Shown here: one piece after another, positions 1 to 64,000 of the stretch | How positions within the stretch are numbered: position 1 is the first letter of the stretch | Layout of the letters: every line of letters begins with the position of its first letter | Assembly (NCBI GenBank): GCA_951406725.2 | Contig: OX597842.1 | Coordinates: 15,934,001 to 15,998,000 of the forward strand | Direction of reading: 5' to 3' | Length of the DNA: 64,000 bases | Source of the DNA: Octopus vulgaris | Taxonomy: Eukaryota | Made by a program: the position numbers and the translations under genes | The notes under the pieces: generated by a model | Told to the model about the DNA's origin: nothing | Database searches by the model: none | The model's input: only the letters and a program-made list of their open reading frames with translations

Positions 1-760
1 GAAATGAATGCATGGCGAATTTCATAGGGATGTTGAAGATAAGTGATTTGAAACCGGAAATGGAAACTATAATCTGTGCTGCCCAAGAGCAAGCACTAAG
101 AACAAACTGCATAAGATACAGAATTGATAACACAGCAGAAAGTAATAAGTGCAGAATATGTGGACAAAACGGTGAAGCCGTATGGCATATTACTGGCCAA
201 TGTATATCACTAGCGCAGAAGGAATATAAGAGACGCCATGACAATATAGCAAAGCTTTTTCATTGGACACTTTGCAACAAGGTATATTCGAAAATAGAAA
301 TGCAAAGATCATATGGGATTTTATGATTCAGTGCGACTATGAGATAGAGAATAGGAAGTTGGACATAGTCTTAATTGAGAATGTAATCAAACTATGCTAG
401 ATCATAGATATAGCATGTCCAGCTGACAAGATATGCGATAAGGAAGAAAGAATAGCCGAGAGATATGACAGGTTAGCTTGGGAAGTTAAGCAGTTGCGGA
501 TGATGAAAGAGGTGGTAGTAGTACCAATAATTGTCGAAGCTCTGGAACAGTGAGCCAAAATGTCGAGAAGTACGTGAAACAAATAGGGGCTGCAATAAGG
601 GTGGAACACTTGAAAAAGCAGCACTACTTGGAACCGCTCGAATACTCCTGAAGGTGGTTGAAAAATAAAAGGTGTTACCTTAGTTCACTGGTAGTGAACA
701 ACTGACACTAGTACATCTCCAGCGTTAGAAGCTGTGCAAAGGCAATAATAATAATAATGT
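1..760 (+). mobile_element. 3' part of degenerate R4/Dong-like non-LTR retrotransposon (CCHC knuckle + restriction-like endonuclease) ending in (TAA)n
   Basis: ORF 12-326 AAQEQAL..CRICG...WHITGQC..EYKRRHD; downstream frames give KLDIVL..IIDIACP; ends in aataataataat near 745-758. Confidence 0.8.
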
Positions 761-1024
761 TTTGTTTATCATCCTTAAATAAACCTTATTCAGTGACCTT
801 TTGATGGGATGGGCTACTCAACATGAAGAAAATTCTAACCTGACCCCCACCTGCAAAGTCATGCGCTGCTTCTCTTCTCATGAGATCACCGTGACGCACA
901 GATTCCGTTGTGATGCATATGCCTGGTGTACCCTTATCAGACTGGTAGGCATGATGAGTACATTGGGCTTCGTGTATTTGCACCCCAGTGTCATTTTGAT
1001 GGCATGCACTGCTCTCTCAAACAG

Positions 1025-1278
<254 letters not shown>

Positions 1279-1810
1279 TATGTTTGACTTTTGCTTTATA
1301 TTTGTACAAGTTGGCTCCAAGTCTCACCCAGAGACCTTAAGAGACAACAGGTTGGAAGTTCATGTTGTTGTTATGCCTACTGTGCCATATATTATTATTT
1401 TTGGTGTTGTTCTAGTGAGTGTCCAATAAAAAACCAAAATTATGTTTGTTTTAAACCCTGAGATTACATAGAAAGAATTTTGCGTAGGATATGAGGAGTT
1501 CCCATGAGCACTATCTTTTGAGTTTCTGCCATTTTTGGGTTTCCTGGTATCTGAGTTAGGTAGCAATCAGCCCCTTTCGCTATCATTCCCAGGGCACCCA
1601 TGACAACAGGTATTGTTTTAGTTTTCAGGTTCCACATTTTACTGATTTCTATTTCAAGATCTTTATATTTTCTCAGTTTTTGGTAGGTCTTGACAGATAC
1701 GTTTATATCGATTGCGACAGTCATATCAATGAGGAGGCATGTTCTTTGTCTGATTCTTTCAATATGATGTCTGGCCTATTTGCAACTAACTTTCTGTCAG
1801 TTTCAATGGT
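1279..1810 (-). mobile_element. 5'-truncated R4/Dong-like LINE 3' end (REL endonuclease + 3'UTR) embedded in ATT repeats
   Basis: TDRKLVANRPDIILK / YQKLRKYKDLEIEISKMW..IPVVMGALG; near-identical to 34465-35000; (ATT)n on both sides. Confidence 0.88.
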
Positions 1811-1814
1811 TTGA

Positions 1815-1828
1815 ATTATTATTACTAA

Positions 1829-1861
<33 letters not shown>

Positions 1862-1885
1862 CATTATTATTATTATTAATATTAA

Positions 1886-1945
<60 letters not shown>

Positions 1946-1971
1946 CATTGTTATTATTATTGTTATTATTA

Positions 1972-2035
<64 letters not shown>

Positions 2036-2072
2036 TGTTACTCTTATTATTATTATTATTATTATTATTGCT

Positions 2073-2152
<80 letters not shown>
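1815..2152. repeat. (ATT)n switching to (AAT)n microsatellite
   Basis: Direct reading. Confidence 0.95.
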
Positions 2153-2153
<1 letters not shown>

Positions 2154-2529
2154 TTCTTTTATTTGTCACCAGAGTGAAGGATGAAGGGGACAATACAAAG
2201 ACAGACATAAAGTGTGGAGATTTACAGAAAATGGATTGAGAAAATGAAAAGTATACACGGTATGCATTAGAAGAAAGGAAATATACATAGTATGTGACAC
2301 TAGAAAAAGATGTTTAGTAGCGCGGAAGTACGACGACGTCCTCGAGGGGGGGACTAAGCGTCGATGAAGATGAACTGGCAAGTCTATTCCGGAGGACTTT
2401 CCGGTCGGGGACTGTTATAAATAATTTCCAGCTGTCTTTGACCTGGAAGTGTTACCGGGGGGGAGGGGCTCCACCAGATCGAAATATATTTTACATGCAT
2501 GGAAGTGTTGTTAGACATGCTTTGTCCGA

Positions 2530-2990
2530 AGTGCTCGCAGAGTGATGACACCGTTCTGCATGCAGCCCTCGTTTAGTGTCCGGACATTGCTGACTTGTGG
2601 AGTTGTATCGAGCAGCTGCCGTCGCGTGTAGGACAGATCCGTCTGTCGTCCGAGTCCATAATGACGATGTCCCCGCCGCCCTCCTTTAATTGGGCTGGCA
2701 AGGCTGTGCTCCTTTGTTTGGTGGCTGTCACGAAAGAAGTTATATGGTGGACGAGGCTGATGGGATTGAGGACGGAAACTTACCTCTTTGGTAAAGACCT
2801 ACATTCAAGTAGTGTGGTGAGGGAGGTGCTGGTCTCGAGTGAATTTATGAAAAGGTGAGTGAAAGTTGCGAAAATGGCAAAAGTGGAGAGTACCAGAATG
2901 TAGACCTGTGAGTCGGAAGAAGGAAGGTGAAATGGGCTCCGGTCTTTGGTAATCAGGGTGATCTTGGATGGTTGGGGTTCCTTGATTATC
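2530..2990 (+). mobile_element. Tx1/L1-like LINE ORF2 C-terminal relic
   Basis: C..C....DDTVLHA..QCP and GKAVLLCLVAV resemble the 23860-24000 relic of the same family. Confidence 0.5.
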
Positions 2991-3061
2991 CCTAAAGGTC
3001 CTCCTGAATCAGTGGGGTCCCATCACGATTAATAATAATAATAATAATAATAAAAATAATG

Positions 3062-3099
<38 letters not shown>

Positions 3100-3369
3100 G
3101 ATGATGATGATAATAATAATATTATTAATAATAATAATAATTATAATTATAATAATAATAATAATAATAATTATAATAATAATAATAATGATAATAATAA
3201 TAATAATAACATTCACAAGAAGGAGAAGAAGAAGAAGAAAAAGAAGAAGAAGAAGTGTGTAGTATGGCTATTCAGCGGTGATGGAGACGTAAACACTGTA
3301 CATGATATTACCGAATTACACACATATATTAGTACATTCGCATACAAACATCCATACACAAAGATATAT

Positions 3370-3442
<73 letters not shown>

Positions 3443-3444
3443 CA

Positions 3445-4345
3445 TCTTAATTAGAATAGTCAACAACCACATAGAAACAGACATCTTTTATAAACCCACA
3501 GATTCTAGACAATACCTATTATTTAACTCCTGCCACCCCAAACAGATACCCTTTAACCTACTGAAAAGACTCTGCACCATAGTTTCCGATACATACACTC
3601 GAGAACATAGACTCCTTGAACTTAGATCTACATTACCCAATTTCATTAGTAAATGAAGGCATCAAAAGAGCTAAGGAAATAGATATACAAATGTTAAGGA
3701 AAACTAGGCGAAATACTAAACAAGACTTAAAAATACTCCCGTACACTTCCCCATATAACCCTAGAAACGACGAAGCCTTCAACATTATCACCCAAAATCT
3801 TCCCATCCTCACAGCAGACAAAACAATGAACGAAATTTTAAGCTCATATAAAAATATAAAAAGCAAAAAGCAACCGAAGTCACTGAAAGAAATATTAACC
3901 AGCGCTAGACTGTATCCACTAATAACAGAGCCAAAAGTGACAAAATGTGGACGTTCTAACTGTGGAACATGCCTCCACCTTCTGGAGGGTTCAGAATTCC
4001 AATTCAAACAAGGAGAAATATTTAAGATCAAATCAAATTTCACCTGCGCCTCAGTAAATGTAATCTATGACATGACATGCATAGGATGTGGTAAACTCTA
4101 TATTGGTCAAAGAGGAATTTCGCTCCGTCAAAGAATCACCATTCACAAAGAGCGAATCCGTCACCCACAATACAGACAGTTAAATGTGAGTGAACACATA
4201 GGAGGTGTGCCAGGAATCTTAATCCCAATTCCCAAATATTTCCCTTTTACCAATGTTCACAGAACACCACAATGCAACAAAGGTTGAATACAGAGGCATT
4301 TTTCATCAATAAATTTCTCCCCCAACTAAATATGAACACACAACT
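3445..4345 (+). mobile_element. Penelope-like element fragment (RT C-terminus + GIY-YIG endonuclease)
   Basis: IETDIFYKPTDSRQYLLFNSCHP upstream; ORF 3616-4287 has KCGRSNCGTC and FTCASVNVIY.MTCIGCGKLYIGQ..LRQRITIH. Confidence 0.85.
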
Positions 4346-4787
4346 CAATACAGAACACCACTAATTCTTCAATTGAAACCACTAACCCCTATACACCCCC
4401 TACACCACTCACATCTCTAAATCCAGAACTACTTACCTCCCTTACAAATAATACAGAACTACTTACCTCTCTTACAAATAATCTTTTTCTCAGGAACTAT
4501 TAGACCTGACACCGTGTATTAGCCGGTGTTTTTCAGGCGATGAATAGCTTTGCGTAAACCATAGTTCGCTTTGTTCTCTTACTTTATTATCATCTTATAA
4601 TCATCTCATAATAATGACTTTTATGACTCTTATCACTACCTCAGTCAATCTAAATGTATATATTTGTCGTTACCTGTCATAAATATCATTTTTTTTTATT
4701 TGCAATGTGCATTTTCGTTGATTTTTCATATTTTACCCTTACATTTCCACATGTATTTTACATTTTCTTTTTGTAACATATTTCTAC

Positions 4788-4845
<58 letters not shown>

Positions 4846-5031
4846 TGTATTTTTAGATTTTTAACAATTAACACTGAAAAAATAAATAGTTACCAGGGTA
4901 GCAAAAATCTCACAAGTAAAGAGATTGTAACTCCTTGTTTATAAAGGTAGAAACTTCGTGTTTACGTGCAATTGTTAGTATAATATGAATAAATAAATGG
5001 AGTTTAACGCAGGTATAAATGAAATATTTTT

Positions 5032-5117
5032 ACTTTCGACATATGTTTCGAAAATTCCACTGATACCATTCAAGAGGATAAACGGTATAAACAATGCAAT
5101 TTTCTCTTCAGGAAAGT
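5032..5117 (-). ncRNA. Minimal type I hammerhead ribozyme (Penelope pLTR type)
   Basis: Minus strand: ACTTTC-CTGAAGA-GAAAATT...AATTTTC-GAAA-CATAT-GTC-GAAAGT; stem I 6 bp, intact core, palindromic stem III loop (ACATATGT), GUC site. Confidence 0.8.
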
Positions 5118-5459
5118 GAAAAAACGAAACTCGTCAATACGAAATTTTAGCAAAAAATGATGGATTTGTATAGCGATTAACTGAACGCTATTAATATTAT
5201 TTAACAAAACGTTATATGATATAACGTCAGAGGTAGCTTACAGAAAGAGCAGGGATATTGATAATGAAGGTTAAATATAAAGGAATCTAAAGTTTAAATT
5301 ATATATCCTCGAGTTTCATCATGAAGGTTCCACTGATGTCGTGGTGTGTGAGAATGTTAATGTTTTATCATTATAGTTTAAAGTCGAGAGCATCCTCTAG
5401 CATACCTGTCCGCCAGGTATGCTAGAGATAGCTGAAAGTCTTCAGACTAGAAATTCTCA

Positions 5460-6290
5460 TGGAGATCTGCCTTCGGTTGCAAATCTAGAAGTATTACTAC
5501 TTCTCGTCGTTCATTAAGCTGTCCAAGCATGTTCCCTTTTTGATCGCCATCGCACATGCGTGTGAAAAAGCGATGCTTCCTTTCAGAATCCATATCTTTA
5601 CACAGCAGTTTAAAAAGACGACTGTTTAGGCTCCACCTTTAACAAAGTTGACAACCTTGATAGCCACGTTCAGGAGTTTTCTAATTTCAGTAGGGAAGGT
5701 TTTGGATAGTAAGGCTTCACGATGAGGTATGCAGTGTGTACTACAACAGATGAAGTTTTTTCCTTCACTCTAGCAATGAATCCAGACTGCAGACCAAGCA
5801 TGGCCGGACCTCCATCAGTACACACTTTTACCTGGTCGAGAATTTAATCTTTGATGTTTTCAGACAAGACGTCGATCCTTCACTTGACTGTATCATTTGA
5901 TAGTGAAATCGGGGAAAGCTTGTATGCACTATCTTTCCCCTGAACGAGTTCTGCTGCAGGTAGTAGACTTGGTTTTAGGAGAGACTCTCCAATATCACGG
6001 CTCTTCAAGTCTCGACAATTATTGAAGTTTGTTGCCGAAATGCCCCATTACTGTCAAACCTAGCTTGCTTCAAGAAACTTCTTTTTGTTTCAGAGAATGT
6101 CTTGAGCTTGTCTGCAAGAGCAGGATGTGTTGTCCTCATGTGGCATTCCAAGCGTCAGGGTCGCATTCCATCATTGCTCAAAAATTTTGTAACATACCAC
6201 ACACTGGGGCACTTCTGTGTCACCCGTTTGGAGGGACACGAATCCAAATCGAAATATATTCGTCAAGATACTTCGATTACTCTGCACTCA
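5460..6290 (-). mobile_element. Degenerate hAT (Charlie/Buster-type) transposase
   Basis: Minus-strand frames give PQCVVCYK (BED finger), IGESLLKP, SNDTVK, CTDGGPAMLGLQSGFIARVK, THCIPHREALLSK, HTHVRW; frameshifted. Confidence 0.85.
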
Positions 6291-6984
6291 TTGCGAATTA
6301 TTTCATGTGCAGTGGACAACAGAAATATGTGAACAAAAGGTAAGACACGCGTAAGATTATCTCAAGGACCAAGATGGAACATTTTGAGTAAAAAGTTCTG
6401 AAATTTTTTTTTAATATTTGGAGTAAAAGAACAGATATTCGAAACATTTGTTCAATAAAATGTTGTAGTTTTTGTACGAAAATATAAAAAAATGTTTCTT
6501 GAGAAAGAAAACATTTTGCATAGGTTTTAGTTTTACATAGTACTTTCTGTAATATTTAAGTTTGATTTTAGTTTAACATTTGGCTTTATATTATAATTAT
6601 AATCTTACCAACGTGTTTACTATATCTTTCACGTAAGCATTTAATAATAAAAATTTTGGTTTTATTGCCAATATTTTTTTCTAATGTGTGTTTTAATTGT
6701 TTTGAGACTTTATTAAATTGAGAAATAGTAGAATCTATTATTTTTGTTTTATTTCCTATTTTTAAATATATAATACTTTTGATCTTCCTAATATTTTAAA
6801 ATAGTTTTCAATTTCTTAAATTAAGTCAATATTTCTTAGTATGTTACTATAATGATTTGATAATGTTTCAGCATGTCTCTTGATTTTTAAGAATCATATT
6901 ATTTCATATATATGAAAACTGTGGATCAAACTTCTTTATAATCTATTAACTGGAAAAGATGTTAAAAGTATCTATGTCTTGTAA

Positions 6985-7353
6985 CGGCGGTTCTTAACCT
7001 GAGTCGTGTTGTAACAAAACAAAAATAAAAGGCAAATGTTAAAATGTTAAAATATAGGCAAATGTTAAAGCTACAATTCAGAAATAAGTGAGAGTTTTGA
7101 AGGATATGAAGAGGGGTCAGCAATTACAGAAATGGTGAGTGGCACTAAGATAGTAGAATAAGAAAACTAAGTGTATTAGGCGATAATTTCTCATTTTTTC
7201 CATAAACTTGTCATTATTTGACCATGATCTCGTTAAGAAAATAACACATATAATTAGAGTAAATCCCACTTTTTCGCAAGCGGTCGCACTCCCTTCAGAG
7301 TTACTGACGCACCCCCTGCCCCAGGGGTCGCGCTCCGAGGTTAAGAACCACTG
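6985..7353. mobile_element. hAT/Charlie-type MITE
   Basis: Terminal inverted repeats CGGCGGTTCTTAACCT (6985) and AGGTTAAGAACCACTG (to 7353), resembling Charlie CAGTGGTTCT ends. Confidence 0.65.
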
Positions 7354-7738
7354 ATCCCGAGGTAAACAACGTACATGATATAGACACTGAATTACACACT
7401 AATTTTTATACACTCCCATTCACTCATCCATACACTGAGACAGGTATTATATATAAACACAGGTATGCATTAACTATGCCTCCTCAAGTGTCACACTGAT
7501 ATATATATATATATATATACCACCTGTCAGAAATGCTACCACACTCACAGTCACAATCATTCGCATATATCTCCTATCTTAAAAGTGGACCCAGACTCAC
7601 ATTCACAAACATCCAAAACCAATAAAATGCATGTATAGAGAGACGGATGTAGACCTTAAATTGAAGTATGGAAAGACATTACGGATTTAGGAAGATATCT
7701 TCAGTGAAATAGTATAAAAGAAGATTGATTCAACTTAC

Positions 7739-7810
7739 AGAGTTTCTAAACTGGAGAGAGTTTGGAAAGTTGTTTCGTTGATTGCTTGGATATCGTTTTC
7801 AGCCAAATTC
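7739..7810 (-). CDS. LRR exon, type A (NLAENDIQAINETTFQTLSSLETL)
   Basis: 72 bp, ccag acceptor and gtaagtt donor, phase 2/2, typical 24-aa LRR. Confidence 0.9.
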
Positions 7811-8564
7811 CTGGAAATTAAAATTGTGTTAAAAACATTTATGGTAAGAAAGAGAATAAGATAATGAAGAAGTAGATAATGATGATGATGATGATGAAGA
7901 AGGAGCAGAAAAAGAAGAAGGAGAAGAAGAAAATAAAGAACAAGAAAAGAAGTAAAAGAAGAAGGGGAGGAGGAGGAAGAGGCGAGGGAGAAGAATAATA
8001 ATAAGAAGAAGAAAAAGAAGAGAATGAAGGAGAAGAGGAGCAACAAGTAGGAGATACTTCCAGAGAAGGAAACAAACACTAGTTGAGCGAAGTCCCTAAA
8101 TGGAAAAAAATGCATGAAAGACACCATCCAAGTACCTCCCCACAACACATACACACAACTATCTACTATAACACCAACATTACCAACGCCACCAGTATCG
8201 CTGCCAGCACCACCCGCCATACAAATATCCCCTTCGAAATCACCTTCGTAAATGTCCCTGCAATCCACATATTGAAGCCCTAATGAAATACATACATAAG
8301 ACTACCAACATCACACCAATAGATCACAGCACCTAACGCTTCACCTCAAATACAAATACTCAGCATAACTAACAACCCCTTAATTTCTTGAAACAAAATC
8401 TACCCCTTTGCGCTGGGAAATTTCCAAAGAACAATAACCAAAAGTTTTTACAAAACCTGATCGTGGAAACTCCTACAACCACCGAGAAGGGTGAGAGAGA
8501 CCATTCAACCTCGCCGCATCCCAAAATTAAGTTGTGCATCATTTTGTTTCTCTCATCATTGTTG

Positions 8565-9086
8565 TTCAAGCAAGGCAGTTTAAACGTGCGTGGACAGGGA
8601 TCAGTTTTCAAGTAAGGACGCTTTCTAAACGACCTCAGGTCACTGGATTTGGACGGTGTAGTCATTAGTGAAGCCAGACTGACCGGACCACAAGTTTTTT
8701 CTCTCCCCTCTATGGAGGATATGAGATGTAACGTTTCAGTGCCACCCGAGACAAGGCGATGAAACTGCAATTTGGTTCCAGAAAGGTCTAGATCTAGAGA
8801 TCAGTGTAGTCTTTGCGGACCCAGACGGCAATCTCGTCGTCCTTGATGTGAATGGTACTGATGGTGATGCTTTCAGACTGGTCGCTGTCTATGCACCAAC
8901 AAATGTTGGACAGTCAGATTATTTCAGGCGTCCGGAAGCTTTTTTGGGAATGTTGCGTAGTTTAGTATTAGTAGGTGATTTCACAGAATCCTAAGATGCA
9001 CGAATGGATTGTGAGGGGTCAAATGATAGAATTGGAAACAAATGCCTCACAAACCTGCTCAGACGTTTCCAGCTGTCTGAGAGGTA
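8565..9086 (+). mobile_element. Tx1/L1-like apurinic endonuclease fragment (repeated in each array unit)
   Basis: GSLNVRG..FLNDLRSLDLDGVVISEARL..FRLVAVYAPT..LVLVGDF, with stops. Confidence 0.8.
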
Positions 9087-9534
9087 TCGCGCTCCCTTCA
9101 GAGTTACTGACGCACCCCCTGCCCCAGGAGATGCGCTCCTAGGTGAAGAAGCACTGATCTCGAGGTAAACAACGTACATGATATAGACACTGAATTACAC
9201 ACTAATTTTTATACACTCCCATTCACGCATCCATACACCGAGACAGGTATTTATATATAAACACAGGTATGCATTAAATATGCCTCGTGAAGTGTCACAC
9301 TGATATATATATATACCAACTGTCAGAAATGCTACCACACTCACAGTCACAATCATTCGCATATATCTCCTATCTTAAAAGTGGATCCAGACTCACATTC
9401 ACAAACATCCCAAACCAATAAAATGCATGTATAGAGAGACGGATGTAGACCTTAAATTGAAGTATGGGAAGACATTACGCATTTAGGAAGATGTCTTCAG
9501 TGAAATAGTATAAAAGAAGATTGATTCAACTTAC

Positions 9535-9606
9535 AGATTTTCTAAACTGGAGAGATTTTGGAAAGTGTTTTCGTTGATTGCTTGGATATCGTTATAACTC
9601 AAATCC
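9535..9606 (-). CDS. LRR exon, type B (DLSYNDIQAINENTFQNLSSLENL)
   Basis: 72 bp, ccag/gtaagtt, phase 2/2. Confidence 0.9.
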
Positions 9607-11391
9607 CTGGTGAATAAAATTAAATCAAGAAGAACATTTATAGTAAGAAAAAGAAAAGGATGATGGAGAAGGAGTAGATATTGATGATGATGAAGAAGAA
9701 GAAGAAGAAGGAGAAGAAGAAAAAGAAGAAAGAGAAGAAGAAGAAGAAAAAGAAAAAGGAGAAGAAAAAGAAGTACAAGGAGAAGAAGAAGAAGAAGAAG
9801 AAGAAGAAGAAGAAGAGGGAGGCGGAAGCGAGGGAGAAGTAGAAGAAGAAGAAAAAGAAGAAGAAGAAGAAAAAGAAGAGAATGAAGGAGAAGAGGAGCA
9901 ACAAGTAGGAGATACTTCCAGAGAAGGAAACAAACACTAGTTGAGCGAAGTCCCTAATTGGAAAAAAATGCATGAAGAACACCATCCAAGCACCTCCCCA
10001 CAACACATACACACAACTATCTACTACAACACCAACATTACCAACACCACCAGTACCGCTGCCAGCAGCACCCGCCATACAAATATCCCCTTCGAAATCA
10101 CCTTCGTAAATTTCCCTGCAATCCACATATTGAAGCCCTAATGAAATACATACATAAGACTACCACCATCACACCAAAAGATCACAGCACCTAACGCTTC
10201 ACCTCAAATACAAATACTCAGCATAACTAACAACCCCTTAATTTCTTGAAACAAAATCTACCCCTTTGTGCTGGGAAATTTCCAAAGAACAATAACCAAA
10301 AGTTTTACAAAACCTGATCGTGGAAACTCCTACAACCACCGAGAAGGGTGAGAGAAACCATTCAACCTCGCCGCATCCCAAAATTAAGTTGTGCATCATT
10401 TTGTTTCTCTCATCATTGTTGTTCAAGCAAGGCAGTTTAAATGTGCGTGGACAGGGATCAGTTTTCAAGTAAGGACGCTTTCTAAACGACCTCAGGTCAC
10501 TGGATTTGGACGGTGTAGTCATTAGTGAAGCCAGACTGACCTGACCACAAGTTTTTTCTCTCCCCTCTATGGAGGATATGAGATGTAACGTTTCAGTGCC
10601 ACCCGAGACAAGGCGATGAAACTGCAATTTGGTTCCAGAAAGGTCTAGATCTAGAGATCAGTGTAGTCTTTGCGGACCCAGACGGCAATCTCGTCGTCCT
10701 TGATGTGAATGGTACTGATGGTGATGCTTTCAGACTGGTCGCTGTCTATGCACCAACAAATGTTGGACAGTCAGATTATTTCAGGCGTCCGGAAGCTTTT
10801 TTGGGAATGTTGCGTAGTTTAGTATTAGTAGGTGATTTCACAGAATCCTAAGATGCACGAATGGATTGTGAGGGGTCAAATGATAGAATTGGAAACAAAT
10901 GCCTCACAAACCTGCTCAGACGTTTCCAGCAGTCTGAGAGGTATCGCGCTCCCTTCAGAGTTACTGACGCACCCCCTGCCCCAGGGGATGCGCTCCTAGG
11001 TGAAGAAGCACTGATCTCGAGGTAAACAACGTACGTGATATAGACACTGAATTACACACTAATTTTTATACACTCCCATTCACGCATCCATACACCGAGA
11101 CAGGTATTTATATATAAACACAGGTATGCATTAAATATGCCTCGTGAAGTGTCACACTGATATATATATATACCAACTGTCAGAAATGCTACCACACTCA
11201 CAGTCACAATCATTCGCATATATCTCCTATCTTAAAAGTGGATCCAGACTCACATTCACAAACATCCAAAACCAATAAAATGCATGTATAGAGAGACGGA
11301 TGTAGACCTTAAATTGAAGTATGGGAAGACATTACGCATTTAGGAAGATATCTTCGGTGAAATAGTATAAAAGAAGATTGATTCAACTTAC

Positions 11392-11463
11392 AGATTTTCT
11401 AAACTGGAGAGATTTTGGAAAGTGTTTTCGTTGATTGCTTGGATATCGTTATAACTCAAATCC
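11392..11463 (-). CDS. LRR exon, type B
   Basis: 72 bp, intact splice sites. Confidence 0.9.
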
Positions 11464-13263
11464 CTGGTGAATAAAATTAAATCAAGAAGAACATTTATAG
11501 TAAGAAAAAGAAAAGGATGATGGAGAAGGAGTAGATATTGATGATGATGAAGAAGAAGAAGAAGAAGGAGAAGAAGAAAAAGAAGAAAGAGAAGAAGAAG
11601 AAGAAAAAGAAAAAGGAGAAGAAAAAGAAGTACAAGGAGAAGAAGAAGAAGAAGAAGAAGAAGAAGAAGAAGAAGAAGAAGAAGAAGAAGAGGGAGGCGG
11701 AAGCGAGGGAGAAGTAGAAGAAGTAGAAGGAGAAGAAGAAGAAAAAGAAGAGAATGAAGGAGAAGAGGAGCAACAAGTAGGAGATACTTCCAGAGAAGGA
11801 AACAAACACTAGTTGAGCGAAGTCCCTAATTGGAAAAAAATGCATGAAGGACACCATCCAAGCACCTCCCCACAACACATACACACAACTATCTACTATA
11901 ACACCAACATTACCAACACCACCAGTACCGCTGCCAGCAGCACCCGCCATACAAATATCCCCTTCGAAATCACCTTCGTAAATTTCCCTGCAATCCACAT
12001 ATTGAAGCCCTAATGAAATACATACATAAGACTACCACCATCACACCAAAAGATCACAGCACCTAACGCTTCACCTCAAATACAAATACTCAGCATAACT
12101 AACAACCCCTTAATTTCTTGAAACAAAATCTACCCCTTTGCGCTGGGAAATTTCCAAAGAACAATAACCAAAAGTTTTACAAAACCTGATCGTGGAAACT
12201 CCTACAACCACCGAGAAGGGTGAGAGAAACCATTCAACCTCGCCGCATCCCAAAATTAAGTTGTGCATCATTTTGTTTCTCTCATCATTGTTGTTCAAGC
12301 AAGGCAGTTTAAACGTGCGTGGACAGGGATCAGTTTTCAAGTAAGGACGCTTTCTAAACGACCTCAGGTCACTGGATTTGGACGGTGTAGTCATTAGTGA
12401 AGCCAGACTGACCGGACCACAAGTTTTTTCTCTCCCCTCTATGGAGGATATGAGATGTAACGTTTCAGTGCCACCCGAGACAAGGCGATGAAACTGCAAT
12501 TTGGTTCCAGAAAGGTCTAGATCTAGAGATCAGTGTAGTCTTTGCGGACCCAGACGGCAATCTCGTCGTCCTTGATGTGAATGGTACTGATGGTGATGCT
12601 TTCAGACTGGTCGCTGTCTATGCACCAACAAATGTTGGACAGTCAGATTATTTCAGGCGTCCGGAAGCTTTTTTGGGAATGTTGCGTAGTTTAGTATTAG
12701 TAGGTGATTTCACAGAATCCTAAGATGCACGAATGGATTGTGAGGGGTCAAATGATAGAATTGGAAACAAATGACTCACAAACCTGCTCAGACGTTTCCA
12801 GCAGTCTGAGAGGTATCGCGCTCCCTTCAGAGTTACTGACGCACCCTCTGCCCCAGCGGATGCGCTCCTAGGTGAAGAAGCACTGATCTCGAGGTAAACA
12901 ACGTACATGATATAGACACTGAATTACACACTAATTTTTATACACTCCCATTCACGCATCCATACACCGAGACAGGTATTTATATATAAACACAGGTATG
13001 CATTAAATATGCCTCGTGAAGTGTCACACTGATATATATATATACCAACTGTCAGAAATGCTACCACACTCACAGTCACAATCATTCGCATATATCTCCT
13101 ATCTTAAAAGTGGACCCAGACTCACATTCACAAACATCCAAAACCAATAAAATGCATGTATAGAGAGACGGATGTAGACCTTAAATTGAAGTATGGAAAG
13201 ACATTACGGATTTAGGAAGATATCTTCAGTGAAATAGTATAAAAGAAGATTGATTCAACTTAC

Positions 13264-13335
13264 AGAGTTTCTAAACTGGAGAGAGTTTGGAAAGTTGTTT
13301 CGTTGATTGCTTGGATATCGTTTTCAGCCAAATTC
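13264..13335 (-). CDS. LRR exon, type A
   Basis: 72 bp, intact splice sites, identical to 7739-7810. Confidence 0.9.
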
Positions 13336-15056
13336 CTGGAAATTAAAATTGTGTTAAAAACATTTATGGTAAGAAAGAGAATAAGATAATGAAGAAGTAG
13401 ATAATGATGATGATGATGATGAAGAAGGAGCAGAAAAAGAAGAAGGAGAAGAAGAAAATAAAGAACAAGAATAAGTAAAAGAAGAAGGGGAGGAGGAGGA
13501 AGAGGCGAGGGAGAAGAATAATAATAAGAAGAAGAAAAAGAAGAGAATGAAGGAGAAGAGGAGCAACAAGTAGGAGATACTTCCAGAGAAGGAAACAAAC
13601 ACTAGTTGAGCGAAGTCCCTAAATGGAAAAAAATGCATGAAAGACACCATCCAAGTACCTCCCCACAACACATACACACAACTATCTACTATAACACCAA
13701 CATTACCAACGCCACCAGTATCGCTGCCAGCACCACCCGCCATACAAATATCCCCTTCGAAATCACCTTCGTAAATGTCCCTGCAATCCACATATTGAAG
13801 CCCTAATGAAATACATACATAAGACTACCAACATCACACCAATAGATCACAGCACCTAACGCTTCACCTCAAATACAAATACTCAGCATAACTAACAACC
13901 CCTTAATTTCTTGAAACAAAATCTACCCCTTTGCGCTGGGAAATTTCCAAAGAACAATAACCAAAAGTTTTTACAAAACCTGATCGTGGAAACTCCTACA
14001 ACCACCGAGAAGGGTGAGAGAAACCATTCAACCTCGCCGCATCCCAAAATTAAGTTGTGCATCATTTTGTTTCTCTCATCATTGTTGTTCAAGCAAGGCA
14101 GTTTAAACGTGCGTGGACAGGGATCAGTTTTCAAGTAAGGACGCTTTCTAAACGACCTCAGGTCACTGGATTTGGACGGTGTAGTCATTAGTGAAGCCAG
14201 ACTGACCGGACCACAAGTTTTTTCTCTCCCCTCTATGGAGGATATGAGATGTAACGTTTCAGTGCCACCCGAGACAAGGCGATGAAACTGCAATTTGGTT
14301 CCAGAAAGGTCTAGATCTAGAGATCAGTGTAGTCTTTGCGGACCGAGACGGCAATCTCGTCGTCCTTGATGTGAATGGTACTGATGGTGATGCTTTCAGA
14401 CTGGTCGCTGTCTATGCACCAACAAATGTTGGACAGTCAGATTATTTCAGGCGTCCGGAAGCTTTTTGGGAATGTTGCGTAGTTTAGTATTAGTAGGTGA
14501 TTTCACAGAATCCTAAGATGCACGAATGGATTGTGAGGGGTCAAATGATAGAATTGGAAACAAATGCCTCACAAACCTGCTCAGACGTTTCCAGCTGTCT
14601 GAGAGGTATCGCGCTCCCTTCAGAGTTACTGACGCACCCCCTGCCCCAGGAGATGCGCTCCTAGGTGAAGAAGCACTGATCTCGAGGTAAACAACGTACA
14701 TGATATAGACACTGAATTACACACTAATTTTTATACACTCCCATTCACGCATCCATACACCGAGACAGGTATTTATATATAAACACAGGTATGCATTAAA
14801 TATGCCTCGTGAAGTGTCACACTGATATATATATATACCAACTGTCAGAAATGCTACCACACTCACAGTCACAATCATTCGCATATATCTCCTATCTTAA
14901 AAGTGGATCCAGACTCACATTCACAAACATCCCAAACCAATAAAATGCATGTATAGAGAGACGGATGTAGACCTTAAATTGAAGTATGGGAAGACATTAC
15001 GCATTTAGGAAGATGTCTTCAGTGAAATAGTATAAAAGAAGATTGATTCAACTTAC

Positions 15057-15128
15057 AGATTTTCTAAACTGGAGAGATTTTGGAAAGTGTTTTCGTTGAT
15101 TGCTTGGATATCGTTATAACTCAAATCC
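15057..15128 (-). CDS. LRR exon, type B
   Basis: 72 bp, intact splice sites. Confidence 0.9.
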
Positions 15129-16915
15129 CTGGTGAATAAAATTAAATCAAGAAGAACATTTATAGTAAGAAAAAGAAAAGGATGATGGAGAAGGAGTAGA
15201 TATTGATGATGATGAAGAAGAAGAAGAAGAAGGAGAAGAAGAAAAAAAGAAGAAAGAGAAGAAGAAGAAGAAAAAGAAAAAGGAGAAGAAAAAGAAGTAC
15301 AAGGAGAAGAAGAAGAAGAAGAAGAAGAAGAAGAAGAAGAGGGAGGCGGAAGCGAGGGAGAAGTAGAAGAAGAAGAAAAAGAAGAAGAAGAAGAAAAAGA
15401 AGAGAATGAAGGAGAAGAGGAGCAACAAGTAGGAGATACTTCCAGAGAAGGAAACAAACACTAGTTGAGCGAAGTCCCTAATTGGAAAAAAATGCATGAA
15501 GGACACCATCCAAGCACCTCCCCACAACACATACACACAACTATCTACTACAACACCAACATTACCAACACCACCAGTACCGCTGCCAGCAGCACCCGCC
15601 ATACAAATATCCCCTTCGAAATCACCTTCGTAAATTTCCCTGCAATCCACATATTGAAGCCCTAATGAAATACATACATAAGACTACCACCATCACACCA
15701 AAAGATCACAGCACCTAACGCTTCACCTCAAATACAAATACTCAGCATAACTAACAACCCCTTAATTTCTTGAAACAAAATCTACCCCTTTGCGCTGGGA
15801 AATTTCCAAAGAACAATAACCAAAAGTTTTACAAAACCTGATCGTGGAAACTCCTACAACCACCGAGAAGGGTGAGAGAAACCATTCAACCTCGCCGCAT
15901 CCCAAAATTAAGTTGTGCATCATTTTGTTTCTCTCATCATTGTTGTTCAAGCAAGGCAGTTTAAACGTGCGTGGACAGGGATCAGTTTTCAGGTAAGGAC
16001 GCTTTCTAAACGACCTCAGGTCACTGGATTTGGACGGTGTAGTCATTAGTGAAGCCAGACTGACCTGACCACAAGTTTTTTCTCTCCCCTCTATGGAGGA
16101 TATGAGATGTAACGTTTCAGTGCCACCCGAGACAAGGCGATGAAACTGCAATTTGGTTCCAGAAAGGTCTAGATCTAGAGATCAGTGTAGTCTTTGCGGA
16201 CCCAGACGGCAATCTCGTCGTCCTTGATGTGAATGGTACTGATGGTGATGCTTTCAGACTGGTCGCTGTCTATGCACCAACAAATGTTGGACAGTCAGAT
16301 TATTTCAGGCGTCCGGAAGCTTTTTTGGGAATGTTGCGTAGTTTAGTATTAGTAGGTGATTTCACAGAATCCTAAGATGCACGAATGGATTGTGAGGGGT
16401 CAAATGATAGAATTGGAAACAAATGCCTCACAAACCTGCTCAGACGTTTCCAGCAGTCTGAGAGGTATCGCGCTCCCTTCAGAGTTACTGACGCACCCCC
16501 TGCCCCAGGGGATGCGCTCCTAGGTGAAGAAGCACTGATCTCGAGGTAAACAACGTACGTGATATAGACACTGAATTACACACTAATTTTTATACACTCC
16601 CATTCACGCATCCATACACCGAGACAGGTATTTATATATAAACACAGGTATGCATTAAATATGCCTCGTGAAGTGTCACACTGATATATATATATACCAA
16701 CTGTCAGAAATGCTACCACACTCACAGTCACAATCATTCGCATATATCTCCTATCTTAAAAGTGGATCCAGACTCACATTCACAAACATCCAAAACCAAT
16801 AAAATGCATGTATAGAGAGACGGATGTAGACCTTAAATTGAAGTATGGGAAGACTTTACGCATTTAGGAAGATATCTTCGGTGAAATAGTATAAAAGAAG
16901 ATTGATTCAACTTAT

Positions 16916-16987
16916 AGATTTTCTAAACTGGAGAGATTTTGGAAAGTGTTTTCGTTGATTGCTTGGATATCGTTATAACTCAAATCC
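16916..16987 (-). pseudogene. LRR exon type B with inactivated splice donor (GT>AT)
   Basis: Plus strand reads caacttaT at 16915 versus caacttaC in all other copies. Confidence 0.75.
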
Positions 16988-18786
16988 CTGGTGAATAAAA
17001 TTAAATCAAGAAGAACATTTATAGTAAGAAAAAGAAAAGGATGATGGAGAAGGAGTAGATATTGATGATGATGAAGAAGAAGAAGAAGAAGGAGAAGAAG
17101 AAGAAGAAGAAAGAGAAGAAGAAGAAGAAAAAGAAAAAGGAGAAGTAAAAGAAGTACAAGGAGAAGAAGAAGAAGAAGAAGAAGAAGAAGAAGAAGAAGA
17201 AGAAGAAGAAGAAGAAGGGAGGCGGAAGCGAGGGAGAAGTAGAAGAAGTAGAAGAAGAAGAAGAAGAAAAAGAAGAGAATGAAGGAGAAGAGGAGCAACA
17301 AGTAGGAGATACTTCCAGAGAAGGAAACAAACACTAGTTGAGCGAAGTCCCTAATTGGAAAAAAATGCATGAAGGACACCATCCAAGCACCTCCCCACAA
17401 CACATACACACAACTATCTACTATAACACCAACATTACCAACACCACCAGTACCGCTGCCAGCAGCACCCGCCATACAAATATCCCCTTCGAAATCACCT
17501 TCGTAAATTTCCCTGCAATCCACATATTGAAGCCCTAATGAAATACATACATAAGACTACCACCATCACACCAAAAGATCACAGCACCTAACGCTTCACC
17601 TCAAATACAAATACTCAGCATAACTAACAACCCCTTAATTTCTTGAAACAAAATCTACCCCTTTGCGCTGGGAAATTTCCAAAGAACAATAACCAAAAGT
17701 TTTACAAAACCTGATCGTGGAAACTCCTACAACCACCGAGAAGGGTGAGAGAAACCATTCAACCTCGCCGCATCCCAAAATTAAGTTGTGCATCATTTTG
17801 TTTCTCTCATCATTGTTGTTCAAGCAAGGCAGTTTAAACGTGCGTGGACAGGGATCAGTTTTCAAGTAAGGACGCTTTCTAAACGACCTCAGGTCACTGG
17901 ATTTGGACGGTGTAGTCATTAGTGAAGCCAGACTGACCGGACCACAAGTTTTTTCTCCCCTCTATGGAGGATATGAGATGTAACGTTTCAGTGCCACCCG
18001 AGACAAGGCGATGAAACTGCAATTTGGTTCCAGAAAGGTCTAGATCTAGAGATCAGTGTAGTCTTTGCGGACCCAGACGGCAATCTCGTCGTCCTTGATG
18101 TGAATGGTACTGATGGTGATGCTTTCAGACTGGTCGCTGTCTATGCACCAACAAATGTTGGACAGTCAGATTATTTCAGGCGTCCGGAAGCTTTTTTGGG
18201 AATGTTGCGTAGTTTAGTATTAGTAGGTGATTTCACAGAATCCTAAGATGCACGAATGGATTGTGAGGGGTCAAATGATAGAATTGGAAACAAATGACTC
18301 ACAAACCTGCTCAGACGTTTCCAGCAGTCTGAGAGGTATCGCGCTCCCTTCAGAGTTACTGACGCACCCTCTGCCCCAGCGGATGCGCTCCTAGGTGAAG
18401 AAGCACTGATCTCGAGGTAAACAACGTACATGATATAGACACTGAATTACACACTAATTTTTATACACTCCCATTCACGCATCCATACACCGAGACAGGT
18501 ATTTATATATAAACACAGGTATGCATTAAATATGCCTCGTGAAGTGTCACACTGATATATATATATACCAACTGTCAGAAATGCTACCACACTCACAGTC
18601 ACAATCATTCGCATATATCTCCTATCTTAAAAGTGGATCCAGACTCACATTCACAAACATCCCAAACCAATAAAATGCATGTATAGAGAGACGGATGTAG
18701 ACCTTAAATTGAAGTATGGGAAGACATTACGCATTTAGGAAGATGTCTTCAGTGAAATAGTATAAAAGAAGATTGATTCAACTTAC

Positions 18787-18858
18787 AGATTTTCTAAACT
18801 GGAGAGATTTTGGAAAGTGTTTTCGTTGATTGCTTGGATATCGTTATAACTCAAATCC
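18787..18858 (-). CDS. LRR exon, type B (first LRR exon in transcript order)
   Basis: 72 bp, intact splice sites. Confidence 0.9.
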
Positions 18859-20774
18859 CTGGTGAATAAAATTAAATCAAGAAGAACATTTATAGTAAGA
18901 AAAAGAAAAGGATGATGGAGAAGGAGTAGATATTGATGATGATGAAGAAGAAGAAGAAGGAGAAGAAGAAAAAGAAGAAAGAGAAGAAGAAGAAGAAAAA
19001 GAAAAAAGAGAAGAAAAAGAAGTACAAGGAGAAGAAGAAGAAGAAGAAGAAGAAGAAGAAGAATAAGAAGAAGAGGGAGGCGGAAGCGAGGGAGAAGTAG
19101 AAGAAGTAGAAGAAGAAGAAGAAGAAAAAGAAGAGAATGAAGGAGAAGAGGAGCAACAAGTAGGAGATACTTCCAGAGAAGGAAACAAACACTAGTTGAG
19201 CGAAGTCCCTAATTGGAAAAAAATGCATGAAGGACACCATCCAAGCACCTCCCCACAACACATACACACAACTATCTACTATAACACCAACATTACCAAC
19301 ACCACCAGTACCGCTGCCAGCAGCACCCGCCATACAAATATCCCCTTCGAAATCACCTTCGTAAATTTCCCTGCAATCCACATATTGAAGCCCTAATGAA
19401 ATACATACATAAGACTACCACCATCACACCAAAAGATCACAGCACCTAACGCTTCACCTCAAATACAAATACTCAGCATAACTAACAACCCCTTAATTTC
19501 TTGAAACAAAATCTACCCCTTTGCGCTGGGAAATTTCCAAAGAACAATAACCAAAAGTTTTACAAAACCTGATCGTGGAAACTCCTACAACCACCGAGAA
19601 GGGTGAGAGAAACCATTCAACCTCGCCGCATCCCAAAATTAAGTTGTGCATCATTTTGTTTCTCTCATCATTGTTGTTCAAGCAAGGCAGTTTAAACGTG
19701 CGTGGACAGGGATCAGTTTTCAAGTAAGGACGCTTTCTAAACGACCTCAGGTCACTGGATTTGGACGGTGTAGTCATTAGTGAAGCCAGACTGACCGGAC
19801 CACAAGTTTTCTCTCCCCTCTATGGAGGATATGAGATTTAACGTTTCAGTGGCACACGAGACAAAGCGATGAAACTGCAATTTGGTTCCAGAAAGGTCTA
19901 GATCTAGAGATCAGTGTAGTCTTTGCGGACCCAGACGGCAATCTCGTCGTCCTTGATGTGAATGGTACTGATGGTGATGCTTTCAGACTGGTCGCTGTCT
20001 ATGCACCAACAAATGTTGGACAGTCAGATTATTTCAGGCGTCCGGAAGCTTTTTTGGGAATGTTGCGTAGTTTAGTATTAGTAGGTGATTTCACAGAATC
20101 CTAAGATGCACGAATGGATTGTGAGGGGTCAAATGATAGAATTGGAAACAAATGCCTCACAAACCTGCTCAGACGTGTAGTCGGTGTAGTCATTAGTGAA
20201 GCCAGACTGACCGGACAACAAGTTTTTTCTCGCCCCTCTATGGAGGATATGAGATGTAACGTTTCAGTGCCACCCGAGACAAGGCGATGAAACTGCAATT
20301 TGGTTTCAGAAAGGTCTAGATCTAGAGATCAGTGTAGTCTTTGCGGAACCATACGGCAATCTCGTCGTCCTTGATGTGAATGGTACTGATGGTGATGCTT
20401 TCAAACTGGTCGCTGTCTATGCACCAACAAATGTTGGACAGTCAGATTATTTCAGGCGTCCGGAAGCTTCTTTGGGAATGTTGCGTAGTTTAGTATTAGT
20501 AGGCGATTTCACAGAATCCTAAGATGCACGAATGGATTGTGAGGGGTCAAATGATAGAAGTGGAAACAAATGCCTCACAAATCTGCTCAGACGTTTCCAG
20601 CTGTCTGACGGTTATCGCGCTCCCTTCAGAGTTACTGACGCACCCCCTGCCCCAGGGGAATCGCTCCTAGGTGAAGAAGCACTGATCTCGAGGTAAACAA
20701 CGTACATGATATAGACACTGAATTACACACTAATTTTTATACACTCCCATTCACTCATCCATACACTGAGACAT

Positions 20775-20830
20775 ATATGATTCAACTTCCTGGAGAATAA
20801 AATTGTGTTAAGAACATTTATGGTAAGAAA
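20775..20830 (-). other. Empty cassette: LRR exon deleted, flanks fused
   Basis: gattcaactt joined directly to cctggagaataaaattgtgtt. Confidence 0.85.
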
Positions 20831-22779
20831 AAGAAAAAGATGATGGAGAAGAAGTAGATAATGATGATGATGAAGAAGAAGAAGAAGAAGAAGAAGAAGA
20901 AGAAGAAGAAGACGACGAAGAAGAAGAAAAAGAAGAAAAAGAAGAAGGAGAAGAAGGAGGAGGAGGCGAGGGAGAAGAAGAAGAAGAAGAAGAGGAAGAT
21001 AAAGAACAAGAAGAAGGGAAAGAGGGAGAAGAGGAGAAACAAGTAGGAGATACTTCCAGAGAAGGAAACAAACACTAGTTGAGCGAAGTCCCTAAATGGA
21101 AAAACTGCCCTAAAGACACCATCCAAGCACCTCCTCACGACACATACACACAACTATCTTCTATAACACCAACATTACGAACACCACCAATACCGCTGCC
21201 AGCACCACCCGCCATACAAATATCCCCTTCGAAATCACCTTCGTAAATTTCCCTGCAATCCACATATTGAAGCCCTAATGAAATACATACAAAAAACTAC
21301 CAACATCACACCAAAAGATCACAGCACCTAACGCTTCACCTCAAATATAAATACTCAGCATAGCTAACAACGCCTTAATTTCTTGAAAAGAAATCTACCC
21401 CTTGGCGCTGGGAAATTTCCAAAGAACAATAACCAAAGTTTTATACAAAACCTGATCGTGGAAACTCCTACAACCACCGAGAAGGGTGAGAGAAACCATT
21501 CACCCTCGCAGCAGCCCCAAAACTAAGTTGTGCATCATTTTGTTTTCCCATTTCTCTCATCATTGTTTTGCTCAAGCAAGGCAGTTTAAACGTGCGTGGA
21601 CAGGGATCATGTTTCAAGTAAGGACGCTTTCTAAACAACCTCGGGTCACTGGATTTGGACGGTGTAGTCATTAGTGAAGCCAAACTGACCGGACCACAAG
21701 TTTTTTCTCGCAGCTCTTTGGAGGATACGAGATCTAACGATTCAGTGGCACCCGAGACAAGGCGAGGGAACTGCAAGTTGGTTCCAGATTTTTCTTGTGT
21801 GTCCAAACATGTATAATTTATGTTAAATATTTAAATCTACAAAAGGGAACCTGCTTTAAGGGGGTGGGTTCCAGGAATATACATATCGCCCTTTGGGGAA
21901 GAATTTCTATCCTCTTTTGTGTACTGTGAGTTTGATTTATAGCACTAATTTTTTTTATTCTTCTAAACGTTACCTCTCGCCCTGGAAAAGGAAACACCCC
22001 ATCCCCCCCAAAGTAAAATTAGGAAAAATATTTCTTCCACTTCTGCAATGCGAACAAGAGGTAACATGTAAAAAGTATCGGCAAATGAAATCACGACGGA
22101 GAATATTTCGAACGTCACTACAGTCAGTAAATCACTTGATACTAGCGAGATAAAGAAACAAATTCGACAGTCACGGTTTCTCTTCCGTACCAAAACTCTA
22201 CCAAGAAACGCTCAACATAAATATGGATGATTTTTAAAATATCAAATATCCAATCAAAAGAAAAGGAACAAATTTCACATTGACCCCCGCCCTCGGTTAT
22301 ATCACACAACCCACTTCATGTAGAGCTGTCACCTACAAAAAGCTAATTTCAAATGACGAAGTCCACAGGGACTCTACAGACAGTAGTTCTCCTGCCGACC
22401 AACTTCGGTCGGCGAGTTCCAACGATAAAAATTGAGGAGGTTCCTCCAGAATTTCACATCTTTTGGGAAATAGCATCCGCGTTACTCGACATCAAAGAAG
22501 ATAAAAAAGATAAATAAACGAAATACACCAACAGAATTGGTGGGCAGCAGGAAGGGAAGATTTTGATATATATGGCCAAAACGCAGCATGGACTTCACGG
22601 AATTCCTTGCTGGCCTTCCACGACTCTTGGCGATAAAAGCCACAGAAGTATGGGATAACTTTGCTGGCTGCACGGTGTGCAAGTCGTCGGTTGTGGATAG
22701 TATTTCGTATGAAAGTTATTATAGTATGCATGCCAGACCTGTTTGAATGCATTTTGGCAGATATCTAGGGCAACTGGTA

Positions 22780-24290
22780 CCGGAATAGGAAAATTCCTAA
22801 CGCTGTGAGCCTAGGTTTGTGGTACTGCTAAAAGAAGACCCAAACAAGGAGGTTGTAATTAATAACTTTAGACCCGTCACTCTGCTAAATGCAGATTTAA
22901 AGATGCTCACTCTTCTCTCTACTTTATGTATTGAGTCTGGAACCATTACTGCAGAAACTGGAGGCCTTGAGGAGCATGTCGTATGAACTAGGGTGCAGGA
23001 GATCTGTCTCGTCATATGCGGATGATGTCACCATCATAGTTTTGAATGACAACCACTTGCACTTTTTTGTTTATGTCGGAAAAGAATAGGTGGTGATAGG
23101 AACAGAAGTAAACCCAGAATTGTCGGTCGGCCTGCAAACTTGGCACCTGGAGAGGCAGATTGATGACGTCTAGCTACGTCGTCTGACGATTGACGAACGG
23201 CTCAGTGAAATTTGCTCGGCGTCTGATTCGGTCCGAACGTCCAGGTAGAGAAGAACTGGGACGATGTAGCGGACAGGGTAGCCAATAACACCCAGAAATG
23301 GACTGAAAAAAAGATCTCGCTGAAAGGACGGGCAGAAGTGTCGAATATATACATCGCATCCGTCATCTTCTACCTCCTGGCCGTCGTTCCGTGCCTTAAT
23401 TCGTGCCTGAACAAACTGGAACAGTTACTTTTGCGCTTACTGTGGAAGGAACCCGGCCCGCTGGCCAGGCGCTCTATCTACTGCCAACAGTCACTGAATG
23501 GAGGGCTGGGAATGCCGTGGCTAAAGATGCGCAGACATGTGCTGAGGCTGCGACATCTCCAGCTTTACCTTGAAGATGAGTAGATGTAGTCACCCTTTCT
23601 CAGACTCGCTTTCCCACAGGTCGTCTCTTTCGACGAGCAGAACCCATGGATCAGTGGAGGCTCCACCTTGGCTTTCTATGGACATTTAGTAGCTAATATG
23701 TGCGATGTTATTCTCAGGGAGACTGCGTCGACGATAATAACTCGTTAGTCTGTTCTGGAGGATTTTCATGGATAACAACCATAAATTCCTGGCCTGACGG
23801 TGCTACCGGAGGGCACTACTAGTTGATATAAACTACACAGGCACAAAAGTCGGACCAGCCCCTGATGCAAACCAAGTGTTGAGACTTTTCTACACGCGCT
23901 CGTCCAGTGCCTAAAATTATCTGAATTCTGGTTCATGTTGAATACCGTTTTCCTTTAACCGGGAAAGGCGGGCAGTTTTTCTCTGTCTAGTGGATATCGC
24001 ACTGGAAGGATGGGTAAACATTGCATGAATAAATGAGTCTGACTCGAGCATAAATATCTAGGCATTTGGTCCTAATTATGAGGTTGTTTCGTGGCTTGTG
24101 GGGTTTCCACGACCAACTCAGGAAACCTCCACCTTTTGGGGAATTACTGTTGCTGAATATTTCTACATAATTTTTTTTTATCTTTTACTATTGTTAATTT
24201 TTTTGTACACGACTTTCATGTATGTCCCCACCCGTATGTCCTGTACTGTTCCTCTATGTTGAGCTCTCAATGGCTAAGAACAAACGAATT
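22780..24290 (+). mobile_element. Degenerate Tx1/L1-like LINE reverse transcriptase region
   Basis: NNFRPVTLLNADLKMLT, SYADDVTI, ISLKGRAEVSNIYIASVIFY..LWK..GGLGMP. Confidence 0.8.
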
Positions 24291-24299
24291 TCTTGCAGA

Positions 24300-26270
24300 A
24301 CGGACTTGCTAATTTACGGTCGTGAGGTTTTAATTTTCACTTTCACAAACTTTGTGAATATTTTGGACCTTTTAAGTCTTTAAAACTGAACCTACTTGAC
24401 AGGGGAAGTTTCTTTGACCGTATAAATTCGCCGTTTTGGGGGCGAACCTCAATCTGGATTTCAATCGTGTATTGATTTAACTTTAAAACACAAACATGGC
24501 CTCCGGCTACGCAGAAAGCAACGACCTCCACCCACCAAATTTGGCAGTACGAAGGAATGTTTCCCACTCTTCCTTGTCACAAACAAGAAGAAATTAAAAT
24601 TTTGCAAATAAAAACACGAGCAACACCACATAGACAAGTTTCCAATGCCACCGCTACCACCACCAGTAACAGAATTGAACCCAGCGAAGAAAATAAGCAA
24701 AATAAATGCAACAGTCGCAGTTTCGCCGCTGTCGTGAAAGTCAATCAAGAGACAATATAAACGTTGGCAATTTACAGAAATATAAATGATCAATACAAAG
24801 AACCGGTAGAAATGTCTTATTACCCCCCCCCCCCCCCGTTGATATTATAGAAAAACCAGTTCGCAAACCTTAGTCCTACAAGACTCTAACGATGAAAATA
24901 ACTGAACAGGCTACAAAGGAAAAAGTTGGAAAATGTTTGCAACCAGTCTAGAACAAGATCGCATACATGGCAAGGGGAAGAACATATGACCCTATCGAAG
25001 TGAGGTCCACCACGGAAGACGAAGCAAGGCAATACCCCACAGTACCTCTAAAGACCGAGGAACAAGTGCTCTTACCGACTTACCTTGGTCGGTGATTTTA
25101 CAAAATAAAAATTGGTTAATTACCCCCAGAATTCGACATTTTTGGTTAGTGGCGTCCGTCCTAATTGACAATGAAGTTAAAGTTGAGATTCTTCAAATAC
25201 ACAAGTTACACTATCATAATTGGTGGGGTCAAGGATCTTAGCTGTTAATTCAAGCGGACTATCAAACGCTCGGAATAATACCAGATCTCATCCACTTACC
25301 GGAAGGCGCAAAGCTGGATTTATCGGCGGAGGGTCGTAAACCAATTTGCTATCTCTGCGGCAGAGGGACCACCCCAGAACCTTTTTCCCGGAGGGATCAG
25401 ATGGGAAACTTATCCTTCCACCAAAAGCATTATCACAGCAACACCAACAGTAGCAGAGGTAAACTACAGTAGAAGCAACACCACCTCCACCCAAAACAAC
25501 AACGTCAACACAATGTATAGAAAATACAAAAAAAATAATAGAAGAGAAAACAACAACGAAAAACAAACCAGAAAGAGCAACAGTAACCGCAACAGCAACA
25601 TCACCAATGGGAAGAATAGCAAACACAGCAAAAGCAACAGGACTGGCTGTGGAAAACACAGCAGAAACCACAACAACGGAACAAAAGAAAAATCAACAAC
25701 AAAAAAATCTCAAAAATAAATCCTAAAAGGAACACCAAGAGAGACCGACCCAAGAGAGTTATCCCTTCTCGAGTTTGATTTGGAAATATGCAAAAACATA
25801 AAAACGGACAGAGTGGAAAGAAGTTCCACAAAGAAAGAAGACGAAAGATGGACACTACCACAGCACCTCTTCACAACAGAGACACTATCACACAACCTCT
25901 ACCCATAACACCCACATTACCAACTCCACCAATACCACTCCCAGCATCACACACAGAACAGAAACCAACATTAGAAAGCATAATGAACCTTACTGAAATA
26001 AACACAAAAAATACACATACAATAACACAGCGACGACATTACCGCAAGAAATGTTCTTTGTGCACCACCCAAAGGACCACTACACATAAAGATCCTCAGC
26101 GTTTCAAATAACACGTTCATTGACATACAAGAAAGGTATCCCAATGCGGTGGGCAAATTTCAGAAAACTATAAGTAAAACTCTTCACATAAATCTGACCG
26201 TGAAAGAAGCCACAACCAGCCTGAGGAGTGAGAAAACCACTCACCCTCCCTTCAGCCAAAACAGTAAGTA
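24300..26270 (+). mobile_element. Degenerate LINE ORF1-like region (Tx1-like family)
   Basis: SFAAVVK, LLPTYLGR, NWWGQG, PICYLCG knuckle; 3' part resembles the ORF1 end inside the array units. Confidence 0.55.
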
Positions 26271-26394
26271 GTTTTCGTTTTTGGGCGGGGTATAAATGTT
26301 GCAAGAAGACCTCGAATGAATGGTTCTGACTTGAACATAATTGCTGACAGTAGAATTGAGCATTGATTGTTGCATTAGGTGGTAACAATTCAAA

Positions 26395-28270
26395 GTCAAT
26401 TACTCCCTATACGTGGGCAGCAGCGCCACCTTGTCCGACTACAGAATAGTGGTAGAATGTGAGGCCACTTCTTCTTTGGTGTGCAAAACTCACTTCCACC
26501 CTGCTGTACTTCTTTCCTCTCATCACAAATGTCGCTTGTTTTCATAATGGCTGCCAAACCTTCTCCAATATCGTCTTCCGTTAATATTGCTATTTTGTTG
26601 GTTGCAACCGCTTGTGTGCGGTGCACCACCGTTCTATTACTCTTCTCGTTCACTCTTTCTTCCGGAGGGACCAGCTTGATTGTGTCTTCCTCTCTCTCTG
26701 CACAAACGTTTTGCTACTTATAGTATTGTCCATCTTTATTTTCATCTGCTTTGCTTCCAGCGACGCAGCTGCTTCCACTGAAGTGGTTTTCGCATAGTTT
26801 TCCATGATGAAAAGCTAATATTTTCACACCCAAAATAGAGAGAAAATAGCAAAAAACAACAACTCCAAACAAAATCACGCACGATCGCTTCAACAACAAA
26901 TTTTAACAGTAAAAATAACAATATACTCAACAGTCTCAAAAAAGTCAACCTTTCTCAATCACACCGTGGTCACAATTGACTAACTCGAGCAAATTTCATC
27001 ACCAACTGACCTCATTTTTTGTTACCCATACAGGCTACATAAAAGTGCCTTACAATTCAAAAAGACAATACAAAACAAACACGGGGAACTAAAAATTACA
27101 AAAACGAAATTGAGTAAAGAAGAAAAAGAAAAGAAACGAATGAAATTATGAAAGAATGATAAAAATGGAGCGCAATGACCACTCGAACTTGAAGTCGAGT
27201 GATTACATTTTTTTTTTTACGGTTTTTCCCAATTTTTTGACCAAAATGTTCACATCCCCGTCATCTTTTTTTTTTATACTATTTATATCACCATTCTTGT
27301 TAGTTCTTAATACTCCCTGCAGATGGCGGAGCATCACGCAACTATATCCTGTCCACCATACTTACCGATCCACCGAATGTATCCACAAATCTATCAAACC
27401 TTTCGTCTTGCACCACAGTTCCTCTATCATGTCCGCCAAACTCCTCTCTCGATAACTTCGCCCTCATGGCATTAGCTCTATATCTTCAATTGTGGCACAA
27501 AACTACATCCTGACCCCGAATCCCCACCAGTTTAACATTTTTCTGTCTCCTATCAGTCCCAGTTCCGGATTGACTTCAGTGGCAGCCAGAATAGTTTCCA
27601 CCAACCACTCTATTTTGATTTCCGGTGGCACTCACTCTACTCTGATTCGAACACTGCGCCTTCCCCTATACGCGGGTAACAGTGCTACATTGCTCGACCT
27701 AAAAATGGTGGTGGAATGTGAGGCCGCCTCTTCTTTGGTAGCAAACTTCGTCTCCTTGGTGCCGTATCTTCTTCCTCTGCTAATAAAAGTAGCCTTGTTC
27801 GTTATGTTTCCTAGTCACTCCTCAATATCTTCCTCTGACAATTTTTCTATCTTGCTGGTGACGACCGCTTCTGTGCGATACTCTACCGTCCTGTCACTCT
27901 TATCTTTCACTGTCTCCTGCGGAGGGCCCAGCTTGATAGTGTCTCCTTCCTTCTGCACAAGTTGTTCACTTTTTAAAATTTGTTCCATGTCACCTTTTAT
28001 TTGCCTTGCTTCTAACAGAATAGCTCTTTTCGCCGCAGCCGTCTTTGCATAGCTTTCTATGCTGGAAAAGCTAAGTTATGTTTTCTCACCCACAATGGAG
28101 AGAAAAAGAGCAAAAAACAATAATAGTAGCAAATACCAAATACGCGTAGGTCGCTTCAACAATAATAAATCCAACACTAATATCAACAGGAAGTCTTGAA
28201 AACACAAAACTTCCTCTATCGTACTGTGGTCAAAGATGACTAATTCAAACAACTCTCATCCGCCGGCTGA
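26395..28270 (-). mobile_element. Two minus-strand copies (about 26395-27015 and 27440-28270) of a related ORF1-like 5' region
   Basis: Mutually similar; PAYRGRR..VPPEI..WLV..NWWGFG parallels 25070-25240. Confidence 0.5.
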
Positions 28271-28824
28271 CCTCTGCCACGCGTTCCATCACTCATTTGA
28301 ATTGTCCGCCTCTCAGTAAAAGCGTACAAAAGAACGTTTAACATGCTTTAAATCAGCCGCACGATCCACGAACATTATTTCTCATTAGATTGACTTATAG
28401 ATCCGTCGCTGGTTTTCTACAGTAGAACTAGAGAACAGTATTTCGATTAGTACCATTTAGAATTATATTTATCAGAATATGTTTCCATTTTATACTCTCC
28501 TTCATAACAACAATACTTGCAACACGTTATGCTAACAGTTTTCCTACTCGCCGTTCCCTGAATATTTCCATAATGAGTGTTGATGTAATAAACTAGCATC
28601 ATCAAAGTTCAGATATTGTAAATTATAGATTCCATTTCAGTCAGCATGTACAATGGACCAGTCTATCTGACTTCACAGCAGTTAACATATTTGCCCTTTT
28701 TACTCCAACATAAGATCACGTTTTAAAGCTGAGATCAAAAACATAATGTATTAGTTAAGAACATAACCAACGGGAATTTAAAGCATTGAATGTGGAAACT
28801 ATATAGAAATGGTCTAATACTTAC

Positions 28825-29006
28825 AAATATTCAACATTCGGTGGAATGGGTTGCGGGATCGAAGTGAGTTGCCGAGATGAACAATCTATATTTGTCTCAG
28901 AATTTCGACAGCTACATATTGAGCAAATGTCTGATGCAGCATGAGACTCCAAAGAGAAACTCATAGAGAGTATCAACACAAACGTCAATTTCAATTGTTG
29001 GAACAT
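28825..29006 (-). CDS. First coding exon of LRR gene: signal peptide + LRRNT cap
   Basis: MFQQLKLTFVLILSMSFSLESHA-ASDICSICSCRNSETNIDCSSRQLTSIPQPIPPNVEYL; acceptor ttttacag at 29027, donor gtaagt at 28824, phase 2 matching the LRR exons. Confidence 0.92.
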
Positions 29007-29276
29007 ATTTTCAGGCGTTGATTAATCTGTAAAAGAAGAAAATACAAAATACCAGAAACTTCAATGTCAATTCTTTCCCATTGCAAATTCTTCGTAGGAC
29101 AAGATTTGGCCCCTGTTCCATGAGATGACTTTATCTTTGATTTCACTTTCAGTTTAATATTTAAACTTACGAAACTGAATTCAATGATAATTCAATGTGG
29201 TGAACATAAATCATTGAGAGATAACGTCGAAGATAAACTGAACATCAGTCGCCCCTGCATACACATGCACACACAA

Positions 29277-29313
<37 letters not shown>

Positions 29314-29879
29314 TACACACACTATTATATGTGTGTGAGTGCATGTGCATGTGTTTGATGTTCTTTCGGTTTTCTTTGTTTTCCTTTCCATCAACATTTC
29401 GTCTCTCTTCAGATTCCATGGAGATATTTTGTGGAGGTGCAACACCTAATAACTCCCTATCAATAGCCTCACACTCACCTTTCTACCCCCAATTAAAGGA
29501 AACCGAAGCGACCTCTGTTGATAACACCACAACCACAACGACGCCATGAACGGTTGAGGGCCCCTACGCCACAATATCGGCGCCAGAATTGTTTGCTCAG
29601 TGCTTCCACGGAAGAGCAAGCTCTTCCCAACTTGCCTGCTACCCAAACCAACAACAACGACGCCACGAACGGCTGAGGACCCCAACATCTCAACATCGGC
29701 ACTGGAAATGTTTGCTCTCTGCTTCCTCGGAAGAGCAAGCTCTTCCCAATTTTGCCTGCTCTCCAAACAAACAACAATGCACTAATTTATTTTTCGACCA
29801 AACCTCATCATCTAACACTGATTCCTTGGTTGTGGTGATGGTGGTGATGATGGTGGTGGTGGTCGTCGTCGTGGTTGTC

Positions 29880-30330
29880 GTAGTGGTACTGGACGTGAAT
29901 AACAACGGGATTAGCGCCTTCAGAATAGTGACTGTTTATACCCTGACAGGGGATGGAAGGACAGATTTCTTTAGAGGTCAATAGAATTTGACGGACGGAA
30001 GGACTGTGTAAAGCCAGCACATTTCAAGGGAGGTGTGAAGTCACGAAAACCTTAGAAATTTCCAGCAGTCTGACAGGTATCGACTGGATTACCCTCTGCG
30101 TGTCGGCCTAGGCATGCTCTGGCTGTTGGTGCTCAGACACGCGTTGAGGTTGCGACACCTGCAACGATTTCTTGACGGAGAAAGTGTGTCAGCACCGTTT
30201 GTGAGGCACGTTTTCCCACAGTTCGTTTCCTTGGCAGGGTTGCGGTCCTGGGGGAAGGAAAGCCCTAAATTCTCTGCCGGGCACCTAAAGTGTCGTCAGA
30301 TGTACACAGCCCTCAACTAGTCGAAAACGC
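29880..30330 (+). mobile_element. Tx1-like LINE endonuclease/RT scraps
   Basis: VLDVNNNGISAFRIVTVY and LRHALRLRHLQRFLD, homologous to 8840-8900 and 23520-23580. Confidence 0.65.
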
Positions 30331-30469
30331 ATTTGTTGAGTGTCCGAGCATGATAATGAAGAAAGGACCACCAACGGCTGGCATCACTGTAATGATTGAG
30401 TTGGTTATGTTCCACTGTGATTGACACATGGGAAAACCTTTTTTGTCTTCAGGGATGTCTCAAAAGATA

Positions 30470-31320
30470 ATGAAGTGTCAGACAATCGACAAATAACATA
30501 TTTACCAATCATGTGGGAACTATAGACATTTTTAGATTATGAAAGATTTTATCAGATGACAAGAAGGGATGTAAATGTAGGTCAAGTGGGATAACCTATC
30601 AGGTTTTGATAGTCAATATGATATTAAGGAACTGCAGAAGAAAGTTAACGGGACTAGGAATAGCCTGCCTAGATTACAAAAAGACCTATGATATGGTGTC
30701 TCACAGCTGGATAGGGAAATACATGGGGTTACTTGGAGTGGCAGTAAGTGTACAAAAACTGTTAAAAAGAAATATGACAGCCTGGAAACCGGAGTTAACA
30801 TCTGCGGGAAGGTCATTTGATACAGGGAAAATCTGAAGAGGGATATTTCATGAATATAATTTCTCACCACTCTTGTTTGTGCTGATACTAATACCTCTGT
30901 CGATGGTTTTGAGAAATGGTAAATTTGGATATAATTTTGGAAATGGAGTGGAAGAGGTTAACCACCTACAATACATGGACGATGAAAAGCTTTAGAGGAA
31001 AAATGAAGATGGACTTGGCACATTTGTGAACACAGTAAGCATTTTCGTTAATAACATTCGCATGGAATTTGGTATGCAGAAATGTATTATTTGATATAGA
31101 AGAGTTGGTGAGATAAAATGGAATCAAAGACTTAAAGTTAAATAATCAGTCAAAGTTTAGGCGAAGTGAGCGATAAAGGTATCTGGGAAGTTTGGAATCA
31201 GATATCAACAACAGAAGCGAAATGAAAGAAACCATTTCGAAGGAGTACTGGAAGAACAGGTTGATACTGAAATTTAAGTTAAATTCTAGAAAAATTGTAA
31301 AAGTAATGAATTCAAGGGGG
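30470..31320 (+). mobile_element. Degenerate R4/Dong-like RT fragment
   Basis: LDYKKTYDMVSHSWI, SPLLFVLILIPLS, NHLQYMDD. Confidence 0.75.
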
Positions 31321-31369
31321 ACAATCACAGACACACAAACATGCATGCACATACATATATATACATATA

Positions 31370-31535
31370 TACGACAGGCTTCTTTCAGTTTCCGTCTACC
31401 AAATCCACTCACAAGGCTTTGGTCGGCCCGAGGCTATAGTAGAAAACACATGCCCAAGGTGCCACGCAGTGGGACTGAACCCCGAACCATGTGGTTGGTA
31501 AGCAAGCTACTTACCACACAGCCACTCCTGCGCCT
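31370..31535 (-). mobile_element. tRNA-derived (CORE-like) SINE
   Basis: Reverse complement GGCGCAGGAGTGGCTGTGTGGTAAG..GGTTCAGTCCC..GGCACCTTGGGC; same family at 59010. Confidence 0.75.
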
Positions 31536-31556
31536 ATATGCATATGTTTTATTTAG

Positions 31557-31614
<58 letters not shown>

Positions 31615-31759
31615 GCATATATCGTTGTATATATACATCTATATATATACAGTTATATATATATATATATATGTATGTGTAAATATATATTTATATATAA
31701 GAATATATATTTGCATATATATTTTTACGTATGTATTTTCTCTTTGCTTGTTTCAGCTT

Positions 31760-32200
31760 AGAGCTGCGGCCATGCTGATGCACCGCCGTTTTGTGCTACA
31801 CTGTTATTACGAAGAGCCTCCTCTAATATGTGGCACCTGGTGAAGAATGGAGTTTGATATAGCTACTCTCATTTGCACCTCTTTCCGTGAGGTAGGTTCA
31901 TCTGGGACTCTCGGCAGGAAGATATCCAGCTTTGATTTAAAAACTGCTACATCTACTTTGTGCAAGTTCCTCAGACTCTTTGGGAGAATATTAAAAAGCT
32001 GTGGGCCCCTGAAACCCAGGCTGTTGCAGAAGCTGGTCCTGAAGCGTGATGACATTGCTGGGATCTTTGGCACTATGCAGTGTCGTCCCCTTCTAGCATT
32101 GGTGTAGCTTACAATGCCAAACTTTGGCACAATTCCTTCCAAGATCTTCCAGACATATATTACTGCATACCGCTCCCGTCTTCTCTCTAGGGAGTAGAGC
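31760..32200 (-). mobile_element. CR1-clade LINE 3' end
   Basis: [49 protein letters not shown]. Confidence 0.75.
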
Positions 32201-32252
32201 CTTATATATATTTATGTATATATATGTATAGCCATATATATATATGAGTATG

Positions 32253-32326
<74 letters not shown>

Positions 32327-32376
32327 TATAGGAAAGAATGGAGCTGAACGAAGATTTAACAAAATTCCTTTATTTT

Positions 32377-32462
32377 ATTTTCGACATATGTTTCGAAGTC
32401 TGCAAAGTCCCTAATTCCGAATGAATAAGGAGTCCATTATGCAGCTTTCTCTTCAGGAAAAT
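32377..32462 (-). ncRNA. Minimal type I hammerhead ribozyme
   Basis: ATTTTC-CTGAAGA-GAAAGCTGCA...TGCAGACTTC-GAAA-CATAT-GTC-GAAAAT. Confidence 0.8.
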
Positions 32463-32819
32463 CCAGGAACTTAATTCTCCAGCAAAATGCACAACAAGTT
32501 TTTCGATGACTGCTCACGAGGAACCCATAAAGATAATGATAAATAATGTCTATTTATAGGGGGTGACGCGGGATTGGTTGAAAGTAGGAGAAATTGTCCG
32601 TTTAAAAAGTTCAAGGGTTGAATCAAGGTAGGAGAAGGAAGGAATAGGACAATTAAAGTGAGGGAATGTATTCTGTATGACTGGTGTTTATATTTGATTT
32701 ATTTCATGAATGAGTGCTCGTATGTATGAGTGTGTAAAATTGCCTTAATGTGTGTGTGTGTGCATCTTTGAATGCGTGAATGTGTGTGTGGAAGGCAGAG
32801 AGAAAGAGATAGCAAGAAT

Positions 32820-35015
32820 TACCGGTCAAGAACTGACGGATTATAGCTATAGTTTTTTTAACAGACAGCAGTATATTCCTTCATGCACAGAAAGGATGTA
32901 AACGTGGATCCTGCGGTTGTAAAGATCAACTACTCATCAATAAGAGGATCTTAGAAGATTGTCACAAACGACACAGAAACTTACCAATAGCCTGGATAGA
33001 CTGTAAAAAGGCTTTTGATAGCCTATCACATAGCTGGATTAAGAAATGCCTGGAAATGTATAAAATAGTACCTACTCTGCGAAACTTTTTGTCTGTAAGT
33101 ATGAAATCATGGAGAACCTCACTAACTTTGAACAGTGACAATGAATCTCTAAATGCTGGTGATGTAAAAATTTCATGTGGCATTTTCCACGGTGACTCAC
33201 TATCACCACTCTTCTTTTGTTTAGCCTTAATACCTCTCTCAAAATTGCTCAATGATGCGCAGTACGGATATAAAATGTTTGATAAAAGTATAAATCACCT
33301 CATTTACATGGATGATTTAAAGCTCTTTGCAAAAAATGACCAACAACTCAAGGGCTTACTAGCGATTGTTAAACAATTCAGTGATGATATCAGAATGCAA
33401 TTTGGCCTCGAAAAATGTGCAAAAGCTACCTTTATCAAAGGAAAAATGACAGAAACATCTAACGTTAACCTTGACCAGCAGAATGTCATAAAAGAATTAG
33501 ACCCAGCGGAGAGCTACAAGTACCTAGGGGTAATTGAAGGTGACGGAATAAGGCATTCAGTGATGAAGGAAAGGATCAGGAGAGAATGTTATCGCAGAGT
33601 AAGAGCAATACTCAAGACAGAGCTGAATGCGAGAAACAGGATCGAAGCGATCAATGCTTTAGCCATACCAGTCGTGACTTACAGTTAACTGGTCAATTAC
33701 TGAAATATGTAATCTTGACAGAAAAATACGAAAACTGTTGACAATGCATAGAATGCATCACCCTAAGGCAGATACAGAACGACTTTATCTGCCAAGAAAA
33801 AAGAGAGGCCGTGGACTTATACAACTGGCAATAAAAATGAAGATTGCTACGATTGGCCTAGACACCTACCTGAAACACTCTGAAACATGAAAACAAGAAA
33901 GCATCATACTCAGTAACAAAACAGGCAAAGGAATATCTAAGTGAATTCAGAATACAACACATTTCGGAATTAGACATACAAGAAACAAGCACAGAAAAAG
34001 CTAAGCGCATGAAAACCCGTGCCAAAACTGCGGCCTTAGGTATTCTGAATGATAAATGGCAAGAAAAACCTCTCTATGGCAAATACCCAAAGAGAGCGAA
34101 TAATGCAGATGTTGACAAAGCCCTGACCCATCAATGGCTAATGGCCTCTGGCTTAAAATCTGAAACAGAAGGGCTTATCATAGCAGCTCAAGATCAATGC
34201 CTACCAACAAGAAAGTACCGGGCCAACATATTAAAGAACGGCAGTAGCACAACATGTCGTGTATGTCAACAACGAAATGAAACCATTGATCATGTTGTCT
34301 CAAAGTGCAGTCTTTTAGCGCCTACAGAGTATCTCAACAGGCATGATAGAGCTGCATAATATATTCACTGGGTAAATTGCAAAAACATGAAAAAGAACTG
34401 GTGGGAACACAAACCACCCCCAGTGCTTGAAAATGACAACATCTCACTCCTCTGGAACTTCGCGATTCAAACTGATAGAAAGATAGATGCAAATAGGCCA
34501 GACATCATATTGAAAGACTCCAAACAAAGAACATGCCTCCTTATTGATATGACTGTCCCAATCGATATAAACATATCTGTCAAGACCTACCAAAAACTGA
34601 GCAAATATAAAGATCTTGAAATAGAAATCAGCAAAATGTGGAGCCTGAAAACTAAAGCAATACCTGTTGTCATAGGTGCCCTGGGAATGATAGCGAAAGG
34701 GGCTGATTGCTACCTAACTCAGATACCAGGAAACCCCAAAATGGCAGAAATTCAAAAGATAGTGCCCATGGAAACTGGTCATATCCTACGCAAAATACTT
34801 TCTATGTAATCTCAGGGTTTAAAACATACATAATTTTCGTTTATTTTTTGGAAATTCACTAGTACAACACTAAATAAAACCCCAAATATATGGCACACTA
34901 GGCATTACAACAACATGAACTTCCAACCTGCTGTCTCTTGAGGTCTCTGGGTGAGACTTGGAGCCAACTTGTACAAATATAAAGCAAAAGTCAAACATAG
35001 AATAATAATAATAAT
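32820..35015 (+). mobile_element. 5'-truncated R4/Dong-like LINE (RT, CCHC, REL endonuclease, (TAA)n tail)
   Basis: WIDCKKAFDS, GIFHGDSLSPL, HLIYMDDLKL, CRVC..ETIDHVVSKC..RHD, RPDIIL..IDMTVP..KYKDL; few frameshifts. Confidence 0.92.
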
Positions 35016-35426
35016 CTTAATAATAACTGGGTATATTGGGCTTCGTATAGTTTACCCGTATATTTTACCCGTGTCACTTTGTTGGCATGCACTGCTCTCT
35101 TACTCAATCGTAATAATAATCCTTTCTTGTTTAAGCACAAGGCCTGAAATTTAAGGGGGCGGGAATAGTGGATTACATTGACCCCAGTACCCAACTATTA
35201 CTTAATTTAACGGAGCCGAAAGGGTGAAAGACAACGTCGACATCGTTGAAAGTAATAATAATAATAATGATAATGATAATCCTTTGTACTAAAGGTACAA
35301 AGCCTGAAATTTCGGGGCTGGGGATATATTAATCAATCAATCGTAATGCAAGGCATCTATTTTCATTGCTACATCAAAATTGTGACATATGAAAAGAACC
35401 TAGTGAGAAAAAAATTAGAGACTTAC

Positions 35427-35500
35427 CTGAGAAGAAAGGCAATATTCGGCTGGTCATTTTCTAAAAATATTGATCTGATGGTTAGTTTCGCTACTTTAAT
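35427..35500 (-). other. Candidate non-coding first exon of the LRR gene
   Basis: Perfect CAG|GTAAGT donor at 35426 in unique sequence; the ATG exon has an acceptor, so an upstream exon is needed; 5' boundary unknown. Confidence 0.35.
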
Positions 35501-35530
35501 AAAAAATTAGAAATTAAAGTAATGCATTGA

Positions 35531-35571
<41 letters not shown>

Positions 35572-36399
35572 TACATATACATATATATGTATATATGTAT
35601 ATGTATATATGTATAAATATATGATCAATATATATATGTATTCATGTACGTTTGTATGCATGCATGAATGTATATATGTATTATGCATGCATGAATGTAT
35701 GTATGTAGGTATGACCATATACCTAAATGCATGTGCTGGGTATAAACACAAACTGTATCCATTAGTGGGGTCTTTTGTTCGGGAGTTCCAGAATTTGTGG
35801 AATTTGGAAGTCATCTCGTAGCCTCTATTGTTTTCTCTGGTCCTGAGTAGTTGCAAACGTCAGCGTCCACATACAAGGTAACTAATATATTAGATAACAA
35901 ATTATCTAAGCGCGGTGATGCAGAAATAACCTTGCATGGTGTCACGGCATGCAGTAAAACCAGTAAAAATGACGGATCCCTAGGTTGCATCAGAGGTGCC
36001 TACTGAAGGAAAACCTGCTGTTTGACCTGATTAAAATTTCTCTCTCTTCGGTCTGCCACTAGGTTCTAGTCACAGAGACTCAGAGTGGTACTGAGACTCA
36101 GAGAGGTACTGATATTCTACAGGGGCCTCTCACTATAATTAAATGATGCACAATTATCTCTTTAAGATGACTACATTCGGCATTTCATATGCTAAAGTTC
36201 CTACGGTGATGGAAGAATGAACGCGAACGGTAGACTACAACAACTTTCGTCTCTCACCTACGCTTCAAAGAAGACAGATCGGCAGAGAGACTAAATATCA
36301 ACTGAGGGGTCATGAATGGAAACACAGAAATGCCACTGACAAACAGGAAGCAAAAGGAAACGGCAACCATCTGCCAAGATGGAGCAGTCATCTTATGTG

Positions 36400-36441
<42 letters not shown>

Positions 36442-36537
36442 TAAGTTTATGTAAGCTCACCGTGTTTTGTCAATTATAAATCGTCCATATAAATATATGC
36501 CCTCGACGGAAAAAGGTAGTGTTTGCCGTACAAATAT

Positions 36538-36601
<64 letters not shown>

Positions 36602-36605
<4 letters not shown>

Positions 36606-36704
36606 AGCTTCTACAGGACTAGAACTGTTTCATTCAAAAGAAATCATCAGAAATCCTGATGATTTCTTTTGAATGAAACAGTTCTAGTCCTGTAGAAGCT
36701 CCTT
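36602..36704. repeat. Perfect ~49-bp-arm palindrome with hammerhead-like core, between (TA)n tracts
   Basis: aaggagcttctacagg...aaatcatcag / ctgatgatttc...gaagctcctt; contains CTGATGA..GAAAC..GTC. Confidence 0.85.
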
Positions 36705-36782
36705 CTATATAATAAATTAATTTACTCTGCTATGTATTGAGTACCTTATTTACTGTGGTTAACCCCGACTCAACCCGGGACC

Positions 36783-36925
<143 letters not shown>

Positions 36926-37074
36926 GTATGTATGTATATATATATAAATATATATACATATATATATATATGTATGTAGGTATATATATATATATATATA
37001 TACATACATACAGTCATACATATATACATACATTATATATATATATATACATACATACATATATATATATATAT

Positions 37075-37565
37075 TTGTTGTGCAAGATTTTTTATGTGAA
37101 GTCGTGTGTTGAAACTGATATTGTTATATTTCGGAATGGTCATTTTTCCAGTTTAGCCAATAAAAACACACGCACTATATATTTGGTGTTATTTTGCTTC
37201 AGTGTTATTTATTTTTTACGTAAATCTTAATGTTATTTCGGCGAGAGTTCTTTCGTCACACTCCTGTGAACGCATCAGTGGTCCTTTGTTTTCTTCTTTC
37301 TTATTTGTGTCTCTCCTTACTAACCGTCAGCCATTTTGTATTTCTATTGTATGTCTTCATTTGCGCATGCTTATATCTCTATGTGCGTCTATGTTTATTT
37401 AGTATGTGTGCGGGGGATGCCTGCAATATTTGTATCTTCTGTTTATATACGTTCATGTAATTTGTTTTTGTTGTTGTTTTTATTTATTCTTATTTTGTTC
37501 ATGTATTTACATCCACTTATTATTATCATTACATATGCTTGTATGTATGTATAACAACAATACTA

Positions 37566-37601
<36 letters not shown>

Positions 37602-40600
37602 CTTATATAGTTATTTATTTCTATTTGTTTATTTATCTGTGTATTTATTATGTTTTCGGGATCCTCTACTGTAATTTGTCTGATTGTTGCATCTGTTCTA
37701 TGTGTGACAATATTTTAAGTTCTATGTTGTTGATTGATCCCCCGTGTTCCTGTTCGGCGTGTTGGTACAGAATCGATGAGCTTTTACCTCCTTGAGCTCT
37801 CTCCAATTTCCATTTACCCGCTCTCCTATGCTTATTGCCGTTTCCCCTACGTATGTCGTTGTCTTGTTACAGCATCGTCCATCTATACCTCTTATACTAT
37901 AGACTACATTTCTGACTTTACAGTTTGTTTGTGGGCTAAATCTACATACAGTACTGTACTTATCCGTACAGGGGGTTCTAATAAAAGGATAGGTTCTACC
38001 AATTATAGATTTGATAGTGTTGCCTGGCCTTTCAACAACCTTAATCCTTAGCTTTAGTTTGTCTAGGGTCCTTCTAAAGCGGTACGCCAGTTCACCTCCA
38101 GGGGTGGTGTCAACGAACATGACACTCTGGTATTTATGGCTATCATACCAAGAGTTGGCCTTCCCTATTTTCTTTTTTGTCTTTTCTATAGTGTTCCATG
38201 ACTTGTTCCTATAGAGTGGGCAAATCCCATTCCTATCATTACATAATATATTGTCAAATTTCTTCATGGCTCCTTTGTATACTCTGACCCTTTCTTTATG
38301 GCTGTAACCTGAGAACTGCATGCGGTGAATGAAATACTGTATGTGTCTCTTTAATTCTGTAGGCTCGCACATGCGTGACACATTTCTCATTATTCTGACG
38401 AGGTCTGCCATCAAAATATTGAATTTGGCATTGTCCGCAATGGCTGAGTTCCGGTGGATCAAGTATTTTGAGGCCATAGGTTTGGCGTAGTACGAATGAA
38501 GGATTTGGATTTTATTATTCACAATTTCTAGCCAGAGTTCAGTGTCTAGTACTGGTAGTCTATGGTTGGGGTGTTTAGTGGGGTAGTCTATTCTGATCTT
38601 AATACTCTGGTGGATGGAGTTAGCTATTTGCTGGATGCTCTCCATAGCATTAGTTTCTATTACTATATCAACAGTACTCTCTTGTGGGGGTGCCTTTACC
38701 ACTATGTTGATATCATCAACATAGCGAGAGTACATGTTTACGAGTATGGAGTTCTGTGTTAGGCGTTCTTTAAGCCTTCTGTCCCACCATACCATGAAAA
38801 TGTTGGCCACATCACCAGCGATACTAACGCCGATGGCTGCCCCCTCGTCCTGGGCATATATTTTATTGTTAAAGTTAAACGTGTGGCCTTTTAGGGTAAC
38901 TCTTATACTAGCTCCTCGTGCATGTGCGATCATTTTCTTTACCTGATGAACATTTGCGGGGCTCCGTATGGCTCTGGTCCATCCGCGCCATCTTTCTATA
39001 TGTGTCTTCCTAGCCATAGAAGCAATTTTGGGTGGTCTACCTCTTAAACATCTACTGGGGCAGAAACTACTAAGATTATGTTTATCTAGGTATTCATTGT
39101 TACAAGTCAGTCTAAGTTGGGGGCCCAGTTCCTCTGTGTTGTCATTACGGAACTCCACCTGGCTCTCGTTGATCATCTCCACTCTCTTCTCCACCGCAAA
39201 ATCTACGTCGATCAATGTGTATAGGGATACCACATCCATGCTACCCACCATACATCCTGTCAGGTTACAAGTGTTGTTGCAGTCATTGATCCTGCTGAGG
39301 ATATCTTCTGTAATGTCACAAACATCAGGTGACATCCGGATTATAAGGCGTATGATCATTGAGAGGAAGTAGGAGATTCCGTAATTGCTAGCGATATTCG
39401 CTCCACAGACTGGTCTTGTTGGTGGTCCTGCTATAGGGTCAGTGGTTACTTTATGGTCCTTGCGAAGTCCATACAGTGCCAGGATATCATTGTTCCAGGC
39501 GGCTTGGAAATTGTTTGCTGTACGTTTCTGGGGTCCCAGAACAATTGTCCACATCATCATGTGGGCGTTGAGGACCTTTTCTCTCTCCTCATGCGCCTGT
39601 AAAGTTGTTATTTTTGTATTGGCAATATGAGGTTGCATTGCCTGGATGTAGTTCGGTAAGCTGTCTATTGACATCCTGTGGGAAGGCATACCACCTCTCC
39701 GTTCCTCGTGCGCTGAATTAGCTTACGTAGGCCACAAGCAGGTTTAATCCCGAGTTGTTGGGCCTCTGTCTTATTCTGTCTCTTTATCTTAGTATATAGT
39801 CCTAAAATATGTCTAAGTTTGGTCCTAGCTATAGTGAAATGTGCTTTCATATGGTCATTAGTATGTCTTGGCATGTAGACTCTTTTGTTGAAGGGTAATG
39901 TTGTTGGATAAATCCATAAATCCGGCTCATGCAGTAAGATTTGTCACATATGTTGAAGAATTGAGTGTCAAAGGGGTGGGTATACATGTTAATGGCCTTT
40001 CTAGGGTTATTTTCATTATCGTGACTACTATTTCTCTCGTCACTGTTCCCATCATCAGCCTCACTATTATTATTGCCACCATTACCACTATCAGTATTAC
40101 CACTACTACTATTATTACTATTACCACCACAACTATCACTACTACCATCATTACTACTTCTACTGTTACCACCACCACTACTACTACCACTATTATTGTT
40201 ATTACCGTTATTCCTAATATTGCCATTATTGCTATCATTCTGATTATCGCTAGTGATATTTTCATTGTTCCTGTTTCTGGTGTATGTGTTGTTCATATTA
40301 GTGTTGGGTTTTATGTATGTTTGTTGGTCCCTGTCATTCCCTCTGTTGTGGTTGTTATTTTTGTTCCTACGAGTATTGTTATCTGTTTCAAGTCTACTGA
40401 CTCCCTGTCCAAGGATTCTGTTGCATTCAACTTTATTTTCCATCGTGACCCCCATGACATAACTTTTAATCTTGTCCACACATAGAACAGATGCAACAAT
40501 CAGACAAATTACAGGAACTACACAGATAATAAAAAATAAACCTAGCCTGAATAGGAAACTAGAATGGAACACTAGCACACACCACAACATATAACGGTAG

Positions 40601-41035
40601 AGGATCCCGAAAACAATAAATACACAGATAAATAAACAAATAGAAATAAATAACTATATAAGTTTTTTTTATTTATTATTATTATTACTAGTATTGTTGT
40701 TATACATACATACATACAAGCATATGTAGTGATAATAATAAGTGGATGTAAACACATGAACAAAATAAGAATAAATAAAAACAACAACAACAAAAACAAA
40801 CTACATGAACGTATATAAACAGAAGATACAAATATTATAGGCACCCCCACACACACAGTAAATAAACAGAGACGCACATAGAGATATAAGCATGCGCAAA
40901 TGAAGACATACAATAGAAATACAAAATGGCTGACGGTTAGTAAGGAGAGACACAAATAAGAAAGAAGAAAACAAAGGACCACTGTGCGTTCATAGGAGTG
41001 TGACGAAAGAACTCTCGCCGAAATAACATTAAGAT
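37075..41035 (-). mobile_element. Near-complete Penelope-like retroelement with inverted terminal repeats
   Basis: 655-aa ORF 37722-39689: SMDVVSLYT, GAAIG, YSRYVDD, LPVLD, VVYSI..YVGET (GIY-YIG); 37224-37712 is inverted at 40470-41035. Confidence 0.9.
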
Positions 41036-41052
41036 ATATATATATATATATA

Positions 41053-42923
41053 TCTATATATAAAACTGAAATGCGTTTTTACCGCTTGGATCGCCTTCAA
41101 TGCCACTACATCCCGTCCGATTCGCTCCAAAATTTACAGGGACATGTAGAATGCGGTGACGAAGCTCGTGGGCTACCTTAGAAATCCTTATCTTAAAAGG
41201 TGTGGTTGCTAGAGGCCATCTTCCTCACTCACGCTATTCCCTCCAATACCCTCTCACTCCTCTTCATTTACAACTTTGAAAAGTCCACTACCGTTATTTA
41301 ATGTATTCCCCTCAACTCCCTTTCACTTTCCCTTTATAACTTCGTCAGACGGCGTTCTTTGATCTATCTGCCTGCATTCATAGGGAGAATTATCATCGCC
41401 ACAATTTATGTATATGTCTTCCTCACTCACTCACTCTTTTTCCTAATGATAATTATCATCGCCACCACCACCACCAACAACAACAACACACAATACTCAC
41501 TCTATTTCACACATGTATGTGTGTGCGTATGTATCTATGTATGTGTGTGTGTGTATGTATGTGTATGTATGTGTGTGTGTATGTGTGTATGTGTGTGTAT
41601 GTATGTGTGAGTGTGTATGTATGTATGTACCTTTGCCTGTTTATGTAACGGTCTGCTATGTAGAAAATAATGAGGTTGACTCAATGGAAACACATACATA
41701 CACACACACATACATACACATATACACACATACATACACACACATACATACACATACATACACACACACATACATAGATGCAGACCTATGTTAAATGTGC
41801 TGGCAAGTTTGCATGACAACTATTTTTTTTCCTCAAATGAAAGGCGTGACCTCTAGGACAAAATTCCTCATCTTATAAAATGTGGCTCCAGTACACCCGA
41901 ATGAAATCGCGTTATATTAACCAAAATGTGAAAAGGGGTCTAAATGGGGTTGGACGGGGATTAAAATTTAAAGGAGCGGGTGTTTAGTAATTATCTGTTA
42001 CATGAAGCTAAAAAATTTGCGCCAGCCTTTTAATCGTCAATGTGAAGAAGTTTTGAATGTTTGCCATGGTGAGTCTACTGTTGTGAAAAAGAATCACTTC
42101 AAAACTTTGTGTTTAGGGATTTTCTTTTACATCAAGTTCAAAATTTTACGCCAGCCGTTAAACTGTCAAAACGTTGCTGTCCGTCGTTAAGAAATGCCAG
42201 CCATGCTGACTCTACTACCCTCAGATTCTATCCCTTCAAACTTTGGTTTCCAATATTTTATTATTTTTATTCAGCTCGCAAGTTCGTCTTTCCCTTTTAA
42301 ATGTTAGTGTTTTGCTGTCTGCCTTGAAGCAGACCTTTCCGTTGTTACTGCCTGATATTTATGATTGATCTTTCTAAATATTTTATTTCTCAACTTACTC
42401 AAGATCTTTTGTTGTTTATAAATGGGAGAGAGATAGATAAAGATAGAGAGTAAGAGAAAGCGAGGGAGAGTCCGAGAAAAAGGAAGAGTAAGAGAGTGGG
42501 GAAAGTGAGAGAGAAAGGAGAGAGAAACAAAGAGGGAGAATCATCATCATCATCATCATCATCGTTTAACGTCCGTTTTTCGTCCTAGCACGAGTTGGAC
42601 AGTTTGACCGGGGTCTGGGAAGCCAGGAGGCTGCACCAGTCTCCAGTCTGATCTGGCAGTGTTTCTACAGGTGGATGCCCTTCCTAACGCCAACCACTCT
42701 GTGAGCGTAGTGGGTGCTACTTTCGTGCCGCCGGCACAGGTGCCAGGAGGGCTGGCAACGGCCACGATCGGTTGGTGCTATTTACGTGCCACTGGCACAG
42801 AAGCCAGTCGAGGCGGCGCTGCAATCCGCCATGTTCGGATGGTACTTTTTACGTGCTGAAAGGAAGCAACTGAAAGTAACAACCAAACTCTTACCCGCGC
42901 GTAGAGCGGGTCACCTTCAGCTA

Positions 42924-42924
<1 letters not shown>
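41053..42924 (+). mobile_element. Non-autonomous Helitron
   Basis: A|TCTATATATAAAA start; 3' hairpin ACCCGC-GCGTAGA-GCGGGT followed by CTAG|T. Confidence 0.7.
42541..42855 (-). mobile_element. RTE-related SINE/LINE 3' end with (GAT)n tail, nested in the Helitron
   Basis: GGTTGGCGTTAGGAAGGGCATCC..AAAACGGACGTTAAACGATGATGAT; same family on + at 55200-55415. Confidence 0.65.
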
Positions 42925-43002
<78 letters not shown>

Positions 43003-43204
43003 TACATGTATACATACATACATATATATATGAAAATAATAGTTATCGCCATACTAATATGGCATTCTTATAAAAATACGAATAAAGCTGTCCGCTTATT
43101 AGCTCCATGAGGCCATCGCCTTAAGTTAGCTATTTGATACACAAACTGTGTCCATATAACCTTCGAACAAGGGAGGTCGGTCGCTCCACACTACTTGATC
43201 GACA

Positions 43205-43246
43205 GCTACAGACGCGTTTCGGGGTATTGCCCCTTTTCAATGCAGC
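43205..43246 (-). ncRNA. Minimal hammerhead ribozyme, U3-A8 core variant (copy 1)
   Basis: GCTGCA-TTGAAAA-GGGGcaataCCCC-GAAA-CGC-GTC-TGTAGC. Confidence 0.65.
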
Positions 43247-43566
43247 GTAGTTAGACCAGTAGGTGTCGCTTCCGACAATCTCTGTTCGAAGGTTTCATTT
43301 ACCTAGCTTCAGTGGAATACATCCACTTGTTTTCAATAATAGAAATATTAAAATTACTAAGTCTCTCTAAAAGAGATCACGGCAGCGTTCCTGGAAAATA
43401 ATAGTTATCGCCATACTAATATGGCATTCTTATAAAAATAAGAATAAAGCTGTCCGCTTATTAGCTCCATGAGGCCATCGCCTTAAGTTAGCTATTTGAT
43501 ACACAAACTGTATCCATATAACCTTCGAACAAGGGAGGTCAGTCGCTCCACACTACTTGATCGATA

Positions 43567-43608
43567 GCTACAGACGCGTTTCGGGGTATTGCCCCTTTTC
43601 AATGCAGC
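43567..43608 (-). ncRNA. Minimal hammerhead ribozyme, U3-A8 core variant (copy 2)
   Basis: Identical to 43205-43246. Confidence 0.65.
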
Positions 43609-43830
43609 GTAGTCAGACCAGTAGGTGTCGCTTCTGACAATCTCTGTTCGAAGGTTTTATTTACCTAGCTTATTAAAATTATTAAGTCTCTCTAAAAGCT
43701 AATAAGCGGACAGCTTTATTCTTATTTTTATAAGAATGCCATATTAGTATGGCGATAACTATTATTTTCCAGGAACGCTGCCGTGATCTCTTTTAGAGAG
43801 ACTTAGTAATTTTAATATTTCTATCATATA

Positions 43831-43884
<54 letters not shown>

Positions 43885-44204
43885 TACATACATACATATA
43901 TATAAATATATGTATGTATGTATGTTTGCCATTTCAGTGGACTGAAGCAACATGAAATGAAGTGTCTTGCTCAAGGACGCAAAGCTCGCTGTTGTCACAG
44001 TACTTTGTTGGAGAGGTGCGTTCTGATGTAAAACCTGCTATTTCACATAATCATTGTTCATCTAGATTCGGTCTGCCACTAGGCTCTAGTCACAGAGACT
44101 CAGAGTAGTACTCGTGTTGTACAGCCGTCTATCACTACAATCCAATGACCAATAGATATCTCTTTAAGATGAACACATTTGTCCTTTAATTTACTGAAGC
44201 TCCA

Positions 44205-44530
44205 AAGGCGGTGAGATGGCAGAAACGTTAACACGCCGGGCGAAATACTTAGCGTTATTTCGTCTGTCTTTGCGTTCTGAGGTCAACTTTGCTTTAATCC
44301 TTTCGGGGTCGATTAAATTAAGTACCAGTTGCGCACTGGGGTCGATGTAATCGACTTGATCCTTCTCTCTGCCCATGTCGGTTTCCTCTATGTTTAGCCC
44401 CGTGTGGGTAGTAAAGAAATAGGTACTTCGTCTGTCTTTGCGTTCAGAGTTCAAATTACGCCGATATTGACTTTGCCTTTCATCCTTTCAGGGTCGATAA
44501 ATTAAGCACCAGTTGCGTACTGGGGTCGAG
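44205..44530 (+). mobile_element. tRNA-derived SINE (two partial copies)
   Basis: AAGGCGGTGAGATGGCAGAAACG..GAGTTCAAAT..GGGGTCGATTAAATTAAGTACCAG. Confidence 0.75.
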
Positions 44531-44737
44531 CTATCTATCTATATGTGCCCTCTCCCAAGCGTCTGTATCTTAGTGACAAGGATCTGGTATTTTGACAGGA
44601 GGATATCCAGTTTTGTTTCGAAGGCACTTAAACCCACCCCATGTTGGCCTCTCATGTAATAATATGAACCGATACATTTTTTTTTACTGTTTTGCTATTT
44701 GCTATATTATACGTAAACTTACATAATACATACATAC

Positions 44738-44815
<78 letters not shown>

Positions 44816-45073
44816 TGTATGTATGTATGTATGTATGTATGTATGTATATATATATATATAGAGAGAGAACTTATAAAATAAGGGCAAATGAAAAATTCT
44901 AATGCTAAATATGCCGAAAAAAAAGACAAAATTGTCAATAACCATTATAATTTACGCGTCTCAAAACATGCCGATAGAAATTTCTCAAAAATTCCGTTAT
45001 AACCGTATTGGTCCCAATTTCGGGGTTAATTCATAAGAATTTTCCCTTCGTCTGGGATAAATACGTAAGACAT

Positions 45074-45504
45074 AAATGAAATAATTACTCATACCCATAG
45101 AAAAAGCAAGCACTAATCCTGAGCAGACCTAAGTACCCCAAATATATCCAAAATAGGAAAACTTCAGCACATCTCGAGACACGTGTGATTCGATCTAGAA
45201 ACTTTCACAGAGTAAGAGAATCCGGAAGTGAACACTATTAAATTTATAACTTTTTTTCGTAAAAAATTTTTTTTCAAAGGCCAGCATATCAAAAAATACC
45301 TTTAAAGGTTAAATTTATAAATAACTTAGTTATAAATTTAATAGTGTTCACATCCGGATTCTCTGACTCTGTGAGAGTTTCTAGATCTAATCACACGTGT
45401 CTCGAGATGTGCTGTAGATTTTCTATTTTGGATATTTTTGGGGTACTTAGGTCTGCTCAGGATCCAGTGTTGCTTTTCCATGGATATGAGTAAGTATTTC
45501 ATTT
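45074..45504. mobile_element. Fold-back MITE with ~180-bp inverted arms
   Basis: 45074-45250 is the imperfect reverse complement of 45329-45504. Confidence 0.75.
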
Positions 45505-47255
45505 CTCTCTCTCTCTATTACTTTTCTCTCTTTCTTTCTCTCTCTTACTTTTCTCTCTTTCTTTCTCTCTCTGTCTCCTTCACTTTTACTTTTCTCTCTT
45601 GCACCCAACATTTTTCTTTTTCGTCTCTCTTTCTCTTTTACTTTTATCTCTTTCTTTCTCTCTCTCTCTCCCTCTCTCTGTGCTTCTCTTTGCCTTTTCT
45701 CTCTTTCTCCCTCTTTCTCTTTTAATTGTCTCTCTTTCTTTGATGCCCTTTCTCTTTTCCTTTTCTCACTCTCTCCCTTTCCTCTCTCTTTCTTCTCCTC
45801 TCACACTCTCACATTTTCTTCTCTCTCTTTCTCTCTCTATGTCTCTTACTCTTTGTTCTCTCTTTATCTCTCTTTCCTTCCTCTCTTTTTATCTCTCTCT
45901 TTTCTTTTATCACTTCCTCTCTCTCTATTTCCCACTCCCTTTTCTTTCATATATTCCACTCTCTCCCTCTCTGTCTCTTTTCTCTTTCTCTCCCGCTCCT
46001 ATTCTTTTCTCATTTTCCCTCTTTCTTTCTCCCCCTCTCGTTTTCTCTTCTCTCCTTCCCCCCGCTCTTTTACCTTTCTCTCCCGCTTTCCTTTTCTCTC
46101 TTTTTCATTTCCTTTTCTTTCTTTTTCCATTCTCTCTTCTTTATCTCTCTCCTCTCTCTTTCTCTCGCTCTCTCACTTTCCTTTTCTCTCTTCCTCCCTC
46201 TCCCTCTCTTTCTCTCTTTCTCTTTGTCATTTCCTTTTTCTCTTCTTTCCCTCTTTCCCTTTCCTCCCTTTAAGGGACTCACTTTTTTCTTTTCTCTCCT
46301 CTCTTGCCTTCTCATTTTCTTTTCTCTCTTTCTCCCTCTTTCTTTTCTCTCATTCTCTTTATCCCTTTTTCGTCTCGTTATCCCTCTCTTTCTCATTTCT
46401 CTCTCTTTCAGTGTTAGTTTTTCCTCTTTCTTTCTTTCTTTCTCTCTCTCTCTCTCTCCCTTTTTCTCTCTTTATTTCTCTCAGTCCCTTTTTCTTCTCT
46501 TACCTTCCATCTTTCTCTTTTCCTCTCCCTCTTTCTCTTTTTCTATTCTCGTTCTCTCCCTCTCTGCTTATTTTCCCCTTTTTTTTATTTTCTGGTTTTC
46601 CTTCTCCCTATCTCTCTTTATCTTTTTCTTTTCTCGCTTTCTCTCTCTGTTTCCTTACTCTCTCTCTCTCTCTCTTTTTCTTTTCTTTCTTTCGCTCGTT
46701 TTCTTTGTCTATTCTCTCTTTCTCTCTCAGTTCCTCATTGTCTTTTCTCTCTTTCTTTCTCTCTTTCTTTTTCTCTTGCTCTCTCTCCTTTCTTTCTTCT
46801 CACTCTTTTGTTTTCTCTCTTCCTTTCTCTATTTCCCGTTTTCTTTTTCTCGTTCTTTCCCTTTCTTTCTTTCTTTTCTCTCTTTCTCTCTCCCTTTCTT
46901 CTTCTCTTTCTTCCTCTCGTTTTCTTTTTCTCGTTTCTTTTTCTCTCTGTCTTTTCTCACTCTCTCGCTTTTTTCTCTTTCTTTCTCCAATTTGGTTTTC
47001 TTTTTATCCCTCTTCCTCTCTCTCTTTCATTTCTCTCTTTCTTTCTCTCGTTTTCTTTTCTCTCTTTCTCTCTCGTTTTCTTTTTTCAATCTCCTTCTCT
47101 TTATCTTTTCTATCCTTTTTTCACTTTCTCTTTCTCTGTTTCTTTTCTCTTTTCGTCTTCTGTATAGTTCTCTCTCAATTTTCCTTTCCTTTCTTCTATT
47201 TTTCTATTTCTCTCTTCTTTTTTCTCTTTCTTTTTCTTTCTCTCTTCTACTTGTT
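45505..47255 (+). repeat. ~1.75 kb polypyrimidine (CT-rich) low-complexity tract
   Basis: Direct reading; explains the F/L/S ORFs. Confidence 0.95.
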
Positions 47256-47501
47256 TCAGTCATGAGACTGCGGCCATGCTGGGACTCCTCCTCGATTTGG
47301 TCTTTTATGTGTGGTACCTTTTCTGTTTGATTAGCAGCAACCTATAGCTCTCTTTTGCTTAAGGGCTAAGTAACAGGGATGCAAATACACAAACACCGGT
47401 TATCAGTTAGATACACTAACATAGATACACATGCAAACACACACACACACAACCTCCACTCAAAATTACACACACATCTGCTTGGCAGTATACACACACA
47501 T

Positions 47502-47535
<34 letters not shown>

Positions 47536-48762
47536 GAGTTAATAACACCTGTAAGTATATGTTTTATCTATTCCCCAAAGGGAATGGAGCCTTGTCCAGG
47601 AGAAACCAATGTCGTCAGACGTTATCCTCGTTCATCGGATGTTTCGACCCTGAACCTTAACACCCTACTGTTGGTGGGTCAACAGAGGTGGCCAATTCAC
47701 TGCTCCTCAACTCCTCAAGCCTTCCAGCGTTAATCTTCTCTCTTACACCAAAGCCAGCAAAAGGCTCTTTCAGTTGCCTCTCCCATCATGCGCACAGCCA
47801 CCCTTCCCTCCTTACCTCACATTCCAGTTGCTGTAAAGATCCTCCATGCCGACTGGGCAAGGAATCCCCTACAGCCAACCACGACTGGGAATATCCGTAA
47901 CTGCCATACCTTCTCCCTGCAATCCTGCGGACGGCTCTTATATCTGTCACACTTCTGTTCATGGGCCTCCTTACAACCGGCTTCCCACGTGACTCAAAGA
48001 ATTTTAATTCAGCTGGATTTCATCTCAGAACAGAGAAGGCCAGAACAATTACTGCAAACATGTCAATTGGCTACCGTGATGACCCGGTAGAACAAGCAGC
48101 AAAACCTCCCTCAACTCACACCTTACTATCATAAGAAAGAAAGGATATTGTGAATTATGTGATTATAACATTACTCTCACCGAAATGACAGGATGGTCAT
48201 GGCTAGAATGTCTTCTTGACTGGAGATCATCTGGGAGCTAAACACCAACTAGAAATAGTGCAACAGGTAGACATAGCTTCATTTCACCAACCAAACATCT
48301 AACCAGTTCAGTATGGTTGCACCTCGATGAAGTCATAAAACATCCGGGACAATATATCTGTGGCTGCAATACTGTCATTTGATCAGCTAAATGGGAGGGA
48401 TGATAGCAACAATGACAAAGCCAAAAATATCACACACGCAAAACACCACCAAGATATATCAAGATAACTATCGTTAATTTTAGACAGGATCAGTTTTCTC
48501 CAAATAATGTCACACCTGGGATAATTTGATATCGTCATCTAATACCGCCACACCTGAGATGTCAGTCACGTTGTCACTGTGATTTCATTCAATACAATAT
48601 TAGTCTACACTCTGCTATCATATTTTGTTATGCAACAAATCAATTTCGAATCCGCTTCTTTATTTTGTGTTCGTTTGAAATATTTCAAGAATGTTTATCC
48701 TCATTTCAAATGTTAGACAAAATACTGAATCAGGAAACTGGTAAATTGAAATCTTGTGATGC

Positions 48763-48793
<31 letters not shown>

Positions 48794-49143
48794 TGTATGT
48801 ATGTATGTATGTATGTATGTATGTATGTGTGTATGTATGTATGTATGTATGTATGTATGTATGCATGTATGTATGTATGTATGTATGTATGTATGTATGT
48901 ATGCATGTATGTATGACGTATGTATATAAGTTTGAGTATATGTATGCATATATAAGCATGTATGTATTTTCTATATGTGAAGAGAGAGACAGACAGAGAG
49001 ACAGAAAGTGACAGAGAGAGAGGGAAGGATAAGGAAAGATGAAATTAAAGAAATGAGACCACGTAAGAGTCATATACAAAATATTTATCCATGTAAATAG
49101 AAAGTAACAAAACACTGACTTTTTTCAGACGATGAAACTCCAA

Positions 49144-49192
<49 letters not shown>

Positions 49193-49525
49193 ATCCACAC
49201 AAGAAGACACAAAAAAACACAGCAACGTGAGGACGTGGAACAAATAAAGTATTATTGGACGCTCAGGAAAGAAGGGTAGATGGAGGCCTTAACGTGTCGA
49301 GCGGAGCTCTTCGTCGGAATCATAGGAGAAGGAAAGACCCCGAGAAGGGAAGACAGAGGTGGTGGTACTCACGAGGTCACATATAGATAGATAGATATAT
49401 ACACACACACACACATACACATATATATATACGCATATATGTATCTACAGATATATATGTATGTAAAACAATATATATACACACATATATATATTATGTA
49501 TGTACTTATATAACCATGTATGAAT

Positions 49526-49588
<63 letters not shown>

Positions 49589-49872
49589 CGTGTATGTGCG
49601 TATATATGTATGTATATAGGTATATGTATGTGTATATACGTATATAAGAATGTATGTACGTTTATATATATATATATGTGTGTGTGTGTGCGTATATATG
49701 TATATGTATGTGTATGTATCTATGTATATGTATGTGTATGTATTTACATATATATGCATGTATAAATATATATGTATGTACGTATACATGCATGTATATA
49801 TATATATCTTTATGTATGTACGTATATATGTATGTATGTATATATATATATGTGTGTACGTATATGTTTATG

Positions 49873-49904
<32 letters not shown>

Positions 49905-49923
49905 TATGCATGTGTATATTATT

Positions 49924-49976
<53 letters not shown>

Positions 49977-49977
49977 T

Positions 49978-50008
<31 letters not shown>

Positions 50009-51300
50009 TTAAGAGAGAAAGAGAGAGAGAGAATGTGTGTTCCGAAACAAAGCCAACCGAAGATTCGAGCTTAAATGACTATAAATGTGATGAGATGTAA
50101 AAGTCATACATCATTATAGATGTTTTGTGTCCCTTCTTTTTATTGCAGATTTATAAATTAATGGCTAGTCTCTTAATCTCTCTCTCTCTCTATCTATCTA
50201 TAAACGGCACACCAAGTTTTCAATTATTATTCACCTCTTTTTCCTTTACAAATCTACACCTTTATATAATCATTTTATTTCGTCATCTATTCTGCTGGTA
50301 ATTCCAGAGAAAGTAGCAACATTTTCTAAATTTAACAAATTATTACATAGACTATTGCTTCAAATACAATATATAAATATAACCTCTAAACATATATTTA
50401 AAATCTAATCTTTTAAGACTTCAGAGAATTTTTAAGTCTTGGAATGTCAGGATACAATTTTTGAAGTTGAAATATTCAAACATTGCCGTAATTTTATAAT
50501 CAATAAATATATTTCAAATTTAACAATTAAAATATATCAAAGATATGGTTTCTGTTGTTGAGGTTTAATTCTCGTCTTGTAATCCTATGGACTAAGACGC
50601 TTTCGCCATGACCGACCCATAACTTGTCATTGTCTAACATGTTTAATTCACGCAGCAGTTTAGAAACTCCGCTGTGCGTTAGTAATAGAGTTTATAGTAA
50701 TTCTAGACAATGTAATGGAATTCTCAGAACCCATCAATCTGATAAATAATGTTTAAGATTAAGAGAAAACAAATTTAATGCATTCCACTTTAAAATGTTA
50801 ACATAGTATAACGATGTGGAGAAAGAAATGTATGCTGTCAACCACTTTTAAAATGTTTAAACAATTCATACTGTTCCCTACAAGATGTAAATATTATTTA
50901 AATTACCAGAGCAGTTACATTTAGATGCAAAATTAAATGAATATTAAAACAGAAATCGTTTTAAAGAACGAAAGAAAAGATCAATTAAATGAGGCGTTAA
51001 ACAAATTTAGAATTTCACTTCAGAATTAGAAATTCACTGGAAACTACATACAATAGTATATAATTAGATGAATATTTTCATTTCTTTAATTTCCATCAAA
51101 TTAATTTTTTTCCGTAGTTGTAACTAGTCTATATTTGACTATAAATGTTATAGTTGTAATTTAATGCTTGTAAAATGTATTTAAAATAAATACATACATG
51201 CATACATATATACATACATGTATGCATGCATGGATTCACACATACATACATACATATATACATACATAAACACACACACACATATATATATATGTATATA

Positions 51301-51357
<57 letters not shown>

Positions 51358-52039
51358 TATAAATAATGAGGGAGATAAATTCAATATTAATTTAATTAAT
51401 ATCAATTTAAATGTTTTGCGTTGTAAATGTATTAGTATATTGTTAATTAGAGTAATTATGAAATAATATTCACCAAATTGGAAGTGTTTCGAATTCAGCC
51501 TGAAGTTTTTCTGTCTCTTGAATGTTCACAATATTCAAACAGCAGAGAGATTTTTGACTTCTGCAACGGTCGCTACGCAATTATGAAATGCCAGGACGAA
51601 GATTATAAACGTGTGGGTGTTAGTTTGTTCTGTGCGTGTATCTTTGTTTAAACGTGTCTATGTGTAAGTATGTATGTTGTACTGTCATGGTATATGGTGT
51701 ATGTGTGTATATATGTCCGTAGTGTGAATGTATTCTTGATTAAAGGTATATGTGTGTATATTGCAGCGTGTCTGTTAGCGAGTAAACAGAGACTACCAGT
51801 CTCAAATAACCACATACTGAATAATATCTCTCCCGCAACTCCTATTCGTAGCTACATTCTTTCTTTCTTTCTCTCACTCTCTCTCTCTCGCTCTCTGTCA
51901 TCAACAACGTGGCCACCACCACCACAATCAGTCCACCCATTTCCATACAGACATTTCATCTTTGTAAACAAATCTTTTTTTTCTATTTTGTATACGGAAA
52001 AAAGTTCAAACAATGATATATTTAAATTCATATATACAC

Positions 52040-52622
52040 ACACAAACACATTCATACATACAGACATACATGCATACATACTTACATGCATGCATGCAGG
52101 CATACATACATAAATACATACATACATGCATGAATGCATGCATGCATACATACATGCATGCATACATACATATATACATACATACATGCATGCATGTACA
52201 CATGCATACATACATACTTGTATGCATACATGCATACATACATACATGCATACATAGATGCATGCATACACAAATACATACATGCACGTATGCATGCATA
52301 CTTACATACATACATGCATGCATACATAATTGCATGCATGCATACATACCTACATACATACATGCATACATACATGCATACATACATGCATGCATACATA
52401 CATGCACACATACATACTTGCATACATGCATACATACATACATACATGCATACATACATGCATGCAAACATACATACATGCATGCATACATAATTGCATG
52501 CATGTATACATACAGGCATGCATACATACATACATACATACATACATACATGCATGCATGCATACATACATGCATACATACATTCATACATACATTCATG
52601 CATGCATTCACACATAAATACA

Positions 52623-52658
<36 letters not shown>

Positions 52659-52660
52659 TA
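52040..52660. repeat. (TACA/TGCA)n compound microsatellite
   Basis: Direct reading. Confidence 0.9.
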
Positions 52661-52774
52661 TATAAATAATGAGGGAGATAAATTGAATATTAGTTTTAAT
52701 TAAGATCAGTTTAAAACCAGTAGCCTAGCATATAAAAGTCTGAAAAATCTGAGAAAATTATAATACATGTGTAT

Positions 52775-52945
52775 ATTAAGGGCTAAACATCGGTATGTGG
52801 ACAGCCATATGTTAGAAATAGATCACCTATTATCAAACTACAAAGAAAGAATGTTCTCTAGGGAACATTCTTTCTTTGTAGTTTGATCGTAGGTGATCTA
52901 TTTCTAGCACATAGCTGTCCACAAGGTGATTTTTAGCTCTTAATG
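52775..52945. repeat. Imperfect palindrome (~80-bp arms); paralog at 61960-62085
   Basis: ...ctacaaagaaagaatgttc-tcta-gggaacattctttctttgtag... Confidence 0.8.
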
Positions 52946-52960
52946 TACACATGTACATTT

Positions 52961-53007
<47 letters not shown>

Positions 53008-53008
53008 C

Positions 53009-53056
<48 letters not shown>

Positions 53057-53064
53057 TATACACC

Positions 53065-53108
<44 letters not shown>

Positions 53109-53114
<6 letters not shown>

Positions 53115-53205
53115 ATTAGGGTTCAGCGAAGATTTGCTTTACCACATACGCAGTTCAGAAACTTCGGTATGTGGTAAAGCAAATCTTCGCTGAACCCCAA
53201 TTATA
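53109..53205. repeat. Palindrome (~42-bp arms) beside (TA)n, probably an inverted PLE terminus
   Basis: gggttcagcgaagatttgctttaccacatac / gtatgtggtaaagcaaatcttcgctgaaccc. Confidence 0.8.
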
Positions 53206-53329
53206 AAGTATTACTTAAGTTTATCGTGAAATGGTCCTTTTTTCATGCCGAATTCTACTTGGTGAAATTATTAATTACGTCTTAATTAATTAATTTTACC
53301 CTTTCTTATTATATATATGTATATATATG

Positions 53330-53362
<33 letters not shown>

Positions 53363-53844
53363 TTATATATATATATATATATACATTTATATATATGAAA
53401 TTTATAGAAAAAACAAAAGCCGGAGTCAGGTGTAGGAATAATAAGCAAGTGTATTAGTTTGATATTCCGGAAAAATACATGTGTGTGTGTATGCGGATGT
53501 GTGTGTGTATATGTGTGTCTATGTCTCTGCGTTTGTGGTTGTTTCCTCCTCGTCACCACTTAACAACCGGTATTGGTGTGTGTACGCCTCGTAACTTAGC
53601 GGTTTGGTAAATAAGACCGATAGAACACGTACCAGATTATTTCTAAAACAAATCAGTTCTATTTGTTCCACTAAAACACTTCAAGGTGTTGCTCTAGCAT
53701 GGCCGCACTCAAAAAAGGGAAACATGTAAACGAATAAAAGAATATATACACACTTATATACACACACAGACGTACGCAAACACACATACCTTTTTCGGAA
53801 GAGTTGTGATCACCTTGAATATTGTATAAACTAAGCTCATTTTG

Positions 53845-54910
53845 TGGAGGCACATGGCCTGGTGGCCAGAGCAGCGAACTTGCGGTCGAGGGTCGAGTGT
53901 CGCTGGTTCGATTCTCAGACCAGGCTATATGTGTGTTTATGAGTGGAACACCTCAGAAGGCAATGGAGAACTTCTGATGATTCTTTCACCACAACTTTCT
54001 CTCACTCTTTCCTCCTGCATCTTGCAGCTCACCTGCGACGGACCGGGGTTTCGTCAAAGTGGGGAACCTATACGCCAAGGAAACCGGGAAACCGGTCCTA
54101 TGAACCAGGCATTGCGTGAGAAGGAACAAACAAGTTCAGTATTATTATTATTAATATTATTCTGGTCATTCGTCTGTCTTTACGTTCTGAGTTCAAATTC
54201 CGCCGGGGTCGACTTTGCCTTTCATCCTTTCGGAGTCGGTAAATTAAGTACCAGTTGCGTACTGGGGTCGATCTAATCGACTGGTCCCCTCCCCTTGTGT
54301 CTAGAGTAGACAAGAAAAGAATCATGTAAGGCGGCCAGCTTGCAGAATCGTTAGCACACCGGACCAAATGCTTAGCAGCATTTCGTCCGTCTTTACGTTC
54401 TGTGTTCAAATCCCACTGATGTTGACATTTCCTTTCGATAAGATAAGAAGCCTCTGAGATCTGTGGTCGAAATAATCGATATAGCCCCCTCCCAAAACCT
54501 ATCAGCTTTCTACCAAAACTTGAAATTCTTATCACTAAATTGAAGATGGAAACTAGGGAGAATCCTTACCGTAACAGGATGCTTATGTCATCTCTTCCTG
54601 ATCTTTAAGTTCTGAGTTCAAATCCTACTGAGGTCAACTTTCCTTTCATCTTCCAGGGATCAATAAAATAGGTATCAGTTGTGTACTGAGGTCGATGAAA
54701 TCAACTTTCTCCTTTCTAACAAAATTGTAGGCCTTGTGCCTAGATTAGAAAGGATTGTCATTTATTGAGTCGGAGAAAATGATTAACAACCTTTTTTACC
54801 GGCTCATTACGTTCTGAGTTCAAATGACACCAAGGTTGACTTTGTCCGCCATCCTTTAAGGGTCAATATATTAAGAAATAGTCAAGTCCTGAGGTCGATG
54901 TGATCAACTT
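53845..54910 (+). mobile_element. Cluster of tRNA-derived SINEs
   Basis: A/B-box-like head at 53845-53920 (TGGCCTGGTGG..GGTTCGATTC); four copies of GTTCTG(A/T)GTTCAAAT at about 54180, 54395, 54610, 54810. Confidence 0.75.
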
Positions 54911-55418
54911 GCTATTTCGTGTGTGTGTGTGTTTGTGTGTGTAGTTTTGTATGTGTGTGATTTTGTGAGCGTCAGCGCACATGCACAAGGCTGAATTAGC
55001 GAAATAACGATACCACTATTACGAAATGTGTTAACATTCCAGAACCATAATTAGGATTGTACACACAAACACACACACGCACGCAGACACATATATCTGG
55101 AGCCTTGTTGTACTGAGGTATACTCAACCTCCACAGAAGAAGTATTACGGCCCTACCCTGACAAACAGAACTGGCCTGCCGATGCCACGTATAAATCACA
55201 CATACAGGCGGCACCTATGAGCTCTCATTCCGGTGTCACACGAAAAGTAGACACCACACGCTGTGGAGTGGTTGGTGTTAGGAAGGGCATCCAGCCCTAG
55301 AGACAATTCCAAGCCAAACTAGACTGGAACCTAAAGCAGTTTTATGGAGTGCCACCTTTAGCAGAAAAAAACTGTGCAGCCCATTCCAGTTTCGAAAACG
55401 GACGTTAAATGATGACAG

Positions 55419-56262
<844 letters not shown>

Positions 56263-57703
56263 TATGTTTGTGTATGTATGCATTTATATAAGATTGAGCT
56301 TATGAGGAAGACCTGTTCATAGTATCTAGTCTTAAGTGAAATACAGCCAAATCTCCTAGTGACACCTTACTGTATTTTGTATGTAGGTAGGTACATAAAT
56401 GTGCTGTATGTATGCATGGTAATTAATGAGGCAGAGTAAATATAGCAGAGACCATAGTCTCACAACTTATGAAGGAGATTTAGATGAGAAGAATAGAAAC
56501 GGTATATTACTGGTACTTAATGTATTTAACAAGCGTGGAAAGTTAATCCAAACAATATGTCATGGGTGGAGTGTCTTGGATACTATTTTTGATGGATCAT
56601 GGTGGAATTTGGATTACAACTACACCAATACCACCCTTCGTCTGCAAAATGCATCACCACTGTCACTATGACCCCAACCACCATCACTTCCACAAAACTA
56701 CACTACCAACACCACCACTAGTACCTATACCACCGCCACTGGCCTCTTCATCAACACTACCACAGCCACAACTACCACCACCCTACATATTTCTGCTCAG
56801 TCCAACTCTACCTTTTATTCAAATGCTTTACCTTGGGCCCTTAATGGAATAAGCGCAATACCATGTTGGGGCAGGTTTTTCTACTAGTTTATTTATTGAC
56901 CCTCAAGAATTTAATTTCAGTTGGATTTGATCTCAGAACAGAGAGAGCCGGAGCAATTAATTCAAAGTTGTCAATTGTCCACCGTGATGACTCGATAGAA
57001 AAAGCAGCGAAACCTCACTCAACTCACACCCTGATATCATAAGAAAGAAAGGATTTTGTGAACTATGTGATTTTATCATGACCCTCACCCAAAAGAGTGG
57101 ATGGTAATGGCTAGAATGTTTTCTACATTAGAGATTATTTCAGAGCATCACCGAGGATTAGAACTCACTTCTAAAAAGCAAGTGTTCACTAGAAATAGCG
57201 CAAGAGGTGACGTGGCCTCATTTCACCCACCACACATCTAACCAGTTCAGTATGGTTGCTGCTCGATGAAGACATAAACATCCGGGACAATATATCTGTG
57301 GCTGTAATACTGTCATTTGATCAGCTAAATGGGAAGGATGACAGCAACAATGACAACGCCAACAATATCACACGCAAAACAGCAGCAAGATATATAACGT
57401 TAATTTTAGACAGGATCATTTTTCCTAAAATAATGAGTAGTGAATAAAGAACACTCCCGAGGTAATTTGATATCGTCATCGAATATTGCCACACCTGAGA
57501 TGTCAGTCACGCAGTCACTGTGATTTCATTCAATATAATATTGTGTTACACTCTTCTATCATATTTTGTTATGCAACAATCAATTTCGAACCCATTTTCT
57601 TTTTTTTGTGTTCGTTTAAAAAATTTCAAGAATTTTCATCCTAATTTGAAATGCCAGACAAAATACTGAATCGGAAAACTGATAAATTGAAATCTTGTGA
57701 TGC

Positions 57704-57738
<35 letters not shown>

Positions 57739-58018
57739 GGTATGTATGTATGTATGTATGTATGTATGTATGTATGTATGCATGAATGTATGACTTATAT
57801 ATGTTTGAGTGTATGTATGCATATGTGTGTATGCATGTCTTTTCCATATGTGAAGAGAGAGAGAAAGAAGGATAAGGAAAGATGAAATTAAGCAAATGAG
57901 ACATCTTAGGAGACATATACAAATTAATCATCCATGTAAATAGAAACAAAACACTGAAATTTTTCAGACGATGAAATTCCAAGTATATATATATATATAT
58001 ATATATATAAATATATAT

Positions 58019-58444
58019 ATCACAATCAAGGAACGGCCATAATAGGCCATTCACCCACTAGAAATAACAGCCAAAGCTTCAACCGCAAAATAACATTAAT
58101 TCCGCAAACCAGGAGAAAATTAAAAAACATTTACCCTGTAATTTCTTATACGATGCACCGTTTCATCTACTGTTTAATGGTAAACTAACCTGATTAAATT
58201 ACATTTCTGATTAAATTTCTTACTGACGAATCTAAGGGCCTATGGAAGATTGGCTTGATTTAAATTTAATCAGGTTAGTTTACCATTAAACAGTAGATGA
58301 AACGGTGCATCGTATAAGAAATTACAGGGTAAATGTTTTTTAATTTTCTCCTGGTTTGCGGAATTAATGTTATTTTGCGGTTGAAGCTTTGGCTGTTATT
58401 TCTAGTGGGTGAATGGCCTATTATGGCCGTTCCTTGATTGTGAT
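58019..58444. mobile_element. Penelope-type pLTR fold-back (~180-bp perfect inverted arms)
   Basis: 58019-58200 is the reverse complement of 58263-58444; absent from paralogous copies. Confidence 0.8.
58214..58323 (+). ncRNA. Type I hammerhead ribozyme with long stem II
   Basis: AATTTCTTA-CTGACGA-ATCTA..(hairpin)..TAGAT-GAAA-CGGTGCATC-GTA-TAAGAAATT; 9-bp stem I, GUA site. Confidence 0.78.
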
Positions 58445-58710
58445 GTTGAACTTATAAATGGTCTATGACTATTTAATTTTTTCCCACTAGGCCGCTGGTG
58501 GCAAAAAAATTCTACAAAATTTTTTTTGCCACCCTATATTGATTAATTATAAATATATATATATATATATATATAGATAGATACATACATACATACATAC
58601 ATTCATATATACATACTTAAATACATACTTACATACATACATACATACATACATACATTCATATATACATACTTAAATACATACTTACATACATACATAC
58701 ATATACACAA

Positions 58711-58764
<54 letters not shown>

Positions 58765-59009
58765 GCATGTATATTTCTACAGATATATATGTATTTAAAA
58801 GAATATATACACACATATATATATTATGTATGTATTTATATAAGCATGTATGAATGTTTATATATATATACATATGTCTGTGTGTATGTGCGTATATATG
58901 TTTATATATAGGTATATGTATGTTTATGTACGTATATAAGCATGTATGCATGTTTATATATATATAGACATATGTATGTGTGTGCGTATATAAGTATGCA
59001 TACATGTAT

Positions 59010-59400
59010 AGGCGCAGGAGTGGCTGTGTGGTAAATAGCTTGCTTACCGACCACATGGTTCTGGATTGAGTCCCACTGCGTAGCACCTTGAGCCAGTGTC
59101 TTCCTCTATAGCATCGGGCCGGCCGAAGCCTTGTGAGTGTATTTGGTAGACGGATGCTGAAAGAAGCCCGACGTATATTTGTATATATATGTATGTGCAT
59201 GTATGATTATGTGCCTGTGTTTGTCCCACTAGCATTGCTGGACAACCGATGCTGGTGGGTTTTTGTCCCCATCACATGGCGGTTCGGCAAAAGAGACCGA
59301 TACTGGGCTTACAAAGAAAAAGTCCCGGAGTCGATTTGCTCGACGAAAGTCGGTGCTCCAGCATGGCTGCAGTCAAATGACTGAAACAAGTAAAAGAGTA
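59010..59400 (+). mobile_element. tRNA-derived (CORE-like) SINE
   Basis: Same family as 31370-31535. Confidence 0.75.
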
Positions 59401-59502
59401 AAAAGGAGTGAAAGAGTATGTATGTGTATATATGTACATATATATGTATGTACGTACACATATATGTATATATATATATCTGTATGTATGTACGTATGTA
59501 TG

Positions 59503-59543
<41 letters not shown>

Positions 59544-59557
59544 GTATATATATATAT

Positions 59558-59600
<43 letters not shown>

Positions 59601-59679
59601 GCATGCGTGCACGTATATATATGCATGCATGTATATATACATATATATATATATACATATATATGCATGTGTAACTTAT

Positions 59680-59732
<53 letters not shown>

Positions 59733-59923
59733 ACAGAGAGAGAGAGAGAGAAAGAGAGAGAAAGAGTGTTCCGAAACTAAGCCAACCGAATATTCGTGCT
59801 TAAATGATTATAAATGTGATGAGATGTAAAAATCATACATCATTATAAAAGTTTTGTGTCCCTTCTTTTTATTGCAGACTAAAGAACTAATAAAGATTTA
59901 TAAATTAAGGGCTAGTCTCTTAA

Positions 59924-59958
<35 letters not shown>

Positions 59959-60840
59959 ATAAACGGAACACCAACTTTTCAATTATTATTCACCTCTTTT
60001 TCCTTTACAAATCTACACTTTTATATAATCATTTTATTTCGTCATCTATTCTGCTGGTAATTCCAGAGAAAGTAGCAATACTTTCTAAATTTAAAGCAAG
60101 TTATTACATAGACTATTGTTTCAAATACAGTATATAAATATAACATCTAAAAATATATTTAAAATCTAATCTTTTAAGACTTCAGAGAATTTCTAAGTCT
60201 TGAAATGTCAGGATACAATTTATGAAGTTGAAATATTCAAACATTGCCGTAATTTTTATAATTAATAAACATTTTCGAAATTTAACAATTATTTTAGTTT
60301 CAAATATATTAAAGATATGGTTTCTGTTGTTGAAGTTTAATTCTCGTCTTGTAACCCTATGGACTAAGACGCTCTTGCCATGACTTGTCATTGTCTAACA
60401 TGTTGAATTCATGCAGTAGTTTAGAAACTCCGCTGTGCGTTAGTAATAGAGTTTATAATAATTCTAGACAATGTGGTGGAATTCTCAGAACCCATCCATG
60501 TGATAAATAATGTTTCAGATTATGAGAAAACATATTTAATGCATTCCACATTAAAATGTTAACATAGTATAAAGATGTGGAGACAGAAATGTAAGCGGTC
60601 AACCACTTTTAATATGTTTAAACAATTCATACTGTTTTCTACAAGATGTAAATATTATTTAAATTACTAGAGCAATTACATTTAGATGCAAAATTAAATG
60701 AATATTAAAACAGAAAACGTTTTAAAGAACGAAAGAAAGGATCAATTAAATGAGTCGTTAAAGAAATTTACAATTTCACTTCAGAATTAGAAATTCACTG
60801 GAAACTACATAAAATAGTGTATAATTAGATGAATATTTTC

Positions 60841-60877
<37 letters not shown>

Positions 60878-61786
60878 CATTTCTTTAATTTTCATCGAAT
60901 AATTTTTTGCCGTAGTTATAACTGGACAATATTTGACTATAAATATTATACTTGTAATTTAATGCTTGTAAAATTTTAAAAAGTTTAAAAGTTTCTAGTC
61001 AATAAAATACTGCCGGAATATAAAACAATTTATCATAGAGATATATTTAAGTTTGAAATAGCTCTAATAAATATTTTGCTATGTAAATGTGTTAGTATAT
61101 TGTTAGTTAGAGTAATTATGAAATAATATTCACCAAATTGAAAGTGTTTCGAATTCAGGCTGAAGATTTTTTTCTGTCTCTTAAATGTTCAGAACATTCA
61201 AACAGCAGTGAGATTTTTGACTTCTGCAACGGTCGCTACGCAATTATGAAATGCCAGGACGGAGATTATAAACGTGTGGGTGTTACTTTGTTCTGTGCGT
61301 GTATCGTTGTTTAAACGTGTGTATCTGTAAGTATGTATGTTGTACTGTCATTGTATATGATGTATGTGTGCATATATGTGTGTAGTGTGAATGTATTTTG
61401 ATTAAAGTTATGTGTGTATATTGTAGCGTGTGTGTTAGCGTGTGTGTTAGCGAGTAGACAGAGACTACCTGTCTCAAATAACTACACAATGAATAATATG
61501 TCTCCCGCAACTCCTATTCGTTGCTACATTCTTTCTCTCTTTCTCTCTCTCTCTTTCTTGCAATCTCTTTCTCTCTCTCTCTCTCTTTCTCTCTATACGT
61601 CCTCACCATGTGGCCACACAATCATCACCACCACAATCAGTTCGCCCATTTCCATACAAACATTTTATCTTCGTAAACAAATCATTTTTTTTCTATTTTT
61701 TTATACAGAAAATGTTCAAACCTTAATATTTAAATTCATACATACACACACAAACACATACATACATACATACATACATACATACA

Positions 61787-61822
<36 letters not shown>

Positions 61823-62112
61823 TATATATATCTTAACAATGAGGGAGATAAATTGAATATTAATTTAATTAATATCAATTTAAAATCAGTAGCCTAGCAT
61901 ATAAAAGTCTGAAACATCCGAGAGAATTCTAATACATGTGTATTTTAAGAGTTAAAAACCACTATGTGGACAGCCATATGCTAGACATAGATCACTACAA
62001 AGAAAGAATGTTCTCTAGTGAACATTCTTTCTTTCTAGTTTGATTGTAGGTGATCTATTTCTAGCTTATGGCTGTCCACATGGTGGCTTGTAGGCCTCCA
62101 TATACACACGTG

Positions 62113-62176
<64 letters not shown>

Positions 62177-62196
62177 TGAAATTAAACAGCTACATC

Positions 62197-63607
62197 TACA
62201 CCAATACCAGTCTTCGTCTGCAAAACGCATCACCACTGTCACCATAACCCCAAACATCATCACTTCTACAAAACTACACTACCAACACCACCACTAGTAC
62301 CTAAACCACCGACACTGCCCTTATCAACAACACTACCAAAGCCACAACTACCACAACCCGACATATTTCTGCTCAGTCCAACTCTACCTTTTATTCAAAT
62401 GCTTTACCTTAGGCCCTTAATAGAATCAGTGCAGTAGCGTGGTGGGGAAGATTTTTCTACTAGTTTATTTATTGACCCTCAAAGAATTTAATTTCAGTTG
62501 GATTTGATCTCAGAACAGAGAGAGCCAGAGCAATTAATTCAAAGTCGTCAATTGTCCACCGTGATTACCCGGTCGAAAAAGCAGCTAAACCTCACTCAAC
62601 TCACACCTTGATATCATAAGAAATAAAGGATATTGTGAACTATGTGATTTTATCTTGACCCTTACACAGAAGACTGGATGGTAATGGCTAGAATGTTTTC
62701 TACATTAGAGATTATTTCAGAGCACCACCTAAGATTAGAACTCACTTCTACAAAGCAAGTGTTCACTGGAATTAGCGCAAGAGGTGACGTGGCCTCATTT
62801 CACCCACCACACATCTAACCAGTTCAGTATGGTTGCAGCTCGATGAAGTCATAAAATACCCGGGACAATATATCTGTGGCTGCAATACTGTCATTTGATC
62901 AGCTAAATGTGAGGGATGATAGCAACAATGACAAAGCCAAAAATATCACACACGCAAAACACCAGCAGGATATATCAAGATAACAATCGGTAATTCTAGA
63001 CAGGATCAGTTTTCTTTAAAAAATGAGTAGTGAATAAAGAACACCCCTGAGGTAATTTGATATCGTCATCGAATATTGCCACACCTGAGATGTCAGTCAC
63101 GTTGTCACTGTGATTTCATTCAATATAATATTGGTTTACACACTCTGCTATTATATTTTGTTATGCAACAATCAATTTCGGACCCGTTTTTTATTTTGTG
63201 TTCGTATAAAATATTTCAAGAATTTTTATCCTAAATTGAAATGTCAGACAAAATACTGAATCGGAAAAGTGATAAATTGGAATATTGTGATGCATATGTA
63301 TGTATGGGTGTATGTATATAAGTATGTCTGTCTGTATGTATATATGTGTGTATGTATGTATGTATATATGTATGTATGTATGTATGCATGTATGTATGAC
63401 GAATGTATATATGTTTGAGTGTATGTATGCATATATATATATGTATGTCATTTCCATACGTGAAGAGAGAGAGAGAGGGAGAGATGGATAAGGAAGGATG
63501 ATATTAAACAAATGAGACCCTTGTGTATGAGGTGGCATATACAAATATTCATCCATGTAGATAGAAAGAAACAAAACACTGAATGTTTACAAACGGGGAA
63601 ACTCCAA

Positions 63608-63694
<87 letters not shown>

Positions 63695-63798
63695 TAGATA
63701 GATACATACATACATACATATAATTATATATATATATATAAATATATATATATATCTAAGCATGTAGGTATCTACAGATATATATGTATGTATGTTTG

Positions 63799-63832
<34 letters not shown>

Positions 63833-63964
63833 CATATGTATGTGCGTGCGTATATATGTATGTATATATGTATATATATATATGTATGTATGTATAAATA
63901 TATATGTACGTATATATGTATATATTTATATATATATATATGTATGTACGTAAATACTTATGAA

Positions 63965-63997
<33 letters not shown>

Positions 63998-64000
63998 TTA
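62197..64000. repeat. Segmental duplication copy 3 (runs off the window)
   Basis: 62197 onward is colinear with 56621 onward. Confidence 0.9.

Follow-up and report, generated by a model that had tools for sequence, protein, structure and literature searches.

A tandem array of single-LRR exons in a probable 5′ fragment of an octopus adhesion GPCR gene

Long-lived invertebrates, octopuses among them, must recognise varied microbes and surfaces without antibodies; by what means is an open question. Lamprey VLRs are assembled somatically from cassettes. As described in the accessible part of PMC5395774, they carry a signal peptide, an LRRNT cap and a variable number of leucine-rich repeats (LRRs), with variability concentrated in the concave xxLxLxx segments. 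Phase-2 exons encoding one LRR each have been reported, in the sources as far as accessible, for gonadotropin receptors and for brown algal ROCO proteins. In the latter they are 72 bp long and accompanied by exon shuffling, alternative splicing and positive selection on the concave face, and the proteins are proposed to be immune receptors (PMC11378527). In octopus, an expansion of adhesion GPCRs is already published, and our literature search found no paper on its exon architecture or site-level selection. The accessible text of PMC6408891 places group 3 of these receptors nearest to ADGRG6/GPR126, with a GPS, an adhesion-type 7TM and, in some members, LRRs (LRR_8). Its genes cluster in tandem and show positive selection at branch level; the site test gave no positively selected sites. 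Group 3 is expressed in gill, skin, sucker and nerve cord, gill being the top tissue in a second species, and a neural adhesion role is favoured there.

The window analysed here is a 64,000-nucleotide stretch of the Octopus vulgaris genome (contig OX597842.1, positions 15,934,001 to 15,998,000). A sequence-only reading had proposed a signal peptide and LRRNT exon followed by seven 72-bp exons of the same phase in units of about 1.85 kb, and our exon and splice-site check agrees in large part. The features are as follows.

35427..35530, minus strand: likely upstream leader exon; 3′ end at 35427 (CAG/GT), 5′ start approximate
28825..29026, minus strand: signal peptide and LRRNT cap exon, the first main coding exon; AG/GT, ATG at 29006, 60 codons plus 2 nt (phase 2 end); 92% to Octopus P0001-P0004
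20780..21790 (approximate), minus strand: degenerate eighth unit; exon deleted, acceptor AG kept at 20790
18787..18858, minus strand: LRR exon type B (DLSYND...), AG/GT
16916..16987, minus strand: LRR exon type B, donor AT; its twin exon at 11392 has GT
15057..15128, minus strand: LRR exon type B, AG/GT
13264..13335, minus strand: LRR exon type A (NLAEND...), AG/GT
11392..11463, minus strand: LRR exon type B, AG/GT
9535..9606, minus strand: LRR exon type B, AG/GT
7739..7810, minus strand: LRR exon type A, AG/GT; next exon at G000:C29:15932360-15932431, 1.6 kb beyond the left window edge
7284..20176, no strand: tandem array of seven exon-plus-intron units of 1.79-1.87 kb, with a three-unit repeat of ~5.52 kb
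17828..18330, plus strand, antisense to the gene: decayed LINE fragment with endonuclease start; one example, duplicated along with the units

Each array unit (1793-1872 bp) holds one phase-2 LRR exon. A splice-bounded LRR-pattern scan of both strands returned 12 candidates, of which only the six array exons whose donors are intact were 72 bp long and read as LRRs. Both splice sites are present in six of the seven exons; exon 16916, with its AT donor, is likely skipped. The seven exons encode two peptides, five identical type B and two identical type A, the types differing at 9 of 72 nt. Within the higher-order repeat, positions 7284-12808 and 12809-18331 differ by 27 substitutions: the 500 bases that begin at the array edge hold 15, and the remaining ~5.0 kb hold 12. 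The three closest exon pairs in the window show zero change, and therefore the array adds length, not variety. The LINE fragment shares 57-58% amino acid identity with a nearby full LINE ORF2 carrying RVT_1 and Exo_endo_phos. As for the 5′ leader, seen as the loose end of a contig, a first search of the window and neighbouring regions did not find it, and a genome-wide 15-mer search was too unspecific to use. A looser local search suggested the exon ending at 35427 instead. This exon carries a short upstream ORF with a stop just past the splice, its peptide corresponds to the N-terminal end of paralogue protein P0004, and the next paralogue has an 84% copy of it on its upstream side.

The architecture had been compared with that of VLRs, Toll/Slit and LGRs; the homologues lead elsewhere. 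Exon 1, for which 40 matches were scored in genome G000, is 92% identical to P0004, named adhesion GPCR G6-like and containing 7tm_2, and 85% identical to P0006, which has a GPS. Full members show LRR, GPS and 7tm_2 above the Pfam cut-offs, with weak HRM and GAIN matches; P0012 and P0013 exceed the cut-offs for GPS, 7tm_2 and LRR_8. LRRNT matches in the homologues are weak and fall under the curated cut-off. The parent family thus carries a GPS and 7tm_2 behind a long ectodomain, as adhesion GPCRs do, and its best solved relatives are ADGRG2 and ADGRG6. Compared by description, GPR126/ADGRG6 is also listed as nearest to group 3 in the accessible text of PMC6408891, where LRR_8 is also present. 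On sequence grounds, the locus derives from the octopus expansion of LRR-bearing, ADGRG-like adhesion GPCRs. A VLR was rejected since the repeats are AG/GT exons rather than intronless cassettes, since RNA-like contigs from the family show them joined end to end, and since the family runs on into Cys-rich, GAIN, GPS and 7TM exons, not into an LRRCT and invariant stalk. A Toll-like receptor was rejected as P0003, P0004, P0006, P0012 and P0013 have no TIR; TIR accessions occur solely on P0049, the weakest of 42 matches, whose name is not octopus. An LGR or glycoprotein hormone receptor was rejected as P0004, P0012 and P0013 have 7tm_2 and not the rhodopsin-type 7tm_1. Between its LRRCT and GAIN parts the family has Cys-rich and alpha/beta domains, which are left unnamed because the AlphaFold model of P0013 is poor overall (mean pLDDT 49.8); an Atlas search gave no usable match. 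They may be Ly6-like and SEA-like.

The C-terminal exons had been expected to the left of the window. That flank holds one LRR exon, followed by 206 kb up to the first coding exon of the next paralogue in which no LRRCT, GAIN, GPS or TM exon was found. Searching 40 family proteins against these 206 kb returned zero family exons and LINE sequence only, and of 47 full-length TM5-7 matches not one falls within C29:15.327-16.068 Mb. As assembled, with no GAIN/GPS or 7TM exon behind it, the window locus is a family-derived fragment rather than a receptor of the family. Its sister gene lies 2 Mb away at C29:13.98 Mb, matches it over 10.4 kb on the upstream side (98.2%) and over 8.4 kb on the downstream side (97.6%), and has 950 bp where the window has the 13 kb array. 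The sister keeps an LRRCT exon and a TM5-7 exon (C29:13837223). Between the two exon 1 copies, the signal part differs at 0 of 89 nt, the LRRNT half at 16 of 113 and the flanks at 8 of 500. By homology, the window locus is this paralogue's 5′ end, copied at ~98%. Its similarity to two paralogues stops within a LINE (C29:15927592 and 15925920). Three other exon 1 loci likewise have no TM5-7 match behind them.

The truncation might instead reflect misassembly or a haplotype left uncollapsed. The locus would then be complete as a receptor, or allelic to the sister gene, and the array would be a copy-number polymorphism in one animal. A 15.6 kb palindrome lies just past the break, with arms less than 1% different and a microsatellite centre, so the 3′ junction could be an assembly fault. 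Substitutions relative to the two nearest paralogues are mostly 0.2-2% per kb, and the paralogue at C29:13.12 Mb consists of a 3′ half, with no exon 1 found within 98 kb, that overlaps the window locus by 7.3 kb at 97.4%. However, the 458 kb assembled around the locus contain zero N, and the array units differ by substitutions, including the donor change in one twin. The upstream flanks of window locus and sister match at only 88-96%, their upstream neighbours are different paralogues, and a search of the 30 kb upstream of the sister gave no leader exon. We consider this explanation unlikely.

A fragment could still be a working gene, encoding a secreted decoy that ends by read-through of the last intron (Leu-stop), or a chimera spliced to a copy of an acidic ORF 25 kb away or to LRR exons belonging to the next paralogue, at a distance of 214 kb. 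Its coding exons are all open and the leader exon is retained. In the family, reading through the donor meets a stop at once for 194 of 205 intact exons. AATAAA motifs lie 1152 and 1819 bases past the last exon of the window locus. LRR solenoids usually need an LRRCT cap, which the window locus lacks, and one donor is already lost. The acidic ORF lies left of the window, and its minus-strand copy is preceded by an AG in phase 2 and in frame, but an in-frame acceptor is expected by chance in one case out of three; the ORF has no Pfam match and no longer homologue was found. Moreover, RNA-like contigs show the last-exon type joined to an SLSSND exon, and no such exon comes after the window locus. 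Functional adhesion GPCR forms lacking the 7TM are described for Drosophila Cirl in the accessible part of PMC13197933. Altogether, a working decoy or chimera is distinctly unlikely. The window copy is most likely a decaying by-product, its product at best a short secreted solenoid without a C-cap.

Across the family, 13 loci contain 4-58 single-LRR exons each, with intact and broken exons ranging from 3/1 to 42/8 per locus (up to 47/11 for the largest) and 31 of 242 broken. Among the intact exons, 205 of 211 are 72 bp long, and the 1.85 kb unit recurs at 89-92% in six other paralogue regions. The family thus has symmetric phase-2 one-LRR exons, variable in number and borne on shared units, as in an exon-shuffled LRR repertoire. 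With one LRR to each 72-bp phase-2 exon, a gene can gain, lose or skip units, or receive them from other genes, and stay in frame. In database gene models from two other octopus species, P0050, P0052 and P0016 each lack one different 24-aa repeat of P0051, and P0001 and P0002 each lack one 24-aa repeat of P0003. Mutually exclusive splicing of the Dscam type was rejected because, in these gene models, P0051 and P0003 carry consecutive repeats of which the isoforms lose one each. RNA-like contigs of the family join exon 1 to LRR exons and LRR exons to one another; the base of the window locus at 28954 occurs in no contig, and all contigs there, from four runs, carry the paralogue base. DNA depth summed over the unit mixes paralogues and yields no copy number. 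For 108 of 180 exons the nearest neighbour lies in another gene, a count inflated by whole-gene duplicates and hence not proof of shuffling. The P0006 gene model uses about 4 of the 17 exons found in its gene; that gene models miss most such exons may explain why the family architecture went unremarked.

Selection was assessed on 82 disjoint close exon pairs picked for low intron divergence. At codons 1, 3, 4, 22 and 23, the five on the concave face, pN was 154/964 = 0.160, compared to a pS of 33/1174 = 0.028, whereas framework codons gave 0.007. The concave face thus changes about six times faster than synonymous sites (Fisher p 1e-27, a statistic that ignores gene conversion and kinship among pairs). 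Intron divergence was 392/21465 = 0.018, biased down by the choice of pairs, so that pS is the fair control. The excess holds both within and between genes, and the five codons rank top of 4368 possible five-codon sets; three of them fall in a strand modelled for P0013 (residues 27-31) in a low-quality model. Junction hypermutability was rejected as the cause, the adjacent intron bases and last two exon bases not being elevated. These figures indicate diversifying selection on the concave-face codons. Neutral turnover, in which symmetric exons grow and shrink without adaptive meaning, would suit window copies identical in protein and a locus lacking its 3′ half. It is adequate for the newest copies in the window but contradicted for the family by non-synonymous change confined to five codons, and as a general account it is highly improbable.

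As the fastest change falls on the predicted binding face and exon number ranges from 4 to 58, the family is likely a fast-diversifying recognition system. The accordion-like variation in solenoid length and composition that had been proposed is therefore borne out for the family, by exon counts, single-repeat differences among database isoforms and concave selection, and not for the window locus with its two peptides. Variable LRR faces might label cells of the arm nerve cord and sucker through self ligands, as a neural code complementing protocadherins. Group 3 expression in axial nerve cord, sucker and skin and the role proposed there (PMC6408891, accessible text), the guidance of wiring by vertebrate adhesion GPCRs (PMC13197933, accessible part) and the combinatorial labels that exon-skipping isoforms could supply all fit such a code. 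However, a binding-face pN/pS near 6 between near-identical copies, together with the many broken exons and incomplete genes, is better explained by an arms race than by a conserved self code, and gill is the top tissue in the second species; a neural code seems unlikely. Receptors with a fixed self function that diversify to escape a receptor-binding pathogen, with extra repeats and truncated copies as decoys, would give the same selection signature, and truncated and 7TM-less copies are common in the gene cluster. But 4-58 repeats over dozens of genes exceed what is needed at one binding site, which makes pathogen escape quite improbable.

We favour, with a probability of roughly 0.6, the following reading. 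The window holds the 5′ end of an octopus LRR-bearing adhesion GPCR gene, copied at ~98% and, in this assembly, without GAIN and membrane exons. Its array likely arose by unequal crossover, which is likely also what still diversifies the family as a set of non-self recognition receptors. Homologous introns and LINE fragments would drive misaligned recombination. One or two units would have been amplified to eight, the last step being a three-unit duplication, and recombination within an intronic LINE would have removed the 3′ half. Intact members would bind ligands on the concave face and signal through G proteins by way of GAIN/7TM; at gill, skin and sucker they would most likely detect microbes or foreign surfaces of other kinds. 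We infer this non-self function; the sequence-only reading had likewise suggested a diversified immune or sensory receptor, and rightly a cephalopod setting. More tentatively, about 50 adhesion GPCR genes could form a VLR-like repertoire wired to G-protein signalling. Exons gained, lost and exchanged in the germline would rebuild their LRR solenoids, selection would tune the binding face, and exon skipping would multiply the forms, with secreted or 7TM-less decoys like the window locus alongside. Such a repertoire would recognise microbes and foreign surfaces at gill, skin and suckers. The chief value of the window copy lies in the snapshot it gives of amplification and truncation.

Among known systems, the GAIN/GPS and 7tm_2 of vertebrate ADGRG2 and ADGRG6 are closest to those of the octopus family. 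ADGRG6 has CUB-PTX rather than LRRs, the LRR-bearing ADGRA2/3 and the LGR genes have fixed repeat numbers, and LGRs have a rhodopsin-type 7TM. By description, the family resembles octopus group 3 in its ADGRG6/GPR126 relatives, GPS, adhesion 7TM, LRRs in some members, tandem clustering and branch-level positive selection. The accessible text of PMC6408891, however, gives LRRs in 5 of 22 sequences with no selected sites, where we find a concave-face signal, and describes no one-LRR-per-exon arrays, 4-58 range or exon exchange; group 3 has GPS and 7TM, and the window locus neither. Lamprey VLRs share the signal peptide, LRRNT, variable repeat number and concave variability, but end in an LRRCT and stalk, whereas the octopus repeats are germline spliced exons before GAIN/7TM. 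In Tetrahymena, according to the accessible source, phase-2 single-LRR exons likewise form arrays of 1-51 per gene, with ectopic recombination and LINE-like elements beside the units; those ciliate repeats are 30 aa long, spread over thousands of genes and without a GPCR module, unlike the octopus family. Brown algal ROCO genes share the exon type, shuffling and concave-face selection already noted, and their alternative splicing may have a parallel in the octopus database isoforms, but they are LRR-ROC-COR GTPases (PMC11378527, accessible part), whereas the octopus family places extracellular LRRs on a GAIN/7TM and its signalling part is not homologous. A variable-length LRR face under strong site selection, fused to a signalling GPCR, is a concrete and testable candidate, and places the exon-cassette strategy of brown algae and ciliates in an animal membrane receptor.

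Seven 72-bp LRR exons lie on the minus strand of the window, which corresponds to 15934001-15998000 of contig C29 (exons at 18787, 16916, 15057, 13264, 11392, 9535 and 7739), each within its own unit of 1793-1872 bp, as the sequence-only reading had described. The other exons assigned to the locus are:

28825-29026, minus strand: exon 1, encoding signal peptide and LRRNT, 202 bp, phase 2, ATG at 29006 (from the sequence)
3′ end at 35427, minus strand: likely leader exon (from the sequence and paralogue comparison)

Splice sites are AG/GT in six of the seven array exons, the donor of exon 16916 being AT. Five exons are identical (type B, DLSYND) and two are identical (type A, NLAEND), the types differing at 9 of 72 nt; units differ by 4-17 substitutions between B and B and by 70-86 between B and A. 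The segment 12809-18331 repeats 7284-12808; of the 27 substitutions between them, 15 fall at the array edge and 12 in the remaining ~5 kb. In an eighth unit, near 20790, the exon is gone and the acceptor is retained. A decayed LINE fragment lies antisense to the gene in every unit, as demonstrated on one of them. Other transposon remains on both strands (decayed LINE, DNA transposon) occupy 100-1800, 21800-28300 and 32800-35000; a 119-bp tandem pair lies at 29530-29777 and a 1.75 kb tract, nearly all pyrimidine on the plus strand, at 45500-47250. Older non-coding duplications (47993-63645; three partial copies, 84-88% identity) recur upstream of the sister gene, the paralogue at 13.98 Mb of the same contig (C29); no coding exon was seen in them over 47200-55500.

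One additional LRR exon lies outside the window, at C29:15932360. Between it and exon 1 of the next paralogue (15726042), the exon-profile search found no further LRR exon, LRRCT, GAIN, GPS and TM exons are absent, and 40 family proteins match LINE only. The C-terminal exons predicted to lie left of the window are thus missing as far as C29:15726042. Alignment of the sister gene with the locus gives 98.2% identity across 10.4 kb on the upstream side of the array and 97.6% across 8.4 kb on the downstream side; the sister gene runs on into LRRCT and TM5-7 exons. In place of the window's 13 kb it carries a 950-bp inverted segment and half an exon; this inversion-deletion (C29:13969094-13970043, genome stretches L059-L060) has cost the first LRR exon its 5′ half. 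The sister gene shares its exon 1 peptide, without any difference, with the O. sinensis protein P0003, whose model has one NLAEND-type exon at the array position. The homology of the window locus to the sister gene and a second paralogue stops within LINE. Judged by sequence, the window locus is a fragment of a family gene. In exon 1, the LRRNT half differs from the sister at 16 of 113 nt, some synonymous; the signal part shows 0/89 and the flanks 8/500. From this contrast we infer a conversion patch.

The fragment state may instead reflect a haplotype or an assembly join error, for which the low divergence from the sister gene leaves room; a palindrome with arms <1% different just beyond the break also speaks against the fragment reading. 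The palindrome (C29:15895937-15927613, L011-L014; ~15.6 kb arms, 370-bp microsatellite centre) reflects either inverted duplication of very recent date or a fold-back in the assembly. It holds, in two identical copies (L012:2501-3238, plus; inverted at C29:15907062, minus), a 246-codon exon encoding a very acidic, D/E-rich protein with a signal peptide; it has no match in Pfam and a search found no longer homologue. In the minus-strand copy, an AG stands in the reading frame of the LRR exons.

The significance rests on the family and not on the truncated copy in the window. Exon 1 as query retrieved 9 proteins from 13 candidates. Eight are named Octopus proteins, two of these under the name adhesion GPCR G6-like, with 7tm_2 or GPS; one G6-like protein as query retrieved 42 proteins, mostly of the same name. 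Full members carry LRR_8, GPS and 7tm_2 above cut-off, and ADGRG2 and ADGRG6 are the best matches of the family profile among solved structures. The genome contains at least 40 exon 1 matches (40 of 48 candidates scored) and 63 TM5-7 matches, 47 of them full-length and stop-free (E <= 6.4e-20). Further clusters of both lie on C30 (15-20 Mb), C31 (1-11 Mb), C8, C9, C10 and C26.

Thirteen of roughly 50 loci, all on C29 and picked for closeness to the window locus, were compared. A DNA profile gave 242 LRR-exon hits, of which the analysis filters classed 31 as broken and 211 as intact; 205 of the intact exons are 72 bp and encode 165 distinct peptides. Loci hold 4, 8 (window locus), 9, 11, 12, 12, 13, 14, 17, 23, 31, 38 and 50 exons, the last rising to 58 after eight added hits. 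The proposed accordion therefore holds at family level, with 4-58 LRR exons per locus. Six paralogue regions contain the 1.85 kb unit again, at 89-92% identity, with 9 copies in the next paralogue. Partial genes are common: two loci lack exon 1 (66 and 98 kb searched) and three are not followed by any TM5-7 match. The largest locus (C29:14074205-14226404, L139-L158), with 58 hits in nested multi-exon repeats, has LRRCT and TM5-7 exons and no exon 1 in 66 kb upstream. The next paralogue (23 LRR exons) carries a TM1 frameshift (C29:15553387-15553542, L049) with no TM exons after it. Since P0006, the product of another paralogue, stops at the same residues, the two suggest a shared 7TM-less subfamily.

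The database models for O. bimaculoides include a 617-aa X1 and three 593-aa forms, X2, X3 and X4, each missing a different one of its 24-aa repeats; for O. sinensis, X2 and X3 each omit a single repeat present in X1. Presumed-RNA contigs, informative for the family and not tied to the window locus, leave exon 1 at its donor and run on into LRR exons; others join a YLNGNN-type exon to an SLSSND exon, which is found in other paralogues and not downstream of the window locus.

Intact 72-bp exons were paired by flanking intron identity only, each used once. The concave set comprised those five codons of the xxLxLxx strand that do not belong to the framework, assigned from the available text of PMC5395774 and from the strand modelled for P0013. 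Among the 82 pairs whose introns differed by no more than 5%, pN was 0.160 (154/964) at concave codons, 0.025 at other variable codons and 0.007 at framework codons; pS was 0.028 (33/1174) and intron divergence 0.018. By counting that ignores recombination and relatedness among pairs, Fisher tests of the concave pN gave p = 1e-27 when all synonymous sites served as reference and p = 1e-8 with those of the same codons. Left outside were 41 of the 205 exons, six intact 69-bp exons and the 31 broken ones. The excess persisted when 51 within-gene pairs and 63 between-gene pairs were taken separately, and the set ranked first among 4368 codon sets. Two hundred random disjoint pairings (introns within 10%) gave a mean of 0.226 against a pS of 0.050. 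Intron bases adjoining exon junctions showed no elevated change, and the window's own three pairs showed none at all.

What we observe are symmetric exons in variable number, shared units, a concave-face excess and a lost 3′ half. Unequal crossover and conversion would operate among homologous introns and LINE fragments, and recombination within LINE would have removed the 3′ half of the window locus. A ligand would bind the concave face and signal via GAIN/7TM. At barrier and touch surfaces, the role we favour is non-self recognition, given an arms-race-like selection pattern and the expression of group 3, the octopus-specific adhesion GPCR expansion, in gill, skin, sucker and nerve cord (PMC6408891, available text). 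A neural role, preferred in the same text, is a serious rival.

That text already describes the expansion, reports LRR for 5 of 22 sequences and finds selection at branch level; its site test detected none. The main text of PMC9795677, as available and supplements aside, contains neither 'leucine' nor 'LRR'. For cephalopod adhesion GPCRs, the open literature, mainly titles and abstract openings, yielded no prior report of arrays of single-LRR exons or of selection on the concave face. As far as the available portions describe them, the brown algal ROCOs (PMC11378527) and the Tetrahymena system (PMC6564038) have the same exon design as the octopus family.

What the first reader, a model, noticed from the sequence alone, without database searches (positions are those of the whole stretch)
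7739..9606. A and B cassettes differ only at amino-acid-changing codons, concentrated on the concave face
Seen: A and B exons differ at 9 of 72 nt, in six codons (N/D, A/S, E/Y, T/N, T/N, T/N). All six change the residue, there is no purely silent difference, and most of the unit is nearly identical. Four of the six changes fall on x positions of LxxLxLxxN (LETL-NLAEN vs LENL-DLSYN), the established ligand-contact surface of LRR solenoids. The intron splits this motif, so each beta-strand is assembled from two neighbouring exons and exon order creates new surfaces. Inference: diversifying selection. Caveat: the acceptor-side flank and GAA tract also differ between A and B, and the counts are small.
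Basis: partly seen in the sequence, partly recalled or inferred. Interest (0 to 1): 0.75.

Follow-up and report, generated by a model that had tools for sequence, protein, structure and literature searches.

The report
Fast-evolving LRR exons, octopus adhesion receptor
These are copy-and-paste one-repeat exons from a large octopus family of adhesion-type cell-surface receptor genes, in which the five positions predicted to face the ligand change about ten times faster than silent DNA, likely because selection keeps reshaping what the receptors recognise; the two exon types flagged here are too few to show this alone, and this gene copy has no receptor tail in the assembly.

Summary
Observation confirmed: A and B differ at 9 of 72 nt in six codons, all amino-acid changing, four at x3/x5/x7/x8. 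Alone this is not significant against silent sites (p=0.19). A and B did not diverge inside this array: each is closer to exons of other genes, and the five B and two A copies are identical within type. The exons lie behind a signal-peptide/LRRNT exon (28827-29026) in a cluster of at least 14 octopus LRR-adhesion-GPCR genes. The signal is uneven: a held-out set gave 3.6% vs 2.0% (n.s.) at the strict cut and 14% vs 4% at the loose one. This copy has no GAIN/7TM exons before the next gene (truncated duplicate or misassembly); RNA-like contigs show splicing of paralogs only. The expansion is in print (Ritschard 2019); site-level selection was not found in five searches. The scan reported this family before on eight other windows.

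The parts
7739..7810 (-). LRR exon type A (A1), 72 nt, phase 2-2
   Evidence: AG/GT scan; LRR_8 E 0.001, below Pfam's curated cut-off
9535..9606 (-). LRR exon type B (B1)
   Evidence: LRR_8 E 6e-05, below Pfam's curated cut-off
11392..11463 (-). LRR exon type B (B2), identical to B1
13264..13335 (-). LRR exon type A (A2), identical to A1
15057..15128 (-). LRR exon type B (B3)
16916..16987 (-). B-type exon with donor GT changed to AT (likely skipped or dead)
18787..18858 (-). LRR exon type B (B4), first LRR exon in transcript order
7271..20176 (.). Tandem array of seven ~1.86-kb units (exon, GAA tract, decayed LINE-like fragment, label recalled). A/B differences lie between about -509 and +221 of the exon start; the rest is about 99% identical
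20776..21788 (-). Eighth, partial unit whose exon is deleted (acceptor flank fused to donor flank near 20790)
   Evidence: sequence; alignments
28827..29026 (-). First coding exon: ATG at 29006, signal-peptide-like N-terminus (read by eye) and LRRNT, phase-2 donor
   Evidence: LRRNT E 5e-05, below cut-off; RNA-like contigs of paralogs cover exactly 28824-29029
35422..35440 (-). Donor of a non-coding 5' exon (exon ends at 35427; start not defined)
   Evidence: a loose end in X16 at 29027 matches it with 3 substitutions, read by eye

Best explanation
A and B are two pre-existing types of one-repeat LRR exon from an octopus adhesion-GPCR gene cluster, copied into a recent seven-unit array likely by unequal crossing-over, and their differences at the predicted ligand-facing positions are likely the trace of diversifying selection acting on the whole family rather than on this array. 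Shown: every LRR exon is 72 nt and phase 2-2, so exons can be gained, lost or skipped in frame; intact LRR exon number runs from 5 to at least 31 per gene in the stretches fetched; nonsynonymous change piles up at x2, x3, x5, x7, x8 while silent sites, framework codons and introns stay close; complete paralogs carry GAIN/GPS and 7TM exons; paralogs are spliced in RNA-like contigs. Inferred: each beta-strand takes x2-x3 from one exon and x5-x7-x8 from the next, so exon order and skipping make new binding surfaces; point mutation plus conversion between paralogs supplies variants and a changing ligand (microbial or self/non-self) selects them. The window's gene is a recent duplicate of the complete gene at C29:13.98-13.84 Mb. 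It breaks off inside a LINE 6.4 kb past its eighth LRR exon, so on this haplotype it is probably a truncated copy (secreted LRR-only product or pseudogene) whose full-length allele may be the gap-bounded contig at C29:13.118 Mb.
For: Disjoint pairs chosen on intron flanks only (35 pairs, flanks at most 5% apart): concave pN 100.8/412, silent 14.2/497, framework pN 5/574, other pN 28/933, p=7e-24. With 126 exons, 45 pairs, five random matchings: 16-19% vs 2-3%; within genes 19.5%, between genes 16.5%. ML codon model on 89 of 94 exons: omega 10.9 (exon+flank trees) and 11.9 (exon trees), LRT 128; site omegas x5 11.6, x7 10.3, x8 11.6, x2 6.0, x3 15.8, next x10 2.8. Silent sites inside the concave codons are not raised (4.2/113), which argues against local hypermutation. 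Downstream exons show dN/dS 0.38-0.59 in 6 of 7 types. GPS E 8e-17 and 7tm_2 E 9e-14 for a cluster paralog. Sister gene 98.2% identical over 10 kb, with one broken A-type exon where the window has seven units and open GAIN, GPS, TM1-7 exons. Exon-only cover and exon-to-exon loose ends in X2, X3, X16. O. sinensis models P0002-P0004 hold an A-type exon and differ by skipping of single LRR exons.
Against: A vs B alone p=0.19. Held-out exons: 5 new-new pairs 1/61 concave vs 1/73 silent; 14 pairs with at least one new exon 3.6% vs 2.0%, p=0.35; significant only at the 10% cut (22 pairs, 14.4% vs 4.3%, p=3e-5). Two genes carry much of the within-gene signal; without them it is 10.1% vs 3.0%, p=0.008. 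The 3 within-window pairs show 0 differences. GPS exon dN/dS 1.21. Conversion among paralogs breaks the tree assumption, and disjoint pairs still share ancestry. No ligand or tissue evidence. All RNA-like contigs covering 28954 differ from the window's letter there, so transcription of this copy is not shown.
Confidence: 0.75

Rival explanations
1. The A/B pattern is a by-product of mosaic ancestry and small numbers: two diverged paralog exons were joined in an array of a dead, truncated gene, and nothing about this locus is under selection now.
For: p=0.19; acceptor flank 9/41 diverged; A and B each closer to other genes' exons; one dead donor and one deleted exon among eight units; no 3' exons in 214 kb.
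Against: It explains the status of this copy but not where the differences fall: the same five codons vary in most exon classes. Six of seven array exons, the next LRR exon and the first coding exon are open with intact splice sites. It is compatible with the best explanation for the present state of the array.
Confidence: 0.4
2. The gene is whole in the animal; its 3' half is the gap-bounded contig at C29:13,117,662-13,135,921 and what follows it, split off by misassembly or by an inversion allele.
For: That contig starts at an N gap and overlaps C29:15,925,920-15,933,150 with 67 mismatches in 7305 nt, closer than the sister paralog does. It continues with two LRR exons in the same order as the sister gene, and no first coding exon was found for it among 40 scored of 48 candidates.
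Against: No gap at the break in the window's contig; the break lies in a LINE and borders an inverted duplication with 97-98.6% arms, which looks more like a real rearrangement; a second gap separates that contig from the GAIN/7TM exons.
Confidence: 0.35
3. A targeted mutational or short-tract conversion process at exon edges, not selection, raises variation at these codons, which all lie within 13 nt of a splice site.
For: The five codons flank the splice sites; multi-nucleotide codon changes are common; the -20..-4 acceptor stretch is slightly more diverged than distal flank (3.5% vs 1.8-2.1%); the LRRNT differs from the sister gene at 15/108 nt with flanks at 5/300.
Against: The interleaved codons L6, N9 and L1 stay near zero (pN 0.00-0.01), and silent sites within concave codons are 3.8%. 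A positional mutator would hit these too.
Confidence: 0.08
4. The array is a VLR-like germline cassette store, rearranged somatically into an expressed receptor.
For: 24-aa LRR modules with concave hypervariability; VLR structures among sequence hits; an incomplete gene beside many cassettes.
Against: Cassettes have canonical splice sites and are joined exon to exon in RNA-like contigs in genomic order (read by eye); VLRs rank below ALS, LRRC15, TLR and LGR hits; nothing here tests DNA rearrangement.
Confidence: 0.03

Closest known systems
Octopus-specific adhesion GPCR expansion 'group 3' (Ritschard et al. 2019, PMC6408891; passages and section 12 read, supplements not read)
   Same: Octopus adhesion GPCRs with GPS and 7TM, LRR in 5 of 22 sequences, tandem clusters, branch-level positive selection.
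   Different: That paper found no single sites under selection and, in the passages read, does not describe one-LRR exons, repeat-number variation or truncated members. Placement of this cluster in group 3 was not tested.
Ectocarpus ROCO LRR exon shuffling (PMC3341825, passages read; PMC11378527, search listing only)
   Same: One LRR per 72-nt exon, dead exons among live ones, variable repeat number, positively selected sites on the concave face, high gene birth and death.
   Different: Intracellular ROC-COR GTPases of brown algae; here the LRRs are extracellular (signal peptide, LRRNT) on a GAIN/7TM receptor. Convergent design, not the same family.
[quoted passage not shown]
   Same: 24-residue LRR modules whose concave face is hypervariable.
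   Different: VLRs are assembled somatically with cytidine deaminases; these are germline exons joined by splicing.
ADGRA/GPR125-type adhesion GPCRs (LRR, Ig, HRM, GAIN; PMC2571103 abstract start, rest recalled)
   Same: LRR ectodomain on GAIN/GPS/7TM; weak HRM match (E 0.029, below cut-off).
   Different: No Ig match in P0005 or P0007; multi-copy and fast-evolving rather than single-copy. Database names for cluster proteins are 'ADGRG6-like' and 'LRRC4-like'.

Membership tests
Adhesion GPCR (cluster paralogs) | GPS motif / GAIN domain | tested here: met
   GPS E 8e-17 for the exon at C29:13,163,713 and 2e-14 for P0007; GAIN E 0.002, below cut-off; open GAIN and GPS exons in the sister gene
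Adhesion GPCR (cluster paralogs) | Secretin-type 7TM | tested here: met
   7tm_2 hits on C29, E 9e-14; TM1-7 exons open in the sister gene
Adhesion GPCR (the window's own gene) | GAIN/GPS and 7TM exons downstream in the same gene | tested here: not met
   None between C29:15,932,360 and the next gene's first coding exon at 15,726,076; assembly split possible
Ritschard 2019 group 3 | Phylogenetic placement in the group-3 clade | not tested
   Group-3 sequences and table S3 were not retrieved
Typical extracellular LRR (LRR_8) with LRRNT cap | LxxLxLxxNxL 24-aa repeat forming parallel strands, N-terminal cysteine cap | tested here: met
   LRR_8 E 2e-29 for P0004; strands in model m77405daa47f4, mean pLDDT 71.9, single sequence; single exons and LRRNT match below curated cut-offs
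Ectocarpus ROCO-type exon-shuffling receptors | One LRR per 72-nt exon, with inactive exons interspersed | tested here: met
   94 intact of 115 hits, 32 of 41; B* and the deleted eighth unit
Ectocarpus ROCO-type exon-shuffling receptors | Positive selection on concave-face residues | tested here: met
   weak in held-out pairs
Ectocarpus ROCO-type exon-shuffling receptors | ROC-COR GTPase domain | tested here: not met
   Pfam scans of P0005 and P0007 gave GPS/GAIN/7tm_2 and no ROC or COR family
Variable lymphocyte receptor | Somatic DNA assembly from germline cassettes | not testable with these tools
   Only assembled contigs were available; splice sites and exon joins point to splicing
ADGRA | Ig domain between LRR and HRM | tested here: not met
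   No Ig family at E up to 0.01 in P0005 or P0007; both are imperfect gene models

The most novel reading that the evidence does not exclude
Octopuses have turned an adhesion GPCR into a germline variable-recognition system: dozens of genes build their binding arm from interchangeable one-LRR exons, retune five contact positions under strong selection, make new strands by exon order and skipping, and come as full 7TM signalling forms, as forms cut after a short hydrophobic tail (three paralogs share the same stop) and as LRR-only forms such as this one, an inherited counterpart of lamprey VLRs in a mollusc.
Probability: 0.3. Interest if true: 0.85.

Novelty: new variant of a known kind. Interest (0 to 1): 0.58.

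Why it matters
Adhesion GPCRs are usually thought of as conserved receptors (recalled). An omega near 11 confined to five ligand-facing positions, with in-frame exon gain, loss and skipping, is the signature of receptors in an arms race or in self/non-self recognition. It names concrete candidate genes and residues for the open question of how cephalopods recognise microbes, self or chemical cues. The published analysis of the octopus expansion found no selected sites (PMC6408891). The flagged A/B pair is only a small and partly misleading sample of this, and the scan has already recorded the family on other windows.

Tried and rejected
No further LRR exon exists in the window beyond the seven. 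An LGR/GRL101 (7tm_1) reading was dropped: no 7tm_1 match between 13.0 and 16.5 Mb of C29 among 150 listed of 152 (147 of 7996 candidates scored), while 7tm_2 exons follow the arrays. A protein search with 40 aa around exon B found nothing (37 candidates). Splicing of the array into the next gene across 214 kb was judged unlikely because that gene has its own first coding exon. The within-class count was set aside as biased (classes were defined on codons 5-21) and replaced by flank-defined pairs. Run search: no RNA holder on record was listed; the contigs laid are 'RNA?' guesses and cannot rank expression or show absence. No fold comparison was obtained. No TIR search was run. No terminal exon or AATAAA/ATTAAA was seen in the first 0.66 kb after the exon at C29:15,932,360; further sequence was not examined for this. 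The nearby look-up of earlier findings returned nothing.

Full report
Observation. On the minus strand, 7739-7810 (A) and 9535-9606 (B) are AG|72 nt|GT exons in phase 2 that encode one 24-residue LRR. They differ at 9 nt in six codons, all amino-acid changing, 8.5 N and 0.5 S by Nei-Gojobori. Four are at x5, x7, x8, x3 (chance 0.036 among 16 non-framework codons). Against silent sites the pair is not significant (p=0.19). Against unique intron sequence it is (9/72 vs about 15/460, p=0.002), but the 41 nt before the acceptor differ at 9 positions, so the exon sits in a diverged block (about -509 to +221) inside otherwise ~99% identical units.

The array. Seven ~1.86-kb units run from 7271 to 20176; in transcript order they are B, B*, B, A, B, B, A. 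All five B exons are identical, both A exons are identical, B* has GT changed to AT, and an eighth partial unit near 20790 has lost its exon. A is 4 nt from an exon at C29:15,403,425 (donor flank 1/190) and B is 3 nt from exons at 15,692,301 and 15,083,002, against 9 nt between A and B. O. sinensis models already hold an exon with A's N-A-E and E-T surface residues. A and B are therefore older paralog types united in a young array.

The gene. The window is C29:15,934,001-15,998,000 of a 2.8-Gb genome; proteins labelled Octopus vulgaris come from a contig of the same length. A first coding exon with signal-peptide-like start and LRRNT lies at 28827-29026 and a non-coding exon ends at 35427. One more LRR exon lies 1.6 kb outside the window. 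Fourteen such first exons map to C29:13.26-16.28 Mb among 40 scored of 48 candidates. Neighbouring genes continue into GAIN, GPS and 7tm_2 exons, so this is an LRR adhesion-GPCR cluster; the HRM label rests on a weak match (E 0.029). The closest paralog (13.98-13.84 Mb) is 98.2% identical over 10 kb, has one broken A-type exon where the window has seven units, and has open GAIN, GPS and TM1-7 exons. The window's gene has no LRR, GAIN or TM exon in the next 214 kb, and the next gene has its own start. It breaks inside a LINE at 15,925,920 beside an inverted duplication. A gap-bounded 18-kb contig at 13.118 Mb overlaps the last 7.3 kb with 67 mismatches and goes on into two more LRR exons. Truncated copy and split assembly both remain open.

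Selection test. A DNA profile gave 115 hits in the first 100 loci plus the window; 94 intact exons were kept, and 21 were dropped (19 with broken splice site, frame or stop, one antisense hit, one half-deleted exon). Pairs were chosen on intron flanks only. In 35 disjoint pairs with both flanks at most 5% apart, flanks differ by 2%, silent sites by 14.2/497, framework N sites by 5/574, other N sites by 28/933 and the five concave positions by 100.8/412 (p=7e-24). A codon model on 89 of the 94 exons gave omega 10.9-11.9 for those positions, 0.25-0.27 for framework and 1.2-1.3 for the rest, LRT 128; fitted site by site, the top five are x3, x8, x5, x7, x2, then x10. Downstream exons gave dN/dS 0.38-0.59 in 6 of 7 types and 1.21 for the GPS exon. 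A held-out set (41 hits, 32 intact) was weaker: 5 new-new pairs showed no excess; 14 pairs with a new exon gave 3.6% vs 2.0% (p=0.35) and 22 pairs at the 10% cut gave 14.4% vs 4.3% (p=3e-5). With all 126 exons the excess is 16-19% vs 2-3% over five matchings, present within and between genes, weaker (10% vs 3%) without the two strongest genes, and absent among the window's own three near-identical pairs. Conversion among paralogs limits the tree-based figure, and the pairs share ancestry.

Structure and RNA. A single-sequence AF2 model of O. sinensis P0004 (pLDDT 71.9) puts strands at 60-68, 84-92, 108-113 and 132-136, each starting before and ending after an exon join. That these x positions face the ligand rests on known LRR structures (PMC3341825 passages; otherwise recalled). 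Contigs of X2, X3 and X16 cover only the exons, and their loose ends, read by eye, are first-exon-to-LRR, LRR-to-LRR and non-coding-exon joins, some matching junctions predicted in neighbouring genes. They carry paralog letters, and all differ from the window at 28954, so expression of this copy is not shown. P0002 and P0003 differ from P0004 by loss of one LRR exon each; these are database models whose support I did not see.

Mechanism. Shown: symmetric exons, variable number, concave excess, splicing in paralogs. Inferred: unequal crossing-over between unit repeats changes exon number; conversion and point mutation supply variants; selection by a changing ligand fixes them; exon order and skipping pair x2-x3 with different x5-x7-x8. 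The ligand is unknown; immune or self/non-self recognition is my best guess, neural adhesion or chemosensing the alternative.

Known and new. Ritschard et al. 2019 (PMC6408891; passages and section 12) report an octopus adhesion-GPCR expansion with LRRs in 5 of 22 sequences and no selected sites; their supplements were not read. The design matches Ectocarpus ROCO genes (PMC3341825) but not their family. Five searches listed no paper on one-LRR exons or concave-face selection in octopus adhesion GPCRs; most subscription papers are outside the library. Eight earlier scan notes describe the same family elsewhere in this genome; my reading was written before I saw them, and they are not independent support. 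Verdict: real, a new variant of a known kind; the family-level signal is strong, and the flagged pair is a weak, inherited sample of it in a copy of doubtful integrity.

Noticed in passing
G000 C29:13,461,127 (L109), 14,925,893 (L104), 15,553,551 (L043): Three paralogs share a TM1 exon that stops in frame after a short hydrophobic stretch, and no TM2-7 exon was found after them; P0007 ends there. Two of them have 22 and at least 26 intact LRR exons. Possibly GPI-anchored or shed forms (inferred).
   Followed up: partly
window 7739-7810 and 9535-9606: The two non-concave changes move an N-glycosylation sequon: A has it at exon codon 11, B at codon 17. Of 19 exons of this class 14 have only codon 17, 2 only codon 11, 2 both and 1 none.
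   Followed up: partly
window 28827-28934: The LRRNT differs from the sister gene at 15 of 108 nt while the signal part (1/92) and flanks (5/300) barely differ; it resembles another paralog's LRRNT (P0007), which suggests conversion or selection on the cap.
   Followed up: partly
P0007, between the LRR region and GAIN: Cysteine-rich segment ending CCxxxxCN, like a Ly6/three-finger module (motif recalled); no Pfam match at E up to 0.01.
   Followed up: no
G000 C29:15,895,937-15,927,613 (L003-L006): Inverted duplication with ~16-kb arms at 97-98.6% identity next to the point where the gene breaks; similar palindromes at 13,128,497-13,135,921 and around 13.19 Mb.
   Followed up: partly
G000 C29:14,081,697 (L036), 15,174,523 and 15,175,807 (L138): Some LRR exons also read as AG..72 nt..GT LRR-like frames on the opposite strand; probably chance near-palindromy.
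   Followed up: no
G000 C9:28.2-28.9 Mb: More than 20 single-frame 7tm_2 genes of 600-700 codons in tandem; may be the Methuselah-like group 4 of PMC6408891.
   Followed up: no
window 49378-64000 and L007-L008: Several kb-scale segments are repeated two or three times at 84-96% identity upstream of the gene.
   Followed up: no

Follow-up and report, generated by a model that had tools for sequence, protein, structure and literature searches.

The stretch of Octopus vulgaris DNA analysed here (64 kb, hereafter the window) holds a tandem array of eight units, seven of which carry a 72-bp leucine-rich repeat (LRR) exon of type A or type B on the minus strand, and, to the right of the array, a leader exon on the same strand. 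In window positions, these features are:

7284..21788, no strand assigned: tandem array of eight units of about 1.8-1.9 kb each, with unit starts at 7289, 9092, 10949, 12821, 14614, 16473, 18344 and 20620; of the eight, unit 8 diverges most and is incomplete
7739..7810, minus strand: 72-bp LRR exon, type A, unit 1
9535..9606, minus strand: 72-bp LRR exon, type B, unit 2
11392..11463, minus strand: 72-bp LRR exon, type B, unit 3
13264..13335, minus strand: 72-bp LRR exon, type A, unit 4
15057..15128, minus strand: 72-bp LRR exon, type B, unit 5
16916..16987, minus strand: 72-bp LRR exon, type B, unit 6, with AT in place of the donor GT, either an inactive donor or a base error
18787..18858, minus strand: 72-bp LRR exon, type B, unit 7, both splice sites intact
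10296..10948, plus strand: decayed retroelement-like fragment, found in the intron of every unit and shown here for unit 2
28825..29026, minus strand: exon for signal peptide and LRRNT, with an ATG at 29006, an intact acceptor, a phase-2 GTAAGT donor and a Cys motif

Each unit is marked by one copy of the 10-mer GATTCAACTT, which occurs exactly eight times in the window (at 7727, 9523, 11380, 13252, 15045, 16904, 18775 and 20779). All seven exons have the same size and phase (72 bp, phase 2/2) and encode a typical 24-aa LRR, matched by Pfam LRR_8 with E-values of 6e-5 and 1e-3, both under the curated cut-off. On the minus strand the donor is GTAAGT in six exon-bearing units out of seven and ATAAGT in unit 6 (16914-16915). 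An earlier reading made from the sequence alone (the sequence-only reading) had described the exon-bearing units as -AC-, exon, -CTGG; this applies to six of the seven, the -AT- of unit 6 having gone unmentioned. Unit 3, the twin of unit 6 at 0.1% divergence, has GT at this position. The donor change of unit 6 could be a very recent inactivation or a single-base sequencing error.

Between types A and B, 9 of the 72 exon bases vary, compared with 20 of 81 in the flank next to the exon (Fisher P 0.06). All nine differences are non-synonymous and fall in six codons (zero synonymous changes alone has a P of about 0.15), and the LRR consensus is left untouched by them (P 0.04 if the changes were random), a pattern that hints at selection on a coding exon. 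By the N-glycosylation sequon rule, each exon type has exactly one site, in different places (NET in A, NLS in B).

Pairwise divergence between units 1 and 4, 2 and 5, and 3 and 6 is 1.0, 0.2 and 0.1%, respectively, and to judge from these values U1-U3 and U4-U6 are the product of a recent three-unit duplication. The divergence of unit 8 from every other unit is 6.2-6.9%, the microsatellite tract and the deleted stretch being left out of this figure. No inverted or displaced copies of the LRR exon were found on either strand of the 64 kb, and beyond the array a motif scan, tblastn and blastn of the window turned up no additional LRR exon, no degenerate copy and no second empty site. The retroelement-like fragment at 10296..10948, presumably an endonuclease to judge from its motifs, has tblastx similarity to 29880-30083 and no relevant Pfam match. 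At the unit boundary (7281-7289 and 9085-9092) a truncated retroelement-like frame meets the left-edge sequence of the array through a common TCGC; this boundary is probably the junction of the founding duplication.

The leader exon links the array to a gene also present in O. sinensis. Its coding part (29006-28824, minus strand) is 91.8% identical to the first 61 aa of an O. sinensis LRR protein (P0181), and a profile search with the A and B exons yielded two hits among 554 candidates, both of them O. sinensis isoforms, X1 and X3 (P0182 and P0181), of a 'leucine-rich repeat-containing protein 4-like', which is an automatic annotation name; the B exon alone, used as query in a single-sequence homolog search, yielded none among 17 candidates. 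X1 and X3 consist of a signal peptide, an LRRNT and three or four repeats, and are set apart by exactly one 24-aa repeat. The first O. sinensis repeat agrees with type A at 22 of 24 aa, whereas nothing in the window corresponds to the second and third, which share 9-13 of 24 aa with A or B; in their stead the O. vulgaris window has A and B copies, together with an empty first position. Because the leader exon is intact and matches the O. sinensis homolog, the array is the LRR region of a real gene on the minus strand.

From right to left, this gene has the leader exon first, then the empty unit 8, followed by B, B (dead donor), B, A, B, B and A. Joined together, the leader exon and the six intact exons form 204 stop-free codons, and the locus probably encodes an extracellular LRR protein with a signal peptide, an LRRNT and one 72-bp phase-2 exon per repeat. 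No C-terminal exon of the sort expected of LRRC4/NGL or of LRR adhesion GPCRs (LRRCT with Ig, or GAIN/7TM) was found in the 7.3 kb to the left of the array, which is a weak test, and a Pfam scan of minus-strand frames gave 3/196 matches, namely a weak and probably spurious NP1-WLL, a transposase and a reverse transcriptase (RT); the scanned frames were complexity-filtered and at least 36 aa long, and this negative is weak since the filter had also dropped the real leader exon. The gene probably runs on beyond the window. Comparisons with the Atlas and the PDB returned generic LRRNT/LRR neighbours alone, and 60 further LRR hits without names were left out of account. LRR-bearing adhesion GPCRs are described as expanded in octopus (5 of 22 sequences, in the accessible text of PMC6408891), which is only a lead to the receptor class of the array gene. 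Read-through of the phase-2 GTAA of the donors yields an in-frame TAA (28822-28824 and 7736-7738, and likewise at all exon donors), and a retained intron would lead to a short LRR protein that is secreted. Such a GTAA donor position, or else a contig limit, is where the O. sinensis models stop.

The window also contains several mobile and duplicated elements, and its repeats as a whole suggest the genome of an animal. One of its reverse transcriptases is 83% identical to an Octopus vulgaris protein and at most 66% identical to the remainder of the best 120 of 476 matches. Two 3' ends of a non-LTR retroelement family, 92% identical, lie in opposite orientation at 1252-1807 and 34465-35026, and the longer of the copies (32837-34809) keeps its RT and zinc-finger frames. 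A 666-aa open frame at 37722-39722 (minus strand) has a weak RT match (E 3.5e-4) and is, by resemblance, probably Penelope-like; a GIY-YIG-like remnant lies at 3583-4287. There are also foldback (self-inverted) elements of 430-510 bp (43336-43827, 45068-45510, 52943-53394 and 58019-58444), as well as older multi-kb duplicated blocks of 78-88% identity within 47993-63652 (47993-49188, 56615-58020 and 62191-63652; 49647-53022 versus 59415-62172).

The main peculiarity of the array is its eighth unit, in which the exon is missing. The features at and next to the empty site are:

20774..20789, minus strand: complex junction of unit 8, made of TATA (20774-20777), an 11-bp island from the donor side (20778-20788) and a single leftover base (20789); its counterpart in unit 1 is 367 bp and this base
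20790..20811, minus strand: orphan splice acceptor of unit 8, a pyrimidine tract and CAG, A-like, followed by G-AAGT
19766..20594, no strand assigned: tandem duplication of 418 bp, lying between the exon of unit 7 and the empty site, with a 6-nt junction filler at 20177-20182

The junction reads GATTCAACTT-C-CTGG (20779-20793), with the acceptor kept and the exon gone. Compared with unit 1, 73 bp are missing, the counterpart of 7737-7809, that is, 71 of the 72 exon bases and the donor GT; the near-precise excision of the exon proposed by the sequence-only reading is therefore real. On the minus strand the acceptor is followed by one G and then by AAGTTGAATCA, giving AG-G-AAGT, which misses an exact AG|GTAAGT by one base, and what is left of the site is a complete acceptor together with donor positions +3 to +6 (AAGT). 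This empty junction occurs once in the 64-kb window, and an exactly precise exon-less junction does not occur there.

A second lesion lies next to the first. The deletion of roughly 280 bp that had been read there is borne out in size, in that 283 bp (unit-1 7443-7725), present in all seven other units, are missing; it is not a plain deletion but a deletion with insertion, the 4-nt filler TATA (20774-20777) having taken their place. TATA is of low complexity, and a templated origin for it is only a candidate. The two lesions are 11 bp apart, and the retained island between them (20778-20788) matches the donor flank; when the deleted 367 bp were shuffled 100,000 times, only 28 of the shuffled sequences contained it, so that it is not a chance match. 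The island could equally be a templated insert or leftover sequence between two deletions. Altogether, 367 bp have become 15 bp, island included. Two candidate functions for the site were rejected: a cryptic replacement exon behind the acceptor (20727-20789, minus strand; 21 open codons, in-frame GT at +45 and +63) has weak sites that are within chance, and a recursive splice site, which has the motif AG|GT, is ruled out by the absence of GT.

Unit 8 occupies the position of the first LRR, where the O. sinensis homolog has an A-like repeat, and its 22-nt acceptor has two mismatches to A and five to B; because of this position and of the A-like acceptor, the lost exon was probably of type A. 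The 84-bp flank of unit 8 is equidistant from both types (11 A, 11 B and 1 private among 23 variable columns). Along the acceptor flank (20790-20870, against 7811-7890 and 9607-9690) A and B alleles alternate, and further off 43 of 59 variable columns are private. This flank looks ancestral to A and B, an appearance for which low complexity may be an alternative explanation. Aligned with unit 1, hence with an A-type exon assumed, the 73-bp junction shows a TT microhomology of 2 bp; with a B-type exon as reference it amounts to at most 1 bp. The TT microhomology of the sequence-only reading is thus exact, and the A-like first LRR of O. sinensis lends independent support to the exon type it presupposed. 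A microhomology of 2 bp is nevertheless weak evidence, as about 17% of deletions placed at random in this unit would show at least that much.

The empty unit is best explained as the scar of a one-off error-prone repair, polymerase-theta-like or by template switching, rather than as the product of dedicated shuffling, and this reading is held with considerable confidence. One junction carries a filler and the other a microhomology, and two junctions only 11 bp apart would be expected in about 1.2% of cases if they were independent. The loss is of 73 bp rather than 72, with an extra T missing and the GT broken, and 73 is the offset that has the 2-bp homology; around this junction the homology amounts to a 7/10 match, in the top 2% of the background. 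A second junction with templated filler, that of the 418-bp duplication, lies about 600 bp from the empty site, its 6 nt being a copy from its own adjacent flank (found in 1,287 of 100,000 shuffled flanks). Finally, the empty site is present in one of eight units, the terminal and most diverged one. The point change in the donor of unit 6, the stop-free 204 codons and the one-repeat difference between the O. sinensis isoforms also count in favour of this reading. Filler, microhomology, clustered junctions and the single affected unit make an error-prone deletion the better supported of the two alternatives offered by the sequence-only reading. The other, a mechanism that removes or moves LRR modules, finds no positive support in the window, where one unit in eight is empty and there are neither stray or inverted exons nor a second empty site.

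The following course of events is envisaged. An intron-exon unit was amplified in tandem, presumably by unequal crossing-over with homogenisation. The most 5' unit (unit 8), outside the recent homogenisation, would then have been hit by an error of double-strand-break repair or by a template switch. One end would have found a short priming homology immediately within the donor (two exact bases within a 5/6 match between the start of the A exon and the donor), copied some 11 bases, released and rejoined 280 bp further on with the TATA filler. That the 73-bp and 283-bp lesions arose in one complex event is somewhat favoured; that they were two separate deletions is rather unlikely. Since the exons are symmetric, the loss would be harmless to the frame: the upstream exon would splice in frame to unit 7, and the loss may have been tolerated as a solenoid one repeat shorter. 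Copies in the array die in more than one way, by deletion in unit 8 and by a point change in unit 6, where the base may be a sequencing error.

Natural animal genomes are reported to carry deletions of 50-200 bp with minimal homology and with templated insertions made by iterative priming of polymerase theta (as far as the available portions of PMC4032859 go). The empty unit resembles such TMEJ scars in the size class of its 73-bp loss, in minimal junction homology and in what may be a short insert copied from nearby and several rounds of priming, and a role of the polymerase is putative. With respect to the range in that source, the 73-bp loss lies inside it, whereas the 283-bp and the combined 367-bp losses exceed it; moreover, both ends of the first jump lie at exon borders, which TMEJ does not predict.

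This border precision is what fits least. Neither breakpoint of the 73-bp loss is more than 3 nt away from its exon border, for which P = 1.6e-4 per random deletion of 30-400 bp (under a 1/length prior), and among deletions that remove the exon 0.3% (within 3 nt) to 0.8% (within 5 nt) match both borders. Microhomology was tried as the cause of the precision and rejected: weighting by perfect homology lowers the figure, and weighting by imperfect homology gives 0.6%. Under the repair reading the match to both borders would be a coincidence, accepted because this is a single case picked post hoc from a genome scan. The coincidence leaves room for a splice-aware route.

Turning to the other explanations, it is improbable that the empty unit is an artefact of assembly or consensus, arising where a tandem array of near-identical units ends. 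An array in which units 2 and 5, and 3 and 6, are only 0.1-0.2% apart is hard to assemble, yet unit 8 diverges by 6-7% in its own right to either side of the junction and has a filler and an 11-bp island in register, all of which look like old biological change; it also adjoins unique sequence.

The splice-aware route proposed here is an RNA-templated exon deletion, in which a reverse-transcribed full-length circular intron (joined from 3' to 5' splice site) would template an exon-less unit. Because the introns flanking an exon of a tandem array are copies of each other, the cDNA of an intron circle would be a ready template; mistakes in copying or subsequent damage would account for the lost T and for the deletion next to it, and unit 8 would be a slightly damaged example. 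Such a route would explain the border coincidence directly, remnants of a retroelement reverse transcriptase do lie in the window, and introns circularised at full length are known from yeast, human and Entamoeba (according to the accessible part of PMC11146597). In unit 8, as in those circles and in recursive splice sites, the acceptor directly meets donor-derived sequence, but its GT is broken by one base, which makes it neither a faithful junction nor a usable site. In the known circles, as described in the same part of PMC11146597, the intron's 3' end, trimmed or A-tailed, is joined to a 5' splice site that is retained, whereas in unit 8 this end is whole. On the acceptor side the junction does not copy the adjoining B-type intron, the route calls for one or two further events (for the 283-bp lesion, for example), and the case is single. 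On balance, there is only a slim chance that the exon was lost in this way.

It is very unlikely that LRR modules are excised or shuffled in a programmed or somatic way, whether as in VLRs or as hypothesised for brown algae. The exon-per-repeat architecture would suit such a process, as would the near-duplicate repeats of the O. sinensis homolog and the A/B differences, all of them amino-acid changes that spare the consensus. Against it, the germline gene appears to have working splice sites and an open frame and no incomplete cassettes, inverted or displaced exon copies are absent from the 64 kb, and the lone empty site is damaged on its intron side. VLR assembly is also marked by somatic variation from cell to cell, driven by deaminases. 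The germline VLR locus, in the available text of PMC13428168, is an incomplete gene with donor cassettes, whereas the octopus locus has spliceable exons, an open frame and a leader exon; as read here, it is on anatomy that a VLR-like programme fails. In brown algae themselves, the portions of PMC11378527 at hand report no somatic recombinant locus. An empty site that was ancestral, with the exon inserted later, deserves practically no credence, for even though a 73-bp insertion with a 2-bp duplication formally fits the comparison of units 1 and 8, the full acceptor and donor positions +3 to +6 (AAGT) would already have been present, the O. sinensis homolog bears an A-type repeat at the first position, and unit 8 also lacks the 283 bp seen in all seven other units.

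The array has counterparts in distant lineages. With the ROCO genes of Ectocarpus, for which somatic LRR shuffling has been proposed (PMC3341825), it shares one 72-nt exon per LRR, a variable repeat number, inactivation of exons by loss of splice sites and non-synonymous change at variable LRR positions (in the accessible sections of PMC3341825 and PMC11378527). Unlike those genes, as described there, the octopus locus repeats whole intron-exon units head to tail on one strand, without inverted intronic exons, and its protein is of the extracellular signal-peptide/LRRNT type; empty cassettes are not described in these sections. The LRR arrays of Tetrahymena (available text of PMC6564038) are similar in their phase-2 symmetric exons, tandem intron/exon units, presumed unequal crossing-over and LINE-like sequence beside the units, and differ in exon length (90 versus 72 bp here), while the octopus locus is an animal gene of which one small array has been seen. 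A literature search, mostly without subscription papers, found no account of the octopus array or of a natural exon deletion at splice borders in LRR arrays.

To sum up, exon-per-repeat LRR arrays, known from brown algae and ciliates, are now seen in a cephalopod, a finding of modest value. The number and order of repeats have changed recently, as shown by the three-unit duplication at 0.1-1.0% divergence and by the different set of repeats in the O. sinensis homolog, and on the likeliest reading the copies of the array are born and lost by ordinary means. Should deletions at exon borders turn out to recur in arrays of this kind, a route that removes protein modules by RNA templating or by targeting would be indicated. 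If true, an RNA-templated loss would be the mirror image of intron loss, a deletion of single modules at splice borders in repeat-protein genes.
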